DNA from: a phage
Length of the DNA stretch: 64,000 nucleotides
Sequence record: PQ536907.1
Strand: one strand, 5' to 3'
Shown: one piece after another, positions 1 to 64,000 of the stretch
How the letters are laid out: each line of letters begins with the position of its first letter
How positions within the stretch are numbered: the stretch's first letter is position 1
Made by a program: the position numbers and the translations under genes
Notes under the pieces: generated by a model
Database searches by the model: none
What the model saw: the letters and a program-made list of their open reading frames with translations, nothing else
What the model was told of the DNA's origin: nothing

Positions 1-1546
1 CGAAGATATTTGGTTTAAGTGATGTCGATACGAAGTTCTTGAAATAGAACATTTTGTTTTCAATGTTATGACGCAAAGTTTTAAAGGTAACTTCTTGTCC
101 ACGGTAAAGTGTAGTTCCTGGAGGAAGAACTGATCCTTTGGCAAAGGCAGAATCTAACGTCTCGATGTGATTAATAGCTCTTTCCATGTATTCTTCACGG
201 GTAGAATCTGGTTTACCCAAAAGGAACGAGTTCATTTCAACATATGAATCTGCACAATAATCTTCAATTACATCAGATTCAGCCTGAGTCAGTCCTTTTG
301 GAGTTACTTCGGTGCTTGCGTATTCATATGCCTGAGCAGCAGATTCATTAATCAATTTATAAATGCCATTCATTACAAATTGAATAATAGCTGTCTTTTC
401 ATCTGATGTAGCTTTAGAATCTTTAACTAAATCATTGATAATTTTCTTAATAACATCAAAGCTATTAGAAATATTAATGTCAGCAAGATCGCTTAAAATT
501 TTATCAGTTTTATAATCAAAGAATTCTTTATTCTTTAAATATTCTTGAGAACCTTGATATGTTATATCGCTCTGCAGCTTGATAGATGGATCGCGTAAAC
601 GTGCATGGGTCAATGCAATATGATTTCGGAAACTTTCTAGTTCATAATCATTAGATTTAAAACGAGAAGCACTTCTCATACCACCGATAGCTCCTTTGCT
701 GAAGTTTGAACCAATCTGGATAACGCCAGAGTTCATTGGTCCTTCTGCTTTATATACCGGAACTTTAGATTCAAACTCTTGATATTTCTTGGCAGCGAAG
801 CTATCACCCTGAAGTGAAGCATCAACAGTAGAATATTGAGCTTGTGCTGCTAATCGACGACTAATTTTAGTTTTCTGAATAACAGCTTGATCAGTGCGCT
901 TATCATTTTCTAAAGCAATAGAAGCAGCAACAGCGACAGCTTTAGGAACAGCATTACCTGTTTTAACGTCTACATAAACATCACCAACCTTTGATTCAAC
1001 TTTTGTGAATAACTCAGTTGAAATAGGAGGTACACCTGGAATGTCTTCTAAATTGGCATTTTTACGGTAAACCATAATATATGCATATTTTTTATCATAG
1101 TCCCAGATTTCCTTTAAAAGAACATATCGACCTGCTCCCTTAGTACGTACTAAACGGTCAGCAATAACTTGCATTTGACGAGCTGCGCCATTTGTTTTAC
1201 TTTTTAGTACGCGGAATAGGCATGCGTCGATTTTATACTGTTTCATTGTTTGAAGAGCAGTATCAAAAACAGCATTAATGACGCCAATTGGATTTCCACC
1301 CAAGTTTCTAAGCTTAACCAGCGATAATTTCTCGTTGACACCTATCATTACGATATGCATCATTTTATCGCCCGGCTTAACGTTTTTATTTGTATCACCA
1401 CCGGAGGTGTATGTACAAAATCTAAATCCAGGAAGCACGCTTTCTTCGCCGACTTGAATAGCAAAAATTTGTGGTATTTTATGCTTAGGATTTAAGTTAA
1501 CAACCGGCGCCGAAGCGCCGTCAAATAATTCTGTAATAAGTTCCAT
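1..1546 (-). CDS. Alt-like ADP-ribosyltransferase paralog, N-terminal ~515 codons (3' end lies beyond window start)
   Basis: Minus-strand ORF starting ATG at 1546, 3 nt after the alt stop; translation MELITELFDGASAPVVNLNPKHKIPQIF... shares blocks with Alt (CTYTSGGDTN, GDKMMHIV, YKIDAC, GRYVLLKE.WDYDKKYAY, LEDIPGVP.ISTELFTKVESKVGDVY, LYRGQ, MFYFKNFVSTSL). Confidence 0.8.
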   Translation of the reverse strand, partial: MELITELFDGASAPVVNLNPKHKIPQIFAIQVGEESVLPGFRFCTYTSGGDTNKNVKPGDKMMHIVMIGVNEKLSLVKLRNLGGNPIGVINAVFDTALQTMKQYKIDACLFRVLKSKTNGAARQMQVIADRLVRTKGAGRYVLLKEIWDYDKKYAYIMVYRKNANLEDIPGVPPISTELFTKVESKVGDVYVDVKTGNAVPKAVAVAASIALENDKRTDQAVIQKTKISRRLAAQAQYSTVDASLQGDSFAAKKYQEFESKVPVYKAEGPMNSGVIQIGSNFSKGAIGGMRSASRFKSNDYELESFRNHIALTHARLRDPSIKLQSDITYQGSQEYLKNKEFFDYKTDKILSDLADINISNSFDVIKKIINDLVKDSKATSDEKTAIIQFVMNGIYKLINESAAQAYEYASTEVTPKGLTQAESDVIEDYCADSYVEMNSFLLGKPDSTREEYMERAINHIETLDSAFAKGSVLPPGTTLYRGQEVTFKTLRHNIENKMFYFKNFVSTSLKPNIF

Positions 1547-1549
1547 GAT

Positions 1550-3643
1550 TTATCCTTGAACGAACTTGTAAGGCATGTTTGTAATATCTATGCAAGACGC
1601 AATAATTCCAAGAGATGATTCTACTTTCTGTTTAACGTTTGATGAAACAAATGATGCAAAGTCAACTCTGTCTTCTACTTCAATATCACCTGTCATTGCA
1701 ACTACTTCACCGGTTTCCATTAAATGGTCTCCGTCATAGATTACCGATTCGGTGAGCTCTTCCGTAGTCATAACTTCAGCTTGAATGAGTTTTGTATTAT
1801 TAGATGTTGTTCCGTCATTATTAGAAGCATCAGTTATTTTATTAACTTTGACCATCAATCCACGCGGTAGAATAACTTCAGCTTCTGTTGCTATTCCGAG
1901 ACTTCCTGGATATACAACATTAACTTTATGAGCTCCATCAATTGCCCATCCTATTTGAACTTTAACGTATTCAGGATTTTCTTTATACGCTCTTATTTCG
2001 TTTGGATTAATAGTTATTCCTTCTTCATTTTTATCAACTGTCAATTCATTACGAGCTTCTGGTTCTAAAAGACCAATACCAGCATGTGTAATTCCAAAAC
2101 GCCCAAAAATGATAGGAGTTAAAGAAGTAGATACAAAATTTCTGAAATAGAACACTTTATTTTTAACTAGCGCTTCGTATATAGGAGCAGTCATACTTTG
2201 AGCACGATAAACTGTAATGCCTTCCGGTATGCGGTCACCATTTTCAAAAGCTGAATCTAAATTATTTATAGCAGATTCAATTTCTTTTTCACTCATTACA
2301 TCATATCGTTCTGGATTGTAACGACCTAAAAGAAGATTATTGATGTCAGTATATCCTGAACCACAATACTCTCTAATGCCGCGCTTTTGTGATGGAGTAT
2401 ATTTAGAACCATCACGGGCAATAGTAATATCAATCATTGGACCTGCACCAATTCCAGAAAAACTATAAATCATTCTTTTGAGGAATTTAGTTTTTGCTGC
2501 ATTCCAGGCATTTTTAGTTATTTCTTCCCAGACTTCATCTGGCTGCCCTTTACGAGTTTTATTATGTTTATCAAGCCAATTATCTTTATATTCTTCAAAG
2601 AGTTGATTAACAGCTGCTGCGTATTTCTCTAAACATTTTATTGAAGTAGTTGGTTCATTTTTAATCGCATTAAGAATTACATCTTTAATTTTTTCAGAAA
2701 CTTCATTAACCTCACTTTTTGAAAAGAATTTATAGTCATAATGAAGTTCATCTGCAGTTCCTTCAGCAATAATTTTTGCTGCCTTAGTTTTAGAAGCTAA
2801 TGAATTAATTCCAATTTTCATTTCTTCTGCTTCGGGAATTAAAGGTGCAGTAGCTGGTTTATTAAAATTAGCTGCTGTAGATTCATACTTCTGGAATAAT
2901 TCACTTTCAAATCTAGAAGATTCCAATGACTGGCTTTGTGCAATTGCTCTACGGGAAATTTTAACTTTAACGATTACAGCTTGGTCAGAACGTTTATCAT
3001 TTTCTTGTGCAATAGATGCTGCAATTGCCTCATTTTTGGTTACTTGGGCTCCAGTATCTTTATTGATATAAACATCACCGACTTTCGATTCAACTTTAGT
3101 AAAGAGCTCGGTACTAATTTCCGGAACTCCTGGAATGTCTTCTAGTGATACATTTTTACGATGTATAAGAATATATGCATACTTTTTATCGTAATCCCAG
3201 AGTTCCTTAAGAAGGACGTATCTGCCACCTGAACGACTACGGATAAGTCTATCAGCAATAACTTGAATTTGTCGAGCTTGACCAGCGGTTTTAGACTTAA
3301 GAATACGAAGCATACAAGCATCAATTTTATATTGACGCATTGTTTGCATTGCAACAGTAAAAACTGAATTGATATAATTAATTGGGCTTGGACCAAGACC
3401 TTTTAATTTAGCAATTGAACCTTTAGCAGTTAATGTAAAAGGAACGATATGCATCATTTTATCGCCCATTTTTAAATCGCGATTAGTATCACCTCCAGAT
3501 GTATACGTGCATAAACGAAAGCCTGGTTGTTCAATTGCATCATCAACATGAACTGAAAAAATTTGTGGTATTTTCTTCTTTGGATTTAAGTTTGTAATCG
3601 GAAGAGTAGTATCTTCGTCAAATAATTCTGTAATGAGTTCCAT
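1550..3643 (-). CDS. alt: Alt, packaged RNA polymerase ADP-ribosyltransferase
   Basis: 698-codon ORF (start taken at 2nd Met, MELITELFDEDTTLPITNL...), matches recalled T4 Alt; R / STS / E motifs (VYRAQS, FVSTSL, EAEVILP). Confidence 0.9.
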   Translation of the reverse strand: MELITELFDEDTTLPITNLNPKKKIPQIFSVHVDDAIEQPGFRLCTYTSGGDTNRDLKMGDKMMHIVPFTLTAKGSIAKLKGLGPSPINYINSVFTVAMQTMRQYKIDACMLRILKSKTAGQARQIQVIADRLIRSRSGGRYVLLKELWDYDKKYAYILIHRKNVSLEDIPGVPEISTELFTKVESKVGDVYINKDTGAQVTKNEAIAASIAQENDKRSDQAVIVKVKISRRAIAQSQSLESSRFESELFQKYESTAANFNKPATAPLIPEAEEMKIGINSLASKTKAAKIIAEGTADELHYDYKFFSKSEVNEVSEKIKDVILNAIKNEPTTSIKCLEKYAAAVNQLFEEYKDNWLDKHNKTRKGQPDEVWEEITKNAWNAAKTKFLKRMIYSFSGIGAGPMIDITIARDGSKYTPSQKRGIREYCGSGYTDINNLLLGRYNPERYDVMSEKEIESAINNLDSAFENGDRIPEGITVYRAQSMTAPIYEALVKNKVFYFRNFVSTSLTPIIFGRFGITHAGIGLLEPEARNELTVDKNEEGITINPNEIRAYKENPEYVKVQIGWAIDGAHKVNVVYPGSLGIATEAEVILPRGLMVKVNKITDASNNDGTTSNNTKLIQAEVMTTEELTESVIYDGDHLMETGEVVAMTGDIEVEDRVDFASFVSSNVKQKVESSLGIIASCIDITNMPYKFVQG

Positions 3644-3666
3644 CATATCCTCTCTAGTGTTTATTC

Positions 3667-3674
3667 TATTTATA
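3667..3674 (-). promoter_or_regulatory. T4 late promoter box TATAAATA upstream of alt, preceded by GC stem-loop (3682-3695)
   Basis: Minus-strand TATAAATAG about 30 nt upstream of alt ATG; hairpin aggcccgaaggcct just upstream. Confidence 0.5.
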
Positions 3675-3695
3675 AAATTAAAGGCCCGAAGGCCT

Positions 3696-3884
3696 TTAAT
3701 AATCTAGTGGTAAGAGAGTACGATATATTTCAAACTTTGGTCCTTTTTCATAGGCATCAAATGTTTCTGTAAATTTATTATAAGCGTATGCATCTACAAA
3801 TTCGAGAATGACTTGTGATACAGAAGTAGAAACATCTCCACCTTCTTTTTGAGCAATGACAATTGTTTCTAAGTAAGCTTTCAT
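3696..3884 (-). CDS. hypothetical protein (62 aa)
   Basis: ORF packed between ligase and alt, stop overlaps ligase start region. Confidence 0.5.
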   Translation of the reverse strand: MKAYLETIVIAQKEGGDVSTSVSQVILEFVDAYAYNKFTETFDAYEKGPKFEIYRTLLPLDY

Positions 3885-5344
3885 AGACCAGTTACCTCAT
3901 GAAAATCACCAAATACATCTTCGAATGTATTAGCTTTAGTTTTATCTTCACGTAAACGAATCGCAATCGGAAGAAATAATTTAACGTAATCAGTGCGGCC
4001 ATCAGATTTTAACCAACCGTTGCATTCGCACTCTAGAATTTTTCCAATATAATAATTTTGGTTTTCCATAATGCGAGTACGGTCAAGCTCATGTGATTTT
4101 ACGCCGGCTTTATCTTTTAAGCCTGAACCAGCATTTACTTTAATTTTTCCACACTCTGATTCAAGAATAAATCCACCTGCTTTAGTAGGGTCTTTACGGT
4201 GAGGATAAATTCCTACAATTTTTAAATCAACATCAATTACTTCTTTAAATTTATAGAGATTTTTTGAACGAGCATTTTCCCATAATCCATCGATATTTTT
4301 GAGAATAATACCTTCAAGACCTTGGTCAATATACTTTTTATAAATTACCTTAGCTTCATCTAGGTTATTTACTACTTGGTTTTCAATTAAAATTACTTTA
4401 TCATAGCCTGATGTCATTTGTTCTAGTTTAGAAAAACGTACATCATATTTTAAACGAAATGCTGGAAGACCGTATATTTCTACCAACGGAACATAATCCC
4501 AGACCTGAAACTTCATGCATTGAGCTTCTTTTTCTGAAATAGTTCCCTTTAAAGATTTATTAGCGATTCCATTAGAAGTAGTACGTGATTCAGCTACTTC
4601 AGCAAACTCTTTAGCTTTACTAATTTCAGGATAAGCATCAAAAAGAAAATCTAGGCCTTCTGGCTCCTTTTTAACTTGCTCATGGTATACCAATTCGCCA
4701 TCAATTAACACACCTTCTGGATGAATCTGGCGGGCTTCAGCGGTCATTTTGATTAACTCTTCCTTAAGAAGATCTAATCCTAGATATTCATTACCAGCTC
4801 GTGATAAAAGACGGACATCATCTAATTCATCACCTCTAACTTCAGCAAAACACCGAGCTCCATCTGCTTTTAATTGTGCAAAGGCTGGAAATTTGATATT
4901 CTTACTAATGCCTTTTTCATCATAAGAACTTGCGAGCATTTGAGGTTGTTCAGGAATTAAACCTGGCCAAACTTTGTTTGCAATAGATACTGAAGCACCA
5001 CATTCAAGGTCTCGCATCATCACTCGACGCAAAACTTCAACATCATCTTTTTTACCATCGGTGATATATCCAGATAATTCCTCAATTGCCGCATTTCCGG
5101 TCAATTTCCGAGTAGCTAACGTGAATTCAATGAAGTCAAGCATATCGGTAAGAGTCAACATTCCAAAACTCTGGGTAGCAATACCCGGTTTAGGCCATTT
5201 CTTGATATAATACTGTAACCCACGAGAATAAGTCAGACGATATACTCGTTTAAGCAATTCATTATCTTTATTCTTTTCAAGAATTGCTTGCTTCTGCTTA
5301 GTTGAACCAATAGATGCTATTTCGTTCAGAATTTTAAGAATCAT
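3881..5344 (-). CDS. 30: ATP-dependent DNA ligase
   Basis: 487 aa, MILKILNEIASIGSTKQKQAILEKNKDNELLKRVYRL... matches recalled T4 DNA ligase; adenylation lysine motif KADGAR. Confidence 0.95.
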   Translation of the reverse strand: MILKILNEIASIGSTKQKQAILEKNKDNELLKRVYRLTYSRGLQYYIKKWPKPGIATQSFGMLTLTDMLDFIEFTLATRKLTGNAAIEELSGYITDGKKDDVEVLRRVMMRDLECGASVSIANKVWPGLIPEQPQMLASSYDEKGISKNIKFPAFAQLKADGARCFAEVRGDELDDVRLLSRAGNEYLGLDLLKEELIKMTAEARQIHPEGVLIDGELVYHEQVKKEPEGLDFLFDAYPEISKAKEFAEVAESRTTSNGIANKSLKGTISEKEAQCMKFQVWDYVPLVEIYGLPAFRLKYDVRFSKLEQMTSGYDKVILIENQVVNNLDEAKVIYKKYIDQGLEGIILKNIDGLWENARSKNLYKFKEVIDVDLKIVGIYPHRKDPTKAGGFILESECGKIKVNAGSGLKDKAGVKSHELDRTRIMENQNYYIGKILECECNGWLKSDGRTDYVKLFLPIAIRLREDKTKANTFEDVFGDFHEVTGL

Positions 5345-5610
5345 TGTTCATCCTTTAGAGTTTGGTTTACAGCTCTATTATAAATCAATTCATCATTAAG
5401 CTCAGTCAAAGACCTGTGGTACGTGGTTCTAACTTTATTTCCTTGCATCCAATGCTTGACGTAAATGAAACCTTGCTCTACACATTTTTTAAAAATTCGT
5501 TCGTCTTTTTGAGCTCGGAATTCTGGATTGCATCTAAAAAATTGATTTACGTGACCGTAATCACGTGTAGTATTACCTTCATTTTCATAAATAGTGTGAA
5601 CAACAAACAT
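5341..5610 (-). CDS. hypothetical protein (89 aa; 30.1-like position)
   Basis: ORF, synteny with T4 30.x block. Confidence 0.5.
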   Translation of the reverse strand: MFVVHTIYENEGNTTRDYGHVNQFFRCNPEFRAQKDERIFKKCVEQGFIYVKHWMQGNKVRTTYHRSLTELNDELIYNRAVNQTLKDEQ

Positions 5611-6446
5611 TAGAATGCTCCTTGGAAAATATTATCACCACTAGTAGGTCTATTATACAAATACTCTATACCACCGGGTTTAATATAGTTCCATGTCTGA
5701 AACGGATGCGTCTGATATGGATGATATGGATTATAAGGATTAAATCCAGGAGTTCTCCAGGTAGTGTTCCAACGAAAAGAATCATTTTTAATCATCTTTT
5801 CAATTACATCTTTTATAGCTTTTTCACTATCAAAACTTTCTTTATTTTCCTTCGGTGAAAAAAGCTTATTCTCTACATCGTTCCATGTATAAACTCGCTG
5901 AGCGGTTTTTGGAATACTGTCACGTTCCCCTCGAGCCATCCAATACACAGGAACACGTAATATTTCACTCGCATGATCGCAGTGGTGAGCGAGATCGTCA
6001 ATATAACAAATTACGTTATATTTCTCTTTTGCCTTTTTGAACAACTCTTCTTTTGAAGAATCATGACCACACATCATTACTTCTGAGAAGGCACCAGGAA
6101 AAAGAGCATTCAAATTAAATTGACGATTCAACAGAGCGTCAATAGAATCACCCAATGCTGTAACAGCTACAAAATTATAATCTTCTTTTAATTTGTTAAT
6201 TACACACAGAGCATCTTTATATGGAGACAAGTAACGAATAAAATCTGATCGATTGTATTTTTCAATTAACTTGACGCCAAGTTCTTCATCACAATTAAAA
6301 AGTTTACCTGGAGAAATAAATTTTTCATCCTGGATCATTTTTAAAATATGTTCCAACGGAAGATTATATTTCTGAGCAAAATAAGGAAGGCCTGATTGCC
6401 AGCTTAAACATACTCCATCAATATCAGTTAAAATAGTAGGCTTCAT
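5610..6446 (-). CDS. HAD-superfamily hydrolase-like protein (278 aa; 30.2-like position)
   Basis: N-terminal ILTDIDGV resembles the HAD DxDG(T/V) motif I; call is motif-based only. Confidence 0.55.
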   Translation of the reverse strand: MKPTILTDIDGVCLSWQSGLPYFAQKYNLPLEHILKMIQDEKFISPGKLFNCDEELGVKLIEKYNRSDFIRYLSPYKDALCVINKLKEDYNFVAVTALGDSIDALLNRQFNLNALFPGAFSEVMMCGHDSSKEELFKKAKEKYNVICYIDDLAHHCDHASEILRVPVYWMARGERDSIPKTAQRVYTWNDVENKLFSPKENKESFDSEKAIKDVIEKMIKNDSFRWNTTWRTPGFNPYNPYHPYQTHPFQTWNYIKPGGIEYLYNRPTSGDNIFQGAF

Positions 6447-6907
6447 AGAGAGTCTCTTAATAGGTTTAACACATCAATAAATTCAGCTTCGGTTAGTATT
6501 GTATCATCTTTTGTTAGACCACTAGCCATGCTGTGCTTCAAAACTTTTCCTTTCGAGGCTTGTAATGCATCGCGAAAGCCCCTGTTTTGGAACGCTGCTT
6601 CAAAATATGCATTTGTGTATAATTCTTTCCACGCTGGAGAGTATCTTGAAAACGGAACTCCAAGCCAGAAGAGGGTCCCACGGTCCTGAGCTCTTGCATA
6701 AGACCTTCCAGCTTGTTGGGCGGCAAGACCGGATAACCCAAATATACGACGTTGCTGTTCAATATTTTTCACCTTACACCCTTGGAGGAATCCTTCGAGA
6801 CCTCCAAATTGGATACCATCCATAACAAAAGGCCATTGGGCGAAATTACTTAATGCGCATGATGGCCATCTAAAATTGCTTCTAATCTCTAACTCAGACA
6901 TTTTCAA
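6443..6907 (-). CDS. hypothetical protein (154 aa)
   Basis: ORF in 30.x block. Confidence 0.5.
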   Translation of the reverse strand: MKMSELEIRSNFRWPSCALSNFAQWPFVMDGIQFGGLEGFLQGCKVKNIEQQRRIFGLSGLAAQQAGRSYARAQDRGTLFWLGVPFSRYSPAWKELYTNAYFEAAFQNRGFRDALQASKGKVLKHSMASGLTKDDTILTEAEFIDVLNLLRDSL

Positions 6908-7100
6908 TACTTATAATTTCAACATCAGCCCAATGACCATAGCAAGGAAGACGAAATTCAACTGGCCAGTTAGGGTCCTTTTCTAATATAATAGACTTAA
7001 CTTGTGGTTCTTCGTGTTCATCAGTATATGGATTTTTATCTGTTACTTTATATGTGACCTTAATGTACTGAATTCCAAAAATCTTATTAATTATATTCAT
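6894..7100 (-). CDS. hypothetical protein (68 aa)
   Basis: ORF in 30.x block. Confidence 0.45.
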   Translation of the reverse strand: MNIINKIFGIQYIKVTYKVTDKNPYTDEHEEPQVKSIILEKDPNWPVEFRLPCYGHWADVEIISIENV

Positions 7101-7294
7101 ACTAATTCCTTTAATCCGTAAATAGGAGATAATTCATCGCCCATACGAAGGTCTTCATTTCCATCTACCCAGGAAACAATATAAGCCTCTTTTATTTGAA
7201 TACCACTCCATTTAAATGGAGGTAGAACCTTAGAAATTAATCCAGGTATACCAACTCCCTTTAATTCAACAGTTTGACCTAAAAAGAATTTCAT
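7097..7294 (-). CDS. hypothetical protein (65 aa)
   Basis: ORF in 30.x block. Confidence 0.45.
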   Translation of the reverse strand: MKFFLGQTVELKGVGIPGLISKVLPPFKWSGIQIKEAYIVSWVDGNEDLRMGDELSPIYGLKELV

Positions 7295-7581
7295 TAGAAC
7301 CTCATCTGAAAACCGTGCGATTTAACATTACCGCCGCCAATATCAGAAATGTTAATTTCGCGCGCAATTGAAGGGTCAATGTCAATTTCACGATTGAGTT
7401 TAGTGATAGCTAAAGTATCGCGCCCATTTACTGTACGGAATTTTAAAGGACAAACCACATCAACGTAGTTTTTAATCGATTCACTGGTAGGCTGCAAATG
7501 AGCAGGAAGGTCTTTAGGTGCCTTTGAGAAAACAACTTCACAGAAATTTTTGCGGGTGTCAAAATAAGTAGTCATAAACAT
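7294..7581 (-). CDS. hypothetical protein (95 aa)
   Basis: ORF in 30.x block; GC hairpin ggggctaaagcccc just upstream. Confidence 0.5.
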   Translation of the reverse strand: MFMTTYFDTRKNFCEVVFSKAPKDLPAHLQPTSESIKNYVDVVCPLKFRTVNGRDTLAITKLNREIDIDPSIAREINISDIGGGNVKSHGFQMRF

Positions 7582-7622
7582 AATATTTTCCTCAGTAAGG
7601 GGCTAAAGCCCCTCATTTTATT

Positions 7623-8000
7623 TTAAATATCAAATTCATTAAGAACTACATCAAAGATTGCTTCAAGATGCTCAGATTTGGCTTTGTTACTCAGAATATG
7701 ACGAATCCAAGTTTTAACTAAGAGTTTACGATTAACGCCATTCCAGCAAGGATGAGTCCCTAAATCGCGTTGACGGAAATCATCATCCAGAGCGATTTTA
7801 AAGTTGGAACCTTCCATTGTGATTGAAACCGTGATACCGTTTTCAAATCGCATATAAACGTAATTAGGAGTCATATACTGATCGATTTCGCATACTGATC
7901 CGTTTTGATGTTTCCAGAGGCAAATAGTATCAATAGAACCTGCAATACCATTAGAAACATATTTACGTTCAAAGTTGATGTAGTTCATTTTATTCTCCAA
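7623..8000 (-). CDS. hypothetical protein (125 aa)
   Basis: ORF in 30.x block. Confidence 0.5.
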   Translation of the reverse strand: MENKMNYINFERKYVSNGIAGSIDTICLWKHQNGSVCEIDQYMTPNYVYMRFENGITVSITMEGSNFKIALDDDFRQRDLGTHPCWNGVNRKLLVKTWIRHILSNKAKSEHLEAIFDVVLNEFDI

Positions 8001-8055
8001 GATGTTTAATTGCGGTACAGGTATATAATATCATATCCTGTACCAAAGTAAACAA

Positions 8056-8388
8056 TTATTTTACTACTTTCCAATGCTGCATGTCAAGTTTACCAACTTT
8101 TTTCATCTTCTCAATTAAGCGTTCGGCACGTTGGCGAGCTGTAACATAATGCCATTCGCCTAATTCATTTTGTTCAATTTTTCCAACGATTACTGTATTC
8201 AATTCATAAATCCAACCAGTAAAGAAATTATGAACTTGAATTGTAAAGGTGAAATCTGTTCCCATACCTTCTGTTGTTTCTACTTCAATAATATCACCTT
8301 CAACTGCCATTAAGAACCACATAGTTTCATCATATTTACCATTGAAGCATTTAGTTTTAACTGTAGCGTTCAGATTAATCGTTTTCAT
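8056..8388 (-). CDS. hypothetical protein (110 aa)
   Basis: ORF with SD AAAGGAG upstream; driven by cassette at 8416-8493. Confidence 0.5.
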   Translation of the reverse strand: MKTINLNATVKTKCFNGKYDETMWFLMAVEGDIIEVETTEGMGTDFTFTIQVHNFFTGWIYELNTVIVGKIEQNELGEWHYVTARQRAERLIEKMKKVGKLDMQHWKVVK

Positions 8389-8415
8389 TTTATTCTCCTT
8401 TGTTTGTGTAAGATA

Positions 8416-8493
8416 ATACTATCACAAAGGAACCGTACTGTAAACAACTTTGTGCAATCTTTGGAAAATAAAAAAGGACTCCCGAAGGAGTCC
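8416..8493 (-). promoter_or_regulatory. Early sigma70-type promoter (-35 GTTTACA, 17-nt spacer, -10 TAGTAT) with upstream GC stem-loop terminator (PeSL-like cassette)
   Basis: Minus strand: hairpin ggactcc-cgaa-ggagtcc (8476-8493) followed by T-run, then GTTTACA (8439-8445) and TAGTAT (8416-8421). Confidence 0.55.
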
Positions 8494-8498
8494 TCAAC

Positions 8499-8675
8499 TT
8501 ATGCTTTCTGCTTACCAAAACGAGAAGCATCATCTCGAAGAACCGCACGTGCTCGGCGCATGATCTTCTCAACAGTTTGATTGATACGAGAGTTCGACCC
8601 ACGCTTGTAACCAGCGCGTTTAGAATCACCAACTTTCTTTTCAACTGCTTTCTTTGCTTTAGCTTGTTTTGCCAT
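8499..8675 (-). CDS. small highly basic protein (58 aa, MAKQAKAKKAVEKK...)
   Basis: ORF track gives 72 aa from an upstream Met; start at MAKQ preferred because of a weak SD upstream; Lys/Arg-rich. Confidence 0.45.
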   Translation of the reverse strand: MAKQAKAKKAVEKKVGDSKRAGYKRGSNSRINQTVEKIMRRARAVLRDDASRFGKQKA

Positions 8676-8963
8676 TATAAATTCTCTTTTAAATGAAAAT
8701 GCAGGACTTATTGGCATTGCCTGCGCAAGCCCTCAAGGGGGTACTTAGGTTTTGAATATTTACCGACAGGATAACCATAAACCTCGTCATCATACCACCA
8801 AGACTTACACAGATAACACTTTTCTGACGCATGATAGTAACATTCAAGAGGTACACCGTAAAACTGCCGGGGTCTTAAAACTATAATGATTTGCGAATCA
8901 TTAATCAGACAGTTCGACGGCTCCTCGATTTAGCTCACACTAAGGCAGTGAATCTCCAATAAA

Positions 8964-9212
8964 TTACTTCAATGTTACCACAAAGTGACGAACTGCTTTT
9001 CGTGCAGCAGAAGCCAGAGACTTAGCATACTTAAGTTCATCTTTTTCCTGAAGCTCAGCAGCTAATGCAGTTTGAGCAGGATTCAGATGTTTGAAATAAC
9101 GCAGGATTTCAAGAGCTTCGGCTTCAACATCAATAGATGCGCCATAGTTTTCGTGACCATTATTCCATGCGTTTCGTTGCAGTTCAAGAGCGTGTTGTAA
9201 TTGTTTAATCAT
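8964..9212 (-). CDS. rIII: rIII lysis-inhibition accessory protein (82 aa)
   Basis: 82-aa ORF immediately preceding gene 31 in transcription order, as in T4; length matches. Confidence 0.65.
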   Translation of the reverse strand: MIKQLQHALELQRNAWNNGHENYGASIDVEAEALEILRYFKHLNPAQTALAAELQEKDELKYAKSLASAARKAVRHFVVTLK

Positions 9213-9338
9213 TTAAAAATTCTCGTTAGAGATTAAAACTCGGTAGTCACGTTCTTCTGAATTTCATCTTCTTTCGACAGATCTCTCAGTTGTAGACTAC
9301 CACATAGAATTGAAACTCAATTCATATTATTATTTATA

Positions 9339-9674
9339 TCACTTATAAAGACACGGAATAGCTTTATAGTGACAGGTAACAAATTTTTGTTTAATTTCTT
9401 TTGGCTGCTTAAGACCCAGAGCTACAAAAGGATGCGGAACGTTTCGAATTTGACCAACTGGAAGAGAAGTCAAATCACCAACTTCACAAAAACCTTCAGG
9501 AACATCAGGACCGACAGAGTGAATTACACACAGTTCAGGAACTTCACCTTGAACACGTTTACCGATAATAAGTCCTGATTCTGTAACTTCTTCATCACCG
9601 GCTTGTGCAGGTTCAGAAACTAAAATAACATATTCACCGACAGCACGAATTGGTAGCTGTTGTACTTCAGACAT
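9339..9674 (-). CDS. 31: gp31 co-chaperonin (GroES analogue)
   Basis: 111 aa, [30 protein letters not shown]... matches recalled T4 gp31. Confidence 0.95.
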
Positions 9675-9704
9675 CGTTTTTCCTTTTTGTTAACAGATGA
9701 ATTA

Positions 9705-9731
9705 ATAATAACAAATAATTCTTAAAGCATT
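9705..9731 (-). promoter_or_regulatory. Candidate MotA-dependent middle promoter for gene 31 (MotA box AATGCTTTA, 11-nt spacer, -10 TATTAT)
   Basis: Minus-strand read aaTGCTTTAagaattatttgtTATTAT about 25 nt upstream of the gene 31 ATG. Confidence 0.4.
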
Positions 9732-10039
9732 TATTTACCAATAAATTGGAGTAAATGCTCAACTTTCATACCATTAACAGAAATCAATTTGTCAATAGAA
9801 AAACCTCGCCATGCGCCAAGTTCAACATCAAATACTGGAATCATGTCAGTAGATTCTTTCCGAGTAGATTCAGTCAATTTACCAGTTTGCATGGTTGGCA
9901 TAAAGTCTGCATCACGCGTACCTTTCATAGTACGAATAGTACCATCAGACTTTTCAAAAACTACGTTTGAAACACCCATGGACAGTTTAGTTTTCAAAAT
10001 TTCACGAATTGCTACTTTCTGCTCAGTTGTCAGTTTCAT
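9731..10039 (-). CDS. hypothetical protein (102 aa; 31.1-like position)
   Basis: ORF, synteny. Confidence 0.5.
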   Translation of the reverse strand: MKLTTEQKVAIREILKTKLSMGVSNVVFEKSDGTIRTMKGTRDADFMPTMQTGKLTESTRKESTDMIPVFDVELGAWRGFSIDKLISVNGMKVEHLLQFIGK

Positions 10040-10276
10040 TTATTTACCTATCACAGTTTTAATATGAGTTGTTCCACGTTCTTTAAGGGTGGAAAGTAAT
10101 TTTTGGCATTTTTCTAAATCAGATTTCCAACTATATGGTCTATCAATACTAGTCCAATCAGTTTTATAATACTGTTTCCATTTAGAGAAAAAATACTTCT
10201 TATACTCTACAGCAAATGAAATGTTCTCGTTAGAATAAGAACTAATTGCTGTGAGCTGTACCAAACGAAATTTCAT
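10040..10276 (-). CDS. hypothetical protein (78 aa; 31.2-like position)
   Basis: ORF, synteny. Confidence 0.45.
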   Translation of the reverse strand: MKFRLVQLTAISSYSNENISFAVEYKKYFFSKWKQYYKTDWTSIDRPYSWKSDLEKCQKLLSTLKERGTTHIKTVIGK

Positions 10277-10857
10277 TATTCACCACAGAATTCGTTGATA
10301 TTTTCCCAATTTAACTTATTCAAGTTTTTCTTAGGAACATTAAACACTTCAATACCTGCATTTCGCAGAATATCATCCCAGCCAGGTTTATTTTTATCGT
10401 ATGTTTCACAATAAACCAGCTTTTTAATTCCAGATTGAGCTATCGCTTTTGCACAATCTGGGCAAGGAGAAAGTGTTACATACATAGTAGCACCTTCAAT
10501 AGAAGAACCATTTCGTGCAGCAAACAAAATCGCATTTAGTTCAGCGTGAATTTCATTTTTAGACGACCATTCAGAGTGAGCGCTACGGTGTTCTTTCGCC
10601 AAGACAAAACGATCAGTTGAACCAAACGATACGCATTCAGGCTTATGACCTTGAATGATAGTATGTTTAGGCTTGTTCAACAACCAGCCTTGTTCAGCAG
10701 CATAATCACAGCAATTCACACCACCAGCAGGTGAACCATTATATCCGGTAGAAATAATACGTCCATTCTTTTCAATTACTGCTCCTACCTTCCAGGAGCA
10801 GCATTTTGATTCTTGCGATACTAAATATGCAATTTGAAGTACTGTACTCGCTTTCAT
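10276..10857 (-). CDS. cd: dCMP deaminase
   Basis: 193 aa; zinc-dependent deaminase motifs (HAELNAI, SPCPDCAKAI). Confidence 0.9.
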   Translation of the reverse strand: MKASTVLQIAYLVSQESKCCSWKVGAVIEKNGRIISTGYNGSPAGGVNCCDYAAEQGWLLNKPKHTIIQGHKPECVSFGSTDRFVLAKEHRSAHSEWSSKNEIHAELNAILFAARNGSSIEGATMYVTLSPCPDCAKAIAQSGIKKLVYCETYDKNKPGWDDILRNAGIEVFNVPKKNLNKLNWENINEFCGE

Positions 10858-11192
10858 TTCATAATCACCAGATAAGCAGATTTAGCAGTTTCTACACGAT
10901 AAATTTCGTGACGAAGTTTAGTTATACTTTTAATAACAGAACTAATTATATTCTGCCCATCTTTAAAGCGGTTTTTCTTATCAATAAAAATTGCGCCAAC
11001 CAGCTTTTTGTGAAGCTCAACTGGATACTTCGTCACAATAATAGCATCATACACAGAAGGATGAATACTATTCACTAGAGTGTCATTCATTAAAGTTATT
11101 CTAATGAACTGTGCTGTTTCAGAGTCAAGCGCTCTATGATCGCCAGTATCATTTTCAAGACAATTATCAATTATATCAGTTAAATTCATCAT
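10854..11192 (-). CDS. hypothetical protein (112 aa)
   Basis: ORF in cd.x block. Confidence 0.5.
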   Translation of the reverse strand: MMNLTDIIDNCLENDTGDHRALDSETAQFIRITLMNDTLVNSIHPSVYDAIIVTKYPVELHKKLVGAIFIDKKNRFKDGQNIISSVIKSITKLRHEIYRVETAKSAYLVIMK

Positions 11193-11425
11193 AGTACGCC
11201 ATACACCCTTTGTGCTTCAACTAATCCATCAAAATCCAATTTGAGATGTGTTATTTGGTCACCATCACCTGGATTCACAATTACTAATACTGAACGAGGA
11301 GTTTCGGTAATAACGCGAACCGATGTTTCTGGAAATCGTTCAGAAACCTTATTTACCAATTCCTGAGCAAATAGTTTAACTTTTTCTTGGAATTCTTTAA
11401 CAGTAATTGGTTTTTCACTTAGCAT
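11189..11425 (-). CDS. hypothetical protein (78 aa)
   Basis: ORF; early-type promoter (GTTTAC 11480-11485, -10 near 11456-11461) upstream with inverted repeat ggtagag/ctctacc bracketing the -10. Confidence 0.5.
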   Translation of the reverse strand: MLSEKPITVKEFQEKVKLFAQELVNKVSERFPETSVRVITETPRSVLVIVNPGDGDQITHLKLDFDGLVEAQRVYGVL

Positions 11426-11487
11426 TTTGTTTTCCTCATTTGTTTTGGTAGAGCTATAATATCACAACTCTACCGTAAAGTAAACTG

Positions 11488-11763
11488 TTAAATTGCTTTG
11501 AATTCTGATGTCTGTGATTCAAAGCGAATATCGCCTTTGATGACTAGCTCAGCATCAAGACCAAATACGACAATGATATGCGCAGAACCTGGATACAGCG
11601 TAATGGCAATAGAATCCACCTGGTCTGGAAGCAAAGTGTTCAATACATGAGTCACTTGAGCATGAATTCGAAGCTCGGCTGCGTTATCAAGCTTTTCAAA
11701 CATATTATTAGCGATAATTTGGCTAAAAACTACTTCTACGATTTTAGAATAAGTCGGAAACAT
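11488..11763 (-). CDS. hypothetical protein (91 aa)
   Basis: ORF in cd.x block. Confidence 0.5.
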   Translation of the reverse strand: MFPTYSKIVEVVFSQIIANNMFEKLDNAAELRIHAQVTHVLNTLLPDQVDSIAITLYPGSAHIIVVFGLDAELVIKGDIRFESQTSEFKAI

Positions 11764-11765
11764 AT

Positions 11766-11958
11766 TTACCTCACATAATTTTCTTCAAGCCAATCAATAA
11801 CATCCAACGCATTATCAAAAGTTGAACCATCTACTTTGTCTTCTGTTTCATAATCAAGAACATCTAAGCCTACTCTTCCATCAACAATAGGCCATAAACA
11901 AAATAGATATTTCTTTTCTTTTTCAATTTTATCACAAAGTCGATAAATCTTTTCTATG

Positions 11959-11966
<8 letters not shown>
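11766..11966 (-). CDS. hypothetical protein (66 aa)
   Basis: ORF in cd.x block. Confidence 0.45.
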
Positions 11967-13381
<1,415 letters not shown>

Positions 13382-13615
13382 TTATTTTTTCTCAACCAAT
13401 GATTGAATATAATCATGCAGGTCTTTAGATGCTTTACCCCACTTATTTTGATATTCATTTTTGAGATTAGCGCGTGATTGAGCTAATAAAACATCATTAG
13501 TTGGAGGTAAAGATTCTAATCGCTGAATCTGGCGTCCATAAATCATTGCAGCCATCTCGGATTCATAAATCAATCCTTTAAGATGTTCAAATTGATGCCA
13601 TGAAATCATTTGCAT
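13382..13615 (-). CDS. hypothetical protein (77 aa)
   Basis: ORF in pseT.x block. Confidence 0.45.
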   Translation of the reverse strand: MQMISWHQFEHLKGLIYESEMAAMIYGRQIQRLESLPPTNDVLLAQSRANLKNEYQNKWGKASKDLHDYIQSLVEKK

Positions 13616-13905
13616 TTATCCTCTTTTAACTCTTGACGATAATAACATATCATAGTTTTCTGGTCATGTACATATCGTTTTACATCATTAAGCCAAATAC
13701 GAAATTCCTGGGAATCTTCAAATGGCATACCGACCCAAGCTTTACCATCAATAACTTTAACTTGCCAAGATAGTTTAGCTTCATCATATGACTTTATCTG
13801 CACAGGCCAATTAGGATGAACTGTTTCTTTCTTTACTTCTAGAGGCTTTGTCGAACAACCAACTAGAAGACCAATAGATAATATTACTGCTGATAGTCTA
13901 ATCAT
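13606..13905 (-). CDS. candidate outer-membrane spanin (lipoprotein, 99 aa)
   Basis: Signal peptide plus lipobox LLVGC near N-terminus; directly downstream of a single-TM protein; corresponds to the T4 pseT.2/pseT.3 spanin pair by position. Confidence 0.55.
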   Translation of the reverse strand: MIRLSAVILSIGLLVGCSTKPLEVKKETVHPNWPVQIKSYDEAKLSWQVKVIDGKAWVGMPFEDSQEFRIWLNDVKRYVHDQKTMICYYRQELKEDKCK

Positions 13906-14255
13906 TTAGAAAGGTCCTGGATGTCTTCTGCGAACTTGTTGAAGGAGTTATTGATTTGTTTTTCAACCAATCCTGGCTTATGAGCCACCACATCCGCCTT
14001 CTTTGCGTCTTTGCGCAGTTTTTCATTTTCACGCTCAATAGCAGCAATTGCCTCACGATTTTTATTATTCATCGCATCAATATAATTATACTGAATTCGC
14101 AAATTATTTAATGCTAAGGCGTTTTCATTGGCCGTTTTTGTAATTTCAGTAACCGATGTTTCTAATCTTTCTACCTTATTTTTTAAAATAATAGATGTTC
14201 CGCCAAATACTATTACAAGTAATAGCAAACCTGCTGTCGTATTACTTAATTGCAT
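13902..14255 (-). CDS. candidate inner-membrane spanin (117 aa)
   Basis: N-terminal transmembrane helix (AGLLLLVIVFGGTSIIL) followed by a charged, coiled-coil-like periplasmic domain. Confidence 0.5.
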   Translation of the reverse strand: MQLSNTTAGLLLLVIVFGGTSIILKNKVERLETSVTEITKTANENALALNNLRIQYNYIDAMNNKNREAIAAIERENEKLRKDAKKADVVAHKPGLVEKQINNSFNKFAEDIQDLSK

Positions 14256-14752
14256 AAAGTTTTAATAACCTCTATAATATCGTCTTGAGAAAGACCGTTA
14301 ATTAAAATATGATGTTCCGCCGGAGATTTAGAAATTTTAAAGCATGCCGCAACATCTTCTGCCATATCTGATGCACTACGATTTGGATTACTAATCCCAA
14401 GGCGGTGTTTTCCCGTTAAAGGATTAACGATGATATAGCATTTACAGTTGTTAATATGAACATTAGGTTGAGTCTGATTAATGAACACATCACAATCATA
14501 TTTCGCAAGCTGATTTTCTAAAAAGACTTTCATCTCCTCAACCGCATCAGGAAGCATATCACGGGCTTGCTCAAGACGACGATTTCGATATTCTTTAATG
14601 GTCGTTTTCCGCTTGACTTGCTTAGCTAAATCTTTCTTAAGATCGGTGATATATCCAACTCGACGATTTCCTTTGAATACAGAAATCCCATCTGTAGTAT
14701 CACCGTATGCTTCAACGACCATTTCAGTAGTAATAAGTTGTAAATCCATCAT
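14246..14752 (-). CDS. alc: probable Alc (host transcription unfolding/termination protein, 168 aa)
   Basis: Length and position (between pseT.x and rnlA) as in T4; sequence itself not recognised independently. Confidence 0.55.
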   Translation of the reverse strand: MMDLQLITTEMVVEAYGDTTDGISVFKGNRRVGYITDLKKDLAKQVKRKTTIKEYRNRRLEQARDMLPDAVEEMKVFLENQLAKYDCDVFINQTQPNVHINNCKCYIIVNPLTGKHRLGISNPNRSASDMAEDVAACFKISKSPAEHHILINGLSQDDIIEVIKTLCN

Positions 14753-14813
14753 AAAGTCCTCATGTTATGTCAGTAAGACTACTATAACACAACACGAGGA
14801 ACTTGTAAACAGC

Positions 14814-16401
<1,588 letters not shown>

Positions 16402-16428
16402 AATAAAATGGGCCTTGCGGCCCACTCC

Positions 16429-17607
16429 TTAAAAGTATTTTTTAAAACTCATCATAACTTTATCATCAACATCATTATCAATCTGCGCTACAAGGTAAGA
16501 TGACAGTTCTACTTCTTGCGGCGCGGATTGAACATTATCAGAATTAAGGTATTCACGAATCCAAGGATATGGATGTTTAACCGGAGCATCGGTAATTGGG
16601 CATGGAAGACCACACTGTTTCATACGAGATACAGTTAAGTAATCAATAAAGCTCCACATGCTATTTGTATTTAATCCAGGAACATCGCCATTTTTAAATA
16701 AATGAACTGCCCAATCTTTTTCTTGGCGGTTAACTTCCATGAAAATATCAACTGCTTCTTGTTCACACTCTTTGGCAATTTTAACCCATTCATCACCATC
16801 CGTGCCAAGTTGAAGTTGACGAATAATATATTGTGTACCTTTAAGATGAAGCTGCTCATCACGTGCAATGAACTTCATAATCTTGGCATTACCTTCCATG
16901 ATTTCCATGTTCTTATGGAAGTTAAAGGTACATGCGAAAGATACATAAAAACGAATAGCTTCCAATGCGTTGATTACGTGTAGGCAGAGGTAAAGAGAGC
17001 GCATTAGTTCACGTTTCCAATACATTTCATGCTCTATGGCATCTTTAATATCATCTTCGTCTGCATTAATTTCTTTTTGGTATTCGATATCAGCTTTAGC
17101 GTTTTCCCAATAACGAGTTTTAATCAGAACATCATCATAATAGCGTCCAATAGATTCGGCTCGTTTCATGATTGCTTCATCTAATACAATCTCATCAAAT
17201 ACCTTTGACGGATCAGTATAAAGATTTCGCATGATATGTGTATATGAACGACTGTGAATAGTTTCACTAAAAGTCCATGTAGCAACCCATGTATCAAGAC
17301 TTGGGTCTGAAATTAACGACATAAGTACAGCAGACGGTGCACGACCCTGAATGCTATCTAGAAGTGATTGATACTTCAGGTTATTAGTAAAAATATCTTG
17401 CTGATATTGAGGAAGCTTGTTAAATTGCGCAGCATCCATCATTAAGTTTACTTCTTCAGGACGCCAGAAAAATGACAACTGCTTTTCGGTTAAATCTTCA
17501 AAAACTTTATGACGTTGAATATCATAACGCGCAATACCAAGGCCTGAACCAAAAAACATAGGTTCTTTTAAAACATCAACTGGATTTGTATTAAAAACTG
17601 TGCTCAT
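16429..17607 (-). CDS. nrdB: ribonucleotide reductase small subunit (uninterrupted)
   Basis: 392-aa continuous ORF with diiron/tyrosyl radical protein features; no intron. Confidence 0.95.
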   Translation of the reverse strand: MSTVFNTNPVDVLKEPMFFGSGLGIARYDIQRHKVFEDLTEKQLSFFWRPEEVNLMMDAAQFNKLPQYQQDIFTNNLKYQSLLDSIQGRAPSAVLMSLISDPSLDTWVATWTFSETIHSRSYTHIMRNLYTDPSKVFDEIVLDEAIMKRAESIGRYYDDVLIKTRYWENAKADIEYQKEINADEDDIKDAIEHEMYWKRELMRSLYLCLHVINALEAIRFYVSFACTFNFHKNMEIMEGNAKIMKFIARDEQLHLKGTQYIIRQLQLGTDGDEWVKIAKECEQEAVDIFMEVNRQEKDWAVHLFKNGDVPGLNTNSMWSFIDYLTVSRMKQCGLPCPITDAPVKHPYPWIREYLNSDNVQSAPQEVELSSYLVAQIDNDVDDKVMMSFKKYF

Positions 17608-17658
17608 AAATTTTCCACTTAGTTAATAGATAGTGACTCGTCCATGAGTCAAATTATA

Positions 17659-19923
17659 TCATAATTTACAGGATGAACAATCTTCAGCTTTTGGAGTTTC
17701 TATTTCATAATCATCAGTACCAGAACCATCGCGGGTATTATGATAATAGAAATTTTTTCCGCCAAAATACCAAAAATACAAAAGGTCATCAATCATTATT
17801 GACATTGGAACCTTTCCTTTTGGAAAAATCTGCGGGTCATAATATGTATTCGCCGAAGCTGATTGACAAACCCATTTCAGCATAATAGCTACCTGCGTAA
17901 GATAAGGTTTATTACCTTTCTTAGCTAATTTCCATGTATAATCATAGAGGTCTATGTTATGCTCAATATTGGGCACGACTTGATTAAAGGAGCCCTCTTT
18001 TGATTCTTTAACAGAGACTGGTCCACGTGGAGGCTCGATACCGTTTGTACTGTTAGAAACTTGGGAAGATGACTCACATGGCATAAGTGCTGATAATGTG
18101 CTATTACGGATGCCAAAGAGCTTAAGGTCTTCCCGCAGCGACGACCAGTCACAAACGTATTTTGGAGCTGCGATTTGGTCAATCTTTTTATTGTACCAGT
18201 CGATAGGTAATTCGCCTCGAGACCAACGAGTGTCTGAATAATATTCGCAAGGTCCTTTTTCTTTGGCGAGCTTAATGGATGCTTTAATGAGTCCATACTG
18301 TAATCTCTCAAATAGTTCATGTGTTAAATCGTTAGCATCTTCATAAGAAGCAAAGTTACTTGCCAGCCAAGCTGCATAGTTAGTAACACCTACACCAAGG
18401 TTTCGACGCTTTTTAGCTTTTTCTGCTTCAGGAACTGGATATCCTTGGTAATCCAAAAGATTATCAAGAGCACGAACTTGAACTTCTGCCAATTCATTAA
18501 TTTTATCTTGGTCTTGCCAATCGAAGTTATCCAGCACAAATGCAGATAACGTGCACAATCCAATTTCAGCATCGGGGCTATTCACATCATTTGTTGGAAT
18601 AGCAATTTCACAGCACAAGTTACTCTGACGAATAGGTGCCTTTTCACGAATAAATGGAGTATAGTTATTCGTATTATCAATGAACTGTACATAAATCCTT
18701 GCTGTTCCTGAGCGTTCAGTCATGAGCAATTCAAATAGTTCACGGGCTTTAATACGCTTTTTACGAATATTAGGGTCTTTTTCTGCTGCTTCGTATAATT
18801 CACGGAAACGGTCTTGGTCTTTAAAATAAGAATAATAAAGCTCGCCACCCATTTCATGCGGACTGAACAAAGTAATGTAATCGTTCTTTCCGAATCGTTC
18901 CATCATCAAATCATTCAGCTGAACACCATAATCCATATGACGAATGCGGTTTTCTTCTACGCCTTTGTTATTTTTCAAAACGAGAAGATTTTCAACTTCC
19001 AAATGCCAAATAGGATAATAAGCAGTAGCAGCGCCGCCACGAATTCCACCCTGTGAACATGATTTAACTGCAGTCTGAAAATGTTTCCAAAAAGGAATAA
19101 CACCGGTATGGCGTACTTCACCCATGCCAATCTTAGAACCTTCAGCACGAATCATACCAACGTTAATACCAATTCCAGCGCGTTTAGAGATATATTCAAC
19201 AATTGAAGCGGAAGCCTTATTGATAGACTTTAATGAATCACCTGCCTCAATAACAACGCATGAACTAAACTGTCGAGTCGGAGTACGGCAACCAGCCATA
19301 ATAGGAGTTGGCAATGAAATCTGTCGAGTAGATACTGCTTCATAAAAACGGATAACATGTTTTAGTCTATCAACAGGTTCATCTTGATGCAGTGCCATTC
19401 CAATAGTCATAAATGCAAACTGTGGAGTTTCATAAATTTGACCGGTGGTTTTATCTTTAACTAGATATTTTTCTTTTAATTGCATCGCCCCGGAATAAGT
19501 AAATTCCATATCCCGCTCGTGCTTAATTTTTGATTCTAAAAATGTAATTTCTTCTGCTGAATATTTTGACAATAATTCAGGGTCATATTTACCTGCATTT
19601 ACACAATAAGAAATATGGTCAATAAATGAACGCGGTTCATACTGCCCATAAACATGCTTACGAAGAGCGAACATTAGACAACGTGCAGCTACATATTGAT
19701 AATCAGGCTCTTCAACCGAAATAGAATTCGCAGCGGCCTTAATGACAATAGTCTGAATATCATCAGTTGTCATTCCATCACGGAGATAAGATTTAATATT
19801 TTCATATAATTCATAAGGATCTACTGATGTTCCTTCAGCTGCCCAAGATAAAACTTTAATAATTTTTTGTGGGTCAAAGCTCTGAGAAACACCACTACTT
19901 TTGATAACATTGATTAATTGCAT
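17659..19923 (-). CDS. nrdA: ribonucleotide reductase large subunit
   Basis: 754 aa; class Ia RNR catalytic motifs (NLCCEI, C-terminal CSSCKL). Confidence 0.95.
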   Translation of the reverse strand: MQLINVIKSSGVSQSFDPQKIIKVLSWAAEGTSVDPYELYENIKSYLRDGMTTDDIQTIVIKAAANSISVEEPDYQYVAARCLMFALRKHVYGQYEPRSFIDHISYCVNAGKYDPELLSKYSAEEITFLESKIKHERDMEFTYSGAMQLKEKYLVKDKTTGQIYETPQFAFMTIGMALHQDEPVDRLKHVIRFYEAVSTRQISLPTPIMAGCRTPTRQFSSCVVIEAGDSLKSINKASASIVEYISKRAGIGINVGMIRAEGSKIGMGEVRHTGVIPFWKHFQTAVKSCSQGGIRGGAATAYYPIWHLEVENLLVLKNNKGVEENRIRHMDYGVQLNDLMMERFGKNDYITLFSPHEMGGELYYSYFKDQDRFRELYEAAEKDPNIRKKRIKARELFELLMTERSGTARIYVQFIDNTNNYTPFIREKAPIRQSNLCCEIAIPTNDVNSPDAEIGLCTLSAFVLDNFDWQDQDKINELAEVQVRALDNLLDYQGYPVPEAEKAKKRRNLGVGVTNYAAWLASNFASYEDANDLTHELFERLQYGLIKASIKLAKEKGPCEYYSDTRWSRGELPIDWYNKKIDQIAAPKYVCDWSSLREDLKLFGIRNSTLSALMPCESSSQVSNSTNGIEPPRGPVSVKESKEGSFNQVVPNIEHNIDLYDYTWKLAKKGNKPYLTQVAIMLKWVCQSASANTYYDPQIFPKGKVPMSIMIDDLLYFWYFGGKNFYYHNTRDGSGTDDYEIETPKAEDCSSCKL

Positions 19924-20240
19924 AAGTCCTCAACTTGAAAATCGTCTTTAAACAATCGGTTAACTATATGAGCTATTATATCACCATGACACGGCTTTGG
20001 TTTACATGTGCATCCTAGCCTCATTCCACGTAAAGGCTCTAAATGTGCTTTAGTTATTTCTCCGGATTTAATTCGACGTATAAAATCTTTTTTGAATAAT
20101 TCAATGGCAGCCTCCCGGCTGCCAGCATCTTTACCGACGTAATTTCCCCAAAATGTACCACGGTGAATATTAACATCAAAGTCGGATTTGTATTTATTCA
20201 CTACCCGGCATAGACGGCCCGGTTGGTAATAATTCTTCAT
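19914..20240 (-). CDS. hypothetical protein (108 aa; nrdA.1-like), DUF4326-like Cys motif
   Basis: C-terminal [11 protein letters not shown] motif. Confidence 0.5.
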
Positions 20241-20457
20241 ATTGTTTTTCCGTTAAAACAGTAATATCGTAGTAACAGTCAGAAGAAGTTTTAACTGTGG
20301 AAATTTTATTGTCAAAATACTCACGAGTCATTTTATGAGTATAGTATTTTTTACCATAAATGGTAATAGGCTGTTCTGGTCCTGGAACTTCTAACTCGCT
20401 TGGGTTAGGAAGTGTAAAAAGAACGACACCAGAAGTATCTTTAAATCGTAAAATCAT
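20194..20457 (-). CDS. hypothetical protein (87 aa; nrdA.2-like)
   Basis: ORF, synteny. Confidence 0.45.
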
Positions 20458-21314
20458 ATTGCCATTTTCCCTTTAATTGCTGGATGCGATTCATAATTTT
20501 CAAGGATAAAATCTTTCGGTTTCATGTATTCAGTTAACCAGTAAAGCTGTGTTTCGGTGTCACAATTTCCAAACTCTATAGGCCAATCAATTTTAAGTTC
20601 ACACAGTTCTTTAGGCTCACGACGTAAAATTTCTTTACATTGCTCAGTATGATTCATATAGATGTGAGTATTACCACCAGAAAATATCAAATCTCCTGGG
20701 ATAAGATTACACATCTTAGCCACAATATGCGTCAAGGCAGCGTACGAGGCAATGTTGAATGGCAAGCCCAAGAAAACATCTACACTTCTTTGGTACCATT
20801 GTAAATCAAGATAACCATTACGCACATTAAACTGATAGAACATATGACAGGGCGGTAATGCCATTTGATTGGTTTCAGCTGGATTCCATGCTGAAACGAT
20901 TTGACGTCGATCAGTTGGTAATTTTTTAATACGATCAATAGTTTCAACTAATTGATCCACACCACCGAAATCACGCCATTGTTTACCGTATATAGGACCA
21001 AGTTCACCACTATGATATCCTAGGTCTTTAGCCTGGTTTTCATAGTTATCGTCCCAAATAGTTTTACCTTGAATAAGACTACCATGAGTGCGAAGACGTA
21101 AATCATTAACATTGGTAGAACCGGAAATAAACCATAGAAGCTCAGCAATACATGCATTCCACGCAAGCTTCTTAGTTGTTACCGCAGGAAAACCTTTAGT
21201 TAAATCCCAGCGTAATTTAGTACCGAACAAAGCAATTGTTCCTGTGCCTGTTCGGTCATCGGTTTCATAACCATTTTCAAAAATGTCTTTAATTAAATCT
21301 TGGTATTGTTTCAT
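20454..21314 (-). CDS. td: thymidylate synthase (uninterrupted)
   Basis: 286-aa continuous ORF; TS active-site region [11 protein letters not shown]; no intron. Confidence 0.95.
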
Positions 21315-21358
21315 TTAGTACCTTATATAAATTATAATACATTTTATGAAGCTAATAA

Positions 21359-21706
21359 TCAATACGGTTTAGCATCAAATTTTCTCTCAATTTCAGGCGT
21401 GAAATATAATTCTTTACCGCGTTTGGAAAAGCGACCAATAATATGATAATTATTCTCATCAAACGTGATATTACCAATATCCATAGCTTTCAACCAAATA
21501 TCGATATTTCTATCCAGCTTTATGTCAAAATTCCAATACGGAGAACTATTACCGAAAATACTACAAGCGGATTCAGTGAAACAGCTACTATAAATCTTGT
21601 CTTTAGGAACTACTAATTGGTAGACACCTTTAATAAACTGAGGACCTTGCCATTTTGGCTGTTTCTCGTCTTTTTCTAACAGAATAGGGTAATAATTAAA
21701 ATTCAT
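21359..21706 (-). CDS. hypothetical protein (115 aa) inserted between frd and td
   Basis: ORF fills the 411-bp gap between frd stop (21726) and td start (21314); no recognisable motifs. Confidence 0.5.
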   Translation of the reverse strand: MNFNYYPILLEKDEKQPKWQGPQFIKGVYQLVVPKDKIYSSCFTESACSIFGNSSPYWNFDIKLDRNIDIWLKAMDIGNITFDENNYHIIGRFSKRGKELYFTPEIERKFDAKPY

Positions 21707-21725
21707 ATTTCCGCCACGCGTTATT

Positions 21726-22546
<821 letters not shown>

Positions 22547-22555
22547 TATATTTCC

Positions 22556-22798
22556 TCAAACAGACTTTTTCACAATTTTCCAATCAGATTTAAACTGGTC
22601 GACGTCAGAATGGTAAATCCAAAATCCTGCGCTTTCTCCGTCTTCATAAAGAGGGCACCCATCACATTCATCTTCCCATCCCATGCCACGTAAAAGGTGT
22701 TCAGCTTTTTCAACAAGTTCAGAATCTTTACCGATGATATTAAAATACCATTTACCTCTAACTTCCGAATCTTTGATGCTCTGACGTTGTAATCTCAT
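22556..22798 (-). CDS. hypothetical protein (80 aa)
   Basis: ORF with own early-type promoter (GTTTACA 22848-22854, TACTAT 22825-22830) and SD. Confidence 0.5.
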   Translation of the reverse strand: MRLQRQSIKDSEVRGKWYFNIIGKDSELVEKAEHLLRGMGWEDECDGCPLYEDGESAGFWIYHSDVDQFKSDWKIVKKSV

Positions 22799-22856
22799 TT
22801 TATTCTCCTCAAGTTGATAAGGCTATAGTATCATTACCATAGCCCGTTGTAAACAA

Positions 22857-23159
22857 TTATTTTTGAATTTTATCGAGCCACTTACCAAGCTTAATCATTT
22901 CTTTAGTAGCCTTTTCCATACTTCTGAACTTGACCAATAGAGGATAGGTATCGACACCCATAACTAAACTGGTTACAAGACTGTGTTCACCCACAAGCCA
23001 TAACGAATACGTTTGAATATCGAGCCCGTAATTTCTGTCTTTATGGACCCGTACACCCATCACTTCAAATTTCTCACTAGCTTTTTCTACCGCATCCAGG
23101 AAATCATCTTTAGTCATATTAGGCCTTAAAAGTTTTTCGCAAAAGTTCAATGATTTCAT
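22857..23159 (-). CDS. hypothetical protein (100 aa; start uncertain)
   Basis: ORF in frd-32 interval; overlaps next ORF so true start may be an internal Met. Confidence 0.45.
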   Translation of the reverse strand: MKSLNFCEKLLRPNMTKDDFLDAVEKASEKFEVMGVRVHKDRNYGLDIQTYSLWLVGEHSLVTSLVMGVDTYPLLVKFRSMEKATKEMIKLGKWLDKIQK

Positions 23160-23499
23160 CTACATTGTTTTCGTCAACAATGCAGTGAATTTTTGTTACG
23201 CCAGAAACCTTGTCTTTGACTTCATCTTCTTCAGAAGTCGGTTCTTTATACTCACGAAAACAATGAAATTCATCTTCGCAAATTTCTAAAAGTCTATCTT
23301 TGAGGTAAAAATGCTTTCCATTTGCGCATTCAATGTGTTTTACTGCTTTATATCCATTAGCGACGGAAACTTCTTTAACTTCAAACCATCCGCCATTCTC
23401 TCGAATGGCTTTAACTATTGATGAATTAGAACGTGGGCTATAATTAATAAATGTATCAATAAGTCTTGGAACAAGTTCATACTTTTTACCGGTATACAT
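23119..23499 (-). CDS. hypothetical protein (126 aa)
   Basis: ORF in frd-32 interval; GC hairpin aggggcttgatagcccct upstream. Confidence 0.5.
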   Translation of the reverse strand: MYTGKKYELVPRLIDTFINYSPRSNSSIVKAIRENGGWFEVKEVSVANGYKAVKHIECANGKHFYLKDRLLEICEDEFHCFREYKEPTSEEDEVKDKVSGVTKIHCIVDENNVDEIIELLRKTFKA

Positions 23500-23543
23500 T
23501 ACGGTTTCCTCATTTTAATAGGGGCTTGATAGCCCCTTGATAA

Positions 23544-23771
23544 TTATTGTTCAATCAGTCCCATGTAAAATTCTGCGTCTTCAGAATCCATACCATCACA
23601 ATATTCATTAGCCATAAAGCGGGTGAGGTCTTCAAGAGGACCTTCAATAACGATTTGAATACTCCAAAACTTAGAATCTTGCACGCTTGTGATACTAAGT
23701 TCAGGATAACGATTACGAATAATTTCTTCGATATATTCAAAATCAACGATGTCAATATCAACTTTAGCCAT
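23544..23771 (-). CDS. hypothetical protein (75 aa, [13 protein letters not shown]...)
   Basis: ORF-track start is a TTG inside the promoter; ATG at 23771 with SD AAAGAGGA is preferred. Confidence 0.5.
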
Positions 23772-23809
23772 ATTATTTTCCTCTTTAATCATCAGCAGTA
23801 TTGCCGATA

Positions 23810-23895
23810 GTTGTATAGTACCATGGAAGGACAAGGATGTAAACCGTTTTGTGAAAAAATTTTTGAAATAAAAAAGGGGACCCTAGAGGTCCCCA
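23810..23895 (-). promoter_or_regulatory. PeSL-like cassette: gene 32 terminator stem-loop followed by early promoter (-35 GTTTACA, -10 TACTAT)
   Basis: Hairpin ggggacc-ctaga-ggtcccc (23876-23894) plus T-run on minus strand; GTTTACA 23838-23844; 17-nt spacer; TACTAT 23815-23820; A/T-rich block between. Confidence 0.6.
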
Positions 23896-23916
23896 ATTAA
23901 TTAGTAATATAATCTA

Positions 23917-24825
23917 TTAAAGGTCATTCAAAAGGTCATCTAGGTCCGTGTCATCAGCACTAGATGAACTGCCAGAGCTTGAGCTCATAAAATCATCTTC
24001 AGTTTTTGTATTGAAGTCATCAACATTGAATGCATCCAAATCATCAGCAACTTTATCAGCTTTCTTAGCAGCAGTTGCAGCGGCACCGCCCATCACAGCA
24101 GTTCCCATGACTTGACCGAATTTAGTGCTCAGTTCTTCAAACGATTTGAATTTATCTTTAGAAGTCATTTCAGAAAGGTCAACCATTTGTTCGAACAGTT
24201 CTTTCTGGAAAGATTCATCGTCAATGTTTGGAATCGCAGATTGATTTAGGAATTTAGATTCATCGTAGTTACTAAATCCAGAAACCTGTTTAACTTTCAG
24301 TACAAAGTTAGCACCTTCCCACGGACAAGTTACATCAACTGGAGTTTCACCCATTTCAACATCAACCGCAATCATCGCGTTGATTTTATCCCAGATTTTC
24401 TTACCGAAACGATATTTAAATACTTTACCTTCATTTTCTGGAGCAGCTGGGTCTTTTACAACAAGAATGTTAGCCCAGTAAGAAGTTTTACGTTTAACAA
24501 GACTGTACTCTTTATTGTCAGTGTTGTACAGATCATTTTTACTGATGTACTGACATACTGGGCAAGAATCGTAATCACCGTGGGTAGATGAACAGTTTTC
24601 AATATACCATTTACCATTTTTCTTGAAACCGTGATTTACAAGAATTGCGAATGGTGCTTGTTCATCATTTTTAGACGGAAGAAAACGAATTACTGCTTGA
24701 CCGTTACCCGCATTGTCGAGTTTCAGTTTCCACTCGCCTTTATCTTCAGAAGAAAAACCACCTTTATTTCCAGCCAGTTTAGCCATTTGTGCAGCGAGTT
24801 CAGCAGTAGATTTACGTTTAAACAT
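23917..24825 (-). CDS. 32: gp32 single-stranded DNA-binding protein
   Basis: 302 aa, [17 protein letters not shown]...; acidic Ser/Asp-rich C-terminal tail; matches recalled T4 gp32. Confidence 0.95.
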
Positions 24826-24916
24826 TTTTATTTCCTTTTTAATTTAATTAACAGTTGGTGCTATGACGATGTATGACCTCATAGCTGGTCAGTGAGATAA
24901 TTATAATCTATTTATA
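24826..24916 (-). promoter_or_regulatory. Gene 32 5' leader: AU-rich autoregulatory operator, candidate pseudoknot, and late promoter TATAAATA
   Basis: Minus-strand leader ...ctcactgaccagctatgaggtcatacatcgtcatagcaccaactgttaattaaattaaaaaggaaataaaaATG; TATAAATAG at 24909-24916. Confidence 0.55.
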
Positions 24917-24924
24917 ATAAGCAA

Positions 24925-25578
24925 TTAATACTTGCAAGATTTCACAGTTTCAATAAAAACTTTTTTAGCTTCCTGTGAATCAATATTTAAAATTTTTCTA
25001 TAAGCCTTTAACTTTATAGAATAATTATTCCAGACTAAATTATCAGTCTGTTCATCATGTTTATCAATTATATTTAAAAACGAATCAAGCAAGATAAACG
25101 TTTCAAACGAAATTATGTTCGATTGCAGAAGTTTAAAAATATAACTTGACTGAACCTTTGGATTATATTCAAAGATTTCTTTAAAAGCAGAAACTTCAAC
25201 TTTTTTACTAAAATAATAAATGTTGCGAATATCTTCTTCAAACTTAAATTTAATTTGCTTTAAGCGTCCGATATATTCACGATAAAACACAAGTGCATCA
25301 GCGTCAGAGATGTCACCAATCCAAGCATCTTGGTTAGCAACCAAATTACTTATAAAGATTAAAGCAAGTTCCTTTAATTTATATTTTTCTGATAACTTCT
25401 GGAAAAAATACTTATCCCTTCGCTTTTGATAAGCGGCATCAGACACCCGCATGCACCAATTATACTTAATTACATCATACTTTCCATTCATATGCTGTTT
25501 TATCATTAAGTATAATTTATAAACTGATTTACCATCAATATATCTTTCACCACCAGCAGGCATGCGGAGTTTAATCAT
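24925..25578 (-). CDS. 59: gp59 helicase loader
   Basis: 217 aa; position between 32 and 33; matches recalled T4 gp59. Confidence 0.9.
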   Translation of the reverse strand: MIKLRMPAGGERYIDGKSVYKLYLMIKQHMNGKYDVIKYNWCMRVSDAAYQKRRDKYFFQKLSEKYKLKELALIFISNLVANQDAWIGDISDADALVFYREYIGRLKQIKFKFEEDIRNIYYFSKKVEVSAFKEIFEYNPKVQSSYIFKLLQSNIISFETFILLDSFLNIIDKHDEQTDNLVWNNYSIKLKAYRKILNIDSQEAKKVFIETVKSCKY

Positions 25579-25913
25579 AGCAGAAAGTCTAACGTATTCG
25601 TTTTTTCACATCTAACAACAGAAGGGCGTAAAAGATTTTCGTCAATAGCTTCTGACTGAATTTTTTCAATTATACCCGAAGGAATAAATTTAGCAAATTG
25701 AGTTTCAGGAATAGAGTTTTCTTCCAAGAATGCTGTCGTAGCTTCAAGATAACTCATTCCAAATTCTTCTACCATTTTTTCAATAATAAATCCATTTTCT
25801 TGGCGGTCAAGAAGCTTTGCAATTTCATCCTTTTCTTTCTTAATTGAAAGTTCTTTTTCTGAAAGCCCGGCCTCATCGACCGGGCGAATATCATTTAGAG
25901 AAAACTGTGTCAT
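25575..25913 (-). CDS. 33: gp33 late transcription co-activator
   Basis: 112 aa from MTQFSLNDIRPVDE... Confidence 0.85.
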   Translation of the reverse strand: MTQFSLNDIRPVDEAGLSEKELSIKKEKDEIAKLLDRQENGFIIEKMVEEFGMSYLEATTAFLEENSIPETQFAKFIPSGIIEKIQSEAIDENLLRPSVVRCEKTNTLDFLL

Positions 25914-26160
25914 AAAGTTCAACTACCTCTTCGGTTTCAGCTTCAAACACATCACGGTTATCTTTATGATATAGAGCCAAAAGACGATTAAACATCTTGC
26001 CATCAACACCAAGTTCATCTTTGGCACGAATTCGAATATCTTTAATCAATTCATTATAACCAGAAATTTTCAGTTTATGATCAGATGCTTCTTTAATAAA
26101 TTTAGCCAAATCTTCGCCATGGATAGCTTCATCAAATTCAACCATTTCTTTTTTAGCCAT
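25891..26160 (-). CDS. dsbA: DsbA double-stranded DNA-binding protein
   Basis: 89 aa; position between rnh and 33. Confidence 0.8.
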   Translation of the reverse strand: MAKKEMVEFDEAIHGEDLAKFIKEASDHKLKISGYNELIKDIRIRAKDELGVDGKMFNRLLALYHKDNRDVFEAETEEVVELYDTVFSK

Positions 26161-26168
26161 TATTCACC

Positions 26169-27086
26169 TCAAAATTCATTAATGCTATTAGTTAATTTAG
26201 AAAGACCCGCTTTTACAAAATATGAATAAATTTTGCCACGCGGTGGTAATTTATATGAATTATAGTAATTCACAATGTTTGAAGCAATATTATCAGGAAT
26301 ATAATCAAAATCAATTAGAACTAGATTTTCTTTATAACGATTATATTCAGATTCTGTGAGAAGCACCTTAGCTTGCTCACGGTCATTAGCAATAGCTTCA
26401 ACGATTGAAGTTTTCATTGAAGGAGTTCGTTCACCTTCAACTTTGGTAAACCAAAAGTCAGATCGTACTTTAACTGAAGCAACGTTATCCTTTTTGTCGC
26501 CTTTAAGGATTTTAGTCATACAGTCAATTTCAGCAGAACCGCTTTTAATTTTAACCCATTTCTTGTGCATCGGTGACCATTGCTTAACATTTGGGTATTT
26601 GTGAAGCTGTGTAAAGTCACCATCCGACGAAATGATTAAAATCTTATGTCCTTCTAAAGAGAACTTTTTAACAAGAACAGCAATGTGGTCATCTGCTTCA
26701 TACTTATCAATATCCATAACAATGTATGGCATATAAGCTTTCAATTCATCTATAACTTTATGACTGGATTCAAAATAACCTTCCCAGTCCCAAGTCGATT
26801 CTTCTCGTGCTTTTCCACGGTTTTTCTTATAATAATAAGCGAAATCACGACGCCAGTATCCAGATTTCGCGTTATCAATACACAGTACAATTTTAGTGTA
26901 TCCAAGCGTTTTTGCTTTTTTGACATTAAACTTAATTGAGTTCAATATCAAATGACGAACCATTGATAAATTAATTTTTTCTTTATCTGGGAAGTTTACT
27001 AAAGCAGTTGAAAGCGCAATTTGACTAAAGTCAATAAAGCAAATTCCTTCTTTGTAATCTTCATCCAGCATCATTTCTAAATCCAT
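26169..27086 (-). CDS. rnh: RNase H (5'-3' exonuclease, FEN-1 family)
   Basis: 305 aa from MDLEMMLDEDYKEG...; matches recalled T4 RNase H. Confidence 0.9.
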   Translation of the reverse strand: MDLEMMLDEDYKEGICFIDFSQIALSTALVNFPDKEKINLSMVRHLILNSIKFNVKKAKTLGYTKIVLCIDNAKSGYWRRDFAYYYKKNRGKAREESTWDWEGYFESSHKVIDELKAYMPYIVMDIDKYEADDHIAVLVKKFSLEGHKILIISSDGDFTQLHKYPNVKQWSPMHKKWVKIKSGSAEIDCMTKILKGDKKDNVASVKVRSDFWFTKVEGERTPSMKTSIVEAIANDREQAKVLLTESEYNRYKENLVLIDFDYIPDNIASNIVNYYNSYKLPPRGKIYSYFVKAGLSKLTNSINEF

Positions 27087-27115
27087 ATGAACCTCGTTCA
27101 ATTAGTGAGATTTCT

Positions 27116-27156
27116 ATTATATACCATCCAAATCTTAAAGTAAACAAGTATAAATA
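27116..27156. promoter_or_regulatory. Back-to-back divergent promoters: rnh early promoter (minus) and gene 34 late promoter TATAAATA (plus)
   Basis: Minus strand GTTTAC (27140-27145), 16-nt spacer, TATATAAT (27116-27123); plus strand TATAAATA at 27149-27156, 35 nt before the gene 34 ATG. Confidence 0.55.
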
Positions 27157-27190
27157 CTTATTATTGAAAACACAATAGGAGCCCGGGAGA

Positions 27191-30100
27191 ATGGCCGAGA
27201 TTAAAAGAAAGTTCAGAGCAGAAGACGGTCTGGACGCAGGTGGTGATAAAATAATCAACGTAGCTTTAGCTGATCGTACCGTAGGAACTGACGGTGTTAA
27301 CGTTGATTACTTAATTCAAGAAAACACAGTTCAACAATACGATCCAACTCGTGGATATTTAAAAGATTTTGTAATCATTTATGATAACCGCTTTTGGGCT
27401 GCTATAAATGATATTCCAAAACCGGCAGGAGCTTTTAATAGCGGACGCTGGAGAGCATTACGTACCGATGCTAACTGGATTACGGTTTCATCTGGTTCAT
27501 ATCAATTAAAATCTGGTGAAGCTATTTCGGTTAACACCGCAGCTGGTAATGATATTACATTTACTTTACCATCTACCCCAATTGATGGTGATACTATCGT
27601 TCTCCAAGATATTGGAGGAAAACCTGGAGTTAACCAAGTTTTAATTGTAGCTCCGGTGCAAAGTATTGTAAACTTCAGAGGTCAACAAGTACGTTCAGTA
27701 CTAATGACTCATCCAAAATCGCAGATAGTTTTAATTTTTAGTAATCGTCTGTGGCAAATGTATGTTGCTGATTATAGTAGAGAAGCTGTAGTTGTAACAC
27801 CAGCAAGTCTCTATCAGGCGCAATCTAATGATTTTATCGTACGTAGATTTACTTCTGCTGCACCAATTAATGTTAAACTTCCAAGATTTGCTAATCATGG
27901 CGATATTATTAATTTCGTTGATTTAGATAAACTGAATCCACTTTATCATACAATTGTTACTACATACGATGAAACGACTTCAGTACAAGAAGTTGGAACT
28001 CATTCCATTGAAGGCCGTACATCAATTGACGGTTTCTTGATGTTTGATGATAATGAGAAATTGTGGAGATTGTTTGACGGGGATAGTAAAGCACGTTTAC
28101 GCATTATAACGACTAATTCTAATATTCGTCCAAACGAAGAAGTCATGGTATTTGGTGCGAATAACGGAACAACTCAAACAATTGAGCTTCAGCTTCCAAC
28201 TAATATTTCTGTTGGTGATACTGTTAAAATTTCCATGAATTACATGAGAAAAGGACAAACAGTTAAAATCAAAGCTGCGGGCGAAGATAAAATTGCTTCT
28301 TCAGTTCAATTACTGCAATTCCCAAAACGCTCAGAATATCCACCTGAAGCTGAATGGGTTACAGTTCAAGAATTAGTTTTTAACGGTGAAACTAATTATG
28401 TTCCAGTTTTACAACTTGCTTATATAGAAGATTCTGATGGAAAATACTGGGTTGTACAGCAAAACGTTCCAACTGTAGAAAGAGTTGATTCTTTAAATGA
28501 TTCTACTAGAGCAAGATTAGGCGTAATTGCTTTAGCTACACAAGCTCAAGCTAATGTCGATTTAGAAAATTCTCCACAAAAAGAATTAGCAATTACTCCA
28601 GAAACATTAGCTAACCGTACTGCTACTGAAACTCGCAGAGGTATTGCAAGAATAGCAACTACTGCTCAAGTGAATCAGAACACCACATTCTCTTTTGCAG
28701 ATGACCTTATCATTACTCCTAAAAAGCTGAATGAAAGAACTGCTACAGAAACTCGTAGAGGTGTTGCTGAAATTGCTACGCAGCAAGAAACTAATGCAGG
28801 AACCGATGATACTACAATCATCACTCCTAAAAAGCTTCAAGCTCGCCAAGGTTCTGAATCATTATCTGGTATTGTAACTTTTGTATCTACTGCAGGTGCT
28901 ACTCCGGCTTCTAGCCGCGAATTAAATGGTACCAACGTTTATAATAAAAACACTAATAATTTAGTTGTTTCACCTAAAGCTTTGGATCAGTATAAAGCTA
29001 CTCCAACGCAACAAGGTGCAGTAATTTTAGCAGTTGAAAGTGAAGTAATTGCTGGACAGAGTCAAGAAGGATGGGCAAATGCTGTTGTAACGCCAGAAAC
29101 GTTACATAAAAAGACATCAACTGATGGAAGAATTGGTTTAATTGAAATTGCTACGCAAAGTGAAGTTAATACAGGAACTGATTATACTCGTGCAGTCACT
29201 CCTAAAACTTTAAATGACCGTAGAGCAACTGAAAGTTTAAGTGGTATAGCTGAAATTGCTACACAAATTGAATTCGACGCAGGCGTCGACGATACTCGTA
29301 TCTCTACACCATTAAAAATTAAAACCAGATTTAATAGTACTGATCGTACTTCTGTTGTTGCTCTATCTGGATTAGTTGAATCAGGAACTCTCTGGGACCA
29401 TTATACCCTTAATATTCTTGAAGCAAATGAGACACAGCGTGGTACACTTCGTGTAGCTACACAGGTCGAAGCTGCTGCAGGAACATTAGATAATGTTTTA
29501 ATAACTCCTAAAAAGCTTTTAGGTACTAAATCTACCGAATCACAGGAAGGTGTTATTAAAGTTGCAACTCAGTCTGAAACTGTGACTGGAACGTCAGCAA
29601 ATACTGCTGTATCTCCAAAAAATTTAAAATGGATTGTGCAGAGTGAACCTACCTGGGCAGCTACTACTGCGATAAGAGGTTTTGTTAAAACTTCATCTGG
29701 TTCAATTACATTCGTTGGTAATGATACAGTCGGTTCTACCCAAGATTTAGAACTGTATGAGAAAAATAGCTATGCAGTATCACCATATGAATTAAACCGT
29801 GTATTAGCAAATTATTTGCCGTTAAAAGCAAAAGCTGTAGATAGTAATTTATTGGATGGTCTAGATTCATCTCAGTTCATTCGTAGGGATATTGCACAGA
29901 CGGTTAATGGTTCACTAACCTTAACCCAACAAACGAATCTGAGTGCCCCTCTTGTATCATCTAGTACTGCTGCGTTTGGTGGTTCAGTTTCGGCAAATAG
30001 TACATTAACTATTTCTAATACTGGAACGGCAACTCGTCTGATTTTTGAGAAAGGACCTCAAACTGGAACTAACCCAGCACAGACGATGACTATTAGAGTT

Positions 30101-31060
30101 TGGGGAAATCAGTTTGGCGGCGGTTCAGATACAACACGTTCTACTGTATTTGAAGTTGGTGATGAAACGTCTAGTCATTTTTATTCCCAGCGCAATAAAG
30201 CTGGAAATATAACATTTAATATCAACGGTACAGTAACACCGATAAATGTGAATGCTTCAGGCACATTGACTGCGAATGGTGTAGCAACATTCGGTAGTTC
30301 AGTCACAGCAACTGGTGAAATTATATCTCGAAACGCAAATGCTTTCCGTGCTATTAACGGAAATTATGGTTTCATTGTTCGCAATGATGGGTCAGTAACG
30401 AATTTTATGCTTACTGCATCTGGTGATCAGACCGGTGGATTTAATGGATTACGTCCATTATCAATTAATAATCAATCCGGTCAAGTCACAATTGGTGAAA
30501 GCTTAATCATTGCCAAAGGTGCTACTATAAATTCAGGTGGTTTGACTGTTAACTCGAGAATTCGTTCTCAGGGTACTAAAACATCTGATTTATATACCCG
30601 TGCGCCAACATCTGATACTGTAGGATTCTGGTCAATCGATATTAACGATTCAGCCACTTATAACCAGTTCCCAGGTTATTTTAAAATGGTTGAAAAAACT
30701 AATGAAGTGACTGGGCTTCCATACTTAGAACGTGGCGAAGAAGTTAAATCTCCTGGTACACTGACTCAGTTTGGTAACACACTTGATTCGCTTTACCAAG
30801 ATTGGATTACTTATCCAACGACACCAGAAGCGCGTACCACTCGTTGGACACGTACATGGCAGAAAACCAAAAACTCTTGGTCAAGTTTTGTTCAGGTATT
30901 TGACGGAGGTAACCCTCCTCAGCCGTCTGATATCGGTGCTTTACCATCTGATAATGCTACAATGGGGAATCTTACTATTCGTGATTTCTTACGAATTGGT
31001 AATGTTCGCATTATTCCTGACCCAGTGAATAAAACGGTTAAATTTGAATGGGTTGAATAA
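27191..31060 (+). CDS. 34: gp34 long tail fibre proximal subunit
   Basis: 1289 aa; matches recalled T4 gp34; internal ~38-aa tandem repeats. Confidence 0.95.
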   Translation: MAEIKRKFRAEDGLDAGGDKIINVALADRTVGTDGVNVDYLIQENTVQQYDPTRGYLKDFVIIYDNRFWAAINDIPKPAGAFNSGRWRALRTDANWITVSSGSYQLKSGEAISVNTAAGNDITFTLPSTPIDGDTIVLQDIGGKPGVNQVLIVAPVQSIVNFRGQQVRSVLMTHPKSQIVLIFSNRLWQMYVADYSREAVVVTPASLYQAQSNDFIVRRFTSAAPINVKLPRFANHGDIINFVDLDKLNPLYHTIVTTYDETTSVQEVGTHSIEGRTSIDGFLMFDDNEKLWRLFDGDSKARLRIITTNSNIRPNEEVMVFGANNGTTQTIELQLPTNISVGDTVKISMNYMRKGQTVKIKAAGEDKIASSVQLLQFPKRSEYPPEAEWVTVQELVFNGETNYVPVLQLAYIEDSDGKYWVVQQNVPTVERVDSLNDSTRARLGVIALATQAQANVDLENSPQKELAITPETLANRTATETRRGIARIATTAQVNQNTTFSFADDLIITPKKLNERTATETRRGVAEIATQQETNAGTDDTTIITPKKLQARQGSESLSGIVTFVSTAGATPASSRELNGTNVYNKNTNNLVVSPKALDQYKATPTQQGAVILAVESEVIAGQSQEGWANAVVTPETLHKKTSTDGRIGLIEIATQSEVNTGTDYTRAVTPKTLNDRRATESLSGIAEIATQIEFDAGVDDTRISTPLKIKTRFNSTDRTSVVALSGLVESGTLWDHYTLNILEANETQRGTLRVATQVEAAAGTLDNVLITPKKLLGTKSTESQEGVIKVATQSETVTGTSANTAVSPKNLKWIVQSEPTWAATTAIRGFVKTSSGSITFVGNDTVGSTQDLELYEKNSYAVSPYELNRVLANYLPLKAKAVDSNLLDGLDSSQFIRRDIAQTVNGSLTLTQQTNLSAPLVSSSTAAFGGSVSANSTLTISNTGTATRLIFEKGPQTGTNPAQTMTIRVWGNQFGGGSDTTRSTVFEVGDETSSHFYSQRNKAGNITFNINGTVTPINVNASGTLTANGVATFGSSVTATGEIISRNANAFRAINGNYGFIVRNDGSVTNFMLTASGDQTGGFNGLRPLSINNQSGQVTIGESLIIAKGATINSGGLTVNSRIRSQGTKTSDLYTRAPTSDTVGFWSIDINDSATYNQFPGYFKMVEKTNEVTGLPYLERGEEVKSPGTLTQFGNTLDSLYQDWITYPTTPEARTTRWTRTWQKTKNSWSSFVQVFDGGNPPQPSDIGALPSDNATMGNLTIRDFLRIGNVRIIPDPVNKTVKFEWVE
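28590..29630 (+). repeat. Tandem ~38-aa coding repeats within gp34 (TPKKL..R.ATE...G...IATQ.E...GTD.T.I)
   Basis: About eight consecutive repeat units visible in the translation. Confidence 0.6.
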
Positions 31061-31068
31061 GAGGTATT

Positions 31069-32184
31069 ATGGAAAAATTTATGGCAGAGTTTGGACAAGG
31101 ATATGTCCAAACGCCATTTTTATCGGAAAGTAATTCAGTAAGATACAAAATAAGTATAGCGGGTTCTTGCCCGCTTTCTACAGCAGGACCATACGTTAAA
31201 TTTCAGGATAATCCTGTAGGAAGTCAAACATTTAGCGCAGGCCTTCATTTAAGAGTTTTTGACCCTTCCACAGGAGCATTAGTTGATAGTAAGTCATATG
31301 CTTTTTCGACTTCAAATGATACTACATCAGCTGCTTTTGTTAGTTTCATGAATTCTTTGACGAATAATCGAATTGTTGCTATATTAACTAACGGAAAGGT
31401 TAATTTTCCTCCTGAAGTAGTATCTTGGTTAAGAACCGCCGGAACGTCTGCCTTTCCATCTGATTCTATATTGTCAAGATTTGACGTATCATATGCTGCT
31501 TTTTACACTTCTTCTAAACGAGCTATTGCATTAGAACATGTTAAACTGAGTAATAGAAAAAGCACAGATGATTATCAAACTATTTTAGATGTTGTATTTG
31601 ACAGTTTAGAAGATGTCGGAGCTACCGGGTTTCCAAGAAGAACGTATGAAAGCGTTGAGCAATTTATGTCAGCGGTTGGTGGAACTAATAACGAAATTGT
31701 GAGATTGCCAACTTCAGCTGCTATAAGTAAACTCTCTGATTATAATTTAATTCCTGGTGATGTTCTTTATCTTAAAGCACAGCTATATGCTGATGCTGAT
31801 TTACTTGCACTTGGAACTACAAATATATCTATCCGTTTTTATAATGCATCTAATGGATATATTTCCTCGACACAAGCTGAGTTTACTGGGCAAGCTGGGT
31901 CATGGGAATTAAAGGAAGATTATGTAGTTGTTCCAGAAAACGCAGTAGGATTTACGATATATGCACAAAGAACTGCACAAGCTGGCCAAGGCGGCATGAG
32001 AAATTTAAGCTTTTCTGAAGTATCAAGAAACGGCGGCATTTCGAAACCTGCTGAATTTGGCGTCAATGGTATTCGTGTTAATTATATCTGTGAATCCGCT
32101 TCACCTCCGGATATAATGGTACTTCCTACGCAAGCATCGTCTAAAACTGGTAAAGTGTTTGGACAAGAATTTAGAGAAGTTTAA
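31069..32184 (+). CDS. 35: gp35 long tail fibre hinge protein
   Basis: 371 aa; SD GAGG 8 nt upstream; translationally coupled to 34. Confidence 0.9.
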   Translation: MEKFMAEFGQGYVQTPFLSESNSVRYKISIAGSCPLSTAGPYVKFQDNPVGSQTFSAGLHLRVFDPSTGALVDSKSYAFSTSNDTTSAAFVSFMNSLTNNRIVAILTNGKVNFPPEVVSWLRTAGTSAFPSDSILSRFDVSYAAFYTSSKRAIALEHVKLSNRKSTDDYQTILDVVFDSLEDVGATGFPRRTYESVEQFMSAVGGTNNEIVRLPTSAAISKLSDYNLIPGDVLYLKAQLYADADLLALGTTNISIRFYNASNGYISSTQAEFTGQAGSWELKEDYVVVPENAVGFTIYAQRTAQAGQGGMRNLSFSEVSRNGGISKPAEFGVNGIRVNYICESASPPDIMVLPTQASSKTGKVFGQEFREV

Positions 32185-32189
32185 ATTGA

Positions 32190-32213
32190 GGGAGCCTTCG
32201 GGTTCCCTTTTTC
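32190..32213 (+). terminator. Rho-independent terminator after gene 35
   Basis: Hairpin gggagcc-ttcg-ggttccc followed by TTTTTCTTT. Confidence 0.6.
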
Positions 32214-32215
32214 TT

Positions 32216-32223
32216 TATAAATA
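32216..32223 (+). promoter_or_regulatory. T4 late promoter TATAAATACTATT for gene 36
   Basis: Exact TATAAATA 24 nt upstream of the gene 36 ATG. Confidence 0.7.
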
Positions 32224-32246
32224 CTATTAAAATAAAGGGGCATACA

Positions 32247-32912
32247 ATGGCTGATTTAAAAGTAGGTTCAACAACCGGAGGCTCTGTCATTTGGCATCAA
32301 GGAAATTTTCCATTGAATCCAGCCGGTGACGATGTACTCTATAAATCATTTAAAATATATTCAGAATATAATAAACCACAAGCTGCTGATAACGATTTCG
32401 TTTCTAAAGCTAATGGTGGTACTTATGCATCAAAGGTAACATTTAACGGCGGTGTTCAAATACCATATGCTATAAACAATACAAATCAATCTGGTATTTA
32501 TCCTGGTAATGGAGATGCAGCTACTTTTGCTACAGCAAATATTGATATTGTTTCATGGTATGGTATTGGTTTTAAATCATCACAGGGTTCAGCAGCCAGA
32601 ACTGTAGTAATCAATACACGTAATGGTGATATTAGTACAAAAGGTGTTGTATCCGCTGCAGGTCAAGTAAGAAGTGATATGCCGACGCCAATTGCGGCGA
32701 ATGACCTTACTAGAAAGGACTATGTTGATGGAGCAATAAATACTGTTACAGCAAATGCGAACTCTAGAGTGTTGCGTTCTGGCGACACTATGACAGGTAA
32801 TTTAACCGCGCCAAACTTTTTCTCGCAGAATCCCGCATCTCAACCTTCACATGTTCCACGATTTGACCAAATCGTAATTAAGGATTCTGTTCAAGATTTC
32901 GGCTATTATTAA
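32247..32912 (+). CDS. 36: gp36 long tail fibre distal connector
   Basis: 221 aa; position between 35 and 37. Confidence 0.9.
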
Positions 32913-32920
32913 GAGGACTT

Positions 32921-35900
32921 ATGGCTACTTTAAAACAAATACAATTTAAAAGAAGCAAAACCGCAGGTGCACGTCCTGCTGCTTCAGTATTAGCCGAAGG
33001 TGAATTGGCTATAAACTTAAAAGATAGAACACTTTTTACTAAAGATGATACAGGAAATATCATTGATTTAAGTATTTCCGCTGGCGGTAATATCAGTGGA
33101 AATATCACTCAAACTGGTGATTATTTACAAAATGGAACATATAATCTTAATGGAAACCAGTTTGTTTATGCTGGTAAATATATTGAATTCCTGCCTAAAA
33201 CCGCGGGTAATGGTGCTTGGGCAAACCAACATAAAAATAAAGCTCCTATCTTTACCGATTTGAGTTCAACTACTTCTACTTCAGAATACCATCCGCTAAT
33301 TAAACAACGCTATAAAGATGGAACTTTTTCTGTTGGTACGTTAGTAAATGAAGGAAGTTTTAAAATTCAATATATCAATGAATCTGGTGATTCAAAATAT
33401 TGGACTTTTAATCGAAACGGTAGTTTTATTGTAGATAATGGCAATATTAAAGTTCGTGCTGGTAATATTTCCGCTTCAGGCAATATTAATTCAGCTACTG
33501 GGATGGTTTCTGCTCCACAGATTAATACAAAAACCATAGTTTTTAATACAAAAGCATTCGGACAATATGATTCGCAGTCATTAGTTCAATATGTTTATCC
33601 TGGAACAGGTGAAACAAACGGAATCAATTACCTTCGCAAATTCCGTGCTAAATCTGGTGGTACAATTTATCATGAATTAGCTTCTGCGCAAACCGGAAAA
33701 AGTGATGAACTTTCTTGGTGGACTGGTAATACAGCGGTTAATAAACAAATGGGCCTTCGCAATGATGGGTCTTTAGTACTACGACGTTCACTTGCAATTG
33801 GTACAATTACAACAGATGAAAACATCAATAACTACGGTTCCACTGGAGCAATGGGCAAATGTTATATAGTTATCGGTGATGCATCAACGGGTTTATCATA
33901 CAAAAAAACTGGGGTATATGACTTAGTTGCTAGTGGTCTTTCTGTAGCATCTATTACTCCTGATAGTTTCCGTAGTACGCGCAAAGCGATTTTTGGACGC
34001 TCGGAAGACCAAGGTGGTACGTGGATTCTTCCTGGTCAAAACGCAGCTCTTCTTTCAGTTCATACTGAAGTTGACCAAAACAATAATGGAGATGGTCAGA
34101 CACATATTGGCTATAATAGTAATGGTAAATTTTATCATTATTTTAGAGGCAGAGGAAGAATGGCCATTGGAATGGCCGAAGGACTTATTGTTGAACCAGG
34201 AATTTTAGATATTAAAACTGGTTCAAATACATTAAGTTTGCGTGCTGATGGTACCGTCGCTTCTGTTCAAACATTAAAGCTTAATAATGGATTATATTTT
34301 AATAGTGATGGAACTAACGCTTCTCTAATTTTTAAAGCAGCTTCAGGTATTGATGGTACTAAACAAATACTTTGGGAAGGTGGTACTCGTGCTGGGCAGA
34401 ATAAGAGCTATGTAACTGCTAAAGCTTGGGGAAATTCATTTAATTCATCTGGCGATCGTAATCGTGAAACGGTTTTTGAAGTATCAGATGGACAAGGATA
34501 TTATTTTTATGCTCAACGTGTAGCTCCTGCACCAGGTTCAACAACTGGAGTAGTTCAATTTAGAGTTGCTGGAGCATTATTAACTTCTGGTGGCATTACA
34601 TCATCCGGTTCTATTGTTACTGAATCTAGTTTAGTTGCTAATAATGGATTATCTGTAAATGGTCAAGCTAAATTTGGTGGAACAGCAGATGCATTAAGAA
34701 TTTGGAATGCTGAATACGGCGCAATTTTCCGTCGTTCAGAAGCATCATTACATATTATCCCGACTCCTAAAGATGCTGGTGAAAGTGGTGGAATAAGTAA
34801 TCTCCGCCCGCTAAGTATTAGTCTTAATAATGGTATGGTACAAATGCGCCATTCTGTTACGTTAGGCGATGATGGCACTGGCGGTAATATGATTACTGTG
34901 GACAACGATAACAAACGTGTTGTTGTTGCTAGTAATAGTCGTATTGCTCCTAATTTCAGAATGCAATTAGGACAATCATCTTATATTGATGTAGAATGTA
35001 CTGATGCTGCTCGCCCAGCCGGTGCAGGTTCATTTGCATCCCAGAATGACGCAAACGTAAGAGCTCCAATTTATATGAATATAGAGCGTACTGCTGCTTC
35101 TGAATATATTCCAATTGTTAAACAGCGGTATGTAAATGGTGATAGTACTTATTCTATTGGCACCTTAATTTCTCAAGGAGACTTTCGCGTTCATTATCAC
35201 CAGGGTACTAGTACTACCGGTACTGATTTAAGCTGGGAATTCCGTCGCAATGGTGATTTCCGCGCGGCAGGTAAAATTATTGCCGGTGCTGCTACTTTTG
35301 GCACTGATGGTAATATTACTGGTGGTTCAGGAAACTTTGCCAACTTAAACAGCACAATTGAATCACTTAAAACTGATATTGTTTCAAGTTATCCTATTGG
35401 GGCTCCTATTCCATGGCCAACGGATACTCCTCCTGACGGTTACGCTATTATGGAAGGCCAGACCTTTGATAAGTCTGCGTATCCAAAGCTAGCTGTTGCA
35501 TATCCTAGTGGCGTTATTCCGGATATGCGCGGGCAAACTATTAAAGGTAAACCGAGTGGTCGTAATGTATTAAGCGCGGAAGCTGATGGTATTAAGTCTC
35601 ATACCCATGGAGCATCTGCATCCAATACAGATTTAGGTACTAAAACTACATCAAGCTTTGATTATGGCACTAAGACCTCTTCAAGTTTTGACTATGGTAC
35701 TAAAACCAGTAATACCACAGGTAACCACTCTCATACTGTAAGCGGTACTACGAGTTCTGCTGGTGCACACCAACATGCGCGCTCAGGTCCTCAGTTACAA
35801 GCCGGCATACCCAATAACATATTCTATGACGGATATAATACTGTAGGTGCAAACGCCAACGCTAAAATCACCGGATCTGTGAGCGGTGCTACTGCAGGGT

Positions 35901-36145
35901 CAAATATAGCCAAAACTTCTTCAGACGGTGCTCATACTCATACTTGGTCTGGTACTACAAGCACTACAGGTAACCATGCTCACACAGTAGGTATTGGTGC
36001 TCATACCCATACTGTAGGTATCGGTGCTCATACCCACACGGTAGCAATTGGCTCGCATGGTCATACTATCACTGTAAATAGTACAGGTAATACAGAAAAC
36101 ACGGTTAAAAACATCGCTTTTAACTATATCGTTCGTTTAGCATAA
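32921..36145 (+). CDS. 37: gp37 long tail fibre distal subunit (receptor-binding tip)
   Basis: 1074 aa; C-terminus ...[11 protein letters not shown]; His-box repeats [14 protein letters not shown]; T4-type, with the chaperone gp38 downstream. Confidence 0.9.
35597..36075 (+). repeat. His-rich repeat region of gp37 tip (HxH boxes; GTKT.SSFDY and GAHTHTVGI tandem repeats)
   Basis: Direct nucleotide and amino-acid tandem repeats in the C-terminal domain. Confidence 0.6.
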
Positions 36146-36172
36146 GGAGAGGGGCTTCGGCCCCTTCTGAAC
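36145..36172 (+). promoter_or_regulatory. Gene 38 translation-initiation region: SD AGGAGA separated from ATG by a GC hairpin (split ribosome-binding site)
   Basis: aggaga-ggggcttcggcccc-ttctgaacATG; the hairpin would bring SD and ATG to normal effective spacing. Confidence 0.5.
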
Positions 36173-36724
36173 ATGAAAATTTATCATTATTATTTTGACA
36201 CTAAAGAATTTTATAAAGAAGAAAATTATAAACCAATTAAAGGATTAGGTCTTCCTGCACATTCAACAACTAAAAAACCTTTAGAACCTAAAGAAGGATA
36301 TGCGGTTGTATTTGATGAAAGAATTCAAGATTGGATTTATGAAGAAGACCATCGCGGCAAACGAGCATGGACTTTTAATAAAGAAGAAATTTTTATAAGT
36401 GACATTGGAAGCCCGGTTGGTATAACCTTTGATGAGCCCGGCGAATTTGATATATGGACTGATGACGGTTGGAAAGAAGACGAAACATATAAACGCGTTT
36501 TAATTCGCAATAGAAAAATTGAAGAATTATACAAAGAATTCCAAGTTTTAAATAATATGATTGAAGCTTCTGTCGCGAATAAAAAGGAAAAATTCTATTA
36601 TAAAAACCTTAAGCGGTTCTTTGCTCTTTTAGAAAAGCATGAGCATTTAGGTGGTGAATTCCCTTCATGGCCTGAAAAAGAACGGAAACCTTGGTATAAG
36701 CGTTTATTCAAGCATTACGTATAA
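36173..36724 (+). CDS. 38: gp38 tail fibre assembly chaperone (T4-type)
   Basis: 183 aa, MKIYHYYFDTKEFYKEENYKPIKGLGL... matches recalled T4 gp38. Confidence 0.9.
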   Translation: MKIYHYYFDTKEFYKEENYKPIKGLGLPAHSTTKKPLEPKEGYAVVFDERIQDWIYEEDHRGKRAWTFNKEEIFISDIGSPVGITFDEPGEFDIWTDDGWKEDETYKRVLIRNRKIEELYKEFQVLNNMIEASVANKKEKFYYKNLKRFFALLEKHEHLGGEFPSWPEKERKPWYKRLFKHYV

Positions 36725-36727
36725 ATA
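36720..36727 (+). promoter_or_regulatory. T4 late promoter TATAAATA for holin gene t (overlaps gene 38 stop)
   Basis: TATAAATA 17 nt upstream of SD AAGGAGG and the t ATG. Confidence 0.6.
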
Positions 36728-36744
36728 TCTTAAAAGGAGGGTCT

Positions 36745-37401
36745 ATGGCAGCACCTAGAATATCATTTTCGCCCTCTGATATTCTATTTGGTGTTCTAGA
36801 TCGCTTGTTCAAAGATAACGCTACTGGGAAAGTTCTTGCTTCCCGGGTAGCTGTCGTAATTCTTTTATTTATGATGGCGATTGTTTGGTATAGGGGAGAT
36901 AGTTTCTTTGAGTACTATAAGCAATCAAAGTATGAAACATACAGTGAAATTATTGAAAAGGAAAGAAATGCACGCTTTGAATCTGTCGCCCTGGAACAAC
37001 TCCAGATAGTTCATATATCATCTGAGGCAGACTTTAGTGCGGTGTATTCTTTCCGCCCTAAAAACTTAAACTATTTTGTTGATATTATAGCATACGAAGG
37101 AAGATTACCTTCAACAATAACTGAAAAATCACTTGGAGGATATCCTGTTGATAAAACTATGGATGAATATATAGTTCATTTAAATGGACGTCATTATTAT
37201 TCTGACTCAAAATTTGCTTTTTTACCAACTAAAAAGCCTACTCCCGAAATAAACTACATGTACAGTTGTCCATATTTTAATTTGGATAATATCTATGCTG
37301 GAACGATAACCATGTACTGGTATAGAAATGATCATATAAGTAATGACCGCCTTGAATCAATATGCGCTCAGGCGGCCAGAATATTAGGAAGGGCTAAATA
37401 A
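36745..37401 (+). CDS. t: holin
   Basis: 218 aa; single N-terminal TM segment (VAVVILLFMMAIVWY) and large periplasmic domain; matches recalled T4 holin T. Confidence 0.9.
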   Translation: MAAPRISFSPSDILFGVLDRLFKDNATGKVLASRVAVVILLFMMAIVWYRGDSFFEYYKQSKYETYSEIIEKERNARFESVALEQLQIVHISSEADFSAVYSFRPKNLNYFVDIIAYEGRLPSTITEKSLGGYPVDKTMDEYIVHLNGRHYYSDSKFAFLPTKKPTPEINYMYSCPYFNLDNIYAGTITMYWYRNDHISNDRLESICAQAARILGRAK

Positions 37402-37674
37402 TTATTTGTTCGTATACATCTCTAGATATCGATATACACCCTCAAAACCCTCGTTGAATTCGTCGATGAGGGTTTTCTTATCTTCTTGAGTTAATTCAGA
37501 AACAATTTTACGGAATGAATTCTGATTTAATTTTCTACCTTCATGCGTTACTCCAATCTCATTCAGAAATGCAATAAAATTAGCACGATTCTCAACAATA
37601 TCTTCTCTGGAAAATTTAATCAAAATAGACGCAACAGTAATAATTTCACGAACTGTATCAATGTTTTTATTCAT
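37402..37674 (-). CDS. asiA: AsiA anti-sigma70 factor
   Basis: 90 aa, MNKNIDTVREIITVASILIKFSREDIVENRANFIAFLNEIGVT... Confidence 0.9.
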   Translation of the reverse strand: MNKNIDTVREIITVASILIKFSREDIVENRANFIAFLNEIGVTHEGRKLNQNSFRKIVSELTQEDKKTLIDEFNEGFEGVYRYLEMYTNK

Positions 37675-37686
37675 TAACTATACCAC

Positions 37687-37839
37687 TCAATTAGTTGACT
37701 TTGTTATAATATCATCAGACGCTTGATTTGTAAACTGGTCTGTGTTATTTTCTTCAAAAATTTTTTCTACGAATTCCTTGAACGACTTACGTTCCTGAGC
37801 TACATTATGCTCGATTACTTTTTCAAGATTATGACTCAT
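37687..37839 (-). CDS. small ORF (50 aa, MSHNLEKVIEHNVAQERKSFKEF...), below the ORF-track length cut-off
   Basis: Found by manual translation; its ATG overlaps the arn stop (ATGA). Confidence 0.35.
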   Translation of the reverse strand: MSHNLEKVIEHNVAQERKSFKEFVEKIFEENNTDQFTNQASDDIITKSTN

Positions 37840-38114
37840 TCGAAATAATCTTCAATTTCATAATCATGGACGTAAATCATTATAGTTTTTAATACATCAT
37901 CAATACTTTTTCCTGGAGCTGGAATTACGTAGAAATATCCTGCTTTTGAGAGGTCTTTATAAGTTCCAATCAAGAAATCATTATTCTCAAGATGTAGTTC
38001 TTCAACTAATTCATTAACAATTGAATGGTATAGGTTTGGTAGAAACTTATATAGCTTTTCTAGAATATCAATTTTGATTGTGTATTGAACCACGGATTGA
38101 GAATCAATAATCAT
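37836..38114 (-). CDS. arn: Arn anti-restriction (McrBC inhibitor)
   Basis: 92 aa; length and position next to asiA as in T4. Confidence 0.7.
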   Translation of the reverse strand: MIIDSQSVVQYTIKIDILEKLYKFLPNLYHSIVNELVEELHLENNDFLIGTYKDLSKAGYFYVIPAPGKSIDDVLKTIMIYVHDYEIEDYFE

Positions 38115-38197
38115 AGACCTTCCCCTTATGTTTCTGTTTGCGATTAGATTCTTTAAACGCTTTCTTCTTATCCTTATGAACAGAAGCTTTATTAAAA

Positions 38198-38416
38198 TTA
38201 TGTTTTGCGACTAAATTGTTCATAGTGCTGAATTACCTCTCTCAAACATTTGCATGTGAATGAAAACTTTTTAGCTACACCACATTCAAATATATGTTCT
38301 CTTAAATCGTGTGTATCCGTATATCCCATCTCAACAATAAAATGCCGTATTAGATTTTTATCTTTATCATTGAGAGAATTAAAATAATCAGATTTTGAAT
38401 TAATTTCCCTGGCCAA
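38198..38416 (-). CDS. hypothetical protein (72 aa), Cys-containing
   Basis: ORF in arn.x block. Confidence 0.45.
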   Translation of the reverse strand: MAREINSKSDYFNSLNDKDKNLIRHFIVEMGYTDTHDLREHIFECGVAKKFSFTCKCLREVIQHYEQFSRKT

Positions 38417-38696
38417 ATTGAATCACCTTCAGTTGACGTTTTAATTCTTTTATCATTTCTTCGTTCATCGCAATATAAAGATCGCGTAAAGCAGGTTTTA
38501 GCATGTCATTTATTATAGAACTAAATGGACATACATAATCTTTTCCTACGAGCTTTTTGGTGAATTCCATATCACAGAACTTAAATCCCGGCTCATTGGT
38601 ATAAATTCCCCAATTAGTTGACATCATTTTATTGGCATATTCTAGTGCCTGGATTTGATTCATAATTCCATCAATTTGAAACTTTTTAATATTCAT
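38400..38696 (-). CDS. hypothetical protein (98 aa)
   Basis: ORF in arn.x block. Confidence 0.5.
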   Translation of the reverse strand: MNIKKFQIDGIMNQIQALEYANKMMSTNWGIYTNEPGFKFCDMEFTKKLVGKDYVCPFSSIINDMLKPALRDLYIAMNEEMIKELKRQLKVIQFGQGN

Positions 38697-39157
38697 TAGT
38701 AAAGGTCCTCAGAGTAAAGTTCTTTTTCACTACCACCACGTTCAATACGTACTTGTCCAGCGTAAGTTGCAATAATCATTGCTTCTTCACGTGTCCAATA
38801 ATTACTATATTGGTCAATAAACCCTTGGTCATCATCACAAACTTGTTGAGTAACTAATTGGGGTTTAACTACATCTAAAACTTCTGCCATATCTTTAGAA
38901 TAATGACGAGCACCTGGAATAATAAGAGTTCGTCCATCTTTTAATTTAAACCGATTAGCAGCACATACAATTCGTCGTTGATACTTTTGGTTTTCATCCC
39001 AATATGCAGTCTGCCAACAGATTTCAGGAACTTCTTTCAGAATATCTTCTTCTGTGCATTTATAACCGTGTGCTTTAAATTTTTGAACAAGACTTTCTGG
39101 AGTCTCGCGAGATAAAGGAACATTCAGCATTTTTAAACGATTAACAAACGGGTTCAT
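38696..39157 (-). CDS. hypothetical protein (153 aa)
   Basis: ORF in arn.x block. Confidence 0.5.
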
Positions 39158-39483
39158 TTAAACCATCCTTTAATACGTTGCCACAAAGTTTTCTGTTGAG
39201 CTTTGTTAACACCAATTGAACGAATAACTGGTTGAGATTCCTGGAATTCTTTATAATCAGCAAGGTAAATTTCGTAAGCTGCATCCGTAAATGAACTTAT
39301 CGCTGCCATAAAATTATTACGAATACCTACTGGAGCATCTTTACTTTCACGAATAATCATGTATTTACCAGTCTTAATCTTTACGATAGTTCCAAGATAA
39401 GCTCCATGATACCAGATGTCCCAACCCTCTTGGGTAGGTTCTGCACAACGACGAAGTTCATTAACAATTTCTAACTTGTTCAT
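39154..39483 (-). CDS. hypothetical protein (109 aa)
   Basis: ORF in arn.x block. Confidence 0.5.
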
Positions 39484-39493
39484 TATTTATTCC

Positions 39494-40129
39494 TCACAGT
39501 TCAGATGCTACAGTGATTACTGCTTCAATGTTTTCTACCGAGCGTTTAATGTCAAGATACACATTACCGTTTTTAGCGATTTTACATGACATTCCGATGT
39601 CAGTAAATTTCTGAATATGATGTTCCATCATTTTGTATCCAAAAATTCGCATGTTTCCATTGTTGTTAATTTCAAAATTACGAATTCCGTGAGTGCGTTT
39701 TTCTAAAATGGCAAGATAATTACTACGATAAGTTTCAACCTTTTTAAGAACAAATCCATTTTCATCTAAAAGTTTTAACATGAGGTCTTTATCTTCTTCC
39801 ATATCGGAAGTAATCTCGCGAGCTTTACGAGTTGCTCGTTTTTTCAGTAGTTCCGGAGCATTTTCCTGTGCATATAAAGTTGCTGCATTTGAAATAATAT
39901 CCTGAGCTTCACCAGTAATGATTAATCCATCACCAGATTTCTCCACCAGGCCTTTTTTAATCAATACCCCAATATTACTATTAACTACTGCGTTACCTAA
40001 ATCTGGATGCACCTCACGAACTTCTGCAGCTGTAATGAAATCTTTCTTAGCAATAGTAATTAAAATCGCAGCAGTTTTTTCATTCAGAACATCGTTAGAA
40101 GCTTTGATGATGTAAGTTACTTTAGACAT
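39494..40129 (-). CDS. motA: MotA middle-transcription activator
   Basis: 211 aa, MSKVTYIIKASNDVLNEKTAAILITIAKKDF... Confidence 0.95.
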   Translation of the reverse strand: MSKVTYIIKASNDVLNEKTAAILITIAKKDFITAAEVREVHPDLGNAVVNSNIGVLIKKGLVEKSGDGLIITGEAQDIISNAATLYAQENAPELLKKRATRKAREITSDMEEDKDLMLKLLDENGFVLKKVETYRSNYLAILEKRTHGIRNFEINNNGNMRIFGYKMMEHHIQKFTDIGMSCKIAKNGNVYLDIKRSVENIEAVITVASEL

Positions 40130-40164
40130 TTTTTAATCTCCGTAATTCTGTATCAGTAGTTGAT

Positions 40165-40252
40165 AGTTGTATAGTACCACAGTATGCTTTGGTTGTAAAC
40201 CGTTTTATGAAAAAATTTTTGAAATAAAAAAGGGAGAGCCGAGGCTCTCCCT
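40165..40252 (-). promoter_or_regulatory. PeSL-like cassette: terminator stem-loop plus early promoter driving motA
   Basis: Hairpin gggagagcc-gag-ggctctccc (40232-40251) plus T-run; GTTTACA 40194-40200; 17-nt spacer; TACTAT 40171-40176; nearly identical to the cassette at 23810-23895. Confidence 0.6.
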
Positions 40253-40256
40253 AAAA

Positions 40257-40406
40257 TTACTGCATGACTGTGATAACTGTCATGATAACACGTTGAATGC
40301 CGAACGCAAGAAGACCTCCTGCTACGGCTGGAACAACACCTACCCCCGCTAGTAAAATGCCGCCAGATACTAATGCAGCGCTTGTAATACCAATGAATGG
40401 ACTCAT
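40257..40406 (-). CDS. small hydrophobic ORF (49 aa), below ORF-track cut-off
   Basis: Manual translation MSPFIGITSAALVSGGILLAGVGVVPAVAGG...; ATG overlaps gene 52 stop. Confidence 0.35.
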   Translation of the reverse strand: MSPFIGITSAALVSGGILLAGVGVVPAVAGGLLAFGIQRVIMTVITVMQ

Positions 40407-41731
40407 TTGATTTCCTCTAAATCTTTAGTGTATTCTGTAACTACATCAGTAGTTTTCCAATATTCGTTTTCTTCTTTTTTAGCTTTAGCTTCTTCAGCAA
40501 GTTTCTTTGCTTCATCAGAAGTCATATGAAAAATATTCATTCCAACTAGTTTATCAACATAAGAAGAATACATCTCAATTTTAGAAAGTTCTTCGGTCAG
40601 TTCTTTACGAGTTTTACCCTGTACAACAATTTCACCTGAAATTACTTTCTTAATGAAATGCGCCTTGGCAAAGGCTAAACGAAATGCTGATTCAGTTTCT
40701 TTGATTTTGTTATCAATTCGTTTTTGGACATAAGTTTTACGAACTTCAACGAAGTCTTTGATTAAATCAACTACGTTATCGTAAACTTGTAGCTTTCCTT
40801 TCTCATTAATAACCGTAATATTCTGAGAACGACGCTCAATCAACCCGAAGTCTTTCATAATTTTTGCATGGCGTTCTTCTTCATTATCGCTCAAAGAATA
40901 TTCTTTACGGAATTTAACTTTAAAGCCAAAACCATGCTCACCACAAGCATCATCCCACGTAATGAAGCCTTTATCTTCAAGTGGGTCTAAGATTTTACTC
41001 ACATAAGTTTCACGATCATACTTATACGGAATCTCAGTGATATGCATTTGAGTTCGTGAAGTAAACTTGTATGTTCCACGAATTTCATATTGCCCATCAA
41101 TCTCAACGACTTCACCACGAAATTCTGGGAATTCTACCTTCGGTTTAGTTACTTTCTTTCCTTGAAGAGCTTGCAGTACAGCTTTCTTGACAGAAGAAAC
41201 ACTATGAGGAAGAATGTAAGTTGCATAACCAGTTGCAATACCGGAAACACCATTAAGAAGAACAGTAGGAATAATAGGCAAATAGAAAGCAGGCGGAATG
41301 TGTTCTTTATCTTGATGTACTGGAGCATATTCAGTATCTTTATATACGTTATAGAAATTTTTACTTACACGAGCAAAAATATAACGACTAGCTGCTGCCT
41401 TTTGGACAGTACGAGAACCAAAGTTTCCTTGACCATCTAACAAAGGAAAGTTATTATTCCAAGTGTTAGCCATCAAAGCACCTGCGTCTTGCGCAGAGTT
41501 TTCACCATGATGATATCCAAGGTCTGCTACACCGCCTGCAATAGAAGCGAGTTTGTGAAACTTATCTTTATTTCCTCGTGCCAAATCAAGAGCTCGAGCA
41601 ATAACAAATCGTTGAACTGGCTTAAATCCATCAATCATATTTGGGATAGCACGATTTTCAACCGTGTACATAGCATAAGCCAATGCTTCATTATCAATGA
41701 TACTTTTTAAATCGCGATTATTCAGTTGCAT
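40403..41731 (-). CDS. 52: gp52 DNA topoisomerase II medium subunit (GyrA-like)
   Basis: 442 aa; topo IIA DNA-binding/cleavage-type sequence with Tyr region; matches recalled T4 gp52. Confidence 0.95.
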   Translation of the reverse strand: MQLNNRDLKSIIDNEALAYAMYTVENRAIPNMIDGFKPVQRFVIARALDLARGNKDKFHKLASIAGGVADLGYHHGENSAQDAGALMANTWNNNFPLLDGQGNFGSRTVQKAAASRYIFARVSKNFYNVYKDTEYAPVHQDKEHIPPAFYLPIIPTVLLNGVSGIATGYATYILPHSVSSVKKAVLQALQGKKVTKPKVEFPEFRGEVVEIDGQYEIRGTYKFTSRTQMHITEIPYKYDRETYVSKILDPLEDKGFITWDDACGEHGFGFKVKFRKEYSLSDNEEERHAKIMKDFGLIERRSQNITVINEKGKLQVYDNVVDLIKDFVEVRKTYVQKRIDNKIKETESAFRLAFAKAHFIKKVISGEIVVQGKTRKELTEELSKIEMYSSYVDKLVGMNIFHMTSDEAKKLAEEAKAKKEENEYWKTTDVVTEYTKDLEEIK

Positions 41732-41735
41732 AAAT

Positions 41736-41876
41736 TTACCATACTAGTGAATGTAGTGCCATAATAACATCAGAAATGAAAAGCACGACTTGAATTAATC
41801 CGAACATTACTCCATAATATAGTGCTACCAATAAAGTAGCAAGGGCTAATGAATAGCCCAAGATTTTCTTAATCAT
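41736..41876 (-). CDS. small hydrophobic ORF (46 aa), below ORF-track cut-off
   Basis: Manual translation MIKKILGYSLALATLLVALYYGVMFGLIQVV... Confidence 0.3.
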   Translation of the reverse strand: MIKKILGYSLALATLLVALYYGVMFGLIQVVLFISDVIMALHSLVW

Positions 41877-42027
41877 TAGTAGATAACAACACAAATGTTA
41901 AATATGCACACATACCCTGGGCTAAAGCTTGTGAAAACACACTGCTAGCATCGATACAGATAGTTAAAACACATGCTACTATCCAACAAATAAATGAAAT
42001 AACTCCTAATAATTTTGCGATATTCAT
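41869..42027 (-). CDS. Ac-like small membrane protein paralog (52 aa)
   Basis: MNIAKLLGVISFICWIVACVLTICIDASSVFSQALAQGMCAYL... is clearly paralogous to the downstream 51-aa ORF. Confidence 0.45.
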   Translation of the reverse strand: MNIAKLLGVISFICWIVACVLTICIDASSVFSQALAQGMCAYLTFVLLSTND

Positions 42028-42037
42028 AATATTCTCC

Positions 42038-42193
42038 TCAACTATTTTTAGAACCAATGTACGCGAATAATGATAAAATCGCTAATACGCCCTGAGCTGA
42101 TGCTTGCAAAAATACTGAAGTTTCTCCGGTTATTACTGTTCCGATGCATAAAAAGAACCAACAGAAAAAGGCTATACCGTGAACAAATTTCAT
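42038..42193 (-). CDS. ac: probable Ac (acridine sensitivity) small membrane protein, 51 aa
   Basis: Manual translation MKFVHGIAFFCWFFLCIGTVITGETSVFLQASAQGVLAILSLFAYIGSKNS; 51 aa, immediately upstream (in coordinate) of stp as in T4. Confidence 0.5.
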   Translation of the reverse strand: MKFVHGIAFFCWFFLCIGTVITGETSVFLQASAQGVLAILSLFAYIGSKNS

Positions 42194-42200
42194 ATTTTCC

Positions 42201-42281
42201 TCACTGGCGTCCGAAGACGCCTTTGGTTTTAAGATTGTTACGATAGAACTGCATCACATGTTCGTTATGGAAATTACTCAT
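42201..42281 (-). CDS. stp: Stp peptide (26 aa), activator of host PrrC anticodon nuclease
   Basis: Manual translation gives [26 protein letters not shown], matching recalled T4 Stp; not in ORF track. Confidence 0.75.
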
Positions 42282-42739
42282 TAATATGCCTGCAAAACAA
42301 ATTTAAAGTTATCAGCCAACATACGGTTCATTTCTTCAAGTGTTTGATACTCAGAATGATGATTACGAGTAAACGCTAAAGCTAACTGTCCTTTTCCAAA
42401 TCCCGTCGTCAAAGGTTTCATCTTAGAAGCAGGCAGATAAAATACTGTGTATGGAACATTGTTATTTGCAATAGTACGTGCAAGTTGAGACCGGCGTTGA
42501 CGAATATGACTTAGAACTGCACTGAATCCTTGCTTAGAACGCTGATTACCTACATAAAATCGTGCAGACACACATGGATTACTAAATGGACGACCATCTA
42601 ATTTACACACTAAAAAGTAAAATCCAGGTTTAGATAAAATATCTTTATGCGGAGTTCCCAAAAACCACTCACCACCCTTGATTGTACCAATAACAGTAGC
42701 GCCTGCATTGTTCAGATCAGTAACAGTCATGTATTTCAT
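42281..42739 (-). CDS. ndd: Ndd nucleoid-disruption protein
   Basis: About 152 aa from internal Met [18 protein letters not shown]... Confidence 0.85.
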
Positions 42740-42799
42740 AATAATTTCCTCTAAATTATTTTCTACTCCAAGGCCGCATGAATACACACGGCCATTAAA

Positions 42800-43015
42800 T
42801 TAATCGTCGCAGTCGACGCTCAATTCCCAAAACTCTTCTACGGTATAAGTTTCAGTATCATTTTCAATACAGAAACGTTCATTACTGTTATTTGCTAAAG
42901 TAGCGTTAACTGTCGGTTTCTCGCTAGTGCTCTTAAGAGGTGAAATACGAATTAACTGATCACCGTTATCTAAACAGAAAATTTCACCAACTTTTACATC
43001 TTTAAAAATTTTCAT
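42800..43015 (-). CDS. hypothetical protein (71 aa)
   Basis: ORF in ndd.x block. Confidence 0.45.
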   Translation of the reverse strand: MKIFKDVKVGEIFCLDNGDQLIRISPLKSTSEKPTVNATLANNSNERFCIENDTETYTVEEFWELSVDCDD

Positions 43016-43130
43016 AATTCACCTCAAGGAGTATAAAATCCGAATGCAGTTGTTGACCATCCCATCCAATATGGAAAATTTGCACCAATGTAAAACATAA
43101 GAATATAAAACCAACCGCTCAGCAAATTCA

Positions 43131-43349
43131 TCATTTTACACCATTCCAAATTGTTTCAACCACAGATTTTAAACCATTTTGATGAATATCAATTCCGACT
43201 ACTGTCATCAAATAGATTCCAACTACAACTGAACCTAAGGCAAAAATCAGCATGAAAATGAATAAAGCCGGAAAAATATTATCGAAAAACCATTCAATAA
43301 ATGTAAAAGCACTGCGTTTACGCTTCATATTTTCCTCACATAAATCCAA
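43131..43349 (-). CDS. hypothetical membrane protein (72 aa)
   Basis: Hydrophobic segment FPALFIFMLIFALGSVVVGIYLMTVVGI. Confidence 0.45.
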   Translation of the reverse strand: MDLCEENMKRKRSAFTFIEWFFDNIFPALFIFMLIFALGSVVVGIYLMTVVGIDIHQNGLKSVVETIWNGVK

Positions 43350-43449
43350 AGTAAACGTTTAATACATCAATCATTAAAACGATTGGGAATATACACAAAA
43401 CTGTTAGTATTATAACTACATTCCATATAGCTTTAACAATCTTTTTCAT
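43336..43449 (-). CDS. small hydrophobic ORF (37 aa; ORF-track version extends upstream through a promoter)
   Basis: Internal ATG with SD; early-type promoter (GTTTACA 43501-43507, TACTAT 43478-43483) lies inside the longer track ORF. Confidence 0.3.
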   Translation of the reverse strand: MKKIVKAIWNVVIILTVLCIFPIVLMIDVLNVYFGFM

Positions 43450-43692
43450 TTTCTGTTCCTCCGTAGTTGATAGTTGTATAGTACCACAGAGGAACAGTCT
43501 TGTAAACAACTTTTTTAAAAATATTCGTAATAAATGTGAATACCAATCACTACTGCCGAAACTTGTGCAACCAACCATGCACACGCAATAAGTACAGAAT
43601 TCAAAATTTTCATAATAACCTCATCACAAAAGTAAATGTTAAACAAATTACTGGAATACTAATTAACCAAACAAAACACCACCATAATGAAC

Positions 43693-43956
43693 TCATAGTT
43701 CAATCTCAACGATTTCCAGGTGTTTTTGTTTTATTGCCTTTTTAACACAATCATGGACTAAATATGACCATGAATCATTATATTCTCCATTAACTAATCG
43801 TTGGAGATCTTCACGTGATGATAAGTAAGGTTGATCTGATTCCCATTTTGATAAAAATACTGCAGTAAAAATATCTCCTTCACCTGTAGTTGAAGTCGTA
43901 AATGCAATAAATTCACCGGTAATTTTATGTTTAGCGTAATAAAATTTAAATTTCAT
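43693..43956 (-). CDS. hypothetical protein (87 aa from MKFKFYYAKHK...)
   Basis: SD GGAGGAG upstream of internal ATG; promoter at 43984-44013. Confidence 0.45.
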   Translation of the reverse strand: MKFKFYYAKHKITGEFIAFTTSTTGEGDIFTAVFLSKWESDQPYLSSREDLQRLVNGEYNDSWSYLVHDCVKKAIKQKHLEIVEIEL

Positions 43957-43983
43957 TTTTACTCCTCCGTAGCTGATAGTTGT

Positions 43984-44038
43984 ATAGTACCACGGTCCTT
44001 GTGGTATGTAAACCATTTTGTGAAATTTTTTTTTTTTT
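43984..44038 (-). promoter_or_regulatory. Early promoter (-35 GTTTACA, -10 TACTAT) with upstream A13 tract
   Basis: GTTTACA 44007-44013; 17-nt spacer; TACTAT 43984-43989; 13-nt homopolymer 44026-44038 directly after the denB stop. Confidence 0.5.
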
Positions 44039-44594
44039 AAATGGAAAGATACCATCCGTTGTAGTTGCTTTTTCTTACAACCTTACGAAGGTCTTCTCTG
44101 TCACCGATGAACTTCGGAGTGTACTGGATGACACCTGGATGAATTTCTTTAGTGTTGAATATAATTATACAGTCAGCGACTTGATGATTTAGAATGGGCC
44201 CTAGATTTATTCCAGAACCGTATGGATACTCTCCGCTGCATCCTGTTGTTACAGAAATCCAACGTGAGTCAGTTTGGTGTGTCTTAACTTCTACACGAAG
44301 CCCGCAGTATCTTGGATGCGCCAATACATCCCATGCGTATGTATACGGGTCATTAACATCCTCTTGGCCTTTATTAACATACCCGCTTAACCAATCTGCT
44401 ACAAAAAATTCTGCGTACACAGCGATACGGCATCTTTCGATAACTTCTGCTTTATCCTGGTTCGGGTTTTGTTTTAAAGAGTATCTTGCTGTATCAGCAA
44501 TTTTGACCTTCATTTCACTAGTCAAGTCACTGTTCGATAGGGTAAATGTCGGAATCTGAAATAGTCTCTGTAAACCCGGATTCGTTTTCTGCAT
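44037..44594 (-). CDS. denB: endonuclease IV
   Basis: 185 aa; position adjacent to rIIB; matches recalled T4 EndoIV. Confidence 0.85.
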   Translation of the reverse strand: MQKTNPGLQRLFQIPTFTLSNSDLTSEMKVKIADTARYSLKQNPNQDKAEVIERCRIAVYAEFFVADWLSGYVNKGQEDVNDPYTYAWDVLAHPRYCGLRVEVKTHQTDSRWISVTTGCSGEYPYGSGINLGPILNHQVADCIIIFNTKEIHPGVIQYTPKFIGDREDLRKVVRKSNYNGWYLSI

Positions 44595-44657
44595 TTAAAC
44601 TTTCCTTTATGTCGGAATCATAATTTCTCTTAAAACAAAAGGGCCGAAGCCCTTATT

Positions 44658-44852
44658 TTATTTGAATTGTGCGATTCTTTTCTCTAGACACTCAGCATAA
44701 GATTTCATTGAGATGAACTGTGAAAGCAGCAGTTCTTGCTCAACTGCACTAACCGTTAGAAACTTTGTGCTTTCTAAAAATTTGCTCAGTGCATTAATTT
44801 TGAGCATTAATTGATCGTATTCTTCTTTTACTCGTGCTTGATAACCTAACAT
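44658..44852 (-). CDS. hypothetical protein (64 aa; denB.1-like)
   Basis: ORF flanked by GC hairpins gggccgaagccc on both sides. Confidence 0.5.
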   Translation of the reverse strand: MLGYQARVKEEYDQLMLKINALSKFLESTKFLTVSAVEQELLLSQFISMKSYAECLEKRIAQFK

Positions 44853-44884
44853 AATTTTCCTTAATATGATAAGGGCCGAAGCCC

Positions 44885-45823
44885 TTATTTAAATTGTTCA
44901 GTAACGTCTTCAACTACTTCGTATTGGCAGGTACGCATTTTAGCATCGTTGTAATCAATCGGAATTGATACTACATCACGTGGATGTACTTTAACTTTTA
45001 CAACTCGGCTGGTTGAACTGCCAAAGTGACGAATATAAGATTTAGAACACACATGCAGACCACGAGAACAAGTTTGTGTATCATCGTCATTCACACGAGT
45101 ACGCGGCATTTTAACTACTTTACCAGGACTGTTATCAAAGGTGTTTGAGTGACAGTCAAAGTAGTTGTCACGAACTACTTTCCAAGCATAGAAGTAACCA
45201 TCTTCTGTAATTTCAATATCGTTTGCTACCAAGAAATCAAAGAGTCGAGATACCGCTTTCTGGCTTGGGTTTTCCAGCAGATTTTCCAAGAACGGAAAAT
45301 AAAATTCAAAGTTTTCACCTTTTTCCATCGAATCGAGAATACGATCAACTAAACCAGACCGTAATTCGATATTTTGATAGAACAAGCTTCCGCCTTCAAT
45401 TCGAACATCGCCGGAAATATATTTTTCAACAGCGCGACGAACATTAATTTTTTGCGCAGCTTCTTCCAGCTTATCTGCTACAAGCAGATTAAGAATTTCC
45501 TGGAAGTTTGAATGAGTATTAGGAGTTGCGTTATAAGTTACACCGTCAACAGTAATTGAAATGAATTTTTTAGATGCATTCCAAATAATGTCAGATTTAG
45601 CAACTGGAGCAATAACTGCATCGCTATTAACTTTAACTGTAATATCACCGCTAATAGTAACTTTAGGGCGTTTAGCTTCTTCAGCATTTTTCAAAACACG
45701 ACGAATTGTGTCAACCGATACACCTTGCCAATCAGCCAATTCCTGTTGGGTGTAATTACCACTTGAATACAGCTTAACAATTTCAGCTTGTTCGTTTTTG
45801 GTCAGGCATTTAATATTGTACAT
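44885..45823 (-). CDS. rIIB: rIIB membrane-associated protein
   Basis: 312 aa, MYNIKCLTKNEQAEIVKLYSSGNYTQQELADW... Confidence 0.95.
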   Translation of the reverse strand: MYNIKCLTKNEQAEIVKLYSSGNYTQQELADWQGVSVDTIRRVLKNAEEAKRPKVTISGDITVKVNSDAVIAPVAKSDIIWNASKKFISITVDGVTYNATPNTHSNFQEILNLLVADKLEEAAQKINVRRAVEKYISGDVRIEGGSLFYQNIELRSGLVDRILDSMEKGENFEFYFPFLENLLENPSQKAVSRLFDFLVANDIEITEDGYFYAWKVVRDNYFDCHSNTFDNSPGKVVKMPRTRVNDDDTQTCSRGLHVCSKSYIRHFGSSTSRVVKVKVHPRDVVSIPIDYNDAKMRTCQYEVVEDVTEQFK

Positions 45824-45834
45824 AATTTTCCTTA

Positions 45835-48012
45835 TTAGGCCGCAAGGGCCTTCATAGTTTTAGCGATTTGGGAAACTTCATCATCACTTAAAGAGTTGCG
45901 ATAACCGATGAAGTCGGAAACAATACGGAATTTCTTGGTAAACTCAGCAACCATTTTATCACTATTTTTTGAAGCATTACGTGATAATTCATCAAAGAGA
46001 TTAGTTACTGTCCAGATATCATGACCGATGGTATCTTTTCCACCATTGAAATACACACCGCGTAATGAACTAACCATATTACCAAGTCGTGTATATTCTT
46101 CAGAAACTTCATCTGTACTGAAGTACTTCATCATAAAATCTAGTTCAGGATACTTGATAATTTTATCAATATATCGTTGAGCTGAACTTGAATAACCTAC
46201 ATACTTATCATAATCTACATCATCAAAAGCATCTACATATAAATCACGCAAAGCTTCAAAAATACATTGGCACTGACCAAGCTCTTTTACCTTTTTCTGC
46301 AAAAGCGGACGAATAACATAAAATTCATTAATGCCAATAAGATTAGCCATACGAATCAAAATATTCATAGATGGATGACAAAGAGATGTAGTACCATCCA
46401 TAGAGAAAATATCAGAACGATGCATATACGCTACATAACCAGTAATTTCATCTGCTTCTGACGTGAGTGTAAATAGTTCCTCTTTTTCCCATCGTCCATC
46501 TTTAATTTCAAATTTAAATGCTGTAGCAGCTTTAGGACGAGGAGCTTTACTTTTAACTACCTTTGGAATATAGCTTTTAACTAAAGCTTCAATTTCTGAC
46601 AAATAATGAATGTTAACTTCATCACTTTCAAACATTGCCATAATATCAGGTAGTAAATCAATCTGCGATTCTACTTCCGGATTAATAAACAGAAGACGCT
46701 CATTGTGATGAATATTTAAAGTGTTATTAAATTCACTATCATCTAACGCATGCGCTAATCCACGGACAATATTAACACGATTTTTAATATTATCAATAAC
46801 GATATTAATTTTTGTTGTATTAATACCAAACAGACGATAACTTGATGCAACGGCTGAAGTTTCATGGCTTTGCTTAATGCGTTTCAGTCGAGGGTCAAGA
46901 TTTACTTCATACACAACTCCTGCATTGCATAACTTACTGTCAGGTTCAAACATGCTCTGCATCTTTTTATATGACAGATTTTTAGTCGTGAATTTGACTG
47001 AATTACTAATCATATAATCTCGAGCAGAATACCCCATCTTCATTAATTCACGATATGTGTGACGAGGAGATGTAGATTCTTTAAATCGTTTTACATCTTC
47101 ATTAAATGCTTTCTCACTGAGTTCTTTAACTCGTTCAATAATATTTTTACGAGTACGATCATCCAGTGAAAGAGCCTCGCGAGATGGAGCAATATCAAGT
47201 GAACCCATTGGAAACTTAATGTAATTCACTTCATTGCGAATGCTTAGCCAGTTACGGTCTCTAATAACACCATCGATAGGATAAACAATACCGCCATAGA
47301 TAGCATATAATCCACCACGATCAGGCCAGTATCTTTCTGGATTTACACCATAATAATCATCAAAATCAGGAAAATAATCAATTTCGCGGTCAAGACCATT
47401 AATGATAGCCAAATCTTTGAACGGTCGCATGATATAAGAAACTTCATAAGCAAAGTTTCTAAAGTCTTTTTCTTCAACTGGAACTACGATTTCAATACCA
47501 GTTTTATCATTTGGACCCATTTCTTTTACGAATGTAGGTTTAATTTGTGGACCATCGCCATCCATGTAAGCTACATAACCACGAATTTCGCCTTTATGAT
47601 ATGAAGTAATACTAAATGTATCAGTATAACTAAACGGAGATTTAGAACCTAAACCAAATCCGCCAATGAAATCGTTAGATTCAGCCTTAGATGAACTAAA
47701 GTATGAATTATACAACCCAGGAGAATTATCATCACCTTGAATATCAAAATCGCTCATACCCGGACCAAAATCTCGGCAAACAAATCGCGGATCTAATCGT
47801 CCTGGAACTTGAATGATAAATTTTTCAGGATTTCCATTAAGAGCATGGGCATCAATCATGTTGGTAATCAATTCACGGACTACTGCGCGAATCTTGTTTG
47901 TATACAAATCAGATGACAGAATTTTAAATACTTTAGGATTTGCTGCGATGCTAAATGCTTTTGATTTAGCACCATTACCAAGAATTGTTTCTTTTTCAGT
48001 AGTGATAATCAT
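45835..48012 (-). CDS. rIIA: rIIA protein
   Basis: 725 aa; position and length as in T4. Confidence 0.95.
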
Positions 48013-48022
48013 AATTTCCTCA

Positions 48023-48226
48023 TTAATTCATATTGCGTTTAATAACTTCAGCAACTTCTAGTAGTTCATCTTTAGTTGCGGTGTCGGATTGAATTTTATC
48101 TCTAATATCCTTAAAGCGGTTTTTAAACTCTTCGGCTTCTCCCATATCGAAAAAGCGTTGAATGATTCTATATTCTCGATGAACTGCTTTATCAAAAAGT
48201 TCTAAATTTACTTTATATGATTTCAT
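48023..48226 (-). CDS. hypothetical protein (67 aa; rIIA.1-like)
   Basis: ORF; early-type promoter upstream (GTTTAC 48276-48281, TATAAT 48252-48257). Confidence 0.5.
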
Positions 48227-48280
48227 TTCAATATCCTCATTTGCCCAATTAATTATACCACATCCTTGTGGTAAAGTAAA

Positions 48281-50098
48281 CTACTGGCTCATCCATTCTT
48301 TACGAAGGTCAGCATTATCTCCCATGAGCATTTCAAAAAGCTCTTTCCAGTTCTCAGGAAGTTTAACAACATCATATACTGGATTTTGAATCATCTCACG
48401 ATATTCAGATTTTTCCAAAGAGCCAAGTCCTTTAATATAACGGATGCTATGTTTAGGTAGAGCATCTTTGGCACTCTCATATTCAGCGACTGTATAAAAC
48501 CATTCTTGTTTTTTACCGACCTGAGCGATGATTACCGGAGTTTTGACAAAGCGAATTCGTCCTTGCTCAAACAATTCTGGCCAATTACTAAAAAACCCGA
48601 GCAGAGAAGGATAAATGCTTCCTAGACCATCATGGTCAGCATCAGTCATAATAGCAATATTGCGATAATTCAAGTTTTCAGCCTTTTCACCAAGAACTAG
48701 ACCAGTGATTGCGCAAATATCAAATAGTTCTTTGTTTTTAAGCATATCAGCATATGACATACCCCAACTGTTGAGAACTTTACCACGCAATGGATAACCA
48801 CCATGAAGTTCTTTATCACGAACATCAATAAGATATCCGATAGCCGAATCACCCTCAGTCAGGAAAAGAGTAGTGTCAGCATCTTTACCACAAAGATTCG
48901 CTTTGATATGTTTATGAACTTTAGCTTTAGAAGCCTTTTTAGCTGCTTTAGTTTCAGCTGCTTTTTCTGCTGCCAATTTACGGGCCAAGGCAGCTTCAAT
49001 AATTGGCATCAAAATAGCTTCATTATTTAGAATAGCGCGTGAAATCTTTTTAGCATCAAGCTGAATATGACTACGAATTTCGCCAAATGGAGAAGTCAAA
49101 CGCTCTTTAGTTTGAGAATCAAATCGCATGTTTTTCATATCACGAACAAACATAACGATAGTCAAACATTCTTTAACACGTGCTTTAGTTACATCAATTT
49201 TGAACTTACGTTTGATTTGTGGAATAAGGTCTTCACAAATATCATCCATAACACAGTCAATGTGATGGCCACCATTCTTAGTGTGAATGTTATTCACGTA
49301 AGTTAATTGACGAAATCCATCCGGTGAACGACCAACCGCAATAGAACAATTTTCTTGTTCTTGAACAATAGCATGTTCATCATACTGTCGTGCATATTTC
49401 TTAAAATTGCCCTGAACCTTTTTACCATTAAAGGTAAATTGAATATCAGGATAAACAACAGCAAGTGTCTGGAGACGATCTAGTGTAATGTCAAGATAAA
49501 CTTGGGACAGCTCATTAGTTTCAAATGACATAAAATCTGGAATGAAAGTAACACGAGTTCCTTTCCATTTTCCAGGAATAGTTTCCCAGGATTTATTTTC
49601 CATGCCATTTGAACAACGAACTACAATATTATTTTGACCATCGCCAGTTTCACCGACAAACATCACAGAAAAAATGTTAGTTAAACTAGAACCAACACCA
49701 TTCATACCACCGGTGACACGTTCTTTATCATCACCAAAGTTACCACCCGCTTTTGGAATAGTCCAAGCAGCAACTGGACCAGGAATTTCTTCACCGGTAG
49801 GTGTTTTAACCATCGCTTGTGGAATACCACGACCGTTATCTTCAACTGTTACTTGATTGTTTTTAATAGTAACATTAATTTTATTTGCGAATTTAAACTT
49901 AGTACGAATACCTTCATCGACTGAGTTATCGATAATTTCATCAATAAGCTTAACAAGACCAGGTACATACTGAACACTTTCCCATTTACCAAACAGAAAG
50001 CGCTCATGCATTTCATTAGCAGAAGAGCCAATGTACATGCCACTACGCTTTTTGATATGTTCAATATCGCTCAGAATTTTAATTTCATTCTTAATCAT
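48281..50098 (-). CDS. 39: DNA topoisomerase II large subunit (GyrB-like), unsplit form
   Basis: 605 aa from MIKNEIK...; continuous through ...NIAIMTDADHDGLGSIYPSLLGFF..., covering what T4 encodes as gp39 plus gp60. Confidence 0.9.
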   Translation of the reverse strand: MIKNEIKILSDIEHIKKRSGMYIGSSANEMHERFLFGKWESVQYVPGLVKLIDEIIDNSVDEGIRTKFKFANKINVTIKNNQVTVEDNGRGIPQAMVKTPTGEEIPGPVAAWTIPKAGGNFGDDKERVTGGMNGVGSSLTNIFSVMFVGETGDGQNNIVVRCSNGMENKSWETIPGKWKGTRVTFIPDFMSFETNELSQVYLDITLDRLQTLAVVYPDIQFTFNGKKVQGNFKKYARQYDEHAIVQEQENCSIAVGRSPDGFRQLTYVNNIHTKNGGHHIDCVMDDICEDLIPQIKRKFKIDVTKARVKECLTIVMFVRDMKNMRFDSQTKERLTSPFGEIRSHIQLDAKKISRAILNNEAILMPIIEAALARKLAAEKAAETKAAKKASKAKVHKHIKANLCGKDADTTLFLTEGDSAIGYLIDVRDKELHGGYPLRGKVLNSWGMSYADMLKNKELFDICAITGLVLGEKAENLNYRNIAIMTDADHDGLGSIYPSLLGFFSNWPELFEQGRIRFVKTPVIIAQVGKKQEWFYTVAEYESAKDALPKHSIRYIKGLGSLEKSEYREMIQNPVYDVVKLPENWKELFEMLMGDNADLRKEWMSQ

Positions 50099-50167
50099 CA
50101 CTTATCCTCGTTTGGTTTCGGGAATATTATACTCCGGTAATCATAAAGCTAAAGGCCCGAAGGCCTT

Positions 50168-50437
50168 TTATTTAAAACGAATAGTTGAATCCTTAAAGAA
50201 CAGCCCAGAACATACTGTTCCTTCTACTTTCTGCCCGGTAGGTCCAATAGCACGAAATCCAGTATGTTGGAAATCATTTTCAGAGCAACCGAACCAGTTA
50301 TATCCAGTGATTTCAATATTAGTAAAACCGCTTGAAGATAAAACTTTGGTTGCATTATCAGCATCAGTACATCCTACTAAAGATACTGCTAATACTAATG
50401 CTGCAATAGAACGATTAATATATTTCATAATTTTCAC
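50168..50437 (-). CDS. putative lipoprotein (89 aa)
   Basis: Signal peptide with lipobox LVGC. Confidence 0.5.
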   Translation of the reverse strand: MKIMKYINRSIAALVLAVSLVGCTDADNATKVLSSSGFTNIEITGYNWFGCSENDFQHTGFRAIGPTGQKVEGTVCSGLFFKDSTIRFK

Positions 50438-50805
50438 TTAAATTTAATGGCTTGAAGAAGACTAATAATTCTCAAGCGACTTCTTTCATCTTTAACTGTA
50501 AAAGAAAGAGGGTCACCAGATTTCATAGTAATAGTACATTCAAAATCAAAATCTTCGGGAACTTCTTCGAATAGGTCAAATTCTTCATCATAAATTAGAA
50601 CATTACTCTGAAAACTGTGAAGAATTTTTCCATCATTTCCAGATGCTGTACTAATCATTGTAACATTATTACCTTTCATATCTTCAACGATAAATTCGCT
50701 TGTAGATATTACATTACTAATAGAACCATTCCTATAAATAGCAGAAAATAGATATTTCTTTTCTTCACCTTCGCGAATACGATACTTCTTACCGATTTTA
50801 AACAT
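50434..50805 (-). CDS. hypothetical protein (123 aa)
   Basis: ORF. Confidence 0.5.
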   Translation of the reverse strand: MFKIGKKYRIREGEEKKYLFSAIYRNGSISNVISTSEFIVEDMKGNNVTMISTASGNDGKILHSFQSNVLIYDEEFDLFEEVPEDFDFECTITMKSGDPLSFTVKDERSRLRIISLLQAIKFK

Positions 50806-50807
50806 AA

Positions 50808-50984
50808 TTACCCTTTAAGTAAGTCGTAAAAACCGCCATTCACATGCTTAGGAGCAGAAGGCCGACGAGTAGACAGACGATGACATTTAGGACAAACATC
50901 ATTTTCTCGTTCAGAAATCTTTTTAATTTTTTCATATTCATGCCCGCAATCTTCGGATTGGCATTTATAATCATACATTGGCAT
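50808..50984 (-). CDS. FmdB-family zinc-ribbon protein (58 aa), below ORF-track cut-off
   Basis: Manual translation MPMYDYKCQSEDCGHEYEKIKKISERENDVCPKCH...; CxxxxC...CPxC resembles the FmdB zinc ribbon. Confidence 0.4.
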   Translation of the reverse strand: MPMYDYKCQSEDCGHEYEKIKKISERENDVCPKCHRLSTRRPSAPKHVNGGFYDLLKG

Positions 50985-50986
50985 AA

Positions 50987-51412
50987 TTATTCCTTAAAGT
51001 GTGCTTTCAACATCTGATACAAGGACCATGCCTGTTCATTATTTTCAATAGTAACTTTCATGACCGGGAATTCTGTGAAATCTTCTATTTGTTCTTGCTC
51101 TTGCTCTTCCTGCTCTTGCTCTTCAGCTGCCTGATATGGATTTTCCACTTCATCAAAGAACTCGGCTTCGTTAGTAGAGAGCCAGATAAAGTTTTCGTCA
51201 AGGATATCACCATGTGTTGCATATCCAATTGTGCCAGTAAATGACATAATTTTAGTAGGACGACCAAGATGGTCAACATCTAAAATTTTAAAAGGATGCA
51301 TACCTAAACGTCGTGCATAAATTCCGTTATCAGTATGGTCTTTAATAAAAGCTTCTTGAGCTTGTTTATTTTTAAATTGATACCATTTATTAACTTCAAA
51401 TTTAATAGCCAT
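50987..51412 (-). CDS. hypothetical acidic protein (141 aa), possibly goF/comC-alpha by position
   Basis: Length and position between 39 and cef; [11 protein letters not shown] acidic repeat. Confidence 0.45.
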
Positions 51413-51627
51413 TAATAAATTTCCTTCCAGTAAGTTGTACCGTCTTCAGTGATTTCACGGAATACACCATAAATCGGTTGTTTATCACCAACCTTTTCAT
51501 ACACATAAACCGAAGTCAAGTGAGTAAACTTGATGGTGTGTTCCTTTTGAACTACTACCAAATCTGGATCAAATAATACATCTTCAAATTCGTCATTAGT
51601 GCAATTCTGAACAATTTTACGTTTCAT
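51412..51627 (-). CDS. cef: probable Cef (modifier of suppressor tRNAs), 71 aa
   Basis: 71 aa from internal Met [11 protein letters not shown]...; position as in T4. Confidence 0.45.
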
Positions 51628-51640
51628 TACAATTTCCTCA

Positions 51641-51922
51641 TTAATTGAACAGTGGAGCAATGCGTTTCAGAAGAGTAGCAGCACCTTTGGCGAATTTTAC
51701 ATCATGAAAAACAGTTTCTTCTTCCGTTACAACACGAGCTTTAATGTTTTCACAATCCCAATTTTTACGAACAATCTTCAAAAGCTGCAGTAAATCTTTA
51801 CATTCAGCAATATCGATAACACATCCACGAGAATCTTCCATTATCGCACGATAACCATAAGCCATACCATAATCGTTGAAAGATTGCTCGATGATAATTA
51901 AGTTTTCCATTTTATTCTCCAA
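51641..51922 (-). CDS. hypothetical protein (93 aa)
   Basis: ORF; 13-bp inverted repeat (51936-51948 / 51966-51978) bracketing a -10-like TACTAT upstream. Confidence 0.5.
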   Translation of the reverse strand: MENKMENLIIIEQSFNDYGMAYGYRAIMEDSRGCVIDIAECKDLLQLLKIVRKNWDCENIKARVVTEEETVFHDVKFAKGAATLLKRIAPLFN

Positions 51923-52007
51923 GTTGTTTTCTGTATCAGTAGTTGATATTGATATAGTACCATAATCAACTACTGATGTATATAGTTTTATGAAAAAATT
52001 TTAAACT

Positions 52008-52499
52008 TTATGCATAGCGAGCTTTGCTATAGTGTTTAATCCAACTTTCAGGAATGACTTTATATGTTCCTAAAAATACCGTGTTGTACAGCTTAACACC
52101 GTCTTCTACCCATTGATCGGTAATGTATGCACACATAGCGCGAGTACGGTTAACAACACCTTCCTCACCTTCAGTAAATTCAAACTCATAAGGAGCAACG
52201 AACTTGATAGCTTGACCGAGTTTCCACTTAAAGTCTACACCTACATGCGAAGTATCAATCGTTTCAATTCCTTTAGCGGGAACAGCTTTCAAAAACGCAG
52301 GCTCAAGAAATTTCCATCGAACATAACCAAACTGAGGTTTAGACATTCCATCTTTAGGAATGATACGCACTTTTACTTCAGAATCTTCATCTTTAACACC
52401 ATGTTTAAGCTGAATGCTTACGACTTCAACCAATTTTCCTGCTGCTTTAGAACGGGATTTATCAGATACACGAGCAATTTCACCGATATTAATATTCAT
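52008..52499 (-). CDS. motB: probable MotB (163 aa)
   Basis: Length and position between cef and dexA; promoter GTTTACA 52567-52573, TATAAT 52544-52549. Confidence 0.5.
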   Translation of the reverse strand: MNINIGEIARVSDKSRSKAAGKLVEVVSIQLKHGVKDEDSEVKVRIIPKDGMSKPQFGYVRWKFLEPAFLKAVPAKGIETIDTSHVGVDFKWKLGQAIKFVAPYEFEFTEGEEGVVNRTRAMCAYITDQWVEDGVKLYNTVFLGTYKVIPESWIKHYSKARYA

Positions 52500-52572
52500 A
52501 ATTATCTCTCACTTGTTAAAAAGATTTTATACTCCGCAGGACCATTATACTCTGGTCCCAAGAGTTTGTAAA

Positions 52573-53076
52573 CTAGCTTACACGAACATTAATCACTGCG
52601 CTGCGAGGAACTACAGAGTACTCTCCAGCATGAACTACGTTCAGAAGTTCAACGCCATCTTCAATCCACTGGTCAGTTACCCAACCACCGACCGGATTCG
52701 CGAATGGACGACGAATGTAAACCGCCTTACACAACAAATCAGTCGGGTCTTCAATTTTTTCAACTGGTGCCACATACATAGAAACTAAATCCATATCAAT
52801 ATGGAATTTTTCCTGTTCTTCTTTTTCAATTTCTGTCAATAGACTAAAATCTTTTTCATAAATAATAAGCGATGACACCATTCCATAATAGTTTCTAATT
52901 TCAATATACATCATGCCGATAAGAATTCCGCTATTAACACTAATAACAGTAAAAGGATATCCGCCAGTTAAAGCAAGAAGTTCACAAAACTTATTATGAG
53001 ATGTATTAGACAGTACCGGAAAATTCTTAATTTCATCAAATTTTTTCAATTGATAAACAGCATTATTTTTAATCAT
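52573..53076 (-). CDS. MotB-paralog-like protein (167 aa)
   Basis: Shares C-terminal motif with preceding ORF (TDQW.EDGV.L.N.V..G.Y.V.P.S). Confidence 0.5.
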   Translation of the reverse strand: MIKNNAVYQLKKFDEIKNFPVLSNTSHNKFCELLALTGGYPFTVISVNSGILIGMMYIEIRNYYGMVSSLIIYEKDFSLLTEIEKEEQEKFHIDMDLVSMYVAPVEKIEDPTDLLCKAVYIRRPFANPVGGWVTDQWIEDGVELLNVVHAGEYSVVPRSAVINVRVS

Positions 53077-53086
53077 AATTTTCTCT

Positions 53087-53599
53087 TTAATCTAAGGTAA
53101 TAAAGCCTTTTAATTCGGCATGCGATTTGCGGAACATTACTTGATGTCCGCCAATGATAACTTGGTCATCTGGCACTTCATAAATCGCAATGTACATTCC
53201 ACGTTCTTTTAAGTCTTCACGCTCTTCTCGAGTGAACCATCTCATCATATCATATTCACTAGCGAAAGCAAAATGATATAATGCAATAAACCATAATGGA
53301 ATATAATTTTCAATTCGTGAATAATCTTTATTCCATTTAGTTTTAATAACATCATTAGCATTTTCAACTAATAACTTATCATCGTGTGGAATAGGAATAC
53401 TTTCATGGCTTTCATAATTATCGCTATGATGATGAAATGACGATGAATTAATACCGCAAAATTTTAGCCAAGTTCGAGTTTTCATAGAATCAAATCCACG
53501 ATAAGGAGTTGATTGAACGCATAACTCTTGCCTAATTTTGACTATACCACTATCATCATTTAATGCGCTAAACGATGATTCAACACGATAAATTTTCAT
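53087..53599 (-). CDS. hypothetical protein (170 aa from MKIYRVESS...)
   Basis: ORF-track start is non-ATG; internal ATG with SD GAGGA preferred; promoter GTTTAC 53651-53656. Confidence 0.5.
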   Translation of the reverse strand: MKIYRVESSFSALNDDSGIVKIRQELCVQSTPYRGFDSMKTRTWLKFCGINSSSFHHHSDNYESHESIPIPHDDKLLVENANDVIKTKWNKDYSRIENYIPLWFIALYHFAFASEYDMMRWFTREEREDLKERGMYIAIYEVPDDQVIIGGHQVMFRKSHAELKGFITLD

Positions 53600-53662
53600 T
53601 TTATTATCCTCAGTAGCTATGGTGTTATAATACCACAACTAACCGAGGAAGTAAACAACTTT

Positions 53663-54346
53663 TTATCGTTTTGTTGGAAGAGACAGAGGATCGCAATCTT
53701 CCTCTGACGGAGCATCTTCAAGACCCATAGCGTATCGCAAAGCATACTTCATCATCAGGATGTCTTTCGCACAGTCATGAATAGAATCATGTGCAACGAA
53801 TCCATCTAAAGTTCCCTTTGGAAGAGGACACGTGGTCATATCACGAACAAGCAGAAGTGCTTCAATTCTGGTACGAATATCACGCTGATTCCAGAATTTA
53901 CATGGTTCTAACTTAAATGTATCAAGCTCATTCTCGGAAACGCCATTAAGACGTTGAATATCGCGAATGAGATCGACTAAAATTGGAAAATCAAACGACA
54001 TTCCACGGCACCAGCCTTGAGATTTCCAAGGATCGATATTATGTGCATTGATGTAATCGTTGAATTTTGCAATACCATCAATGGTGCTTACATCTTCATC
54101 GGATGGTGCAATATTTTTTCGAGCTTCAGGAGACTGATTTTTCCACCATTCGATAGTGCTTTTAGTAAAAAGACGATGTCCTTTTTGGCTTTTTAAATCA
54201 AATTTGATTTTAATGCCACGTGAAACTAGTTCATCGAATGATTCAACTACTTCTGGGTTAGGGTCAAAAGCAATTACAGCCAAATCAATAACAGCTGCTT
54301 TTTCACCGCTTCCCATTGTTTCAAAATCTATAATAAAATCAAACAT
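53663..54346 (-). CDS. dexA: exonuclease A
   Basis: 227 aa, MFDFIIDFETMGSGEKAAVIDLAVIAF...; DEDD-type exonuclease motif. Confidence 0.9.
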   Translation of the reverse strand: MFDFIIDFETMGSGEKAAVIDLAVIAFDPNPEVVESFDELVSRGIKIKFDLKSQKGHRLFTKSTIEWWKNQSPEARKNIAPSDEDVSTIDGIAKFNDYINAHNIDPWKSQGWCRGMSFDFPILVDLIRDIQRLNGVSENELDTFKLEPCKFWNQRDIRTRIEALLLVRDMTTCPLPKGTLDGFVAHDSIHDCAKDILMMKYALRYAMGLEDAPSEEDCDPLSLPTKR

Positions 54347-54603
54347 TAAATTTTCCTCGCTAAATCACGAATTTGGCCTACAGTATAGTCTTGAATATAA
54401 ACTTTATTAATAGGCTCATCAATAAATTTTGCCATAGATTCAATATCTTTTTGTATCTCTTCAAGACTGTATACTATCTTTAAAGCTTTTTCGCGAATAG
54501 TAACATTATCAGGTCCTGAATTTTCTTGAATGACAGCTTTAACATTTGCCATAAGAGATTTAAACTGGTACCAACTTAATTCAATCATTAATAATCGCCT
54601 CAT
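54346..54603 (-). CDS. hypothetical protein (85 aa), member of tandem paralog trio
   Basis: Similar length and pattern to the next two ORFs. Confidence 0.5.
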   Translation of the reverse strand: MRRLLMIELSWYQFKSLMANVKAVIQENSGPDNVTIREKALKIVYSLEEIQKDIESMAKFIDEPINKVYIQDYTVGQIRDLARKI

Positions 54604-54841
54604 AAAGATAGCTAATTTCGCCTAAAACGTAATCATTGATTGTAACAGTTTTCACTTCACCACAAAAGAATTCTAACGCAATTAAATCTCGTTCAATTTC
54701 TTCTAATTGAAGCATCAACTTACTAGATTCAATTTTTACAGTTTCACGATTTTTACCATGAGCAATTTCATAAATTTCGCTCACTTTATCCTGAAGAAGA
54801 TAAAACTGATCTTTAGTTATTTCCACGAATAGCTTCCTCAA
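54581..54841 (-). CDS. hypothetical protein (86 aa), member of tandem paralog trio
   Basis: ORF. Confidence 0.5.
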   Translation of the reverse strand: MRKLFVEITKDQFYLLQDKVSEIYEIAHGKNRETVKIESSKLMLQLEEIERDLIALEFFCGEVKTVTINDYVLGEISYLYEAIIND

Positions 54842-55073
54842 ATTTAATTAGTAATTTACAGACACTTTCATCTAGTGTAATTACCGTATCTGTATTACTG
54901 TGATATGATTGTTTTTCAATTCGTTTAATTGCTAATATAGTATCACTTATAAGATAAAGCTTATGAAGGAGCTCAGCTCCTGTTACCATAACATTAAGAT
55001 TATCTTGCTTATTAGTATGCTTCCTTATACCATCTATTAGACGATTTAAATATTTTGAATTGATGTTAATCAT
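54813..55073 (-). CDS. hypothetical protein (86 aa), member of tandem paralog trio
   Basis: ORF. Confidence 0.5.
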   Translation of the reverse strand: MININSKYLNRLIDGIRKHTNKQDNLNVMVTGAELLHKLYLISDTILAIKRIEKQSYHSNTDTVITLDESVCKLLIKFEEAIRGNN

Positions 55074-55079
55074 ATATCC

Positions 55080-56399
55080 TCACACATAAAACACATCATA
55101 ACGACCACGGGTAACACCAACATAAAGAAGTTGTTGGGCCAATTCAGCATCTGCATAATGAATACAAGGCGTATAAATGAAAGCACGGTCTACAGACATA
55201 CCCTGAGCTTTATGGAATGTTGATGCAGGAAGTGCTTTCACTTTACTAAACTGTGATTTAGCATCCCAAAAATCACTCCACGGAGCTTTTCCGCCTTTGT
55301 TCCAATTTTTATAAGTTTCTGCAGTTTTACCTAAAAATAGGTTAAACTTATATAGCTCTTCATCAGATGAAATTATTTTAATCTTTTCACGATAATATTC
55401 ATCATCGCCGTAAGTTTCTACTGTTAAATCCCAATGACGAATTAAGTATTCTCCAGGAACACCACGGGCTTTAACAAACGTTGATGTATACTCTGCTTCT
55501 ATAATACGAACTAATTGTCCGTTATTAAAAATAATTTCTGACACAGGCTTTCCATCAATTTTATATGTTTTAATTAATGGTTCCTGCATTACAATAATTT
55601 CACCTACAATAAAATCTTTATCAGTTTCAAAAATCTTTTTACGAATAATGCTATTTAACTTGTCAACAGATTTATTCGTAAATGCCATTACGCGATTTTC
55701 AAACAAATCATCTAGAGATTTGACGATTGAAAAATAATTTACCATAAAATCGCGTAAAGCGGTATCACCTGTAAATCCACGTACTCCATGCCCGTCAACA
55801 ACTTTATCATAAATCCACTTACCGTTGCGAACATCAGTAGCTACATCAATAATAGGAGCATTACTGCGTTTAACTTCAGTAAGTTCACACTGATAAAAAT
55901 CTTTGTGTATAAAGAATGGACTGATATAAGCAGTATTTTCTCCTGGATCAACAGGTCTAATTTGCTTATTATCCCCTATTCCAATTATGGTACACCATGG
56001 CGGGATAGTTGAAAGCAGAATTTTAAATAGCTTTCTATCATACATTGACACTTCGTCGCAGATTAATACCCTGCATTTAGCTAAATCTGGTACTTCTTTT
56101 TGTTCAAAAAGAACGTTTTCTTCATATGTTACTGGGTTAATTTTAAGAATACTATGAATAGTACTCGCTTCTTTCCCTGATAGTTTTGAAAGAATCTTTT
56201 TAGCCGCATGCGTAGGAGCTGCTAAAATAATACCAGTTTCACCCGTAGATATTAAAGCTTCAATGATGAATTTAGTAAGAGTAGTCTTACCGGTACCAGC
56301 AGGTCCATTAATAGTTACATGATGTTTCTTTTCTTTAATAGCCTTCATAACAATGTTAAAGGCATTTTTCTGGCCTTCGGTCAAATCATCAAATGTCAT
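55080..56399 (-). CDS. dda: Dda DNA helicase (SF1B)
   Basis: 439 aa; Walker A GPAGTGKTT; matches recalled T4 Dda. Confidence 0.95.
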   Translation of the reverse strand: MTFDDLTEGQKNAFNIVMKAIKEKKHHVTINGPAGTGKTTLTKFIIEALISTGETGIILAAPTHAAKKILSKLSGKEASTIHSILKINPVTYEENVLFEQKEVPDLAKCRVLICDEVSMYDRKLFKILLSTIPPWCTIIGIGDNKQIRPVDPGENTAYISPFFIHKDFYQCELTEVKRSNAPIIDVATDVRNGKWIYDKVVDGHGVRGFTGDTALRDFMVNYFSIVKSLDDLFENRVMAFTNKSVDKLNSIIRKKIFETDKDFIVGEIIVMQEPLIKTYKIDGKPVSEIIFNNGQLVRIIEAEYTSTFVKARGVPGEYLIRHWDLTVETYGDDEYYREKIKIISSDEELYKFNLFLGKTAETYKNWNKGGKAPWSDFWDAKSQFSKVKALPASTFHKAQGMSVDRAFIYTPCIHYADAELAQQLLYVGVTRGRYDVFYV

Positions 56400-56707
56400 C
56401 GGAAAGTCCCTGCAATTGGAATACTAACAATACGCCCAGTATCTAAAATTCGCTGATATAATCTTTGTGTGTCTACGTCAGGCTTAACATGTTTAACTTC
56501 TATTTTATTAAACCAAAACTTGCGTGGAGTCTCAACTAATCTTGGAATTCCCTTACCTAAAGCTAATCGATACTGCTCTTTAAGAGTAGTAAATACTTTA
56601 TCAGCAATATTCCATTCAAAAAATACAGCAGGACGATGTTCATCAAGTGGAACTGGCGCCGTAAATCCGTCTTTGTCTCGGTAAACTATCGCATATACAT
56701 AAACCAT
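56396..56707 (-). CDS. hypothetical protein (103 aa; dda.1-like)
   Basis: ORF. Confidence 0.5.
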   Translation of the reverse strand: MVYVYAIVYRDKDGFTAPVPLDEHRPAVFFEWNIADKVFTTLKEQYRLALGKGIPRLVETPRKFWFNKIEVKHVKPDVDTQRLYQRILDTGRIVSIPIAGTFR

Positions 56708-56708
56708 A

Positions 56709-57455
56709 TTATCCTCGGATAAGTTTAAAAATTGAACAATTTAGCGGGTATCCTCTTTTCAGTTTAAGTTTATCAATAAAAGACAAGTTTTGATACCGCT
56801 CTACACCTTGAATAATTTTATCACACATATCATATTGCATTTCTGCTTCTGACAACTTTTTCACAATTTTCCAATCCGAGCCTTTAAGAAGAACGTTCAG
56901 TTTAACAACTTCAGCGCCTTCTGCTATGCGAGAACCATCAATACGAGCTTTAAGTGCTATAATTCTTAGCTTAATGTCAGAGGTCTGTTTTGATTTAGAA
57001 AGCTGAGAAATGTGTTCAATTCGGTTTTCACGTTTTTTCTGTATAGCTTTAATTTGATTATAAGTCTTTTTGATTTTAGCCCATTTCTTTTCATCTAAAT
57101 TTAGTTTATGAACTTTTTTCGCAGATGAACGACCAATTCGCAAAGCAAATAAATCCCGTTTTTCAATCAACTCCTCTAAAGTATAATCAGAACGAAATGT
57201 ATTATACTTTTTCTTTACTGCAATAACATTCCCTTTAATGTATCCAACGTTATTATCAAAACGTTCTAATGATAATTTCTCTCCTTCAATACGATTATCA
57301 AAAGGTTCTCCCGAGTAAGCACAAACTTTTTGATCTAAAATGTTCTTAATGTAATTGAAGTCTAAGTTAAAATCTTTAGAACGTCTTTTTGCAGATGCCT
57401 GAGTATGCTCTAAACGACGTTTAATTTTACGAATTTGATTATTAGACAGCTTCAT
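56709..57455 (-). CDS. srd: probable Srd (248 aa)
   Basis: Position between dda and modA; length consistent; promoter GTTTACA... TTTACA 57515-57520, -10 57492-57497. Confidence 0.6.
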   Translation of the reverse strand: MKLSNNQIRKIKRRLEHTQASAKRRSKDFNLDFNYIKNILDQKVCAYSGEPFDNRIEGEKLSLERFDNNVGYIKGNVIAVKKKYNTFRSDYTLEELIEKRDLFALRIGRSSAKKVHKLNLDEKKWAKIKKTYNQIKAIQKKRENRIEHISQLSKSKQTSDIKLRIIALKARIDGSRIAEGAEVVKLNVLLKGSDWKIVKKLSEAEMQYDMCDKIIQGVERYQNLSFIDKLKLKRGYPLNCSIFKLIRG

Positions 57456-57578
57456 ATTTTTCTCACATCTTACGGACGGTTAACTACTTATACTATAACA
57501 TTTTTACCTTAACTTGTAAACAACTTTATGTAAAAATGCTTTAAAACTTTCATGGTATAATGAATCTAAGTCCTTCCA

Positions 57579-58181
57579 TTATAGATTAAATCCTTCAAAA
57601 TCAAGAGTATAGATAGTGTATGTTGAATACTTTTTATACTCATATCTATCTGCAATTCTAAATACACTTCCAGCTGGTATCATTACTTCTTGTTCATCTG
57701 AAACTAATTCCATATTACGATAACGATGGCTATCCGGAAACTTAAAGTTTGGATTGTATTCTTTACAGCGTAGAGCTTTTATAGCATACTCCTGGAAATT
57801 GAATACCATAGGAGCTTTGAATTCAAAAATAACCTGTGTGTTATACTCTAAACCGGAAGCAAAATGTAGAGCTATATTTTTATCATATGAAGCTGATACG
57901 ACTTTATCAAATGTAATAATATCAATTCCTTGATTTAACACCTGCTTAGTCTCAGCTGGAACACCTCTCCAAAGAGGTTTATCGTTTGGAACCAAACGAG
58001 ATTTGATTATTTCATTTAACCAAGTATGGTCATCTGGCTTATTAGTAATACAATGAATTAAAAGTTCAATTTCAGATAAATTAAACCCTTCAGAAAGCAA
58101 TTCTTCACGAATAGAAGCACGCACCGATGCATCCATTGATTTTATTTTAAAATCTTTTAGTTGCATTACTGAGTATTTCAT
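57579..58181 (-). CDS. modA: ModA ADP-ribosyltransferase
   Basis: 200 aa; R / S-x-S / E-x-E motifs (LWRGV, VSASY, EQEVMIP). Confidence 0.85.
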   Translation of the reverse strand: MKYSVMQLKDFKIKSMDASVRASIREELLSEGFNLSEIELLIHCITNKPDDHTWLNEIIKSRLVPNDKPLWRGVPAETKQVLNQGIDIITFDKVVSASYDKNIALHFASGLEYNTQVIFEFKAPMVFNFQEYAIKALRCKEYNPNFKFPDSHRYRNMELVSDEQEVMIPAGSVFRIADRYEYKKYSTYTIYTLDFEGFNL

Positions 58182-58801
58182 TCAACTACCTCAATATCAT
58201 AAACTTTAAATGTTCCAAACGAATCGTGTAATTTTTCTTTTGAAATAGAAGTTATTCTATACTTTCCAATTGGAATCATCCATTCTTGTTCACGCACAAT
58301 CATCATTAAGTTATCAGTACGCTCTGAATCTAGCCCATCAGTATCTTCATACGTGTACTTGAACTCAGTATTAGGAGAAGAAAGTATAATATCGCTGATA
58401 TGGTCAGAATAATTAAAAGCTTTATCAGTTTTTAAGCGAAGTATTATTTTAGTAAAATATTCAGCATAAGAAAAAGAACATGCTGTGAGTAAACTAGTAG
58501 TAAATGAATCTACCCTGTTCGTTGAAAACACTTCTCCAACTTGTAAATCTTTAATAAGTTCTTCTGTTGATTTTGATATACCACGATATAACTGATAAGG
58601 TGATTTAGTTAAATGCTTTTTAATGATTTTATTCAACTGCCGATGAAGAGCTTCATTCTTTTTGGCTTCCATACATTGCCAAAGAACAGACTGCTCAAAG
58701 TCAGTAAATTTTTCACAGACTTTTTTATACATATCATATTGAAAATCAACGCTTTCAGCTTTTATAGATAACTGTTCAACATCTGCAGGATTAATAATCA
58801 T
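58178..58801 (-). CDS. modB: ModB ADP-ribosyltransferase
   Basis: 207 aa; motifs LYRGI, FSTNR, EQEWMIP; tandem with modA. Confidence 0.85.
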   Translation of the reverse strand: MIINPADVEQLSIKAESVDFQYDMYKKVCEKFTDFEQSVLWQCMEAKKNEALHRQLNKIIKKHLTKSPYQLYRGISKSTEELIKDLQVGEVFSTNRVDSFTTSLLTACSFSYAEYFTKIILRLKTDKAFNYSDHISDIILSSPNTEFKYTYEDTDGLDSERTDNLMMIVREQEWMIPIGKYRITSISKEKLHDSFGTFKVYDIEVVE

Positions 58802-58868
58802 GATAGCCTCCGTATACTTCAGAAGCTATCATATCATCGTTAGAAAGGAAAGTAAACAACTTTTTGAA

Positions 58869-59051
58869 TTATTTTGCCCAGGGAGCCCAAGGCGGAGGGT
58901 CAAGATGGTATGAAGCTAGTTCTTCTAGAAGAGCATCTGGGGCTTCAATTCCATAATTCTGTAATACTATACGGTACTCTTTCTTATAATCACTAGAATC
59001 ATTCTGGTTATTCGTAGAATGATTATCTTCTAACATCTCAAATAAATCCAT
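58869..59051 (-). CDS. hypothetical protein (60 aa)
   Basis: ORF. Confidence 0.4.
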   Translation of the reverse strand: MDLFEMLEDNHSTNNQNDSSDYKKEYRIVLQNYGIEAPDALLEELASYHLDPPPWAPWAK

Positions 59052-59059
59052 ATTAATTC

Positions 59060-59530
59060 CTAGCGATAAAAACCAAAGTGACGATTAGCTTCAACAATCT
59101 TTCTTTCTTCTTCGGACATTCTCCAGCGTAGTCCAACATCAAAATGAGCCCAGACCATCTTAACAAATGCGTTTATATCTTTAATATCTTCAATAATGAA
59201 TGTTTTACTTTTAGAAGGTTGACTCGCTAATTTAACTTTATCGTCTTCAAACATGTCAAAAAGACCATATTCATGAGCTCTTTTATAGCCTTTAATAGTT
59301 AAAGCTTCAGAAGAAGAAAATGGTGAATCTGTATTCTGCAAAATATCTTCAGTATGCTTTATAATTAGAATAACATTTTCTGGATATTTTCTTTCTTTTA
59401 TATCTTTAATTAAAATATCCGGATTTTCTGCTAAAGGAATAATTAACGAGCATTTTTTATCAAGTGTATTTACTGATTTACCTTCTTTAGACATAAATTC
59501 TATTGAATATAATTTTGCTACTTCAATCAT
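59060..59530 (-). CDS. hypothetical protein (156 aa)
   Basis: ORF. Confidence 0.5.
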
Positions 59531-59687
59531 GTGATTTCCTTTTGCCTACTAATGGACCGTCAGGAATTTTGTTTTCCTGAATGTATTTCTCATTTTCTTC
59601 CATCATTTTACTACCGATTTTAAGAAGCAAATCTAAGGCTTCATTTGCTTTAGCTTTAGCCTCTTCTAACGTCATGTTCTTGTTCAT
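59523..59687 (-). CDS. small ORF (54 aa, [25 protein letters not shown]...), below ORF-track cut-off
   Basis: Manual translation; ATG overlaps upstream stop. Confidence 0.3.
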
Positions 59688-59887
59688 GATTTATCCCCAT
59701 AGATATCTCTCATCAATTTAAGTGCTGAGCGTTCTAATTTCTTTTCTTTCTCAGCACTAATCATTGATTTCATCCATTCTTCCGATTCGTTCTGCATTTC
59801 TTTATTTGCCTGTTCAACCCAACCATCGTCAATATACATTGAGTTTGGTCTACTGAACCATTCAAGCATCTTCTTCAGAACTTTCAT
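59684..59887 (-). CDS. hypothetical protein (67 aa)
   Basis: ORF. Confidence 0.45.
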
Positions 59888-60380
59888 TTGTTTTACCTAA
59901 AACAATAGTAGGAGCATCGTCAAATTCATGAATTTTTAGCAATTTTGGATTTAAATTATTCCATACATAATAAATAAAGTATGATAAAGCATCTTCACTC
60001 GCAATTATAAATTTATTTCCTTCATTTATTTTCCAGTCATATACTGAATCGTACGAATAAAAAGATAAAGGATTACCATTATATTGTTCTGCGCTAACAT
60101 TAATGTATTCGGATTTAGTAAATGCTTCAATTGCTCTAAACGGACTATTTGGCACAGTTTCAATAATTCCGATCTTTTTAAGTTTTATTTCAACATCTTC
60201 TGGAACTGGCATTGAAACGAAATTTTCTACGAGATACATAGGGTTACAATAACCCTTATCAATCACTACGGCTACAGTAATTGGAACATCTTTAGCAAAC
60301 AACATGCTATTACTGCTAATATACATTTCAAACAAAATCGCTTCCATAATTTTCCTCAATCGCAAGATGTAGATGAACAA
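59862..60380 (-). CDS. hypothetical protein (172 aa)
   Basis: ORF in modB-soc interval. Confidence 0.5.
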
Positions 60381-60850
60381 CCAGAATCACAAGAACTTCC
60401 ACATGAATCACCAGTCCAAGAACTAACAGCCGTGACTGTTATAATAGGAGCGGTATCGATATAGCTTTCTGAACGTCTTGAATCTAAATGTTCTTTTAAC
60501 TTTTTAGAATTCAATGGAAGCGCACCTGCACCAACATTACCAGCTTTTTCTGGTTGACGAATAATTTCTTCCATCGTATCGTCGCTCGCATAAACATTAG
60601 TATCATATGAATCAGAACTAGACTGTGTATTAGATGATGTAGTAGGTACTGACCAGCGCCAAGGATTTTTATAATATTCTTGGGCTTCTTCATAAGTCAT
60701 AGTAACTGCTTCTACTGTTCCATCTCCCATATAAACATACTCAACTACAGTTAAAGGAAGGTAGTCATTTGAAATAGGAACTACACCTTCTCCCGGAGTT
60801 GTAGAGAAAAAATCTGTAAAGAAATTTTTAAACCAATTAAAGATAAACAT
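60356..60850 (-). CDS. hypothetical protein (164 aa) with Ser/Cys-rich C-terminus
   Basis: C-terminal [20 protein letters not shown]. Confidence 0.5.
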
Positions 60851-61062
60851 TACAAAAAGCCTCTTTGAAATTCGACTCTTTGAAATCCACCCCAGTCAGT
60901 ATATCGCATTTCAGCATTGAACTCGACTGAACCATCTGCATGCATCATGAATGAATGCGTGACGACATCACAATCCCAGCTTTTCATACCCCATTTATCA
61001 GAGATAGCTTTATCAAGAACCTTCTGAAGGTCTTCATTTGGTTTAATCCAACGATTTAACAT
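60850..61062 (-). CDS. hypothetical protein (70 aa)
   Basis: ORF driven by cassette at 61089-61151. Confidence 0.5.
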   Translation of the reverse strand: MLNRWIKPNEDLQKVLDKAISDKWGMKSWDCDVVTHSFMMHADGSVEFNAEMRYTDWGGFQRVEFQRGFL

Positions 61063-61088
61063 AGTGTTCTCCTCTATAAGATATTTTT

Positions 61089-61151
61089 ATTATACCACAC
61101 TCATTTTGACATGTAAACCATAAAATGAAAAAAGGAATCCCGAAGGATTCC
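61089..61151 (-). promoter_or_regulatory. PeSL-like cassette: soc terminator stem-loop plus early promoter (-35 GTTTACA, -10 TATAAT)
   Basis: Hairpin ggaatcc-cgaa-ggattcc (61134-61151); GTTTACA 61112-61118; 17-nt spacer; TATAAT 61089-61094. Confidence 0.6.
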
Positions 61152-61160
61152 TTAAATTAT

Positions 61161-61418
61161 TTAACCACCTACACCAGGTGTAGGTGTAACAGTCCAAAGA
61201 CCTTCATTAGCAGTGATCCATTCAGTACGCTGATTTTCTTCATATACTGTAGAATATGCTGCTTTTTCAGAAGGGAATGTCTGATAATGAGCACCAGAAA
61301 TTTTGTGAACATCAGAATAAAGAGGGAAAGCTACAGAAATTTCTTTACCCTGAATTGTACCACCATCAACTGCTTGGTCAAATGTTTTAATATTAACATA
61401 ACCGCGAGTACTAGCCAT
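61161..61418 (-). CDS. soc: Soc small outer capsid protein
   Basis: MASTRGYVNIKTFDQ...; matches recalled T4 Soc. Confidence 0.9.
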   Translation of the reverse strand: MASTRGYVNIKTFDQAVDGGTIQGKEISVAFPLYSDVHKISGAHYQTFPSEKAAYSTVYEENQRTEWITANEGLWTVTPTPGVGG

Positions 61419-61434
61419 GTAATTCTCCTTTTAT

Positions 61435-61644
61435 TTAAATTACATGATTATTTATAATAAATTCTCGCGGAACGTTAAAATACCCGATTTTAGTTAATAT
61501 AACAACATCACCGTTAATAATTACCGGAGAATAATCTTCTGGAGCATTAAATTTCCAATGGGCTCTAATATTATATCCATCAGAACCAAATGCTCGAGTA
61601 GCCGGTCTCCCGGCTTTTTGCCACGCGTAGAAATCAAATTTCAT
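61435..61644 (-). CDS. hypothetical protein (69 aa)
   Basis: ORF in soc-56 interval. Confidence 0.45.
   Translation of the reverse strand: MKFDFYAWQKAGRPATRAFGSDGYNIRAHWKFNAPEDYSPVIINGDVVILTKIGYFNVPREFIINNHVI
61449..61456 (-). promoter_or_regulatory. T4 late promoter TATAAATA for soc
   Basis: Minus-strand TATAAATAAT about 30 nt upstream of the soc ATG. Confidence 0.6.
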
Positions 61645-61835
61645 TTTGAATGATCTATAATTAATTTTAAATCTTCTTCACTGACAAAAATTTCGTCAGG
61701 ACCTTCTATAACTTCAACCATACGAAGTTGATTAGTTAAGAGCTCACATACGAGCTCCTTGTTATAATCTTTAAATAGCTGGTCAATACGTTTCTTATGG
61801 GCTTTCTTAAGCTGACGCTTATTTAAACGAGCCAT
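61641..61835 (-). CDS. hypothetical protein (64 aa)
   Basis: ORF in soc-56 interval. Confidence 0.45.
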   Translation of the reverse strand: MARLNKRQLKKAHKKRIDQLFKDYNKELVCELLTNQLRMVEVIEGPDEIFVSEEDLKLIIDHSK

Positions 61836-62353
61836 TAATAACCTCGGTCTTGACGAGCGAAGTTTTCAGCATTTTTCAGGTAATAAAGTTTAAAGATTTC
61901 TTCAGCTGACATTCCAAGAGCAATAAATTTATTCATGAAAAAATGAAATTGGTCAATAAGTTCAAATTTAATTTCAAGCTGATCTTCGGGAGATAAATCT
62001 TGAATTTTCTTGGATTGCATTTCAGAATAACGTTTCTTCCAAGGTTTCCATACAGCAGAAGCTTCTTTTTCGCCATTACTCATACCACCGAGAGAAGTAT
62101 ATAGCTCGCGAGTTTCGTCTGCGATATAATCGTCTTGGTTTCGCAGCCAAGCAAGAACTTCTCCTGCAGTTTCAAGTGAATCAGGATGACGATTTGTTTC
62201 TGGTTTATCATTAGCCAAACGAATCTGTAAATGCCGCTGCATATCAAGCATAACCTGCAGTGGGTCAATATTGTGCATAATATTCTCAGCATATGCACGA
62301 TTTGCTTTATCAACACCTTCGATCAAATGAGCACATTCATTAAAGTAAGCCAT
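61835..62353 (-). CDS. 56: dCTP pyrophosphatase (dCTPase/dUTPase, MazG-like)
   Basis: About 172 aa from internal Met MAYFNECAHLIEGV...; candidate MotA box plus TATAAT upstream. Confidence 0.9.
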   Translation of the reverse strand: MAYFNECAHLIEGVDKANRAYAENIMHNIDPLQVMLDMQRHLQIRLANDKPETNRHPDSLETAGEVLAWLRNQDDYIADETRELYTSLGGMSNGEKEASAVWKPWKKRYSEMQSKKIQDLSPEDQLEIKFELIDQFHFFMNKFIALGMSAEEIFKLYYLKNAENFARQDRGY

Positions 62354-62424
62354 TATTTTTCCTTTCAATTCATGGGTTAGTAGATTAATTATACAATAAA
62401 TATATAAAGCAATAAGGAGGACAT

Positions 62425-62625
62425 ATGGTACAAAAATTAATGGCACTTGTTAATGCCATAAAAGGTAATAAAAAACGTATAGCTTTTACTATTTCTGCTA
62501 TGGTAGGAATTTTACTCTGGAACTTTATTCTATCACCTATTGCAATTGCACATGGTATTAATATTCCAGTAGTTACTATTGATACATTCGTAGATCTAGC
62601 ATTTGCTTTAGTTGGGTTAATTTAA
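62425..62625 (+). CDS. small hydrophobic protein (66 aa) on the opposite strand between 56 and 61
   Basis: Strong SD AAGGAGG 5 nt upstream of ATG; two hydrophobic segments; ORF exactly fills the 56-61 gap; stop overlaps gene 61 stop. Confidence 0.45.
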   Translation: MVQKLMALVNAIKGNKKRIAFTISAMVGILLWNFILSPIAIAHGINIPVVTIDTFVDLAFALVGLI

Positions 62626-63650
62626 ATCTTGGCATATTTAGATAGCCGCATTTTAGCCATCAACCCCTGGGCAATATTATTTTTCATATATTCCATAATT
62701 TGTTCAGGGGTTGCACCTTCCTTTCTAATCATATCATTGACATCTTTTGATTTCCAGGGAGATTTATCCCAAAACATAACCCTTTCTCCTGCATCAACTA
62801 ATTTAGTCATTCGTTTGATAGTGTCAGGGTGACGAGGTTCATTATCTAAAACCCACACTCGTCTATCTTTAAATGGAACAACTTCTAGGTCTAATTGACC
62901 GCCAGTAATGGCTATACCATTTTCAATAAAAAGTGAATCTATAGGTCCTTCTAGAACATATACATCACCATCTTTAACTCGTTCGACTCCATATATTTTT
63001 GTTGCCTCAGGATAAGCTTTAATGGTGATATATTTTTGAGGAGCATCTTTCTTTAATGCACGTCCTTGAAAAGACTCAGCTTTTCCGTTAGCATTATAAA
63101 TTGGAATAACAAGACGAGGCTCAGAAATTTCCTTTTTGTATGTTCCTGGTGCTATGCTATTAACTAATTTAGGCCATTCGGTTGTAAACCAAAGATATTT
63201 CCATTTATCCTTTGGAATACAACGAGCTTTTACATATTTTATAATTGGATGGTCTTCCGCCAGTTTATCTAATCTAACACATGACGGAAGAGATTTAATT
63301 ATTTTCTTCTCAGGTTGTTTAGGAAGTTCTTTAGGTTTTTCTACTGGACGACTTTTACCTTTTTCTTTTCTTATTTCAAAGATATACTCACGATATAAAT
63401 CAGGTTCAAACTCCTTTAAATATATTCCGATTGGTGCATGATAGTTACAGTTATAACAATGAATATTTCCTTCATTATTATCACCATAATACCATCCACG
63501 AGCTTTATTCTGATCGGTTTTTGAATCTCCACAAACAGGGCATCTAAACCGCAATTTAAAAGTTGAACTATTATTTACTTGTGTGAATTTAGGTAAATGA
63601 GCTAATGCACGATACGCAAACTCATTATCAATCCAAGGTATTGATGACAT
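62622..63650 (-). CDS. 61: DNA primase
   Basis: 342 aa; zinc ribbon CPVCGD...CYNC and Toprim region EGPIDSLF; matches recalled T4 gp61. Confidence 0.95.
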   Translation of the reverse strand: MSSIPWIDNEFAYRALAHLPKFTQVNNSSTFKLRFRCPVCGDSKTDQNKARGWYYGDNNEGNIHCYNCNYHAPIGIYLKEFEPDLYREYIFEIRKEKGKSRPVEKPKELPKQPEKKIIKSLPSCVRLDKLAEDHPIIKYVKARCIPKDKWKYLWFTTEWPKLVNSIAPGTYKKEISEPRLVIPIYNANGKAESFQGRALKKDAPQKYITIKAYPEATKIYGVERVKDGDVYVLEGPIDSLFIENGIAITGGQLDLEVVPFKDRRVWVLDNEPRHPDTIKRMTKLVDAGERVMFWDKSPWKSKDVNDMIRKEGATPEQIMEYMKNNIAQGLMAKMRLSKYAKI

Positions 63651-63652
63651 TT

Positions 63653-63817
63653 TTACTCTTCTTTTTCTTTAGATTCCTCTTTTTTCTTTTTAGGAATCTG
63701 TTCAGGACCTTTATTTACTACAGCGCCCGACGTTGTTCCAGTAGAGATATTTTCAGGATTACAACCTGAATCTCCAGCAACCATATCTTCTTTAATAAAT
63801 TCTTTATATGTTTTCAT
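63653..63817 (-). CDS. small ORF (54 aa, MKTYKEFIKEDMVAGDSGCNPEN...), below ORF-track cut-off
   Basis: Manual translation; SD GAGG upstream; lies immediately upstream of primase. Confidence 0.3.
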   Translation of the reverse strand: MKTYKEFIKEDMVAGDSGCNPENISTGTTSGAVVNKGPEQIPKKKKEESKEKEE

Positions 63818-63818
63818 A

Positions 63819-64000
63819 TTAACCTCTATTCATAAAAGCATTAAAAATTTGGTCATCAATCGATGGAATAGCAACTTTTTCTGCATCATTTAGCAAATCA
63901 TTAATTTCATCAGATAGCATAACACATGTACCTTTATTTCCTGTAATTGTTACTGCGCAATTACGAACGTTTTCTTTATTAAATTTTAAGTTAATATTTT
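63819..64000 (-). CDS. partial ORF, C-terminal ~60 codons (5' end beyond window end)
   Basis: Open frame to window edge ending ...DDQIFNAFMNRG; identity not determined. Confidence 0.4.
   Translation of the reverse strand, partial: NINLKFNKENVRNCAVTITGNKGTCVMLSDEINDLLNDAEKVAIPSIDDQIFNAFMNRG

Follow-up and report, generated by a model that had tools for sequence, protein, structure and literature searches.

A conserved second Alt-type ADP-ribosyltransferase gene in tandem with alt in a T4-like phage

The alt region and its expression signals

The window analyzed here, a 64,000-nucleotide stretch of phage DNA (record PQ536907.1), is that of a Tequatrovirus and shows 97 to 98% DNA identity to slur07, RB27, and T2 across positions 1 to 3700. 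An initial annotation had described two adjacent, paralogous minus-strand genes for Alt-type ADP-ribosyltransferases (ARTs) at one end of it, had proposed aligning the two copies, and had pointed out that they differ through the middle. BLASTP comparison of the products confirmed the paralogy (240 identities over 535 residues, 45%; E = 5e-133), and the divergence was borne out by an identity of only ∼17 to 20% over aa 240 to 430. We refer to the products of alt and of the second gene as Alt-1 and Alt-2, respectively (Table 1). The window also contains modA and modB, so the count of four ART genes given in that annotation, one of them truncated, is correct. ModA and ModB were identified by direct comparison with T4, since neither matched Pfam PF03496 at E≤0.01. 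Like Alt, T4 ModA and ModB belong to the R-S-E clade of ARTs aimed at arginines of host proteins, but they are small early proteins made after infection, are not packaged, and have neither the N-terminal domain nor the propeptides.

In the list of open reading frames (ORFs), the alt frame spans 1550 to 3646 (698 aa) and begins with two adjacent ATGs, at 3646-3644 and at 3643. The second of these yields a protein starting with MELITE, as in T4 Alt. The Alt-2 frame is open from the ATG at 1546 to base 2, with 515 codons and no stop; its last 170 codons, which hold the E-x-E motif and the C-terminal cleavage motif, lie outside the window and were read from near-identical orthologues. The junction between the genes (...caAGGAtaaatcATG) comprises the alt stop codon, the 3-nt gap already reported in the annotation, and the Alt-2 ATG at 1546-1544, and it is identical in all six phages compared (the window, slur07, EO1, RB68, W143, and T4). 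This conserved junction, the 3-nt gap, and the AAGGA located inside the end of alt make translational coupling of Alt-2 to alt plausible.

Upstream of alt, the sequence TATAAATA is conserved in 6/6 phages, including T4, and we infer that it serves as a late promoter at 3667-3674. The hairpin between alt.1 and alt is conserved and stable (−13.5 kcal/mol, z = −3.7; none of 200 shuffled sequences folded as stably). It went undetected in a simple terminator scan; it is likely the terminator of the upstream transcript. No conserved promoter proper to Alt-2 was found. A second TATAAATA, internal to alt at 2263-2270, was rejected as a separate late promoter for Alt-2: the S-A-I-N-N codons account for it, it is missing in W143, which carries a T4-type Alt-1 and in which Alt-2 is still present, and ∼10 motifs of this type are expected by chance in the window.

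Table 1. Features of the alt region and the modA and modB genes in the window
Feature	Position	Strand	Details
alt (Alt-1)	1550..3643	minus	697 aa plus stop; T4 Alt orthologue; Pfam PF03496, E=2e-37
Alt-1 ART domain, aa 416-630	1754..2398	minus	Arg480 (VYRAQ, 2198-2212); S-T-S (FVSTSL, 2120-2137); E-x-E (EAEVILPRG, 1859-1885)
Alt-1 C-terminal site ELTE/S (LTE-632)	1745-1759 (within 1553..1759)	minus	Motif scan
Alt-1 predicted C-terminal propeptide, 65 aa	1553-1747	minus	Invariant YDGDHLMETGE at 1706-1738
Junction	1547..1557	minus	AAGGA Shine-Dalgarno 1557-1553, overlapping alt end; TAA 1552-1550; spacer 1549-1547
Second alt-like gene (Alt-2), 5' part, codons 1-515 of ~685	1..1546	minus	Cut by window edge; PF03496, E=1.9e-13
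Alt-2 predicted N-terminal propeptide MELITE, gp21 motif I-T-E	1529..1546	minus	Motif scan; T4 Alt cleaved after Glu6
Alt-2 N-terminal alpha/beta domain, aa 7-240	827..1528	minus	53-80% identical to Alt-1; AF2 model
Alt-2 all-helical variable region, aa 241-415	302..826	minus	AF2 secondary structure; 17-20% identical to Alt-1
Alt-2 ART domain, first half, aa 416-515	2..301	minus	LYRGQ 95-109; FVSTSL 17-34; E-x-E outside window
alt Shine-Dalgarno GAGG	3649..3652	minus	5 nt before ATG 3643, 2 nt before ATG 3646
TATAAATA, T4 late-promoter consensus	3667..3674	minus	20 nt upstream of first alt ATG
GC-rich hairpin aaaggcc-ttcg-ggccttt, then T-rich tract	3677..3700	minus	Between alt.1 and alt
modA, 200 aa	57579..58181	minus	198/200 identities (99%) to T4 ModA; phrog_832
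modB, 207 aa	58178..58801	minus	198/207 identities (96%) to T4 ModB; phrog_832

Two paralogous lineages with an arginine-specific signature

Both genes had been assigned to the Alt family of R-S-E ARTs, and profile searches upheld this assignment. Pfam PF03496 (ADPrib_exo_Tox) scored 128.8 bits for Alt-1, 50.6 bits for the partial Alt-2, and 71.1 bits for a full-length Alt-2 orthologue, all above the gathering score of 23.4 bits, and each protein matched PHROG 802 end to end. None of the five proteins tested had a match in NCBIfam. The Alt proteins were found to have the ART fold; the PDB holds no solved Alt structure, and only distant toxin ART domains were matched there (E ∼4e-4). The R/STS/E signature attributed to both copies is complete in Alt-1 (VYRAQ, aa 478 to 482; FVSTSL, aa 503 to 508; EAE, aa 587 to 589, window positions 1859-1885). 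For Alt-2, the R and S-T-S parts stand (LYRGQ, aa 480 to 484; FVSTSL, aa 505 to 510), and the E-x-E motif lies beyond base 1 and is known only from the orthologues in slur07 and in family P0001 (SEAEVILPRG). Residues R482, S507, S509, E587, and E589 do not vary in our alignment of Alt proteins (A2), and their conservation is ≥90% among 59 diverse representatives (alignment A3). Both copies thus carry the signature of arginine-specific ARTs, with NAD+-dependent ADP-ribosylation as the predicted activity. Bacterial R-S-E toxins (Vis, C3, Certhrax, and the enzymatic components of iota, CDT, and VIP2) are only 14 to 26% identical to Alt, have no Alt N-terminal domain, and are secreted or delivered as binary toxins, in contrast to injection from the phage head.

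Identity between Alt-1 and Alt-2 is unevenly distributed: it reaches 53 to 80% over aa 1 to 240 and is only 7 to 20% in two stretches, the helical region and the part that separates S-T-S from E-x-E. The dS between the two N-terminal domains is saturated (2.2), which rules out recent gene conversion as the cause of their conservation. Furthermore, the upstream and downstream alt copies of other T4-like lineages, which have the same tandem layout, group separately. In one such lineage, the identity of the upstream copy, L008_up, is 68% with Alt-1 and 31% with Alt-2; for the downstream copy, L008_down, the values are 49% with Alt-2 and 33% with Alt-1. A full-length alt duplicate, 44RRORF187c, is also present in phage 44RR (Nolan et al. 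2006, PMC1524935). Together, these comparisons indicate that Alt-1 and Alt-2 are ancient tandem paralogues issued from an old duplication and that Alt-2 is an old positional paralogue common to other T4-like lineages.

Alt-1 is the positional orthologue of T4 Alt (gpAlt, NP_049811; NAD+--arginine ADP-ribosyltransferase, an internal head protein). The two share their flanks (alt.1, ligase gene 30, and the gene 54 side), the late promoter and hairpin, the R/S-T-S/E-x-E signature, and the same two gp21 cleavage motifs. They are 72% identical overall, but this value averages ∼100% over aa 1 to 240, 13 to 73% over aa 241 to 570, and 83 to 100% from aa 599 onward. Likewise, dS is 1.1 to 1.3 over aa ∼241 to 570, against 0.1 to 0.2 in the N-terminal domain. 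As judged from these profiles, Alt-1 is a mosaic allele when compared with T4 Alt, and its helical linker and most of its ART domain belong to a different allele class. Alt-2 has the same architecture as T4 Alt at 45% identity, yet it belongs to a separate paralogue lineage.

The initial annotation had also raised the question of whether the alt.-x ORFs of T4 include such a paralogue, and they do. T4 alt.-1 and alt.-2 (NP_049810 and NP_049809) occupy the same position as Alt-2, with an identical junction, and align almost identically to Alt-2 residues 1 to 56 and 62 to 117. They are broken and truncated and lack the helical region and the ART domain, whereas Alt-2 is intact here and in ∼400 other records. 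The T4 RefSeq entry traces them to an old duplication of the initial part of alt, and alt.-1/alt.-2 have been described as the decayed N terminus of a second copy (Nolan et al. 2006, PMC1524935). The novelty implied for the second gene does not hold, since the tandem alt arrangement is already known and annotated in hundreds of T4 relatives. RefSeq labels both genes "Alt-like RNA polymerase ADP-ribosyltransferase," and the second Alt-like genes of T2, RB27, RB68 (labeled alt.-2), slur07, CM8, and phiD1 are the same gene as Alt-2, with no difference of substance among the Tequatrovirus records. As a genome-scan result, tandem alt is therefore an ordinary, previously annotated feature; what is new here is the constraint on Alt-2, its cleavage motifs, the old positional paralogy, the mosaic nature of Alt-1, and a weak, unconfirmed GNAT-like signal.

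Constraint and prohead-processing motifs in Alt-2

The part of Alt-2 contained in the window is 99.6% identical to a 685-aa protein of slur07 and 98% identical to family P0001 (685 aa; 772 member sequences). An intact 685-aa ORF is present in slur07, EO1, RB68, and W143. The Alt-2-specific central region was found in 402 phage records at ≥90% identity, and ∼400 of ∼540 related phage records keep Alt-2; T4 and about a quarter of the records are without it. Between orthologues, dN/dS was 0.04 to 0.06 overall and 0 to 0.02 in the N-terminal domain, at a dS of 0.12 to 0.26. The sequences thus place Alt-2 under strong purifying selection (dN/dS ∼0.05). Among T4-like phages, the number of alt copies ranges from one to three, and second copies have decayed repeatedly, leaving a T4-like remnant in one locus (L012) and a gene split into two ORFs in another (L014).

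T4 Alt is present at ∼40 copies per head (PMC5694885, PMC9026906) and is cleaved at ITE-6 and at LTE-619, the latter cleavage removing 63 residues (PMC5694885). Our motif scan detected ITE-6 in both copies, LTE-632 in Alt-1, and LEE-631 in the Alt-2 orthologue, outside the window. E6 is invariant in a 20-sequence alignment of the N-terminal domain and E631 is invariant in A2, but L-x-E and I-x-E tripeptides are common (7 to 11 per protein), so motif conservation by itself does not prove cleavage. Alt-2 retains both gp21 prohead-protease motifs, the C-terminal one as read from orthologues, and is predicted to be processed.

A proposed role for the second ART

We consider it probable that alt and its ancient tandem paralogue both encode late, packaged, and injected ARTs with overlapping but nonidentical targets. 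The two genes would form one late transcription unit, because TATAAATA lies upstream of alt and there is no signal between the genes; both would thus be cotranscribed late from this site. Alt-2 would be translated from its own AAGGA Shine-Dalgarno sequence, starting 3 nt past the alt stop and presumably in close coupling with alt. [quoted passage not shown] Packaging in the manner of T4 Alt is suggested for Alt-2 by the constrained N-terminal domain combined with I-T-E at residue 6 and L-x-E ∼55 to 65 residues from the C terminus. In the new host, each enzyme may mono-ADP-ribosylate arginines using NAD+, as expected from the signature and the ART fold. The host targets of Alt-1 and Alt-2 most likely overlap without being identical, because the two proteins share only 7 to 20% identity in the helical region and loops and because their lineages are conserved separately across T4-like phages. 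Two observations speak against this reading: T4 grows well without Alt-2, so the gene is dispensable in laboratory hosts, and second copies have decayed more than once.

Alt-2 could instead be functional but redundant, that is, packaged and modifying Arg265 of the RNA polymerase alpha subunit like Alt, for dosage or robustness. The shared domain architecture, the Arg-specific E-x-E signature, and the processing motifs fit this idea, as do the variable alt copy number and the absence of Alt-2 from T4 and from roughly one in four related records. However, one would expect homogenization or loss of a copy that is purely redundant, whereas the Alt-1 and Alt-2 lineages stayed distinct across T4-like lineages, are only 7 to 20% identical in the helical region and the S-T-S to E-x-E segment, and show strong purifying selection on Alt-2's own sequence. 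We therefore find redundancy unlikely.

It seems very unlikely that Alt-2 is made late but not injected, acting in the producing cell or contributing mostly to the structure or core of the prohead. Our literature search found no virion proteomics for Alt-2, the most constrained part of the protein is the non-ART N-terminal domain, and cleavage motifs are short and common, all of which would suit such a role. Against it, T4 Alt, which is proven to be packaged and injected, has this N-terminal domain, the exact MELITELFD sequence, the L-x-E site, and YDGDHLMETGE in common with Alt-2, and the Alt-2 catalytic residues are intact. Finally, the T4 remnants, the same remnant in L012, and the split copy in L014 might suggest that Alt-2 is a decaying duplicate without a selected function, but this is largely refuted by a dN/dS of 0.04 to 0.06 at a dS of up to 0.26, by the full-length ORF seen in all Alt-2 carriers examined, by the 402 records with a conserved center, and by the invariant catalytic residues.

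T-even phages are classically described as using three ARTs, Alt, ModA, and ModB, a count derived from T4. That count rests on a phage that lost its second alt gene, and most sequenced Tequatroviruses, T2 included, carry the gene for a fourth, conserved ART, which is probably packaged. Phage ARTs have recently drawn more attention, with RNAylation by ModB and with anti-defense ARTs. A comparison of Alt-1, its two allele classes, and Alt-2 would be a natural route to understanding how this family encodes target choice. In the searchable literature we found no functional study and no experimental or virion-proteomic data for the second Alt paralogue; the want of an Alt-2 target study is a modest but real gap.

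No other part of the Alt proteins is as constrained as the ∼240-residue N-terminal domain (dN/dS, 0 to 0.02), whose AF2 model in Alt-2 has a pLDDT of 85.3 and a pTM of 0.82. The domain is restricted to 69 representative clusters of a library of 1.84 billion proteins, and it is N-terminal in 59/59 longer representatives checked. Alt family matches bear the precomputed label PF26846. A general delivery module for varied effectors was ruled out, as Pfam shows no partner other than the ART domain in 57 of these 59. We also observed a weak, unconfirmed GNAT-like fold signal in this domain. Searches at E≤10 gave no acetyltransferase match in Pfam or, with a 20-sequence profile, among PDB sequences, and returned only noise (eS12, E = 0.5; YpM, E = 0.13). 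We consider it quite unlikely that the domain is a diverged GNAT fold that still binds acyl-CoA or acylates a substrate, as opposed to a passive packaging module. If it were, Alt-family proteins would be two-enzyme injected effectors, a role that appears in no description of T4 Alt found in our literature searches; GNAT domains do adjoin ART domains in phage polyvalent proteins (Iyer et al. 2017). The segment compared with GNAT motif A ([QR]-x-x-G-x-[GA]) is KTNGAA in Alt-2 and KTAGQA in Alt-1 and lies between strand 108-114 and helix 122-136. Within it, G120 is at least 90% conserved, but the residues on either side differ among distant homologues, KMKGQE being one example.

Two tandem Alt-type genes

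An ORF scan of window positions 1-3700 found two long open frames, both on the minus strand, and their layout agrees with the initial annotation of tandem alt-type genes 3 nt apart (see table). The protein of copy 1 (alt, the orthologue of T4 Alt), when started from the second of two adjacent in-frame ATGs, begins with MELITELFD, identical to the start of T4 Alt. This second ATG is the favoured start, given its spacing of 5 nt from the GAGG ribosome-binding site, versus 2 nt for the first ATG, and the numbering of the ITE-6 processing site. The ATGATG arrangement (3641-3646, minus) is the same in T4 and relatives. The frame of copy 2 is still open at base 2, so this gene extends past the window edge.

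The two proteins share 45% identity over 535 columns (BLASTP, E=5e-133), and both match Pfam PF03496 (ADPrib_exo_Tox) well over the gathering score and PHROG 802 ('Alt-like RNA polymerase ADP-ribosyltransferase') end to end. These similarities bear out the earlier proposal of clear Alt-family paralogues and identify, at the sequence level, copies 1 and 2 as paralogous ADP-ribosyltransferases (ARTs). An R/STS/E signature had been ascribed to both: the catalytic Arg and S-T-S motifs of both copies and the E-x-E of copy 1 (EAE, aa 587-589) do lie within the window, whereas the E-x-E of copy 2 falls outside it and was read from the protein of phage slur07 (99.6% identical) and from family alignments. 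R482, S507, S509, E587 and E589 are invariant in the family alignments. From its E-x-E signature, each enzyme is predicted to be specific for arginine.

AlphaFold modelling of P0001, a full-length copy 2 orthologue of 685 aa, yielded four parts (mean pLDDT 73). The substantial divergence reported for the middle region was evident in the helical region and in the long insert between S-T-S and ARTT/E-x-E, which are just 7-20% identical between copies 1 and 2. Since these segments usually shape substrate choice, such low identity favours, but does not prove, non-identical target sets for the two copies. MazF has been reported as a target of T4 Alt.

Features of the alt region, of the encoded proteins and of related loci
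Feature	Position	Strand	Remark
Copy 1 open frame	1550-3646	minus	697 aa when started from second ATG, 3643
Copy 1 stop TAA	1552-1550	minus	
Spacer, copy 1 stop to copy 2 ATG	1549-1547	minus	3 nt
Copy 2 frame	ATG at 1546, open to base 2	minus	515 codons
AAGGA Shine-Dalgarno of copy 2	1557-1553	minus	within final codons of copy 1
GAGG ribosome-binding site of alt	3652-3649	minus	
Perfect T4 late-promoter motif TATAAATA	3667-3674	minus	upstream of copy 1
Copy 1 vs T4 Alt	residues 1-240		about 100% identity
Copy 1 vs T4 Alt	residues 271-330		13-17% identity
Copy 1 vs T4 Alt	residues 331-569		23-73% identity
Copy 1 vs T4 Alt	residues 599 onward		83-100% identity
N-terminal alpha/beta domain	P0001 aa 1-240		AlphaFold model
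All-helical region	P0001 about aa 245-415		AlphaFold model
ART domain	P0001 about aa 416-625		AlphaFold model
C-terminal tail	P0001		AlphaFold model, low confidence
Three full-length alt copies in tandem	L034:2662-8931		3-nt spacers
Second alt copy broken into N-domain ORF and ART ORF	L014:5908-10240		
Remnant second copy	L012:5941-8480		T4-like
ART-only ORF beside alt	L038:5893-8874		
ART-only ORF beside alt	L039:5893-8873		

Copy 2 in T4 and its relatives

Megablast matched window positions 1-3700 to 539 phage records, nearly all Tequatrovirus, the best being slur07, AdolfPortmann, CM8, RB27 and T2 (97-98% identity over the full length of 1-3700). Slur07 carries the second gene complete, as an ORF of 685 aa; after it come an alt.-3 homologue and, encoded on the opposite strand, baseplate gene 54. 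At the position of copy 2, the T4 reference carries alt.-1 (61 aa) and alt.-2 (67 aa). According to a note in that record, the two derive from an old duplication covering the first part of alt, with a stop codon breaking the copy. Both ORFs had been listed as paralogous duplications of alt by Nolan et al. 2006 (PMC1524935), who also reported that phage 44RR has a duplicate of alt at full length. Whether the T4 alt.-x ORFs include such a paralog had been left open; by alignment, alt.-1 and alt.-2 are near-identical to copy 2 residues 1-56 and 62-117, not to copy 1. T4 thus holds the wreck of a copy 2 gene that is intact in most of its relatives. The initial observation is accurate and its interpretation in essence correct. 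Public records already annotate the feature, both genes bearing the RefSeq label 'Alt-like RNA polymerase ADP-ribosyltransferase (x2)', and an account of how it evolved has been published.

In type-specific megablast searches, the centre of copy 2 (window 2-829) matched 402 records, all with at least 90% identity. The central region of copy 1 was of the window type in 338 records and of the T4 type in 175, a ratio of roughly 2:1. Both allele classes occur together with copy 2 in Tequatrovirus: the window type in 279 records (megablast, at least 80% of 1-3700) and the T4 type in W143. Given W143 and the 402 records with a copy 2 centre, the T4 condition of a single working alt is a minority state. 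Between copy 1 and T4 Alt, dS amounts to 1.1-1.3 for the middle part, against 0.1-0.2 for the N-terminal domain (N-domain), and identity varies along the protein in blocks (see table), falling to 13-73% over residues 241-570. This mosaic is the pattern left when deeply diverged allele classes recombine, with breakpoints near domain borders. The diverged central part of alt occupies window positions 1934-2911 (minus).

Across four copy 2 orthologues (dS 0.12-0.26), dN/dS was 0.04-0.06 overall and 0-0.02 in the N-domain. These values rule out a drifting pseudogene, and copy 2 is under strong purifying selection. The similarity of the paralogues could also have come from recent gene conversion, which is ruled out by a saturated dS of 2.2 between copies 1 and 2 in the N-domain; the similarity has therefore been kept by selection on the protein.

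We also took 33 loci from a diverse set of T4-like viral contigs and scanned their ORFs with N-domain and ART-domain HMMs. Alt copy number is variable among these contigs: about 20 loci had one copy, 8 had two in tandem, often with the same 3-nt spacer, and 1 had three, while a decayed second copy and an ART-only ORF adjoining alt were found in 2 loci each. In a crude neighbour-joining tree (no bootstrap), upstream copies of several lineages clustered with Tequatrovirus copy 1, and downstream copies fell outside this clade, where they formed several distinct groups. At one two-copy locus, L008, the pairwise identities agree with the tree: its upstream copy is closer to copy 1 (68% identity) than to copy 2 (31%), and its downstream copy is closer to copy 2 (49%) than to copy 1 (33%). 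Together, the tree and these identities indicate that the two paralogue lineages are older than the split of these phage groups.

The N-terminal domain and predicted packaging of copy 2

In a representative library (1.84 billion proteins), the N-domain (~240 aa) occurred in only 69 clusters. It lay at the N-terminus in the 59 longer representatives examined, with the ART domain as its sole Pfam partner in 57 of them. For these reasons we rejected a general delivery tag; the N-domain is an Alt-specific module. All full-length Alt proteins among the family matches (P0001-P0120) carry the precomputed Pfam label PF26846, which presumably covers this domain. Modelled alone, the N-domain was predicted confidently (pLDDT 85, pTM 0.82). 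At a strand-to-helix junction, the place expected for GNAT motif A, lies a K-T-x-G-x-A segment whose Gly120 is conserved; the residues flanking Gly120 vary among distant homologues, and sequence-profile searches gave no GNAT signal in the N-domain. The results of the fold searches agree with one another but are weak, and a GNAT-like fold is a lead only.

About 40 copies of T4 Alt reside in the prohead core and are injected with the DNA, whereupon Alt modifies Arg265 on one of the RNA polymerase alpha subunits, as well as various other host proteins, by ADP-ribosylation (PMC2988021, PMC9026906). The prohead protease gp21 trims it at ITE-6 and, according to mass spectrometry, also at LTE-619, with loss of 63 C-terminal residues (PMC5694885). 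Both window paralogues retain the exact MELITE N-terminus. The C-terminal gp21 motif is LTE-632 in copy 1 and LEE-631, at the aligned position, in the copy 2 orthologue, and an invariant S-x-YDGD-x-L-x-ETGE block follows it in both. Because of these motifs, the block, the N-domain and the single late promoter, copy 2 would likely be, as T4 Alt is, packaged, processed by gp21 and injected as an ART. The invariance of the block within a propeptide that should be discarded suggests a role in targeting, tethering or auto-inhibition. In copy 1, the block (YDGDHLMETGE) maps to 1706-1738, and Y634, D635, G636, D637, E641, T642, G643 and E644 are invariant in the family protein alignment; the copy 2 counterpart lies beyond the window.

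Expression signals upstream of alt

A GC-rich hairpin, aaaggcc-ttcg-ggccttt (3677-3700, minus; -13.5 kcal/mol, z=-3.7 by RNA folding), closes the preceding gene, alt.1; a simple terminator scan did not flag it. The hairpin is directly followed by TATAAATA, and this terminator-then-late-promoter order (3667-3700, minus) is kept in all six phages compared, T4 among them. Another perfect TATAAATA occurs within alt (2263-2270, minus), ~720 nt upstream of the copy 2 gene. This one is probably fortuitous, since it is the product of S-A-I-N-N codons and is missing from phages with the T4-type allele that retain copy 2. The alt.1 homologue (3696-3884, minus; 62 aa, phrog_1976) is conserved in all relatives examined; the DNA ligase gene (3881-5344, minus) runs 4 nt (ATGA) into it.

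Follow-up and report, generated by a model that had tools for sequence, protein, structure and literature searches.

The td-nrdA-nrdB cluster of a Tequatrovirus genome: an apparently uninvaded, likely recipient of homing elements with a conserved putative RNA hairpin in its nrdA-nrdB spacer

The td-nrdA-nrdB cluster in sequence record PQ536907.1 (64,000 nucleotides of phage DNA, hereafter the window) is very probably an uninvaded Tequatrovirus cluster and a likely recipient in homing, with an empty endonuclease site between nrdA and nrdB and a spacer that holds an RNA hairpin. The layout itself, free of introns and endonuclease genes, is already known as the common T2/RB14 type. The conserved hairpin is the one less expected feature of an otherwise ordinary cluster.

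The window is a Tequatrovirus sequence, its closest whole match being phage vB_Eco_Some (99.8% identical). In the ORF list td, nrdA.2, nrdA.1, nrdA, nrdB and denA all lie on the minus strand. The td gene (20454-21314) encodes a thymidylate synthase of 286 aa (NCBIfam TIGR03284, 297 bits against a cut-off of 108), and its stop codon is overlapped by nrdA.2 (20194-20457; DUF5496, Pfam PF17600, 199 bits), whose position in the gene order matches T4, T2 and RB14. Then come nrdA.1 (19914-20240; DUF4326, Pfam PF14216, 79 bits) and nrdA (17659-19923), for the 754-aa class Ia ribonucleotide reductase (RNR) alpha subunit (NCBIfam NF006578, 993 bits; 96.5% identical to T4 and 98.2% to RB14). A spacer of 51 bp (17608-17658) runs from the nrdA stop to the start of nrdB (16429-17607), which encodes the class Ia RNR beta subunit (392 aa; NCBIfam NF006576, 483 bits against a cut-off of 346) and is followed by denA (15991-16425). 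Outside the region 16429-21314, a td.1-like ORF of 115 aa (21359-21706, minus strand), absent from T4, is inserted between frd and td; no recognisable nuclease domain or fold (GIY-YIG, HNH, LAGLIDADG, PD-(D/E)xK or EDxHD) was found in it.

Both td and nrdB are uninterrupted, as an earlier note on this DNA had claimed. They are continuous ORFs, colinear with the spliced T4 proteins across both intron insertion points, the equivalents of which fall between 20766 and 20765 in td and between 16932 and 16931 in nrdB. NrdB is identical to spliced T4 NrdB in 359 of 395 columns, with a 4-aa length difference within a variable patch; Td is identical at 238 of 286 residues overall and at 17 of the last 46. 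The same note rightly had no mobE between nrdA and nrdB, the gap being only 51 bp with no ORF inside. Searches of the 64 kb by blastn and tblastn for the T4 td intron, the nrdB intron, mobE/nrdB.1, I-TevI, I-TevIII and MobE returned chance-level matches only, and the best E value in tblastn with T4 MobE, NrdB.1 and the 213-aa enzyme of phage AdolfPortmann was 0.24. The note had named an intron core or endonuclease ORF inside these genes as the evidence that would count against it; neither similarity to the T4 introns nor an endonuclease ORF was found. An Rfam scan detected nothing in the window and was equally blank on a T4 control locus holding both introns; it therefore carries no weight on group I introns.

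This arrangement is not the unusual one that the note implied, since it recurs in T2, T2H, RB14 and most other matching phages. T2/T2H (AY262132, AP018813) and RB14/RB32 (FJ839692) have the window's order (frd, td.1, td, nrdA.2, nrdA.1, nrdA, 51-bp spacer, nrdB, denA), and in them td (861 nt) and nrdB (1179 nt) are both uninterrupted. The contiguous nrdA-nrdB junction is found in 374 of 503 matching phage records (74%), which makes T4 the outlier, as a review also describes it for homing-endonuclease content (PMC2988022). Among roughly 590-665 Tequatrovirus-level records, 197 have the full T4 td intron, 118 have the T4 nrdB intron and 20 have the mobE+nrdB.1 region complete, a match of any extent to that region being found in 143; among the IMG/VR loci, nrdB is interrupted in one of 34 and a mobE-size insert is present in four. 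T4 (NC_000866) shares the homologous genes and their order (nrdB exon 2 is 96.4% identical), but differs in its td intron of 1017 nt with I-TevI, its nrdB intron of 598 nt with a defective I-TevIII, the mobE+nrdB.1 segment that replaces the spacer, its td allele, and codon 42 of nrdB at the MobE site, which is CGG. Unlike T2 or RB14 singly, the window joins a T2-type nrdB 5' end with an RB14-type td, so that the cluster is a T2/RB14 mosaic.

The 51-bp spacer is 100% identical to that of T2, T2H and RB14. It is replaced as a whole in T4 by mobE(+nrdB.1) and in AdolfPortmann by the gene for the 213-aa enzyme, of HNH-NUMOD3 type, and is by this comparison the apparent empty site that is occupied in other phages by endonuclease genes of the mobE or hef type. 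AdolfPortmann is 97% identical to the window, and its differences pile up at 17400-17700, adjoining its endonuclease gene.

The nrdB sequence nearby has the features of a MobE target. Positions 17391-17590 are 99.5% identical to T2, and nrdB nt 100-160 are identical to T2 and T2H at 61 of 61 positions. The equivalent of the MobE target (17477-17494, minus strand), the polymorphic region at nrdB nt 114-131, has AAG at codon 42, as do all phages without mobE (PMC2790892), and is followed by the FFWRPEE-coding block; by sequence it is thus a T2-type target. MobE-dependent nicks have been mapped in T2 nrdB (PMC2790892), and since the window has the very same target sequence, MobE would be expected to nick its nrdB at nt 122-126 (17482-17486). 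The I-TevIII site equivalent, 70 positions around the nrdB insertion point (16902-16971, minus strand), is identical to T4 at 68 of 70 positions (differences at -5 and -2) and to T2 at 69 of 70; between -6 and -40 it is identical except at -29, -34 and -37. It includes the -14/-16 cut positions (PMC1865063), and cleavage there is putative.

The td gene presents a different picture. It is 98.7% identical to RB14 and 77% (ungapped) to T4 and T2, and the allele is of the RB14 and not the T4/T2 type; exon 1 shares 83.7% identity with its T4 counterpart, and over the last ~140 nt no alignment is possible. The I-TevI homing site equivalent (20754-20792, minus strand; -27 to +12 around the T4 intron insertion point) differs from T4 at 11 of 39 positions in an alignment with spliced T4 td. 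The changes comprise CAACG to CAAAG, an Arg codon from CGC to AGA, a Ser codon from TCA to AGT, and others at -1, +1, +3, +6, +9 and +12. The argument of the earlier note, from exons close to those of T4 to homing sites that are probably intact, therefore fails for td; the exon alignment that it proposed left the I-TevIII site near-identical and the td site diverged, with its CNNNG motif kept. I-TevI requires 5'-CNNNG-3', with C at -27 and G at -23 from the insertion site (PMC5009752), and the motif survives as CAAAG at td nt 523-527 (20788-20792), C-27 and G-23 both being retained.

Two other phages show what has become of this allele elsewhere. In vB_EcoM_G8 (MK373787) and Pu-Krd-SF2 (PQ249396) the td exons are those of the window outside a short patch around the insertion site, but both phages, unlike the window, carry a T4-type td intron with I-TevI (1016 nt, 99.7% identical to that of T4). 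T4-type td sequence is confined in G8 to nt ~505-553 (about -45 to +4) and reaches further upstream in Pu-Krd-SF2, from about nt 320. Such patches are suggestive of the footprint of a homing event, and could in principle be ordinary recombination. The td ancestor of G8 and Pu-Krd-SF2 may have differed from the window's exact site. In G8, unlike the window, nrdB is interrupted as well, and an ORF of 213 aa lies upstream of it.

The divergence of the td site raises the alternative that it protects the allele from I-TevI, the lack of an intron then reflecting immunity and not a lack of exposure. The 11 altered positions take in the exchanged Arg and Ser codons as well as three of the four bases that immediately follow the top-strand cut on its 3' side. 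The centre of the motif has changed from CAACG to CAAAG, and many CNNNG triplets make poor I-TevI substrates (PMC5009752); T2, a classical recipient, has kept CAACG. Resistance is nonetheless unlikely, given that the critical C-27 and G-23 are both kept, with the proper spacing to the point of insertion, that I-TevI tolerates sequence variation (PMC5009752; PMC2988022), and that the same allele carries the intron in G8 and Pu-Krd-SF2, where the conversion tract begins immediately past the cleavage site. The earlier note's expectation that this genome would be a recipient in mixed infection thus remains probable, resting not on T4-like td exons but on the retained CNNNG, the intron in the same td allele and a MobE nick region equal to that of T2.

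It might also be supposed that introns, mobE or both were once carried and then precisely lost, so that the site is not naive. Loss belongs to the life cycles of homing elements (PMC2988022), and one locus among the relatives, L036, has between nrdA and nrdB a 168-bp remnant with a mobE-like start and an nrdB.1-like end, from which it follows that mobE/nrdB.1 genes do decay. We consider such a history very improbable here: the spacer and its hairpin are conserved in position and structure as far as RB69, a Mosigvirus and thus of a different genus, and in many IMG/VR phages, which fits an ancestral empty site and not a deletion scar, while intron or mobE remnants are undetectable in the 64 kb and the td exons differ from those of T4 type with which the intron travels.

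For the preferred reading of an uninvaded recipient the following course is proposed. Group I introns would never have been present in td and nrdB, or would be there no longer, and endonuclease genes (mobE-type HNH, hef-type) would insert into the 51-bp spacer in a minority of relatives. Were a T4-like donor to infect the same cell, an inferred step, MobE would nick nrdB; mobE would then be acquired through repair templated by the donor, as would, in trans, the nrdB intron. The td gene would most likely be cleaved by I-TevI at its retained CAAAG (23/25 nt upstream of the point of insertion), and the intron would enter during repair together with a short piece of the donor's exon.

The spacer appears to be more than filler. 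The palindrome that the earlier note had pointed out there is real (TGACTCGTCCATGAGTCA on the plus strand, 17634-17651), and on the mRNA strand would form a hairpin, TGACTC-ATGGAC-GAGTCA, with a 6-bp stem and a 6-nt loop. As a single sequence it is at chance level: an equivalent hairpin arises in 10% of spacer shuffles and in 110 of 1254 51-nt windows, and the fold z-score is -0.96. Across 17 distinct T4-like phage sequences, on the other hand, pairing holds in 89% of cells, compared with 68% after shuffling. Covariation scores 0.663, where shuffles give 0.267 and none of 500 reaches the observed value, although the sequences are mutually related and this control is not to be read as a probability. 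Both-sided changes occur in four of the five inner stem pairs, and in the hexaloop, AYGGAN, the A, G, G and A and the closing C-G pair are invariant. With the partners slid the score is at most 0.18, and this control together with the variety of stem sequences argues against an artefact. Scanned with a covariance model, the window yields a single copy at 49 bits, the next best score being 15.6. The hairpin is present in T2, RB69 and locus L034, is separated by 4-25 nt from the downstream ribosome-binding site of the gene after nrdA, and is absent from all mobE-bearing loci and from T4, in which mobE+nrdB.1 stands in the spacer's place. A conserved TATAAT (17653-17658, minus strand) directly follows the nrdA stop codon and precedes the hairpin by 1-3 nt. 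This motif may serve as the -10 element of the nrdB promoter or as an AU-rich single-stranded RNA segment; no convincing MotA box was seen at 12±1 bp upstream of it when the sequence was read against the consensus (PMC2988021).

A reading of the palindrome as an inverted repeat that arose by chance, or as a weakly acting intrinsic terminator without a specific role, would accord with its chance level in the single sequence and with its listing as terminator-like by a consensus scan. As an intrinsic terminator it was rejected: three of six stem pairs are G-C, and the tail (CUAUCUAUUA) has no U-tract. The scan lists four such structures in the region against 3.3 in shuffles, which is chance, and phages without mobE have no terminator in this spacer (PMC2790892). 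These points, together with compensatory changes around an invariant loop, make the reading highly improbable.

The hairpin is most likely a sense-strand RNA element, either the binding site of a loop-reading protein or a processing or stability element. It resembles the high-affinity RNA hairpins of CsrA/RsmE, in which a stem carries the hexaloop ANGGAX (Duss et al. 2014, PMC4005645), the likeness being one of resemblance and not of membership. The spacer hexaloop A-Y-G-G-A-N stands directly on a 5-6-bp stem, the positions that the CsrA/RsmE consensus requires are those conserved in it, and the window's own loop, A-U-G-G-A-C on 6 bp, agrees with that consensus (PMC4005645). The window has a second GGA at the Shine-Dalgarno sequence (GUGGAA), which some relatives lack. 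A literature search found no paper linking CsrA to T4-type phages or to T4-type nrdB. That the hairpin is a post-transcriptional control element, its loop read by CsrA, a global regulator of the host, or by another loop-specific RNA-binding protein, which sets translation or stability of the mRNA, is a tentative and rather unlikely proposal. If it is true, the target would be the mRNA of the RNR small subunit, or of whichever gene follows nrdA. Insertion of mobE, which would remove the hairpin from the spacer, would then delete a control element, and this would explain why mobE-bearing phages needed to gain a new terminator and a new nrdB promoter inside the inserted gene.

The cluster lies on the minus strand and reads, in window coordinates, denA (15991-16425), nrdB (16429-17607, 392 aa), a 51-bp spacer, nrdA (17659-19923, 754 aa), nrdA.1 and nrdA.2, td (20454-21314, 286 aa), a td.1-type ORF (21359-21706, 115 aa) and frd (21726-22307), with NCBIfam confirming the enzymes encoded by nrdB, nrdA and td. 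The coordinates and lengths in an earlier note on this DNA, its 51-bp gap and its palindrome at 17634-17651 all agree with the ORF list and the sequence. The phage is a Tequatrovirus, and identity across the 6.4 kb from denA to frd reaches 99.8% with Escherichia phage vB_Eco_Some, 98% with Serratia phage PhiZZ30 and 96.9% with RB14. Phages T2 (AP018813), T2H (AY262132) and RB14 (FJ839692) are arranged identically, down to the additional ORF that separates frd from td, and share the 51-bp spacer at 100% identity. The region 16400-21360 is a mosaic: the first 200 nt of nrdB are T2-type (99.5%, against 90% to RB14), whereas td is RB14-type (98.5-99.5%, against 65-80% to T2). Codons ~165-205 of nrdB (16990-17110) are only ~90% identical even to T2 and RB14, the remainder of the gene being 96-100% identical.

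Splice junctions were located in the T4 region, where exon 1 of td ends in CTTGGGT before a 1017-nt intron, and exon 1 of nrdB ends in TTTTGCGT before a 598-nt intron. Against the spliced T4 genes, both window genes remain colinear through the two insertion points and are thus uninterrupted, as the earlier note had proposed. The absence of mobE is likewise upheld by the 51-bp nrdA-nrdB gap and by homology searches of the whole 64 kb: the two T4 introns and the mobE/nrdB.1 region as blastn queries, and I-TevI, I-TevIII, MobE, NrdB.1 and a 213-aa MobE-like enzyme as tblastn queries, returned chance-level matches only. An Rfam scan at gathering thresholds found nothing in the window, but it also missed both group I introns, td and nrdB, in the T4 control locus; the large ORFs that these introns carry are the presumed reason. 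Negative Rfam results are therefore unusable for excluding ORF-bearing phage introns and carry no weight here, and colinearity and BLAST were used as the intron evidence instead. Elsewhere in the window, a gap of just 99 bp (24826-24924) divides gene 32 (23917-24825) from gene 59 (24925-25578). The endonuclease gene segG, which in T4 sits between these two genes, is therefore missing from the window also, as in T2.

The note had implied that this arrangement is exceptional; it is in fact the norm. These genes occur at Tequatrovirus-level identity in ~590-665 records; the full T4 td intron occurs in 197 records and the T4 nrdB intron in 118, while the full mobE+nrdB.1 segment occurs in 20, with any match to that segment in 143. 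With a 161-bp probe, the nrdA-spacer-nrdB junction is contiguous in 374 of the 503 matching phage records. In 34 IMG/VR loci found through the NrdB protein, nrdB is interrupted once and a mobE-sized insert is present four times. T4 has been described as the outlier, most of its relatives having few endonuclease insertions (review by Edgell and colleagues, PMC2988022), and RB14 and RB32 were already listed among phages without mobE (Wilson & Edgell 2009, PMC2790892). The intron-free, mobE-free cluster is the known T2/RB14 arrangement, and as originally stated the finding is a rediscovery of low significance, since neither the T4 introns nor mobE is present in most T-even-type phages, which act as recipients in crosses, T2 being the classic case.

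The td gene departs from expectation in another respect. Its exons had been taken to be close to those of T4, yet identity over exon 1 is only 83.7% and the last ~140 nt cannot be aligned; the Td protein matches that of T4 at 238/286 residues, and at only 17 of the C-terminal 46. Around the intron insertion point (20766/20765), 11 of the 39 positions of the I-TevI site (-27 to +12) differ from T4. The cleavage motif CAACG has become CAAAG, an Arg codon has changed from CGC to AGA and a Ser codon from TCA to AGT, and further changes fall at -1, +1, +3, +6, +9 and +12. This is the RB14-type allele, whereas T2 retains a T4-like site. The C1 and G5 positions of the CNNNG motif are reported to be critical for I-TevI, and many central triplets make poor substrates (PMC5009752). 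Both C1 and G5 are kept in the window, at the correct distance from the insertion point; cleavage of a motif with the central triplet AAA is not stated in that source. At the 3' end of td, codons 241-286 (20454-20595) have no DNA-level alignment to T4 or T2 but are common to RB14, which suggests a replaced gene end; the td stop here overlaps the nrdA.2 start, which in T4 lies beyond a 20-bp gap.

This allele itself appears to have received the intron in nature. With window td as the query, the match in some records stops exactly at nt 548. In two of these phages, vB_EcoM_G8 and Pu-Krd-SF2 (loci L007 and L008, each 2501-4377), td contains a 1016-nt intron, 99.7% identical to that of T4 and encoding I-TevI, within exons of the window/RB14 allele. 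T4-type exon sequence in G8 is confined to ~nt 505-553 (~-45 to +4), from just past the I-TevI cut site to just past the insertion point; the upstream T4-type tract is longer in Pu-Krd-SF2. Such a pattern would be expected if a double-strand break had been repaired from an intron donor, and it looks like a preserved homing co-conversion tract. The converted patch brings T at -1, where the window has C. In group I splicing the final exon nucleotide generally has to be a U that pairs with G in P1; since the T at -1 is located between cut and intron, it would be co-converted every time. We conclude that the window-type allele has been invaded in G8 and Pu-Krd-SF2, so the td gene studied here is likely to be a recipient as well. 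The diverged allele and these minimal conversion tracts together form a natural data set on the tolerance of I-TevI for target variation.

The frd side of td also differs from T4, which lacks td.1 and in which the frd stop overlaps the td start. The 115-aa ORF at this junction in the window corresponds to td.1 of T2H and RB32ORF229c, and the insertion is flanked by a direct repeat of the frd/td junction, AAATGAAA (21306-21317 and 21721-21732), a repeat recorded in the RB14 annotation. In the annotation of one genome td.1 is a putative homing endonuclease, yet no nuclease fold emerged from searches by sequence and by structure; the protein has no Pfam or NCBIfam family match, its PHROG match is of unknown function, and its homologues comprise only ~19 representatives, all of 95-116 aa. 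An 80-aa ORF (22304-22546, minus strand; phrog_4308, unknown function; RB14ncORF233c) lies between frd and frd.1, where T4 has only a 71-bp gap.

The targets of the other two endonucleases give a different picture. In T2 nrdB a MobE-dependent nick has been mapped to nt 122-126, polymorphic nt 114-131 and the block encoding FFWRPEE have been put forward as the target, and codon 42 is AAG in all mobE-less phages (PMC2790892). The window is identical to T2 at 61/61 positions over nt 100-160 of nrdB, with AAG at codon 42, whereas T4 and other mobE carriers differ from it within this interval; with the same target as the mapped T2 site, the phage could stand in for T2 in such crosses. The I-TevIII site matches T4 at 68/70 positions around the nrdB insertion point (16932/16931), the differences being at -5 and -2, and the sequence at the reported cut positions -14/-16 (PMC1865063) is identical. 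The premise of T4-like exons thus fails for td; the predicted role as recipient in mixed infection remains likely, from the invaded td allele and the T2-identical MobE target, although not for the reason given, that td resembles T4.

In other phages the spacer is filled. In AdolfPortmann, which shares 97% identity with the window across this region, a 213-aa HNH-NUMOD3 gene stands exactly in place of the 51 bp, and differences between that phage and the window concentrate at 17400-17700, in the first 200 nt of nrdB beside the insert, a cluster that fits co-conversion or target-site immunity polymorphisms. T4 MobE (141 aa) and NrdB.1 (83 aa; together at 5717-6417 of the T4 control locus, L001) align end to end with this single AdolfPortmann protein (L003 2105-2746). 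The T4 gene pair accordingly has the look of a single endonuclease gene that was split or frameshifted, of which NrdB.1 would be the C-terminal part, probably with a DNA-binding role. An ORF of ~213 aa without a Pfam match precedes nrdB in G8 (here L042) and in L033 (both 860-1501), possibly the hef-type endonuclease known from phage U5, and further T4-like phages (L019, L023-L027, L035, L037 and L038) carry in the gap one or two small function-unassigned ORFs of 54-127 aa, each downstream of the hairpin described below. Judged by these comparisons, the nrdA-nrdB gap is an insertion hotspot.

Taken by itself, the palindrome of the empty spacer is at chance level. An equivalent hairpin occurs in 10% of spacer shuffles and in 9% of 51-nt windows of the whole sequence, and its fold z-score is -0.96. 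Comparative data reverse that reading. With the adjoining TATAAT the element occupies 17634-17658 on the minus strand, and a hairpin is found at the corresponding place in diverse T4-like phages, among them RB69, a different genus, and the IMG/VR loci. It directly follows the nrdA stop, 1-3 nt past a conserved TATAAT, whether nrdB or small unrelated ORFs come next; its positions are L009 4382-4429, L006 6977-7024 and, in L010-L043, just ahead of position 1501. Stems vary (GACTC/GAGTC, GGCTC/GAGCC, GGACC/GGTCC, GGACA/TGTCC, GCTCA/TGAGC, GACCA/TGGTT) while the apex C-A-Y-G-G-A-N-G is constant. Across 17 distinct sequences, pairing holds in 89% of cells, compared with 68% in shuffles; the covariation score reaches 0.663 where shuffles give 0.267 (0/500 shuffles reach 0.663), falling to <=0.18 with partners slid, and 4 of the 5 inner pairs have changed on both sides. 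The few G-U pairs fall on the mRNA strand. From this alignment a covariance model was built; it finds a single copy in the window, at 49 bits (next match 15.6), and detects the hairpin in T2, RB69 and L034, but has no match in T4, in AdolfPortmann or in any other locus where a mobE-type gene is inserted. The comparative evidence thus identifies the palindrome as a conserved hairpin with a covarying stem and an invariant AYGGAN hexaloop, preceded by a conserved TATAAT.

What such a hairpin might do was considered from several sides. A terminator was rejected on the strength of a terminator-like scan count for the region at shuffle expectation and of the statement by Wilson & Edgell (PMC2790892) that mobE-less phages have no terminator in this spacer. 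A regulon of hairpins is disfavored by the single copy in the window and by a loop motif that is not enriched, and a host origin by the E. coli nrdA-nrdB spacer, which consists of REP-like repeats without such a hairpin and gives no covariance-model match. The published high-affinity consensus for CsrA/RsmE is a hexaloop ANGGAN directly on a stem (PMC4005645); the spacer hairpin resembles it and stands 4-25 nt ahead of the following ribosome-binding site, which in the window contains a second GGA (GUGGAA), but the likeness is one of form, and a literature search found no link of CsrA to T4-type phages. The hairpin could also mark a site of RNase E-type processing, given a stem-loop beside the AU-rich UAUAAU, or be a stabilizer of the nrdA mRNA 3' end. 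Wilson & Edgell (PMC2790892) place an nrdB promoter in the spacer region. If TATAAT is the -10 element of that promoter, the 5' ends of its transcripts would fall within the 5' arm and these RNAs would not contain the hairpin, so that only read-through nrdA-nrdB transcripts would carry it; reading by eye against the consensus (PMC2988021), no convincing MotA box was seen 12±1 bp upstream of the TATAAT.

The covarying hairpin with its ANGGAN loop, removed upon endonuclease insertion, is the sole result to go beyond the literature consulted, and deserves modest follow-up. Its loss whenever an endonuclease gene fills the site suggests a concrete, testable regulatory cost of endonuclease invasion.

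Follow-up and report, generated by a model that had tools for sequence, protein, structure and literature searches.

T4-type phage genomes have variable (hyperplastic) slots between their core genes, as described in the review of Petrov et al. 2010 (PMC2993671), and for the LSm-like GoF, MotB.1, and Frd.2, small early proteins of T4, RNA binding has been proposed (PMC12152347). In T4, the genes for dihydrofolate reductase (frd) and thymidylate synthase (td) overlap, as the earlier sequence-only reading of the DNA analyzed here had noted: td (143235-145112) and frd (145109-145690 in NC_000866) share 4 nt, with nothing between them. In the phage studied here, the two genes are separated by a small gene, referred to below as gene A, that belongs to PHROG 1928, a protein family with neither an assigned function nor a solved structure. 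Gene A is the majority allele in Tequatrovirus, and the T4 junction is a minority allele that is probably derived.

The window, i.e., the whole 64-kb stretch of DNA that was analyzed, contains a 411-bp frd-td interval (21315-21725) between the frd stop codon, ending at 21726, and the td ATG at 21314-21312. This interval and its ATG-initiated ORF of 115 codons on the minus strand (MNFNYYPILLEKDEKQPKWQGPQF...) are as delineated in the sequence-only reading (Table 1). Gene A, frd, and td share one transcription direction and lie within the prereplicative frd-td-nrdA nucleotide-metabolism block. The 19-nt spacer upstream of gene A includes a weak Shine-Dalgarno-like GGCGGA, and searches of the intergenic spacers of the slot with Rfam and RNA folding found nothing. 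The 651 bp around gene A are 100% identical to Escherichia phage vB_Eco_Some (OZ034686.1), where the gene is SOME_214, annotated as “Phage protein.” The exact protein is encoded in 80 public contigs, every time under a “hypothetical” or “uncharacterized” name, and an older annotation label is “RB32ORF229c.” Gene A is already annotated as hypothetical and is neither lineage specific nor a new kind of element; literature searches for the gene, its legacy name, its PHROG number, the frd-td junction, and the slot polymorphism found nothing specific.

Table 1. Features of the frd-td slot in the window and positions of gene C in sampled loci
Feature	Position	Strand	Basis
Gene A, 115 aa (RB32ORF229c family, PHROG 1928)	21359..21706	-	ORF list, PHROG match, conservation, dN/dS, AlphaFold2 model
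Spacer, 19 nt, frd stop to gene A start, AAATAACGCGTGGCGGAAAT	21707..21725	-	Sequence reading
Direct repeat, left copy TAAATGAAATAA, spans frd stop codon	21721..21732	-	Repeat search, T4 junction comparison
Direct repeat, right copy TAAATGAAACAA, spans td start codon	21306..21317	-	Repeat search, T4 junction comparison
Candidate MotA-dependent middle promoter for td	21329..21352	-	Pattern match, window enrichment, spacer comparison
frd, dihydrofolate reductase, upstream neighbor, codirectional with gene A	21726..22307	-	ORF list, annotated relative
td, thymidylate synthase, downstream neighbor, intronless in the present phage	20454..21314	-	ORF list, comparison
Gene C in sampled loci (locus positions)	Shinka locus 1615-1821; others 3173-3379 and 3148-3354; B+C locus L028 2920-3129		

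Judged by its conservation, gene A is a real protein-coding gene under strong purifying selection. It matches the PHROG 1928 HMM with an E value of 3.1e-36 (124.9 bits), with residues 4 to 111 aligned to positions 2 to 125 of the 126 in the profile. Comparison with the orthologue in Mosigvirus SF reveals 28 synonymous and 10 nonsynonymous differences, for a dN/dS of 0.054 (dS, 0.67; dN, 0.036); td in the same pair of genomes gives 0.071, so that gene A is equally constrained. When a set of 1.84 billion representative proteins was searched with the family profile, 42 clusters were recovered, all of about 95 to 140 aa. In the family alignment of 46 sequences, W19, G91, K95, and G97 are invariant, and Q16, G27, Y29, F93, and F102 nearly so. 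The profile match, the low dN/dS, and these residues indicate that gene A is more than a chance reading frame.

That reading also took gene A for a lineage-specific accessory gene dropped into a conserved operon. It is indeed an accessory gene without a counterpart in T4, whose frd/td junction contains no ORF, but the rest of this description does not survive comparison with other phages. In tblastn searches, the gene A protein was found in 582 phage records, 363 of them at ≥90% amino acid identity and 219 at <60%; the former set includes T2, RB32, RB18, RB68, RB6, RB9, and RB51, and the homologues in other genera occupy the same slot. The slot is filled in most relatives, and gene A is old there. 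The complete interval, with the same ORF in the same position, is present in 355 of the 519 records with Tequatrovirus-type flanks (~68%). Across T-even genomes, therefore, the ORF is common and the T4 junction is in the minority: a 60-nt probe spanning that junction detects just 32 records, those of T4 stocks, RB55, RB59, vB_EcoM_112, G28, F1, FN, FL12, HY03, SG1, G2133, JEP6, and FL18. The remaining records with Tequatrovirus flanks have a third allele, an unrelated 68-aa ORF (gene C). In the T2 record of 2003 (AY310907), the frd-td gap of 413 nt was left unannotated.

More distant homologues of gene A, with 30 to 48% identity, are found directly after frd in Jiaodavirus, Kanagawavirus, Gelderlandvirus, Moonvirus, and Karam-like or Klebsiella phages. 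The loci include those of Enterobacter phage MY742, Klebsiella phages ValerieMcCarty04 (Jiaodavirus) and phi1_146055, Edwardsiella phage PEi26 (Kanagawavirus), Proteus phage ABTNLPp2 (Gelderlandvirus), Citrobacter phage Moon (Moonvirus), and two metagenomic contigs. Gene A adjoins frd on its downstream side in the Tevenvirinae loci examined, the exception being Erwinia phage Cronus (Roskildevirus), where a paralogue separates the two. Frd identities in the distant genera are 46 to 51%; those of gene A are similar or slightly lower, which is the pattern expected of vertical descent of a faster-evolving gene. A scan of GTDB genomes with a single peptide pattern detected no homologue in bacteria, and HMM searches found no paralogue elsewhere in the 64-kb window and no homologue in 109 kb of T4 spanning the early-gene clusters (1 to 78 kb and 138 to 169 kb). 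The family has thus been found exclusively in phages, and T4 manages without a member.

In many genomes, gene A is directly followed by gene B, which encodes a protein of ~115 to 120 aa. Gene B is a paralogue of gene A (BLASTP E values of 6e-5 to 2e-4; B-type sequences were also recovered in the profile search) that shares with it the QKKW and GRFxKxG motifs and has an additional PTIEQYKRNP insertion. Gene C (68 aa; MSNKLKVKDVP...), annotated as DUF4858 in one record, is an alternative occupant of the slot, found at ≥90% identity in 135 records from Tequatrovirus and Dhakavirus (JS98 among the latter); the gene C products of Klebsiella phage phi1_146055 and Tequatrovirus Shinka are 79% identical. 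Its homologues with ~43% identity are also seen in Phapecoctavirus (phAPEC8 type), so that gene C, unlike gene A, is not confined to T4-like phages. The three genes occur in various combinations. All three, in the order A+B+C, are present in MY742, phi1_146055, and the metagenomic contig L016, where A has 63% identity to its counterpart in the window. PEi26, Moon, and ABTNLPp2 have A+B, Cronus has a B-like gene followed by A, and locus L028 has B+C. The present phage and ValerieMcCarty04 carry A alone, Shinka and others carry C alone, and the slot is empty in T4 and in most Mosigvirus genomes.

At this locus, the present phage has 415 bp that T4 lacks, and a direct repeat (11 of 12 nt identical, spacing of 415) flanks this segment. 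When the two copies of the repeat (Table 1) are collapsed, the result is exactly the T4 junction, TATAAATGAAACAATACC, and the left copy includes a vestigial td-like start (ATG AAA TAA). The repeat fits a microhomology-mediated deletion; taken alone, it is no less compatible with an insertion accompanied by duplication. The empty junction of T4 recurs in most Mosigvirus genomes. In Mosigvirus SF, the A protein is 93% identical to that of the window, with 60% identity for Frd and 87% for Td, and SF and Shf125875, both of the A-carrying Mosigvirus genomes that were examined, acquired A horizontally. The frd-td region of SF is a mosaic, in which the juxtaposition of such an A with such a divergent Frd is evidence of recombination between genera; the annotation of Shf125875 likens its own frd to that of Tequatrovirus Shfl2.

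The start of gene A overlaps the frd stop in most relatives, which suggests translational coupling; the present phage has the 19-nt leader instead. In SF, this spacer is missing and the overlap takes the form of ATGA. The same ATGA overlap with the frd stop is seen at td in T4 and at gene C in Shinka. From these junctions, frd appears to be coupled to its next gene, whichever that is, and the shared ATGA(A) context would supply the microhomology for precise gene gain and loss.

The slot probably held gene A ancestrally, with or without B and C, and the frd/td ATGA overlap in T4 and Mosigvirus would have arisen by deletion between short repeats at gene junctions, in a history of repeated loss. 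This order of events is favored by the more distant genera: in each one examined, the slot is occupied by A-type genes. In the opposite order, that of the sequence-only reading, the frd/td overlap would be ancestral and gene A a recent, lineage-specific insertion. We consider it unlikely, although the repeat, whose frd-side copy includes a vestigial td start, the empty junction common to T4 and most Mosigvirus, and the horizontal acquisitions by SF and Shf125875 would all agree with it. The presence of gene A in about two-thirds of the records with Tequatrovirus-type flanks, the orthologues with 30 to 48% identity in the same slot of at least seven other genera, and the full A+B+C set in a metagenomic relative (63% identity) all speak against it. 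An insertion would be at most the reacquisition of an old slot gene rather than the arrival of a novel, lineage-specific one. Gene A is probably a genuine, vertically old, and dispensable Tevenvirinae gene; it has moved between genera by recombination.

The protein has no recognizable motif, as the sequence-only reading had it. Pfam gave no match for gene A at E values of ≤10 and none for any of the 46 family members at E values of ≤1; NCBIfam and PADLOC were likewise negative for gene A, and none of the three collections had a match for gene B or C; and sequence-profile searches of the PDB with two family alignments returned only chance-level matches, such as TagH and dynein (E values of ≥0.005). 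AlphaFold2, supplied with the alignment of 46 sequences, produced a model with a pLDDT of 93.4 and a pTM of 0.86. It consists of β-strands at residues 6 to 12, 27 to 34, and 62 to 64, an α-helix at 68 to 76, a β-strand at 80 to 82, and a β-hairpin formed by residues 86 to 96 and 99 to 104. According to this model, gene A encodes a small single-domain α+β protein whose predicted fold is without a match among the solved structures. The predicted fold is faintly similar to the OB-fold nucleic acid binders (S1, cold-shock, RPA/Teb1, HIN, and PC4-like), and the Foldseek matches among the viral models of BFVD are uncharacterized proteins of T4-like phages only. The family is mostly basic (pI of 8 to 9.5), with no conserved Cys or His and with a conserved set of aromatic and basic residues, Q16, K18, W19, Y29, R92, F93, and K95. 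Since gene A is codirectional with frd and td inside the prereplicative block, its product most likely belongs to the early or middle proteins. Rather than being an enzyme or a nuclease, it may act as a nonessential modulator that binds a host factor or nucleic acid (RNA or single-stranded DNA); nucleic acid binding as such is offered as a low-confidence guess.

Other functions are conceivable. Gene A could serve in counter-defense or host takeover, as a small early protein that binds and neutralizes a host protein or a signaling nucleotide and is kept or lost depending on the hosts encountered. The fact that near-identical genomes differ in whether the slot holds A, C, or nothing, the tandem expansion into A and B, the exchange between genera, the restriction of the family to phages in the scan of bacterial genomes, and its position among early accessory ORFs would agree with such a role, and the aromatic and basic residues that are conserved would be appropriate in a ligand pocket. 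However, selection on gene A is strongly purifying rather than diversifying (dN/dS as above), and no antidefense family or fold was matched, which leaves this a possible but tentative assignment. PADLOC-DB HMMs did not match genes A, B, or C at E values of ≤1, a weak test of this role, as PADLOC models host defense proteins and not antidefense ones. Alternatively, the product might be an accessory subunit or adaptor of the phage enzymes of dNTP synthesis that contacts Frd and/or Td. Gene A is in the frd-td slot at every locus examined, inside the frd-td-nrdA block, and follows frd directly in all of them but Cronus, usually with overlapping start and stop codons. Nevertheless, gene order in T4-like phages is generally conserved, which makes synteny weak evidence, the same pathway operates in the absence of gene A in T4 and most Mosigvirus, and some genomes have only B+C or C in the slot, so we regard an adaptor role as improbable. 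Sequence tools do not separate either of these functions from the tentative nucleic acid or host factor binding.

The annotation of the family as a “putative homing endonuclease,” which appears in BASEL records and in ValerieMcCarty04, has been largely refuted by the lack of a nuclease motif, fold, or catalytic residue set. A free-standing homing endonuclease, or its remnant, inserted with target site duplication would explain the intergenic position, the presence/absence polymorphism, and the flanking 11/12-nt repeat, which resemble those of seg and mob genes, as well as the seg/mob-like excess of gene A identity over that of its flanks in SF. However, profile searches of the gene A family detected no GIY-YIG, HNH, LAGLIDADG, or PD-(D/E)xK domain, and its 46 members have no conserved His, Cys, or acidic triad. 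This origin is accordingly very hard to sustain. A broader and rather speculative possibility, which we find doubtful, is that A and B form a phage-only family linked to the DHFR gene throughout Tevenvirinae, with a previously unseen fold and a new role in modulating the folate/dTMP branch or the dNTP synthetase complex, or in opposing a host defense that senses it, and that this family was missed because T4 deleted its gene. If that is true, the textbook frd/td overlap of T4 is the scar of a gene deletion.

Upstream of td, the MotA-box-like GCTTCA and the TATAAT that had been noticed in the sequence-only reading are present, arranged as GCTTCA-N12-TAATTT or, with a 10-nt spacer, as GCTTCA and TATAAT. 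The pattern GCTTYA-N11-13-TANNNT has 24 matches on both strands of the window versus 6.9 ± 2.3 in shuffled sequences, a 3.5-fold enrichment, and 16 of the 24 are on the minus strand. Given the pattern match, the enrichment, and the bias toward the transcribed strand, a MotA-type middle promoter for td is a plausible candidate. It has an A where a T normally precedes GCTT, and it lies within 28 nt that are missing from the spacers of Mosigvirus SF and Shf125875; this promoter-like 28-nt spacer was not found as a repeated cassette in the window. Other candidate middle promoters in the window are at 10945-10969, 29400-29424, 50126-50149, and 62388-62410. The scan for σ70 promoters and terminators remained at background, and no late promoter (TATAAATA) was found near gene A.

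The neighborhood of the slot also differs from that of T4. T4 td has a ~1-kb group I intron with I-TevI, and the td gene of the present phage is intronless. The 5′ half of td (20767-21317) is 83.8% identical to T4 exon 1, compared to 95.9% for frd and 93.9% for nrdA; the low identity suggests a different history of the td segment. On the other side of frd, the interval up to gene 32 contains an RB32ORF231c-like ORF of 80 aa (22304-22546, minus strand), whose GTG start codon overlaps the start of frd, and another ORF of 100 aa (22857-23159, minus strand). A tblastn search of the 138- to 148-kb region of T4 revealed no counterparts of either, so that T4 is short of several accessory ORFs over these 3 kb. 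In the nrdB and nrdA segment of the present phage (~17200-19923), the gap between the two genes is only 51 bp, and the homing endonuclease gene mobE and nrdB.1, which intervene in T4, are absent. In Shinka, which has the C allele, td is annotated in two pieces ~314 nt apart (locus positions 435-1615), and the gap looks like an intron without a homing endonuclease ORF. Proteus phage ABTNLPp2 combines gene A with a td intron carrying an endonuclease gene, and in Yersinia phage PST, the label “td-A” is a hint of a td intron alongside the A allele. As introns also accompany the empty (T4) and the C (Shinka) alleles, the occupant of the slot and the td intron show no simple correlation; the two appear to assort independently.

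These results are chiefly a correction and do not open a long-standing question. T4 is unrepresentative at this position: the slot is old, variable, and home to three genes, and the classic frd/td overlap is one of its minority alleles. Of the sequenced T4-type coliphages, about two-thirds, including T2, carry the strongly conserved and uncharacterized gene A. Because T4 lacks gene A, a constrained family with a confident and unmatched predicted fold has stayed unstudied. With its 115 aa and a family seen only beside a DHFR gene, gene A is a reasonable target for knockout and pulldown experiments.

Among the known systems, gene A is closest to the PHROG 1928/“RB32ORF229c” hypothetical proteins, of which it is a member in the same genomic slot, with nothing to set it apart. 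Like the LSm-like GoF, MotB.1, and Frd.2 proteins of T4 (PMC12152347), its product is small, probably early, and uncharacterized and comes from the same genomic neighborhood. Kinship with these proteins was considered and rejected, as hhalign comparison of the family profile with the Frd.2 of the window gave a probability of 0.4% and an E value of 0.16 over 6 columns. The seg and mob homing endonuclease genes of T4 are also intergenic, polymorphic, and horizontally spread; unlike them, gene A has no nuclease motif, fold, or conserved catalytic residues. The frd-td slot itself resembles the hyperplastic slots of T4-type genomes (PMC2993671) in having a small early ORF between core or quasi-core genes, with variable presence and recombinational exchange. 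In contrast to the slots occupied by sporadic ORFans, it holds an old A/B family that is maintained by purifying selection and has kept its position across genera.

Follow-up and report, generated by a model that had tools for sequence, protein, structure and literature searches.

The window, by which we mean the whole 64-kb stretch of DNA that was analysed, is a segment of a Tequatrovirus (T4-like) genome with gene order as in T4. On the minus strand it carries alt, 30, cd, pseT, nrdB/A, td, frd, 32, 59, 33 and rnh, and these are followed by a plus-strand block of late tail-fibre genes, 34-38, with t. Beyond the tail-fibre block the minus strand holds asiA, motA, 52, ndd, denB, rIIB, rIIA and 39, and the series continues with motB, dexA, dda, modA/B, mrh, soc, 56 and 61. 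Over positions 22000-26000 the identity was 100% with Escherichia phage vB_Eco_Some and about 97-98% with many other phages. A match to the whole region was found in no record of the phage collection, the best 25-kb match having 98% coverage and 95.5% identity, and a search of the entire window against Rfam at the gathering threshold returned no family match.

Short repeat units punctuate the minus-strand genes at 17 sites. Motifs of this class are sigma-70-dependent immediate-early promoters, and the 17 sites very probably serve a T4-like phage as early promoters of this type, with the terminator of the preceding gene fused to four of them. The original prediction had listed 13 minus-strand sites, four full cassettes and nine variants. 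All 13 exist, with GTTTAC(A/T), a 17-nt spacer and a -10 of TAnnAT type, although four further sites had been missed (8025-8053, 27116-27145, 37706-37735 and 58828-58857), and the variant placed at 51936-51978 is a real site whose true span is 51954-51983 and whose -35 is degenerate (ATATACA). The predicted elements of the four full cassettes (terminator plus promoter) are as follows.

8416-8445, minus strand: 30.8 early promoter (GTTTACA-N17-TAGTAT; T4 ortholog 130310-130281)
8474-8495, minus strand: intrinsic terminator hairpin downstream of 30.9 (UUCG loop, T-run; -16.4 kcal/mol, z -3.95)
23815-23844, minus strand: frd.3 early promoter (GTTTACA, spacer alpha, TACTAT; T4 ortholog 146875-146846)
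23845-23875, minus strand: UP-like A/T block of the frd.3 promoter
23876-23894, minus strand: gene 32 intrinsic terminator hairpin (GGGGACCTCTAGGGTCCCC, then T-run; -15.2 kcal/mol, z -2.4)
40171-40200, minus strand: motA early promoter (GTTTACA, spacer beta, TACTAT; T4 ortholog 163673-163644)
40231-40252, minus strand: intrinsic terminator hairpin downstream of motA.1 (AGGGAGAGCCTCGGCTCTCCCT, then T-run; -20.0 kcal/mol, z -4.8)
61089-61118, minus strand: mrh.2 early promoter (GTTTACA-N17-TATAAT; T4 ortholog 15288-15259), lacking a long A/T block
61132-61153, minus strand: intrinsic terminator hairpin downstream of soc (UUCG loop, T-run; -12.7 kcal/mol, z -3.55)

The remaining 13 predicted promoters have no upstream terminator.

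8025-8053, minus strand: 30.7 early promoter (stem-loop over the -10, z -4.7; T4 ortholog 129918-129890)
11456-11485, minus strand: cd.2 early promoter (stem-loop over the -10, z -3.9; T4 ortholog 133331-133302)
22825-22854, minus strand: frd.1 early promoter (stem-loop over the -10, z -3.2), an allele that arrives with ORF22857
27116-27145, minus strand: rnh early promoter, in the divergent rnh/gene 34 spacer (T4 ortholog 150763-150734, 100% identity)
37706-37735, minus strand: asiA early promoter, within the 3' end of asiA.1 (T4 ortholog 161211-161182)
43478-43507, minus strand: early promoter of an ndd.4-like ORF (15-bp stem over the -10, with the SD, GGAGG, in its 3' arm; -23.2 kcal/mol, z -4.85)
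43984-44013, minus strand: early promoter downstream of denB (the stack of small ORFs behind it varies between phages)
48252-48281, minus strand: rIIA.1 early promoter, beginning at the gene 39 stop codon (T4 ortholog 2458-2429, 100% identity)
51954-51983, minus strand: paralog of the motA promoter (-35 ATATACA; 13-bp stem over the -10, z -4.8)
52544-52573, minus strand: motB early promoter (stem-loop over the -10, z -3.0)
53627-53656, minus strand: motB.2 early promoter (stem-loop over the -10, SD in its 3' arm; -23.7 kcal/mol, z -5.8)
57492-57521, minus strand: srd early promoter (GTTTACA-N17-TATAGT; T4 ortholog 11851-11822), with no significant stem-loop (z -0.4)
58828-58857, minus strand: modB early promoter (hairpin pairing the -10 region with the SD and AUG, z -4.0)

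The motif GTTTACN{16,18}TANNAT occurred 16 times in the window, always on the minus strand, against 0.76 expected (100 shuffles, maximum 3). A generic sigma-70 scan (TTGACA/TATAAT) gave the same counts as shuffled sequence (76 vs 76.0, 77 vs 76.6 and 84 vs 81.5), so the signal is the T4-specific -35 motif. Exact matches were intergenic and followed by an SD and ATG 25-45 nt downstream, the only exception being a match at 27644-27673, antisense within gene 34, with neither a UP block nor a downstream ORF. All sites lay on the early-transcribed strand, and the late tail-fibre block was free of them except for this one antisense match. An A/T-rich genome may match a sigma-70-like consensus by chance, a reading favoured by the shuffle-level counts of the generic scan and by the stray match inside gene 34. 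It has a negligible probability of explaining the set in the face of the 16 strand-restricted matches, their intergenic position ahead of an SD and ATG, the conservation of 16 of the 17 sites in T4 and the extra conservation outside the hexamers; that reading is refuted for 16-17 sites and may hold for 27644-27673.

Multiple alignment of the sites, which the original prediction had proposed as a check, revealed conservation beyond the hexamers. The -35 GTTTAC(A/T) was exact at 16 of the 17 sites and degenerate (ATATACA) at one, and spacers were 16-17 nt at all 17 when counted from TTTACA. Ahead of the TAttAT -10 the alignment showed a conserved tgTGg, i.e. an extended -10 TG. Directly upstream of GTTTAC lay an A-rich UP-like block (consensus aaaaa..t...A.AaA.T.), weakest at mrh.2, motB and rIIA.1, and downstream of the promoters a short leader with an SD, often GGAG, was conserved in register as A.aa.tatcaa. 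T4 early promoters have been described as 'uber UP/-35/TGn/-10' promoters with extra conserved regions (Hinton 2010, PMC2988021), with GTTTAC at -36 to -31 and an A-rich block at -40 to -44, many of them sitting 5' of novel ORFs (Nolan et al. 2006, PMC1524935). The window sites share with these T4 promoters the GTTTAC(A/T), the 17-nt spacing, the extended -10 TG, the TAnnAT, the A-rich UP-like block and the position 5' of early genes and small novel ORFs, and do not differ from them in kind. Two sites depart in detail: at frd.1 the window phage has a different promoter copy and an extra ORF relative to T4, and the degenerate -35 of 51954-51983 is unlike those of T4 early promoters. The latter site has a motA-type leader, 89% identical to the motA leader, and T4 lacks the ORF that follows it.

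Positional T4 orthologs were found for 16 of the 17 sites. The cd.2 site maps to T4 coordinates with a +1 near 133295, which is the 'early promoter Pe133295 between cd.2 and cd.3' of a RefSeq note; apart from this one misc_feature note, the T4 RefSeq record has no annotated promoter features. Promoter and terminator activity in the window phage is predicted from orthology with T4 together with sequence. A MITE-like or transposon reading of the repeats was rejected: they have no terminal inverted repeats and no target duplications, and the copies are positionally orthologous across genomes.

The GC stem-loop and T-run upstream of four promoters had been read as the terminator of the upstream gene, and our folding agreed, with four stable hairpins (-12.7 to -20.0 kcal/mol, z -2.4 to -4.8), each followed by a T-run. 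Their stems were 8-9 bp with 5-6 G-C pairs and their tails TTTTTT. The loops had been described as of GNRA/UUCG type; two are indeed UUCG, the others are CUCG and a CUA triloop, and none is GNRA. The -10 hexamers, given as TACTAT or TATAAT, include a TAGTAT in the 8416 copy. The description of a near-identical unit of ~80 bp holds for 23810-23895 and 40165-40252, the frd.3 and motA cassettes, which showed 97% identity in the 30 nt that precede the -35 and had TGGTACTATACAACTATC in common. Even these two have unrelated spacers and different hairpins in the window, and the 30.8 and mrh.2 cassettes (the copies at 8416 and 61089) match the others at consensus level only (27-57% upstream, 26-52% in the leader), so that 'near-identical' is right for just two of the four 'copies'. 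A further leader sequence, ACAACTATCAACTAC, was common to five promoters (frd.3, motA, ndd.4, orf87 and orf51641) in mosaic combinations. Between unrelated promoters, spacers were near background identity (0.32 vs 0.27). The closest database records include spurious 'hypothetical proteins' of 105-108 bp called over two of the cassettes.

The terminator-promoter unit behind gene 32 is conserved. We found the series of gene 32 stop, GC hairpin, T-run and GTTTAC(A/T)-N17-TAnnAT, with the hairpin at the terminator position, in 19 of 20 T4-like loci, among which the identity of gp32 fell as low as 57%; across these 20 loci the ORF downstream of the unit differs between genera. Compensatory double changes affected five of the six stem pairs among 14 distinct T4-like sequences. 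Nolan et al. (2006, PMC1524935) likewise reported the terminator downstream of gene 32 as conserved in five of six T4-like genomes. In T4 and the window the terminator occupies the equal position, with an orthologous hairpin and T-run; the loop of the window hairpin is the exact reverse complement of that in T4, that is, inverted, and the loop of the motA hairpin is likewise inverted between the two. The T4 gene 32 terminator is experimentally characterised and was used in the omega interposon, and the gene 32 hairpin is presumably a working terminator.

Eight of the 13 terminator-less promoters had a stem-loop around the -10 (z -3.0 to -5.8), bearing out the suggestion that an inverted repeat brackets the -10 in many variants, and the other five lacked a significant stem-loop. 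The 3' arm of the stem-loop contains the SD at ndd.4, motB.2 and modB.

Elements of this kind are already known as the promoter-early stem-loops (PeSLs) of Arbiol et al. (2010, PMC2839356), which Comeau, Arbiol & Krisch (2014, PMC4122927) extended explicitly to T4/PST, with a consensus of TTTACW-N17-TAYWAT and an upstream stem-loop; both the T4 early promoters and the T4/PST PeSLs are published. The likeness to PeSLs noted in the original prediction was confirmed by an exact fit to this consensus at 13 of the 17 sites, the misfits being TAGTAT, TATAGT and TATGAT -10s and the one degenerate -35. Like T4/PST PeSLs, the window units combine an A/T-rich region, an early promoter, a stem-loop, an SD and a start codon, and lie in blocks of small early ORFs near indels; the ndd.4/ndd.5 exchange that Comeau et al. 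give as their own example falls in window region 43.0-44.1 kb. In terms of PeSL architecture, four sites have an upstream terminator hairpin, eight a stem-loop over the -10 (z <= -3) and five no significant stem-loop. PST stem-loops lie just upstream of the promoter, whereas most stem-loops in the window enclose the -10, as in RB49/phi1 subclasses. The RB49/phi1 PeSLs (Arbiol et al. 2010, PMC2839356) resemble the window elements in architecture and proposed role, with stem-loops between or over the promoter boxes. They differ in having near-perfect TTGACA/TATAAT promoters with polyG/polyC stems, and Arbiol et al. call the T-even elements analogs, not homologs. Mini-circles have been shown experimentally in RB49/phi1. 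Recognising the window elements, which are textbook T4 biology, adds correct annotation and nothing new beyond that.

We investigated whether the cassettes mark the boundaries of variable ORF blocks, as had been claimed. The comparators were 26 loci, namely T4, vB_Eco_Some, FriedrichZschokke, JoYop, SH-2, F13076 and KK4 together with 19 IMG/VR loci cut from five Tequatrovirus contigs; because IMG/VR is dereplicated, scans of it yielded only about 4 close Tequatrovirus genomes, and close relatives were therefore taken from the phage collection. Blastn blocks were chained and every break of at least 40 bp was listed, and two artefactual chaining 'breaks' (JoYop 22833-26722 and KK4 39117-40127) were removed and replaced by hand-checked events. 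Indel or replacement breakpoints fell at nine of 17 promoter-bearing junctions and at 25 of 90 promoter-less ones (one-sided p = 0.04). Promoter junctions are longer targets, so we matched intergenic length: when the comparison was confined to junctions whose intergenic DNA was at least 40 nt long, 9/16 with a promoter and 6/15 without were polymorphic (p = 0.29). Unlike the association reported in PMC4122927, the length-matched test in the window did not show that indels prefer PeSL junctions. The boundary claim is thus only partly supported, and the popular indel-boundary idea does not survive control for intergenic length in this data set.

The individual events were varied. Early promoters were lacking at 25 of the 34 polymorphic junctions. 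Many events were introns or homing-endonuclease genes (nrdB, td, mobE, segG, the SH-2 nrdA insertion and gene 60/mobA), and others were ORF indels at tight gene junctions with overlaps of 5-17 bp. Next to promoters, five comparator loci (vB_Eco_Some and L114-L117) carried a 514-522-bp ORF between the SD and ATG of cd.2 without a second promoter. Downstream of denB, the small ORFs that follow one promoter number none in T4, and are ORF87 in the window, ORF68 in JoYop and both in SH-2, with joints all at ...taaaATGaaa.... Phage G8 lacks 30.8 and 30.7 through a deletion (7611-8393) that ends in the leader of the 8416 cassette, frd.1 has three alleles whose right-hand joint is always in the leader, and the deletion that removes motB.1/motB.2 in SH-2 has its end 2-3 nt upstream of the motB promoter -35. 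Most promoter-adjacent ORF indels had only one end in a cassette and were joined at short SD/ATG homologies (taaaATGaaa), so recombination between promoters is not needed to explain them. Arbiol et al. (2010, PMC2839356) mapped mini-circle crossovers between the -10 and the SD/ATG, which places the window indel joints inside the PeSL as defined there and makes them similar in position to the RB49/phi1 crossovers.

These data bear on the alternative that the cassettes are purely regulatory, with no special role in recombination. Their similarity would then reflect common descent and selection for an optimal promoter, and indels would cluster near them only because insertions do little harm in intergenic spacers and a place directly behind a promoter gives a new ORF its best chance of survival. 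The non-significant length-matched test, the excess of polymorphic junctions without a promoter, the joints at SD/ATG microhomology and the 5-17 bp overlaps at many promoter-less indels all fit this alternative, as do the near-background spacers of unrelated promoters, which selection on function only would be expected to give. We nevertheless regard it as rather unlikely, on account of an ORF bracketed by promoter/leader repeats and, above all, of identical spacers shared by two loci.

The bracketed ORF lies at motA. In KK4, L084 and L086, the full cassette is followed by a 75-aa ORF (ORF75) and then by a second GTTTAC promoter, and the ORF has on either side a 33-nt repeat made up of -10 and leader, with two mismatches; L085 also has ORF75 at motA, with a damaged upstream cassette. 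This arrangement resembles ORFan192 of RB49/phi1. ORF75 was the sole ORF module flanked by two copies, other promoter-adjacent indels having one cassette. It was present in 168 records, at one place in each, and a search for it at other loci in the phage collection records found none. Mobility of the whole module is thus not supported.

The spacers gave more direct evidence. In the frd.3 and motA cassettes the 17-nt spacer occurred as three unrelated alleles, alpha, beta and gamma. Alpha (tccttgtccttccatgg) was at frd.3 in the window and in most genomes compared. Beta (accaaagcatactgtgg) was at motA in most genomes, and also at frd.3 in SH-2 and F13076. T4 carried gamma (agcataaagctttatgg) at frd.3, whereas KK4 had it at motA. 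In every genome compared, hairpins and leaders were locus-specific, so the limits of the exchanged tract are set by the blocks that the two cassettes share, a T-run/UP/-35 block of about 40 nt at one end and a -10/leader block (TGGTACTATACAACTATC) of about 18 nt at the other.

When the phage collection was searched with queries that span the junctions, beta was found at frd.3 in 83 records, gamma at frd.3 in 85, Sanger-sequenced T4 included, and gamma joined to the ORF75 leader at motA in 53. The exact arrangement of alpha joined to the motA leader was not found in the phage collection, and the search for it exposed another member of the family, downstream of gene 43 in wV7, in which a variant of alpha (tccctgttcttctatgg) is joined to a motA-type leader; the same tccctgttcttctatgg is the spacer carried by L006 at frd.3. 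Assembly errors are unlikely to be the origin of the shared spacers, because Sanger-sequenced T4 itself has gamma at frd.3 and beta at motA.

Convergence cannot explain identical 17-mers at different loci. Nor are selection or descent alone sufficient for identical spacers set, in dozens of records, within locus-specific hairpins and leaders; sharing of this kind implies physical exchange, and the purely regulatory reading is to that extent partly refuted. The spacers shared by frd.3 and motA thus show short ectopic exchange between cassettes and provide a clean sequence-level proof that cassettes at different loci recombine. The two loci lie 16 kb apart, and a reciprocal crossover between them would cost the phage essential genes, so the mechanism is most likely short-patch ectopic conversion. 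Ectopic spacer exchange is mentioned in neither Arbiol 2010 (PMC2839356) nor Comeau 2014 (PMC4122927).

Exchange through general homologous recombination has to be weighed against dedicated site-specific recombination, in which a protein would recognise the GC hairpin. Arbiol et al. (2010, PMC2839356) speculate along these lines for GGGG...CCCC stems, and the inversion of the gene 32 and motA hairpin loops between the window and T4 shows that the palindromes are mutationally active. Against this, the hairpins differ between cassettes and stay locus-specific while the spacer exchanges, the exchanged tract is bounded by shared homologous blocks and not by the hairpin, and the upstream GC hairpin is absent at 13 of the 17 promoters. 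We therefore consider a dedicated system highly improbable.

In the reading that we favour, the elements would work as follows. Host RNA polymerase would fire from the window promoters immediately after infection. At full cassettes the terminator T-run passes directly into the A/T-rich block that precedes the -35 and appears to double as part of it, so that about 80 bp would both end one transcript and start the next. A stem-loop over the -10 would form only in read-through RNA from upstream, because a locally started transcript lacks the 5' arm. In the three cases with the SD in the 3' arm, ribosomes would translate read-through RNA poorly, and locally initiated RNA would be open. With about 40 nt and about 18 nt, the shared blocks probably offer enough homology for the recombination machinery of the phage to pair the loci, and such pairing of copies may be how the 17-nt spacer passed between frd.3 and motA.

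We therefore lean, with some reserve, towards the view that the dispersed early-promoter cassettes of Tequatrovirus form a concerted, mosaic family in which exchange spans the 16 kb between frd.3 and motA. The PeSL 'linker' model presupposes recombination between cassettes and in T-even phages had rested mainly on the proximity of indels, and the spacer exchange lends direct support to the idea, put forward in the original prediction, that these elements act as recombination linkers. If the view is correct, a concerted family of this kind would reshuffle promoter strength and keep up the homology that lets ORF modules move.

The terminator hairpins of two early-promoter cassettes, that of gene 32 (upstream of the frd.3 promoter) and that downstream of motA.1 (upstream of the motA promoter), both match their T4 orthologs (locus L002) exactly when reverse-complemented: GGGGACCTCTAGGGTCCCC at window 23876-23894 versus GGGGACCCTAGAGGTCCCC in T4, and GGGAGAGCCTCGGCTCTCCC at window 40231-40252 versus GGGAGAGCCGAGGCTCTCCC in T4. 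At each of these two independent sites a loop inside a palindromic stem has undergone inversion, and close relatives carry the hairpins in either orientation.

A further hairpin lies near denB. Some other T4-like genera have an extra element inserted between the terminator of gene 32 and the next early promoter; it is either a gtaac...acgttac repeat or a long palindrome, ggcacatatatgttacat...atgtaacatatatgtgcc, of ~60 nt. A search across window positions 1-64000 returned no Rfam family at gathering score.

Window 44639-44654: bidirectional hairpin AAGGGCTTCGGCCCTT in the denB.1/denB gap, with a T-rich tail on each strand
L020 and L022, ~10920-11010: gene 32 terminator/promoter insertions, other T4-like genera
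L008 and L009, ~10960-11030: gene 32 terminator/promoter insertions, other T4-like genera

The denB.1/denB hairpin has no GTTTAC promoter, and a 242-bp insertion lies ~30 bp from it in vB_Eco_Some, JoYop and G8.

Both of the paralogous cassettes, frd.3 and motA, are damaged in a single genome, IMGVR_UViG_2974787500_000001 (167,948 bp), with a different deletion at each locus. The damage may be genuine or may stem from the assembly.

L007, ~10880-10960: frd.3 cassette; last codons of gene 32, hairpin and T-run deleted
L085, ~10640-10760: motA cassette; T-run, A/T-rich UP block and -35 deleted, hairpin kept

Insertions also distinguish the window from some of its relatives.

Window 42040-42189: 148-bp insertion with a 51-codon ORF, between ac and stp
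16931, 17607-17663, 20762, 24888-24924 and 48616-48681: T4 elements missing from the window (nrdB and td introns, mobE, segG, gene 60/mobA insertion)

The ends of the ac/stp insertion overlap by 15 bp in the alignment, which indicates a direct repeat. The insertion is present in FriedrichZschokke and missing from 10 of the comparators that span the region (T4, vB_Eco_Some, JoYop, SH-2, F13076, KK4 and loci L084-L087). Because the window lacks the gene 60/mobA insertion, its gene 39 is uninterrupted (606 codons). The nrdA gene of SH-2 is interrupted by a 933-bp insertion.

Two small features were found at other loci.

Window 27644-27673, minus strand: exact GTTTACA-N17-TACAAT, antisense within gene 34
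L002 ~27020-27110 (T4 ~146020-146110): 22-codon ORF in the leader that separates frd.1 from its promoter

The gene 34 motif is kept in T4 at 151291, and has neither an A/T-rich block nor a downstream ORF; it is an antisense promoter or else matches by chance. The leader ORF, MFAPYIMAAVMLVCLYLLIKAC, is hydrophobic, unannotated and preceded by its own SD in T4 and KK4 (L101); it is absent from SH-2, F13076 and JoYop, and the window carries a different allele.

In vB_Eco_Some, the closest record, two CDSs annotated as 'hypothetical protein', SOME_221 and SOME_187, overlie hairpin-plus-promoter cassettes.

Window 23792-23896 and ~8414-8521: CDSs over cassettes, vB_Eco_Some annotation

Over the gene 32 cassette, a 105-bp ORF has been called in F13076 and KK4 as well. 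The CDSs annotated on cassettes in these three phages are probably spurious gene calls.

Follow-up and report, generated by a model that had tools for sequence, protein, structure and literature searches.

The C-terminal region of gp37, the long tail fibre distal subunit of the phage in record PQ536907.1, carries short tandem repeats and histidine boxes of the form HxH. A first-pass annotation of the window, the 64,000-nt stretch of this record that we analysed, proposed that repeat-mediated variation had altered the receptor-binding region relative to T4. The question raised by this locus is what the repeats are and whether they bear on host recognition. Our analysis indicates that the flagged stretch very probably codes for needle plus head of a gp37 tip of the T4 type, in the TuIb/PhiZZ30 allele, and that the repeats are matched layers of the needle, of which there is one more than in T4.

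Anatomy of the gp37 tip

The annotation long tail fibre distal subunit is given to the matching protein in hundreds of Tequatrovirus records; the exact 1074-aa sequence was absent from a collection of 15 billion proteins. In a phmmer comparison, gp37 matched the solved T4 gp37 tip (PDB 2XGF, 2xgf_A) with E=1.4e-93 (query 797-1074 to chain 2-242), and the homology spans the whole length of the solved tip. The gp34-like shaft repeats were also matched by gp37. The only Pfam domain found in gp37 was the tail collar domain, which precedes the needle; the fibre-repeat model PF03335 stayed above the threshold of E<=0.01. PF03335 is listed for many homologues. Neither the reading frame nor the conserved C-terminus is disrupted. 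In a scan of 32000-37600, promoter and terminator sites were no more numerous than in shuffled sequence. Directly downstream, gene 38 encodes a protein with 98% identity to both T4 gp38 and TuIb gp38, which matches PHROG 105 (tail fibre assembly, E=2e-44) and is thus of the T4 type, as first annotated. Judged from these homologies, gp37 appears to end in a receptor-binding tip of the T4 gp37 type, composed of collar, needle and head (Table 1).

Table 1. Features of gene 37, its tip and the adjoining gene 38, in positions of the window.
Feature	Position	Strand	Residues or description	Basis
Gene 37, long tail fibre distal subunit	32921..36145	+	1074 aa plus stop	ORF list
PhiZZ30-like block	34773..36357	+	2 mismatches in ~1585 nt	mismatch map, BLAST segments, binned identity
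Phage tail collar domain PF07484	35399..35542	+	aa 827-874	Pfam; 43.8 bits, cut-off 24, E=2.4e-11
HxH 1 (HTH)	35600..35608	+	aa 894-896; collar end of outgoing needle strand	motif positions
Two 10-aa GTKTxSSFDY units	35636..35695	+	aa 906-925, outgoing strand; T4 has one	
GTKTSNTT linker, one 14-aa unit (HxH 2) and GAHQH (HxH 3)	35696..35776	+	end of outgoing strand	
Head (putative receptor-contact) segment, TuIb type	35777..35926	+	aa 953-1002	T4 comparison
Returning 14-aa unit (HxH 4)	35927..35968	+	partner of outgoing 14-aa unit	HxH spacings
Four 9-aa GxHxHTVxI units (HxH 5-8)	35969..36076	+	aa 1017-1052, returning strand; T4 has three	
Conserved C-terminal end	36077..36142	+	22 aa, identical in T4	
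Gene 38, T4-type tail-fibre assembly chaperone	36173..36724	+	183 aa, directly downstream of gene 37	

Eight HxH motifs were found in gp37, at aa 894, 936, 950, 1005, 1019, 1028, 1037 and 1046, compared to seven in T4. Both needle strands, outgoing and returning, carry them at quantised spacings, and they are followed by the conserved C-terminal end, which lies a fixed 29 aa past the last HxH in T4, gp37 and nearly all homologues. The spacings are 42 and 14 aa on the outgoing strand (HxH 1 to 2 and 2 to 3), 55 aa across the head (HxH 3 to 4) and 14, 9, 9 and 9 aa on the returning strand; the corresponding values in T4 are 32 and 14, 37, and 14, 9 and 9 aa. HxH 1 is invariant across all aligned homologues. 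The flagged stretch, 35597-36075 (aa 893-1052), runs from the first to the last HxH of the needle. Two tandem arrays were detected within it by Tandem Repeats Finder as well as in the translation, as the first-pass annotation had described: one at 35639-35707 (period 30, 2.3 copies, 79% matches), inside a 25-aa repeat stretch at aa 906-930 (nt 35636-35710), and one at 35981-36044 (period 27, 2.4 copies, 86% matches).

The T4 tip contains seven Fe ions and seven di-His motifs; its chain doubles back at the head to give a six-stranded needle, and the number of di-His motifs has been suggested to scale with needle length (PMC6957217, PMC12609058). These reports bear out the assignment of the HxH boxes to metal binding. 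By analogy, each chain of the gp37 trimer would run from collar to head and then double back, and we infer a six-stranded beta needle with one iron ion held at each level by a set of three HxH motifs. The outgoing 10-aa units and the returning 9-aa units would then be two halves of the same layers. With one layer more than T4 (two outgoing units versus one, four returning units versus three, eight HxH versus seven), the needle is predicted to hold eight metal sites and to be roughly 2-3 nm longer. The tip would be an obligate intertwined trimer, for which an AlphaFold2 monomer model of the 281 aa, made with a 39-sequence alignment (mean pLDDT 47.8, pTM 0.18), is uninformative.

A known tip allele on a mosaic fibre

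T4 gene 37 (NC_000866) is 3081 nt long and encodes 1026 aa, so that gp37 is a net 48 aa longer, in line with the first-pass annotation. Alignment to T4 placed indels of +10, +15, +3 and +9 aa in the tip and likewise upheld the difference in repeat number. The 48 residues are made up of one GTKTxSSFDY unit (+10), one GAHTHTVGI unit (+9), the head (+18) and a net +11 from indels in the shaft. The two repeats thus account for only 19 of the 48 extra residues, and they lie in the needle stem, outside the part that in T4 contacts receptors. For these reasons and others given below, the earlier wording, repeat-mediated variation in the receptor-binding region, is unsupported as it stands. The tips of T4 and gp37 share their fold family, the collar, an identical C-terminal 40 aa, the HxH logic and a gp38 chaperone. 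In contrast, T4 has one needle layer and one HxH fewer, and its head is shorter by 18 aa and unrelated to that of gp37, with almost zero identity.

To other phages the tip is closely related. The last 281 aa of gp37 are 100% identical to those of Serratia phage PhiZZ30 (846 nt, 99.9%, one mismatch), and the tip shares 96% of its amino acids with TuIb and 88% with TuIa; all three alignments are without indels. The match to the TuIb gp37 C-terminus (X55191) extends over 267 aa and includes two GTKTxSSFDY units and four 9-aa HxH units; substitutions in TuIb are few and fall near the collar and in the head, where they number two. The head of PhiZZ30 is identical to that of gp37, and TuIa (X55190) has equal unit counts. 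For TuIb, PMC6957217 and PMC9659904 cite Montag, Hashemolhosseini and Henning (J Mol Biol 1990); the paper cited for X55190 and X55191 dates from that year. A tip at least 80% identical occurs in 122 phage records, and 57 of the best 60 protein-level phage matches share the tip length of 843 nt. On amino acid identity (at least 95%), gap-free alignment, layer number and head, the gp37 tip can be assigned to the TuIb/PhiZZ30 allele. This allele is long known; it is neither new nor an unstable repeat expansion. The description of the tip as expanded thus holds as far as it has more units than T4, but the counts are those of an old and widespread allele, found alike in PhiZZ30, TuIa and TuIb.

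The remainder of the fibre has a different affinity. The gp37 of PhiZZ30 (MT176426 / NC_054938, annotated as host-recognition protein, 1070 aa) has the same tip and unit counts, whereas its N-terminal ~615 aa are of another type, and overall protein identity is 77%. The PhiZZ30-like block spans aa ~618-1074 of gp37 and extends ~60 codons into gene 38. By binned identity, the 3' 1.4 kb of gene 37 is 99-100% identical to PhiZZ30, and the 5' part is mostly 89-99% identical to Escherichia phage ECP2301, with one 150-nt bin at 76%. This pattern indicates cassette recombination, and a swap of the whole tip cassette is the best explanation of a tip unlike that of T4. The old allele probably reached this genome as a ~1.6-kb cassette that carried the start of gene 38 with it.

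Covariation of the two repeat arrays

We compared needle architecture in ~270 homologous tips, which are phylogenetically related and represent far fewer independent events than sequences. With one exception, the number of outgoing 10-aa units equalled the number of returning 9-aa HxH units minus two. Expressed as spacings, tips whose first HxH spacing is 32 aa have two 9-aa spacings; there are three where it is 41/42, four at 52, five at 62 and six at 73. Every parsed homologue had as many 14-aa units on the outgoing strand as on the returning one. The rule was obeyed by all 115 homologues parsed from the 90% clusters. Of the 126 representatives parsed at 50% identity, 123 conformed directly and the remaining three on manual reading, and 33 of 34 distinct IMG/VR tips conformed as well; about nine distinct architecture classes were represented. 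Units were parsed by HxH spacings; a search by FDY regular expression gave apparent off-rule classes that proved to be the variant units FNH, FDH and APDL. The same quantised architecture is found in the Stf fibres of lambdoid prophages of E. coli and Shigella, which are grouped with T4 gp37 in the "T4- and lambda-based RBP family" (PMC9659904). Their C-terminal ~215-280 aa are 55-88% identical to gp37; unlike gp37, they have unrelated N-terminal parts and a Tfa-type chaperone, and they differ among themselves in head and in number of layers (5 to 10 HxH).

The exception, L007 (IMGVR_UViG_3300030021_000020), is a metagenome contig 92% identical to TuIa. It has two outgoing but only three returning units, being short of precisely one 27-nt unit that would lie between near-identical direct repeats. 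Either a mismatch between the strands is tolerated in L007 or the assembly collapsed one unit. Together with the published T4 fold, the covariation indicates that the 10-aa and 9-aa repeats of gp37 belong to a single matched layer of the six-stranded needle and are not two independent expansions. A strict covariation rule was not found stated in the literature examined, although the 2010 T4 structure paper may already state it.

Origin of the repeats and receptor specificity

A recent lineage-specific expansion, in which slippage or unequal crossing-over in 27-30-nt units added copies and changed the host range, would leave tandem units like those seen here, which have exact stretches of up to ~14 nt (GGTGCTCATACCCA) in common; the missing 27-nt unit of L007 suggests that slippage-type changes may occur. 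Host-range duplications in T4 gene 37, consisting of tandem copies of a variable segment bounded by His boxes, were reportedly described by Tetart et al. (J Mol Biol 1996). The gp37 tip does not have this form: it contains a single head segment within one 55-aa HxH-free gap, and its extra units are conserved needle units. A recent origin is also difficult to reconcile with the sequence of the units, which are only 70-86% identical in DNA with synonymous differences at about half of their codons, a divergence that points to an old duplication. Moreover, PhiZZ30, TuIa and TuIb agree with gp37 in unit number, tip length is the same among the matches listed, and independent slippage would not yield two arrays that co-vary family-wide. 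We consider a recent expansion very improbable. A hypermutable, contingency-type repeat was likewise rejected, since the units are not near-identical (79% and 86% matches in the two arrays, 70-94% identity between units) and copy number is the same in PhiZZ30, TuIa and TuIb, L007 being the single deviant. Assemblers can miscount short tandem repeats, and L007 may itself contain a collapsed unit, so the extra units could in principle have been mis-assembled from a gene with T4-like counts. That they were is scarcely credible, because the 846 nt recur in the independent PhiZZ30 genome with a single mismatch, the Sanger-era TuIa and TuIb sequences carry equal counts, the units are short, diverged and well inside read length, and the counts fit the matched-layer rule in an intact frame.

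The repeats might instead serve as receptor-binding modules that contact sugars or porins along the needle, each extra unit adding a site. The region of T4 described as receptor-recognising, 907-996 (Montag et al. 1990, as quoted in PMC9659904), takes in part of the needle, and needle length might affect reach through the LPS. However, alanine scanning placed the T4 contacts with LPS and OmpC in head residues 933-953, outside the repeats, and the tip histidines are required for folding and iron binding (PMC6957217); this also argues against an expansion of the repeats as a cause of altered host range. Across phages that use OmpC, OmpF, LamB or LPS, little of the tip is as well conserved as the repeat units, and the head is hypervariable. 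A receptor-binding role for the repeats is accordingly given little credence. Most likely, specificity is set by the TuIb-type head, which would direct the phage to OmpC and possibly LamB: the known receptors are OmpC for T4, OmpF for TuIa and OmpC/LamB for TuIb (PMC9659904), and in the BASEL preprint, receptor-binding proteins with the T4-type C-terminal extension belong to OmpC-targeting phages. The recorded host of PhiZZ30, whose tip is identical, is Serratia, and specificity may be broader or different.

This tip, an allele already on record for the most thoroughly studied phage adhesin, has little discovery value in itself; TuIb and PhiZZ30 can supply its annotation and a guess at the receptor (OmpC, possibly LamB). 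The matched-layer rule can serve as a quick test of whether repeats were miscounted when a tail-fibre gene was assembled, and it constrains the design of chimeric fibres, in which needle layers would have to be added or removed on both strands. A more speculative reading, which we regard as rather unlikely, is that the needle is a length-quantised module that grows or shrinks only by matched 10-aa/9-aa or 14-aa/14-aa pairs and whose length (5-10 iron layers) is an adaptive reach; if so, needle length, eight iron layers here, would tune the reach of the head through LPS or O-antigen to the porin. The PhiZZ30-identical block, with its sharp boundaries, provides a clean case in which Tequatroviruses have exchanged a tip cassette and, along with it, the first part of the chaperone gene.

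The tail-fibre gene block and the mosaic gene 37

The window's ORF list places a cluster of T4-type long-tail-fibre genes on the + strand (see table). Residues 797-1074 of the 1074-aa product, gp37, match the solved T4 gp37 tip (PDB 2XGF; E=1.4e-93), with a collar domain inside this region and gp34-type shaft repeats matched upstream of it. The exact gp37 sequence was absent from a 15-billion-protein collection, and an AlphaFold2 monomer model of the tip was unusable (pLDDT 47.8). The next ORF encodes a protein that is 98% identical both to T4 gp38 and to gp38 of phage TuIb and matches a PHROG of tail-fibre assembly, consistent with the T4-type gp38 called in the first-pass annotation. Many Tequatrovirus genomes (e.g. 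R5505, AdolfPortmann, teqdroes and vB_Eco_Some) share about 95-97% identity with the 25 kb surrounding gene 37. Two short ORFs with TTG starts, on the opposite strand of gene 37 and in another frame of gene 34, are most likely chance ORFs without support.

Features of the tail-fibre region
Feature	Position	Strand	Remark
gp34	27191-31060	+
85-aa ORF	30771-31028	+	within gene 34
gp35	31069-32184	+
gp36	32247-32912	+
gp37	32921-36145	+	1074 aa
Collar domain of gp37	aa 827-874		PF07484, phage tail collar
Head segment of gp37	aa 953-1002
83-aa ORF	34663-34914	-	within gene 37
PhiZZ30-like block	34773-36357		~1585 nt
Intergenic region 37/38	36143-36175
Hairpin	36151-36164		UUCG loop
gp38	36173-36724	+	183 aa
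Holin t	36745-37401	+

Binned identities and a mismatch map showed that gene 37 is mosaic. From 32921 to about 34720 its identity to Escherichia phage ECP2301 is for the most part 89-99%, apart from a single 150-nt bin (33371-33520) at 76%. ECP2301 encodes a gp37 of 1293 aa and, separately, a gp38 adhesin of 264 aa. The window gene thus joins a T4-style tip to a shaft that otherwise occurs with a T2/T6-style fibre end. The following block has just two mismatches to Serratia phage PhiZZ30, at 34877 and 36022. It spans gp37 residues ~618-1074 (the C-terminal ~457 aa) and extends roughly 60 codons into gene 38. Downstream of it the identity to PhiZZ30 drops to about 97%, and the upstream stretch 33104-34348 gave no megablast-level match to that phage. 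From these sequence comparisons, the block looks like a tip-plus-chaperone cassette that was exchanged by recombination, recently by appearance. Such an exchange would fit the shuffling by recombination at conserved motifs that PMC3157838 quotes from Tetart et al. 1996/1998.

Between genes 37 and 38, a Shine-Dalgarno-like AAGGAG precedes the ATG of gene 38 by about 23 nt, and a hairpin (GGGGCUUCGGCCCC) separates the two. PhiZZ30 and TuIb have this region conserved, and the T4 stem is one C short. The arrangement matches the 'split ribosome-binding site' known from T4 gene 38. Its fold z-score was only -1.65.

Needle repeats and the matched-layer rule

The repeats noticed in the first pass were found where it had placed them, a 25-residue repeat at aa 906-930 and a 36-residue repeat at aa 1017-1052, and Tandem Repeats Finder called both as arrays (period 30, 2.3 copies; period 27, 2.4 copies). 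T4 gene 37 (NC_000866) is 3081 nt, or 1026 aa, and the claimed 48-residue difference is therefore right. Alignment to T4 gp37 also bore out the differing unit numbers, with one additional GTKTxSSFDY unit (+10 aa) on the outgoing strand of the needle and one additional GAHTHTVGI unit (+9 aa) on the returning strand. The repeats thus explain 19 of the 48 extra residues; the head segment gained 15 and 3 aa, and several gains (e.g. one of 11 aa) and losses in the shaft amount to a net +11 aa. The needle has eight HxH motifs (aa 894, 936, 950, 1005, 1019, 1028, 1037 and 1046) compared to seven in T4. Their proposed role in metal binding agrees with the T4 structure, in which seven di-His motifs are the ligands of seven iron ions in a six-stranded needle formed by the chain doubling back at the head; the number of motifs may scale with needle length (PMC6957217, PMC12609058).

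Each tip was coded as the list of spacings between consecutive HxH motifs, in which the first spacing includes the 10-aa outgoing units and the trailing 9s are returning HxH units. T4 reads [32, 14 / head 37 / 14, 9, 9] and the window [42, 14 / head 55 / 14, 9, 9, 9]. Across homologues the first spacing was locked to the number of 9s (two at 32, three at 41/42, four at 52, five at 62, six at 73), and 14-aa units were equal in number before and after the head in all (0/0, 1/1 or 2/2; 12/12 in one protein). This matched-layer rule was obeyed in 115/115 parsed representatives of 90%-identity clusters, in 33 of 34 distinct IMG/VR viral-contig tips, and directly in 123/126 representatives at 50% identity, the other three (two with a degenerate second HxH, one with two tandem tips) fitting by manual reading; these sequences are related, so the independent events are far fewer than roughly 270. 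One outgoing 10-aa unit and one returning 9-aa unit would make up one needle layer, and the window needle would be that of T4 plus one layer. The tip would then have eight metal sites, and beta-strand geometry suggests a needle roughly 2-3 nm longer.

About nine architecture classes were seen, with 5 to 10 HxH motifs per chain. The sole unmatched combination was in IMG/VR contig L007 (IMGVR_UViG_3300030021_000020, 1501-2310), whose tip resembles that of phage TuIa (92% nt identity) and has two outgoing 10-aa units and only three returning 9-aa units. It lacks exactly one 27-nt unit at a gap flanked by near-identical direct repeats; the unit was either truly deleted by slippage or lost when the repeat collapsed in metagenome assembly. 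The extremes among homologues (P0164, P0216, P0067 and P0263) include needles with five or six returning 9-aa spacings, matched by first spacings of 62 and 73 aa, respectively, needles in which two 14-aa units both precede and follow the head, and a protein in which the units before and after the head are 12 aa long. The tandem-tip protein, P0121 (938 aa, a 50%-identity representative), has two complete collar-needle-head tips with HxH spacings of [32,14,324,32,14,51,14,9,9]. This may reflect the fusion or duplication of a receptor-binding tip, or else an artefact of read-through or annotation.

Age and spread of the tip allele

The last 281 aa of gp37 are 100% identical to PhiZZ30 (846 nt, 99.9%), and 96% and 88% identical, with zero indels, to TuIb (X55191) and TuIa (X55190), sequences attributed to Montag et al. 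1990. TuIb and TuIa consequently share the two 10-aa and four 9-aa units. In 122 phage records the tip protein has 80% identity or more, and 57 of the best 60 rows among them share the exact 843-nt tip length; the other three are the TuIb record, which is truncated, and a phage recorded twice whose match starts at residue 3. Such tips correspond to the 'T4- and lambda-based' receptor-binding family, in which conserved flanks enclose a specificity segment of 30-70 aa (PMC9659904). DNA identity between repeat units is 70-86%, with synonymous differences at 5/9 same-residue codons of the two GTK units and at 3/8 of those of the second and third HxH units. Judged from this divergence, the duplication is old and maintained by selection on the protein, and fresh slippage is not its source.

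A recent expansion of the repeats is contradicted by this known, widespread allele with its old, synonymously diverged units, and by the locking together of outgoing and returning unit numbers. The repeat-driven variation proposed in the first-pass annotation was an over-reading of an old, common allele. That the extra units arose in assembly is contradicted by identical sequences from independent sources and by window counts that fit the matched-layer rule.

Head segment and receptor

In T4, head residues 933-953 carry the LPS and OmpC contacts, and the histidines are required for iron binding and folding (PMC6957217). This mutational map contradicts the idea that the repeats act as binding sites, as does the conservation of the repeats, with a variable head, across phages with different receptors. 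The window head segment is unrelated to T4, has two substitutions relative to TuIb and is identical to PhiZZ30. T4 uses OmpC, TuIa OmpF and TuIb OmpC/LamB (PMC9659904), and OmpC-targeting phages are associated with T4-type C-terminal-extension adhesins (BASEL preprint). From the similarity of the tips, this receptor list and the association, we predict that the primary receptor is OmpC, possibly with LamB. PhiZZ30, with its identical tip, has Serratia sp. ATCC 39006 as recorded host, and heterologous LamB expression was reportedly used in a PhiZZ30-related study. The feature itself is already known, and the explicit matched-layer rule for the tip family is the sole, mildly new by-product.
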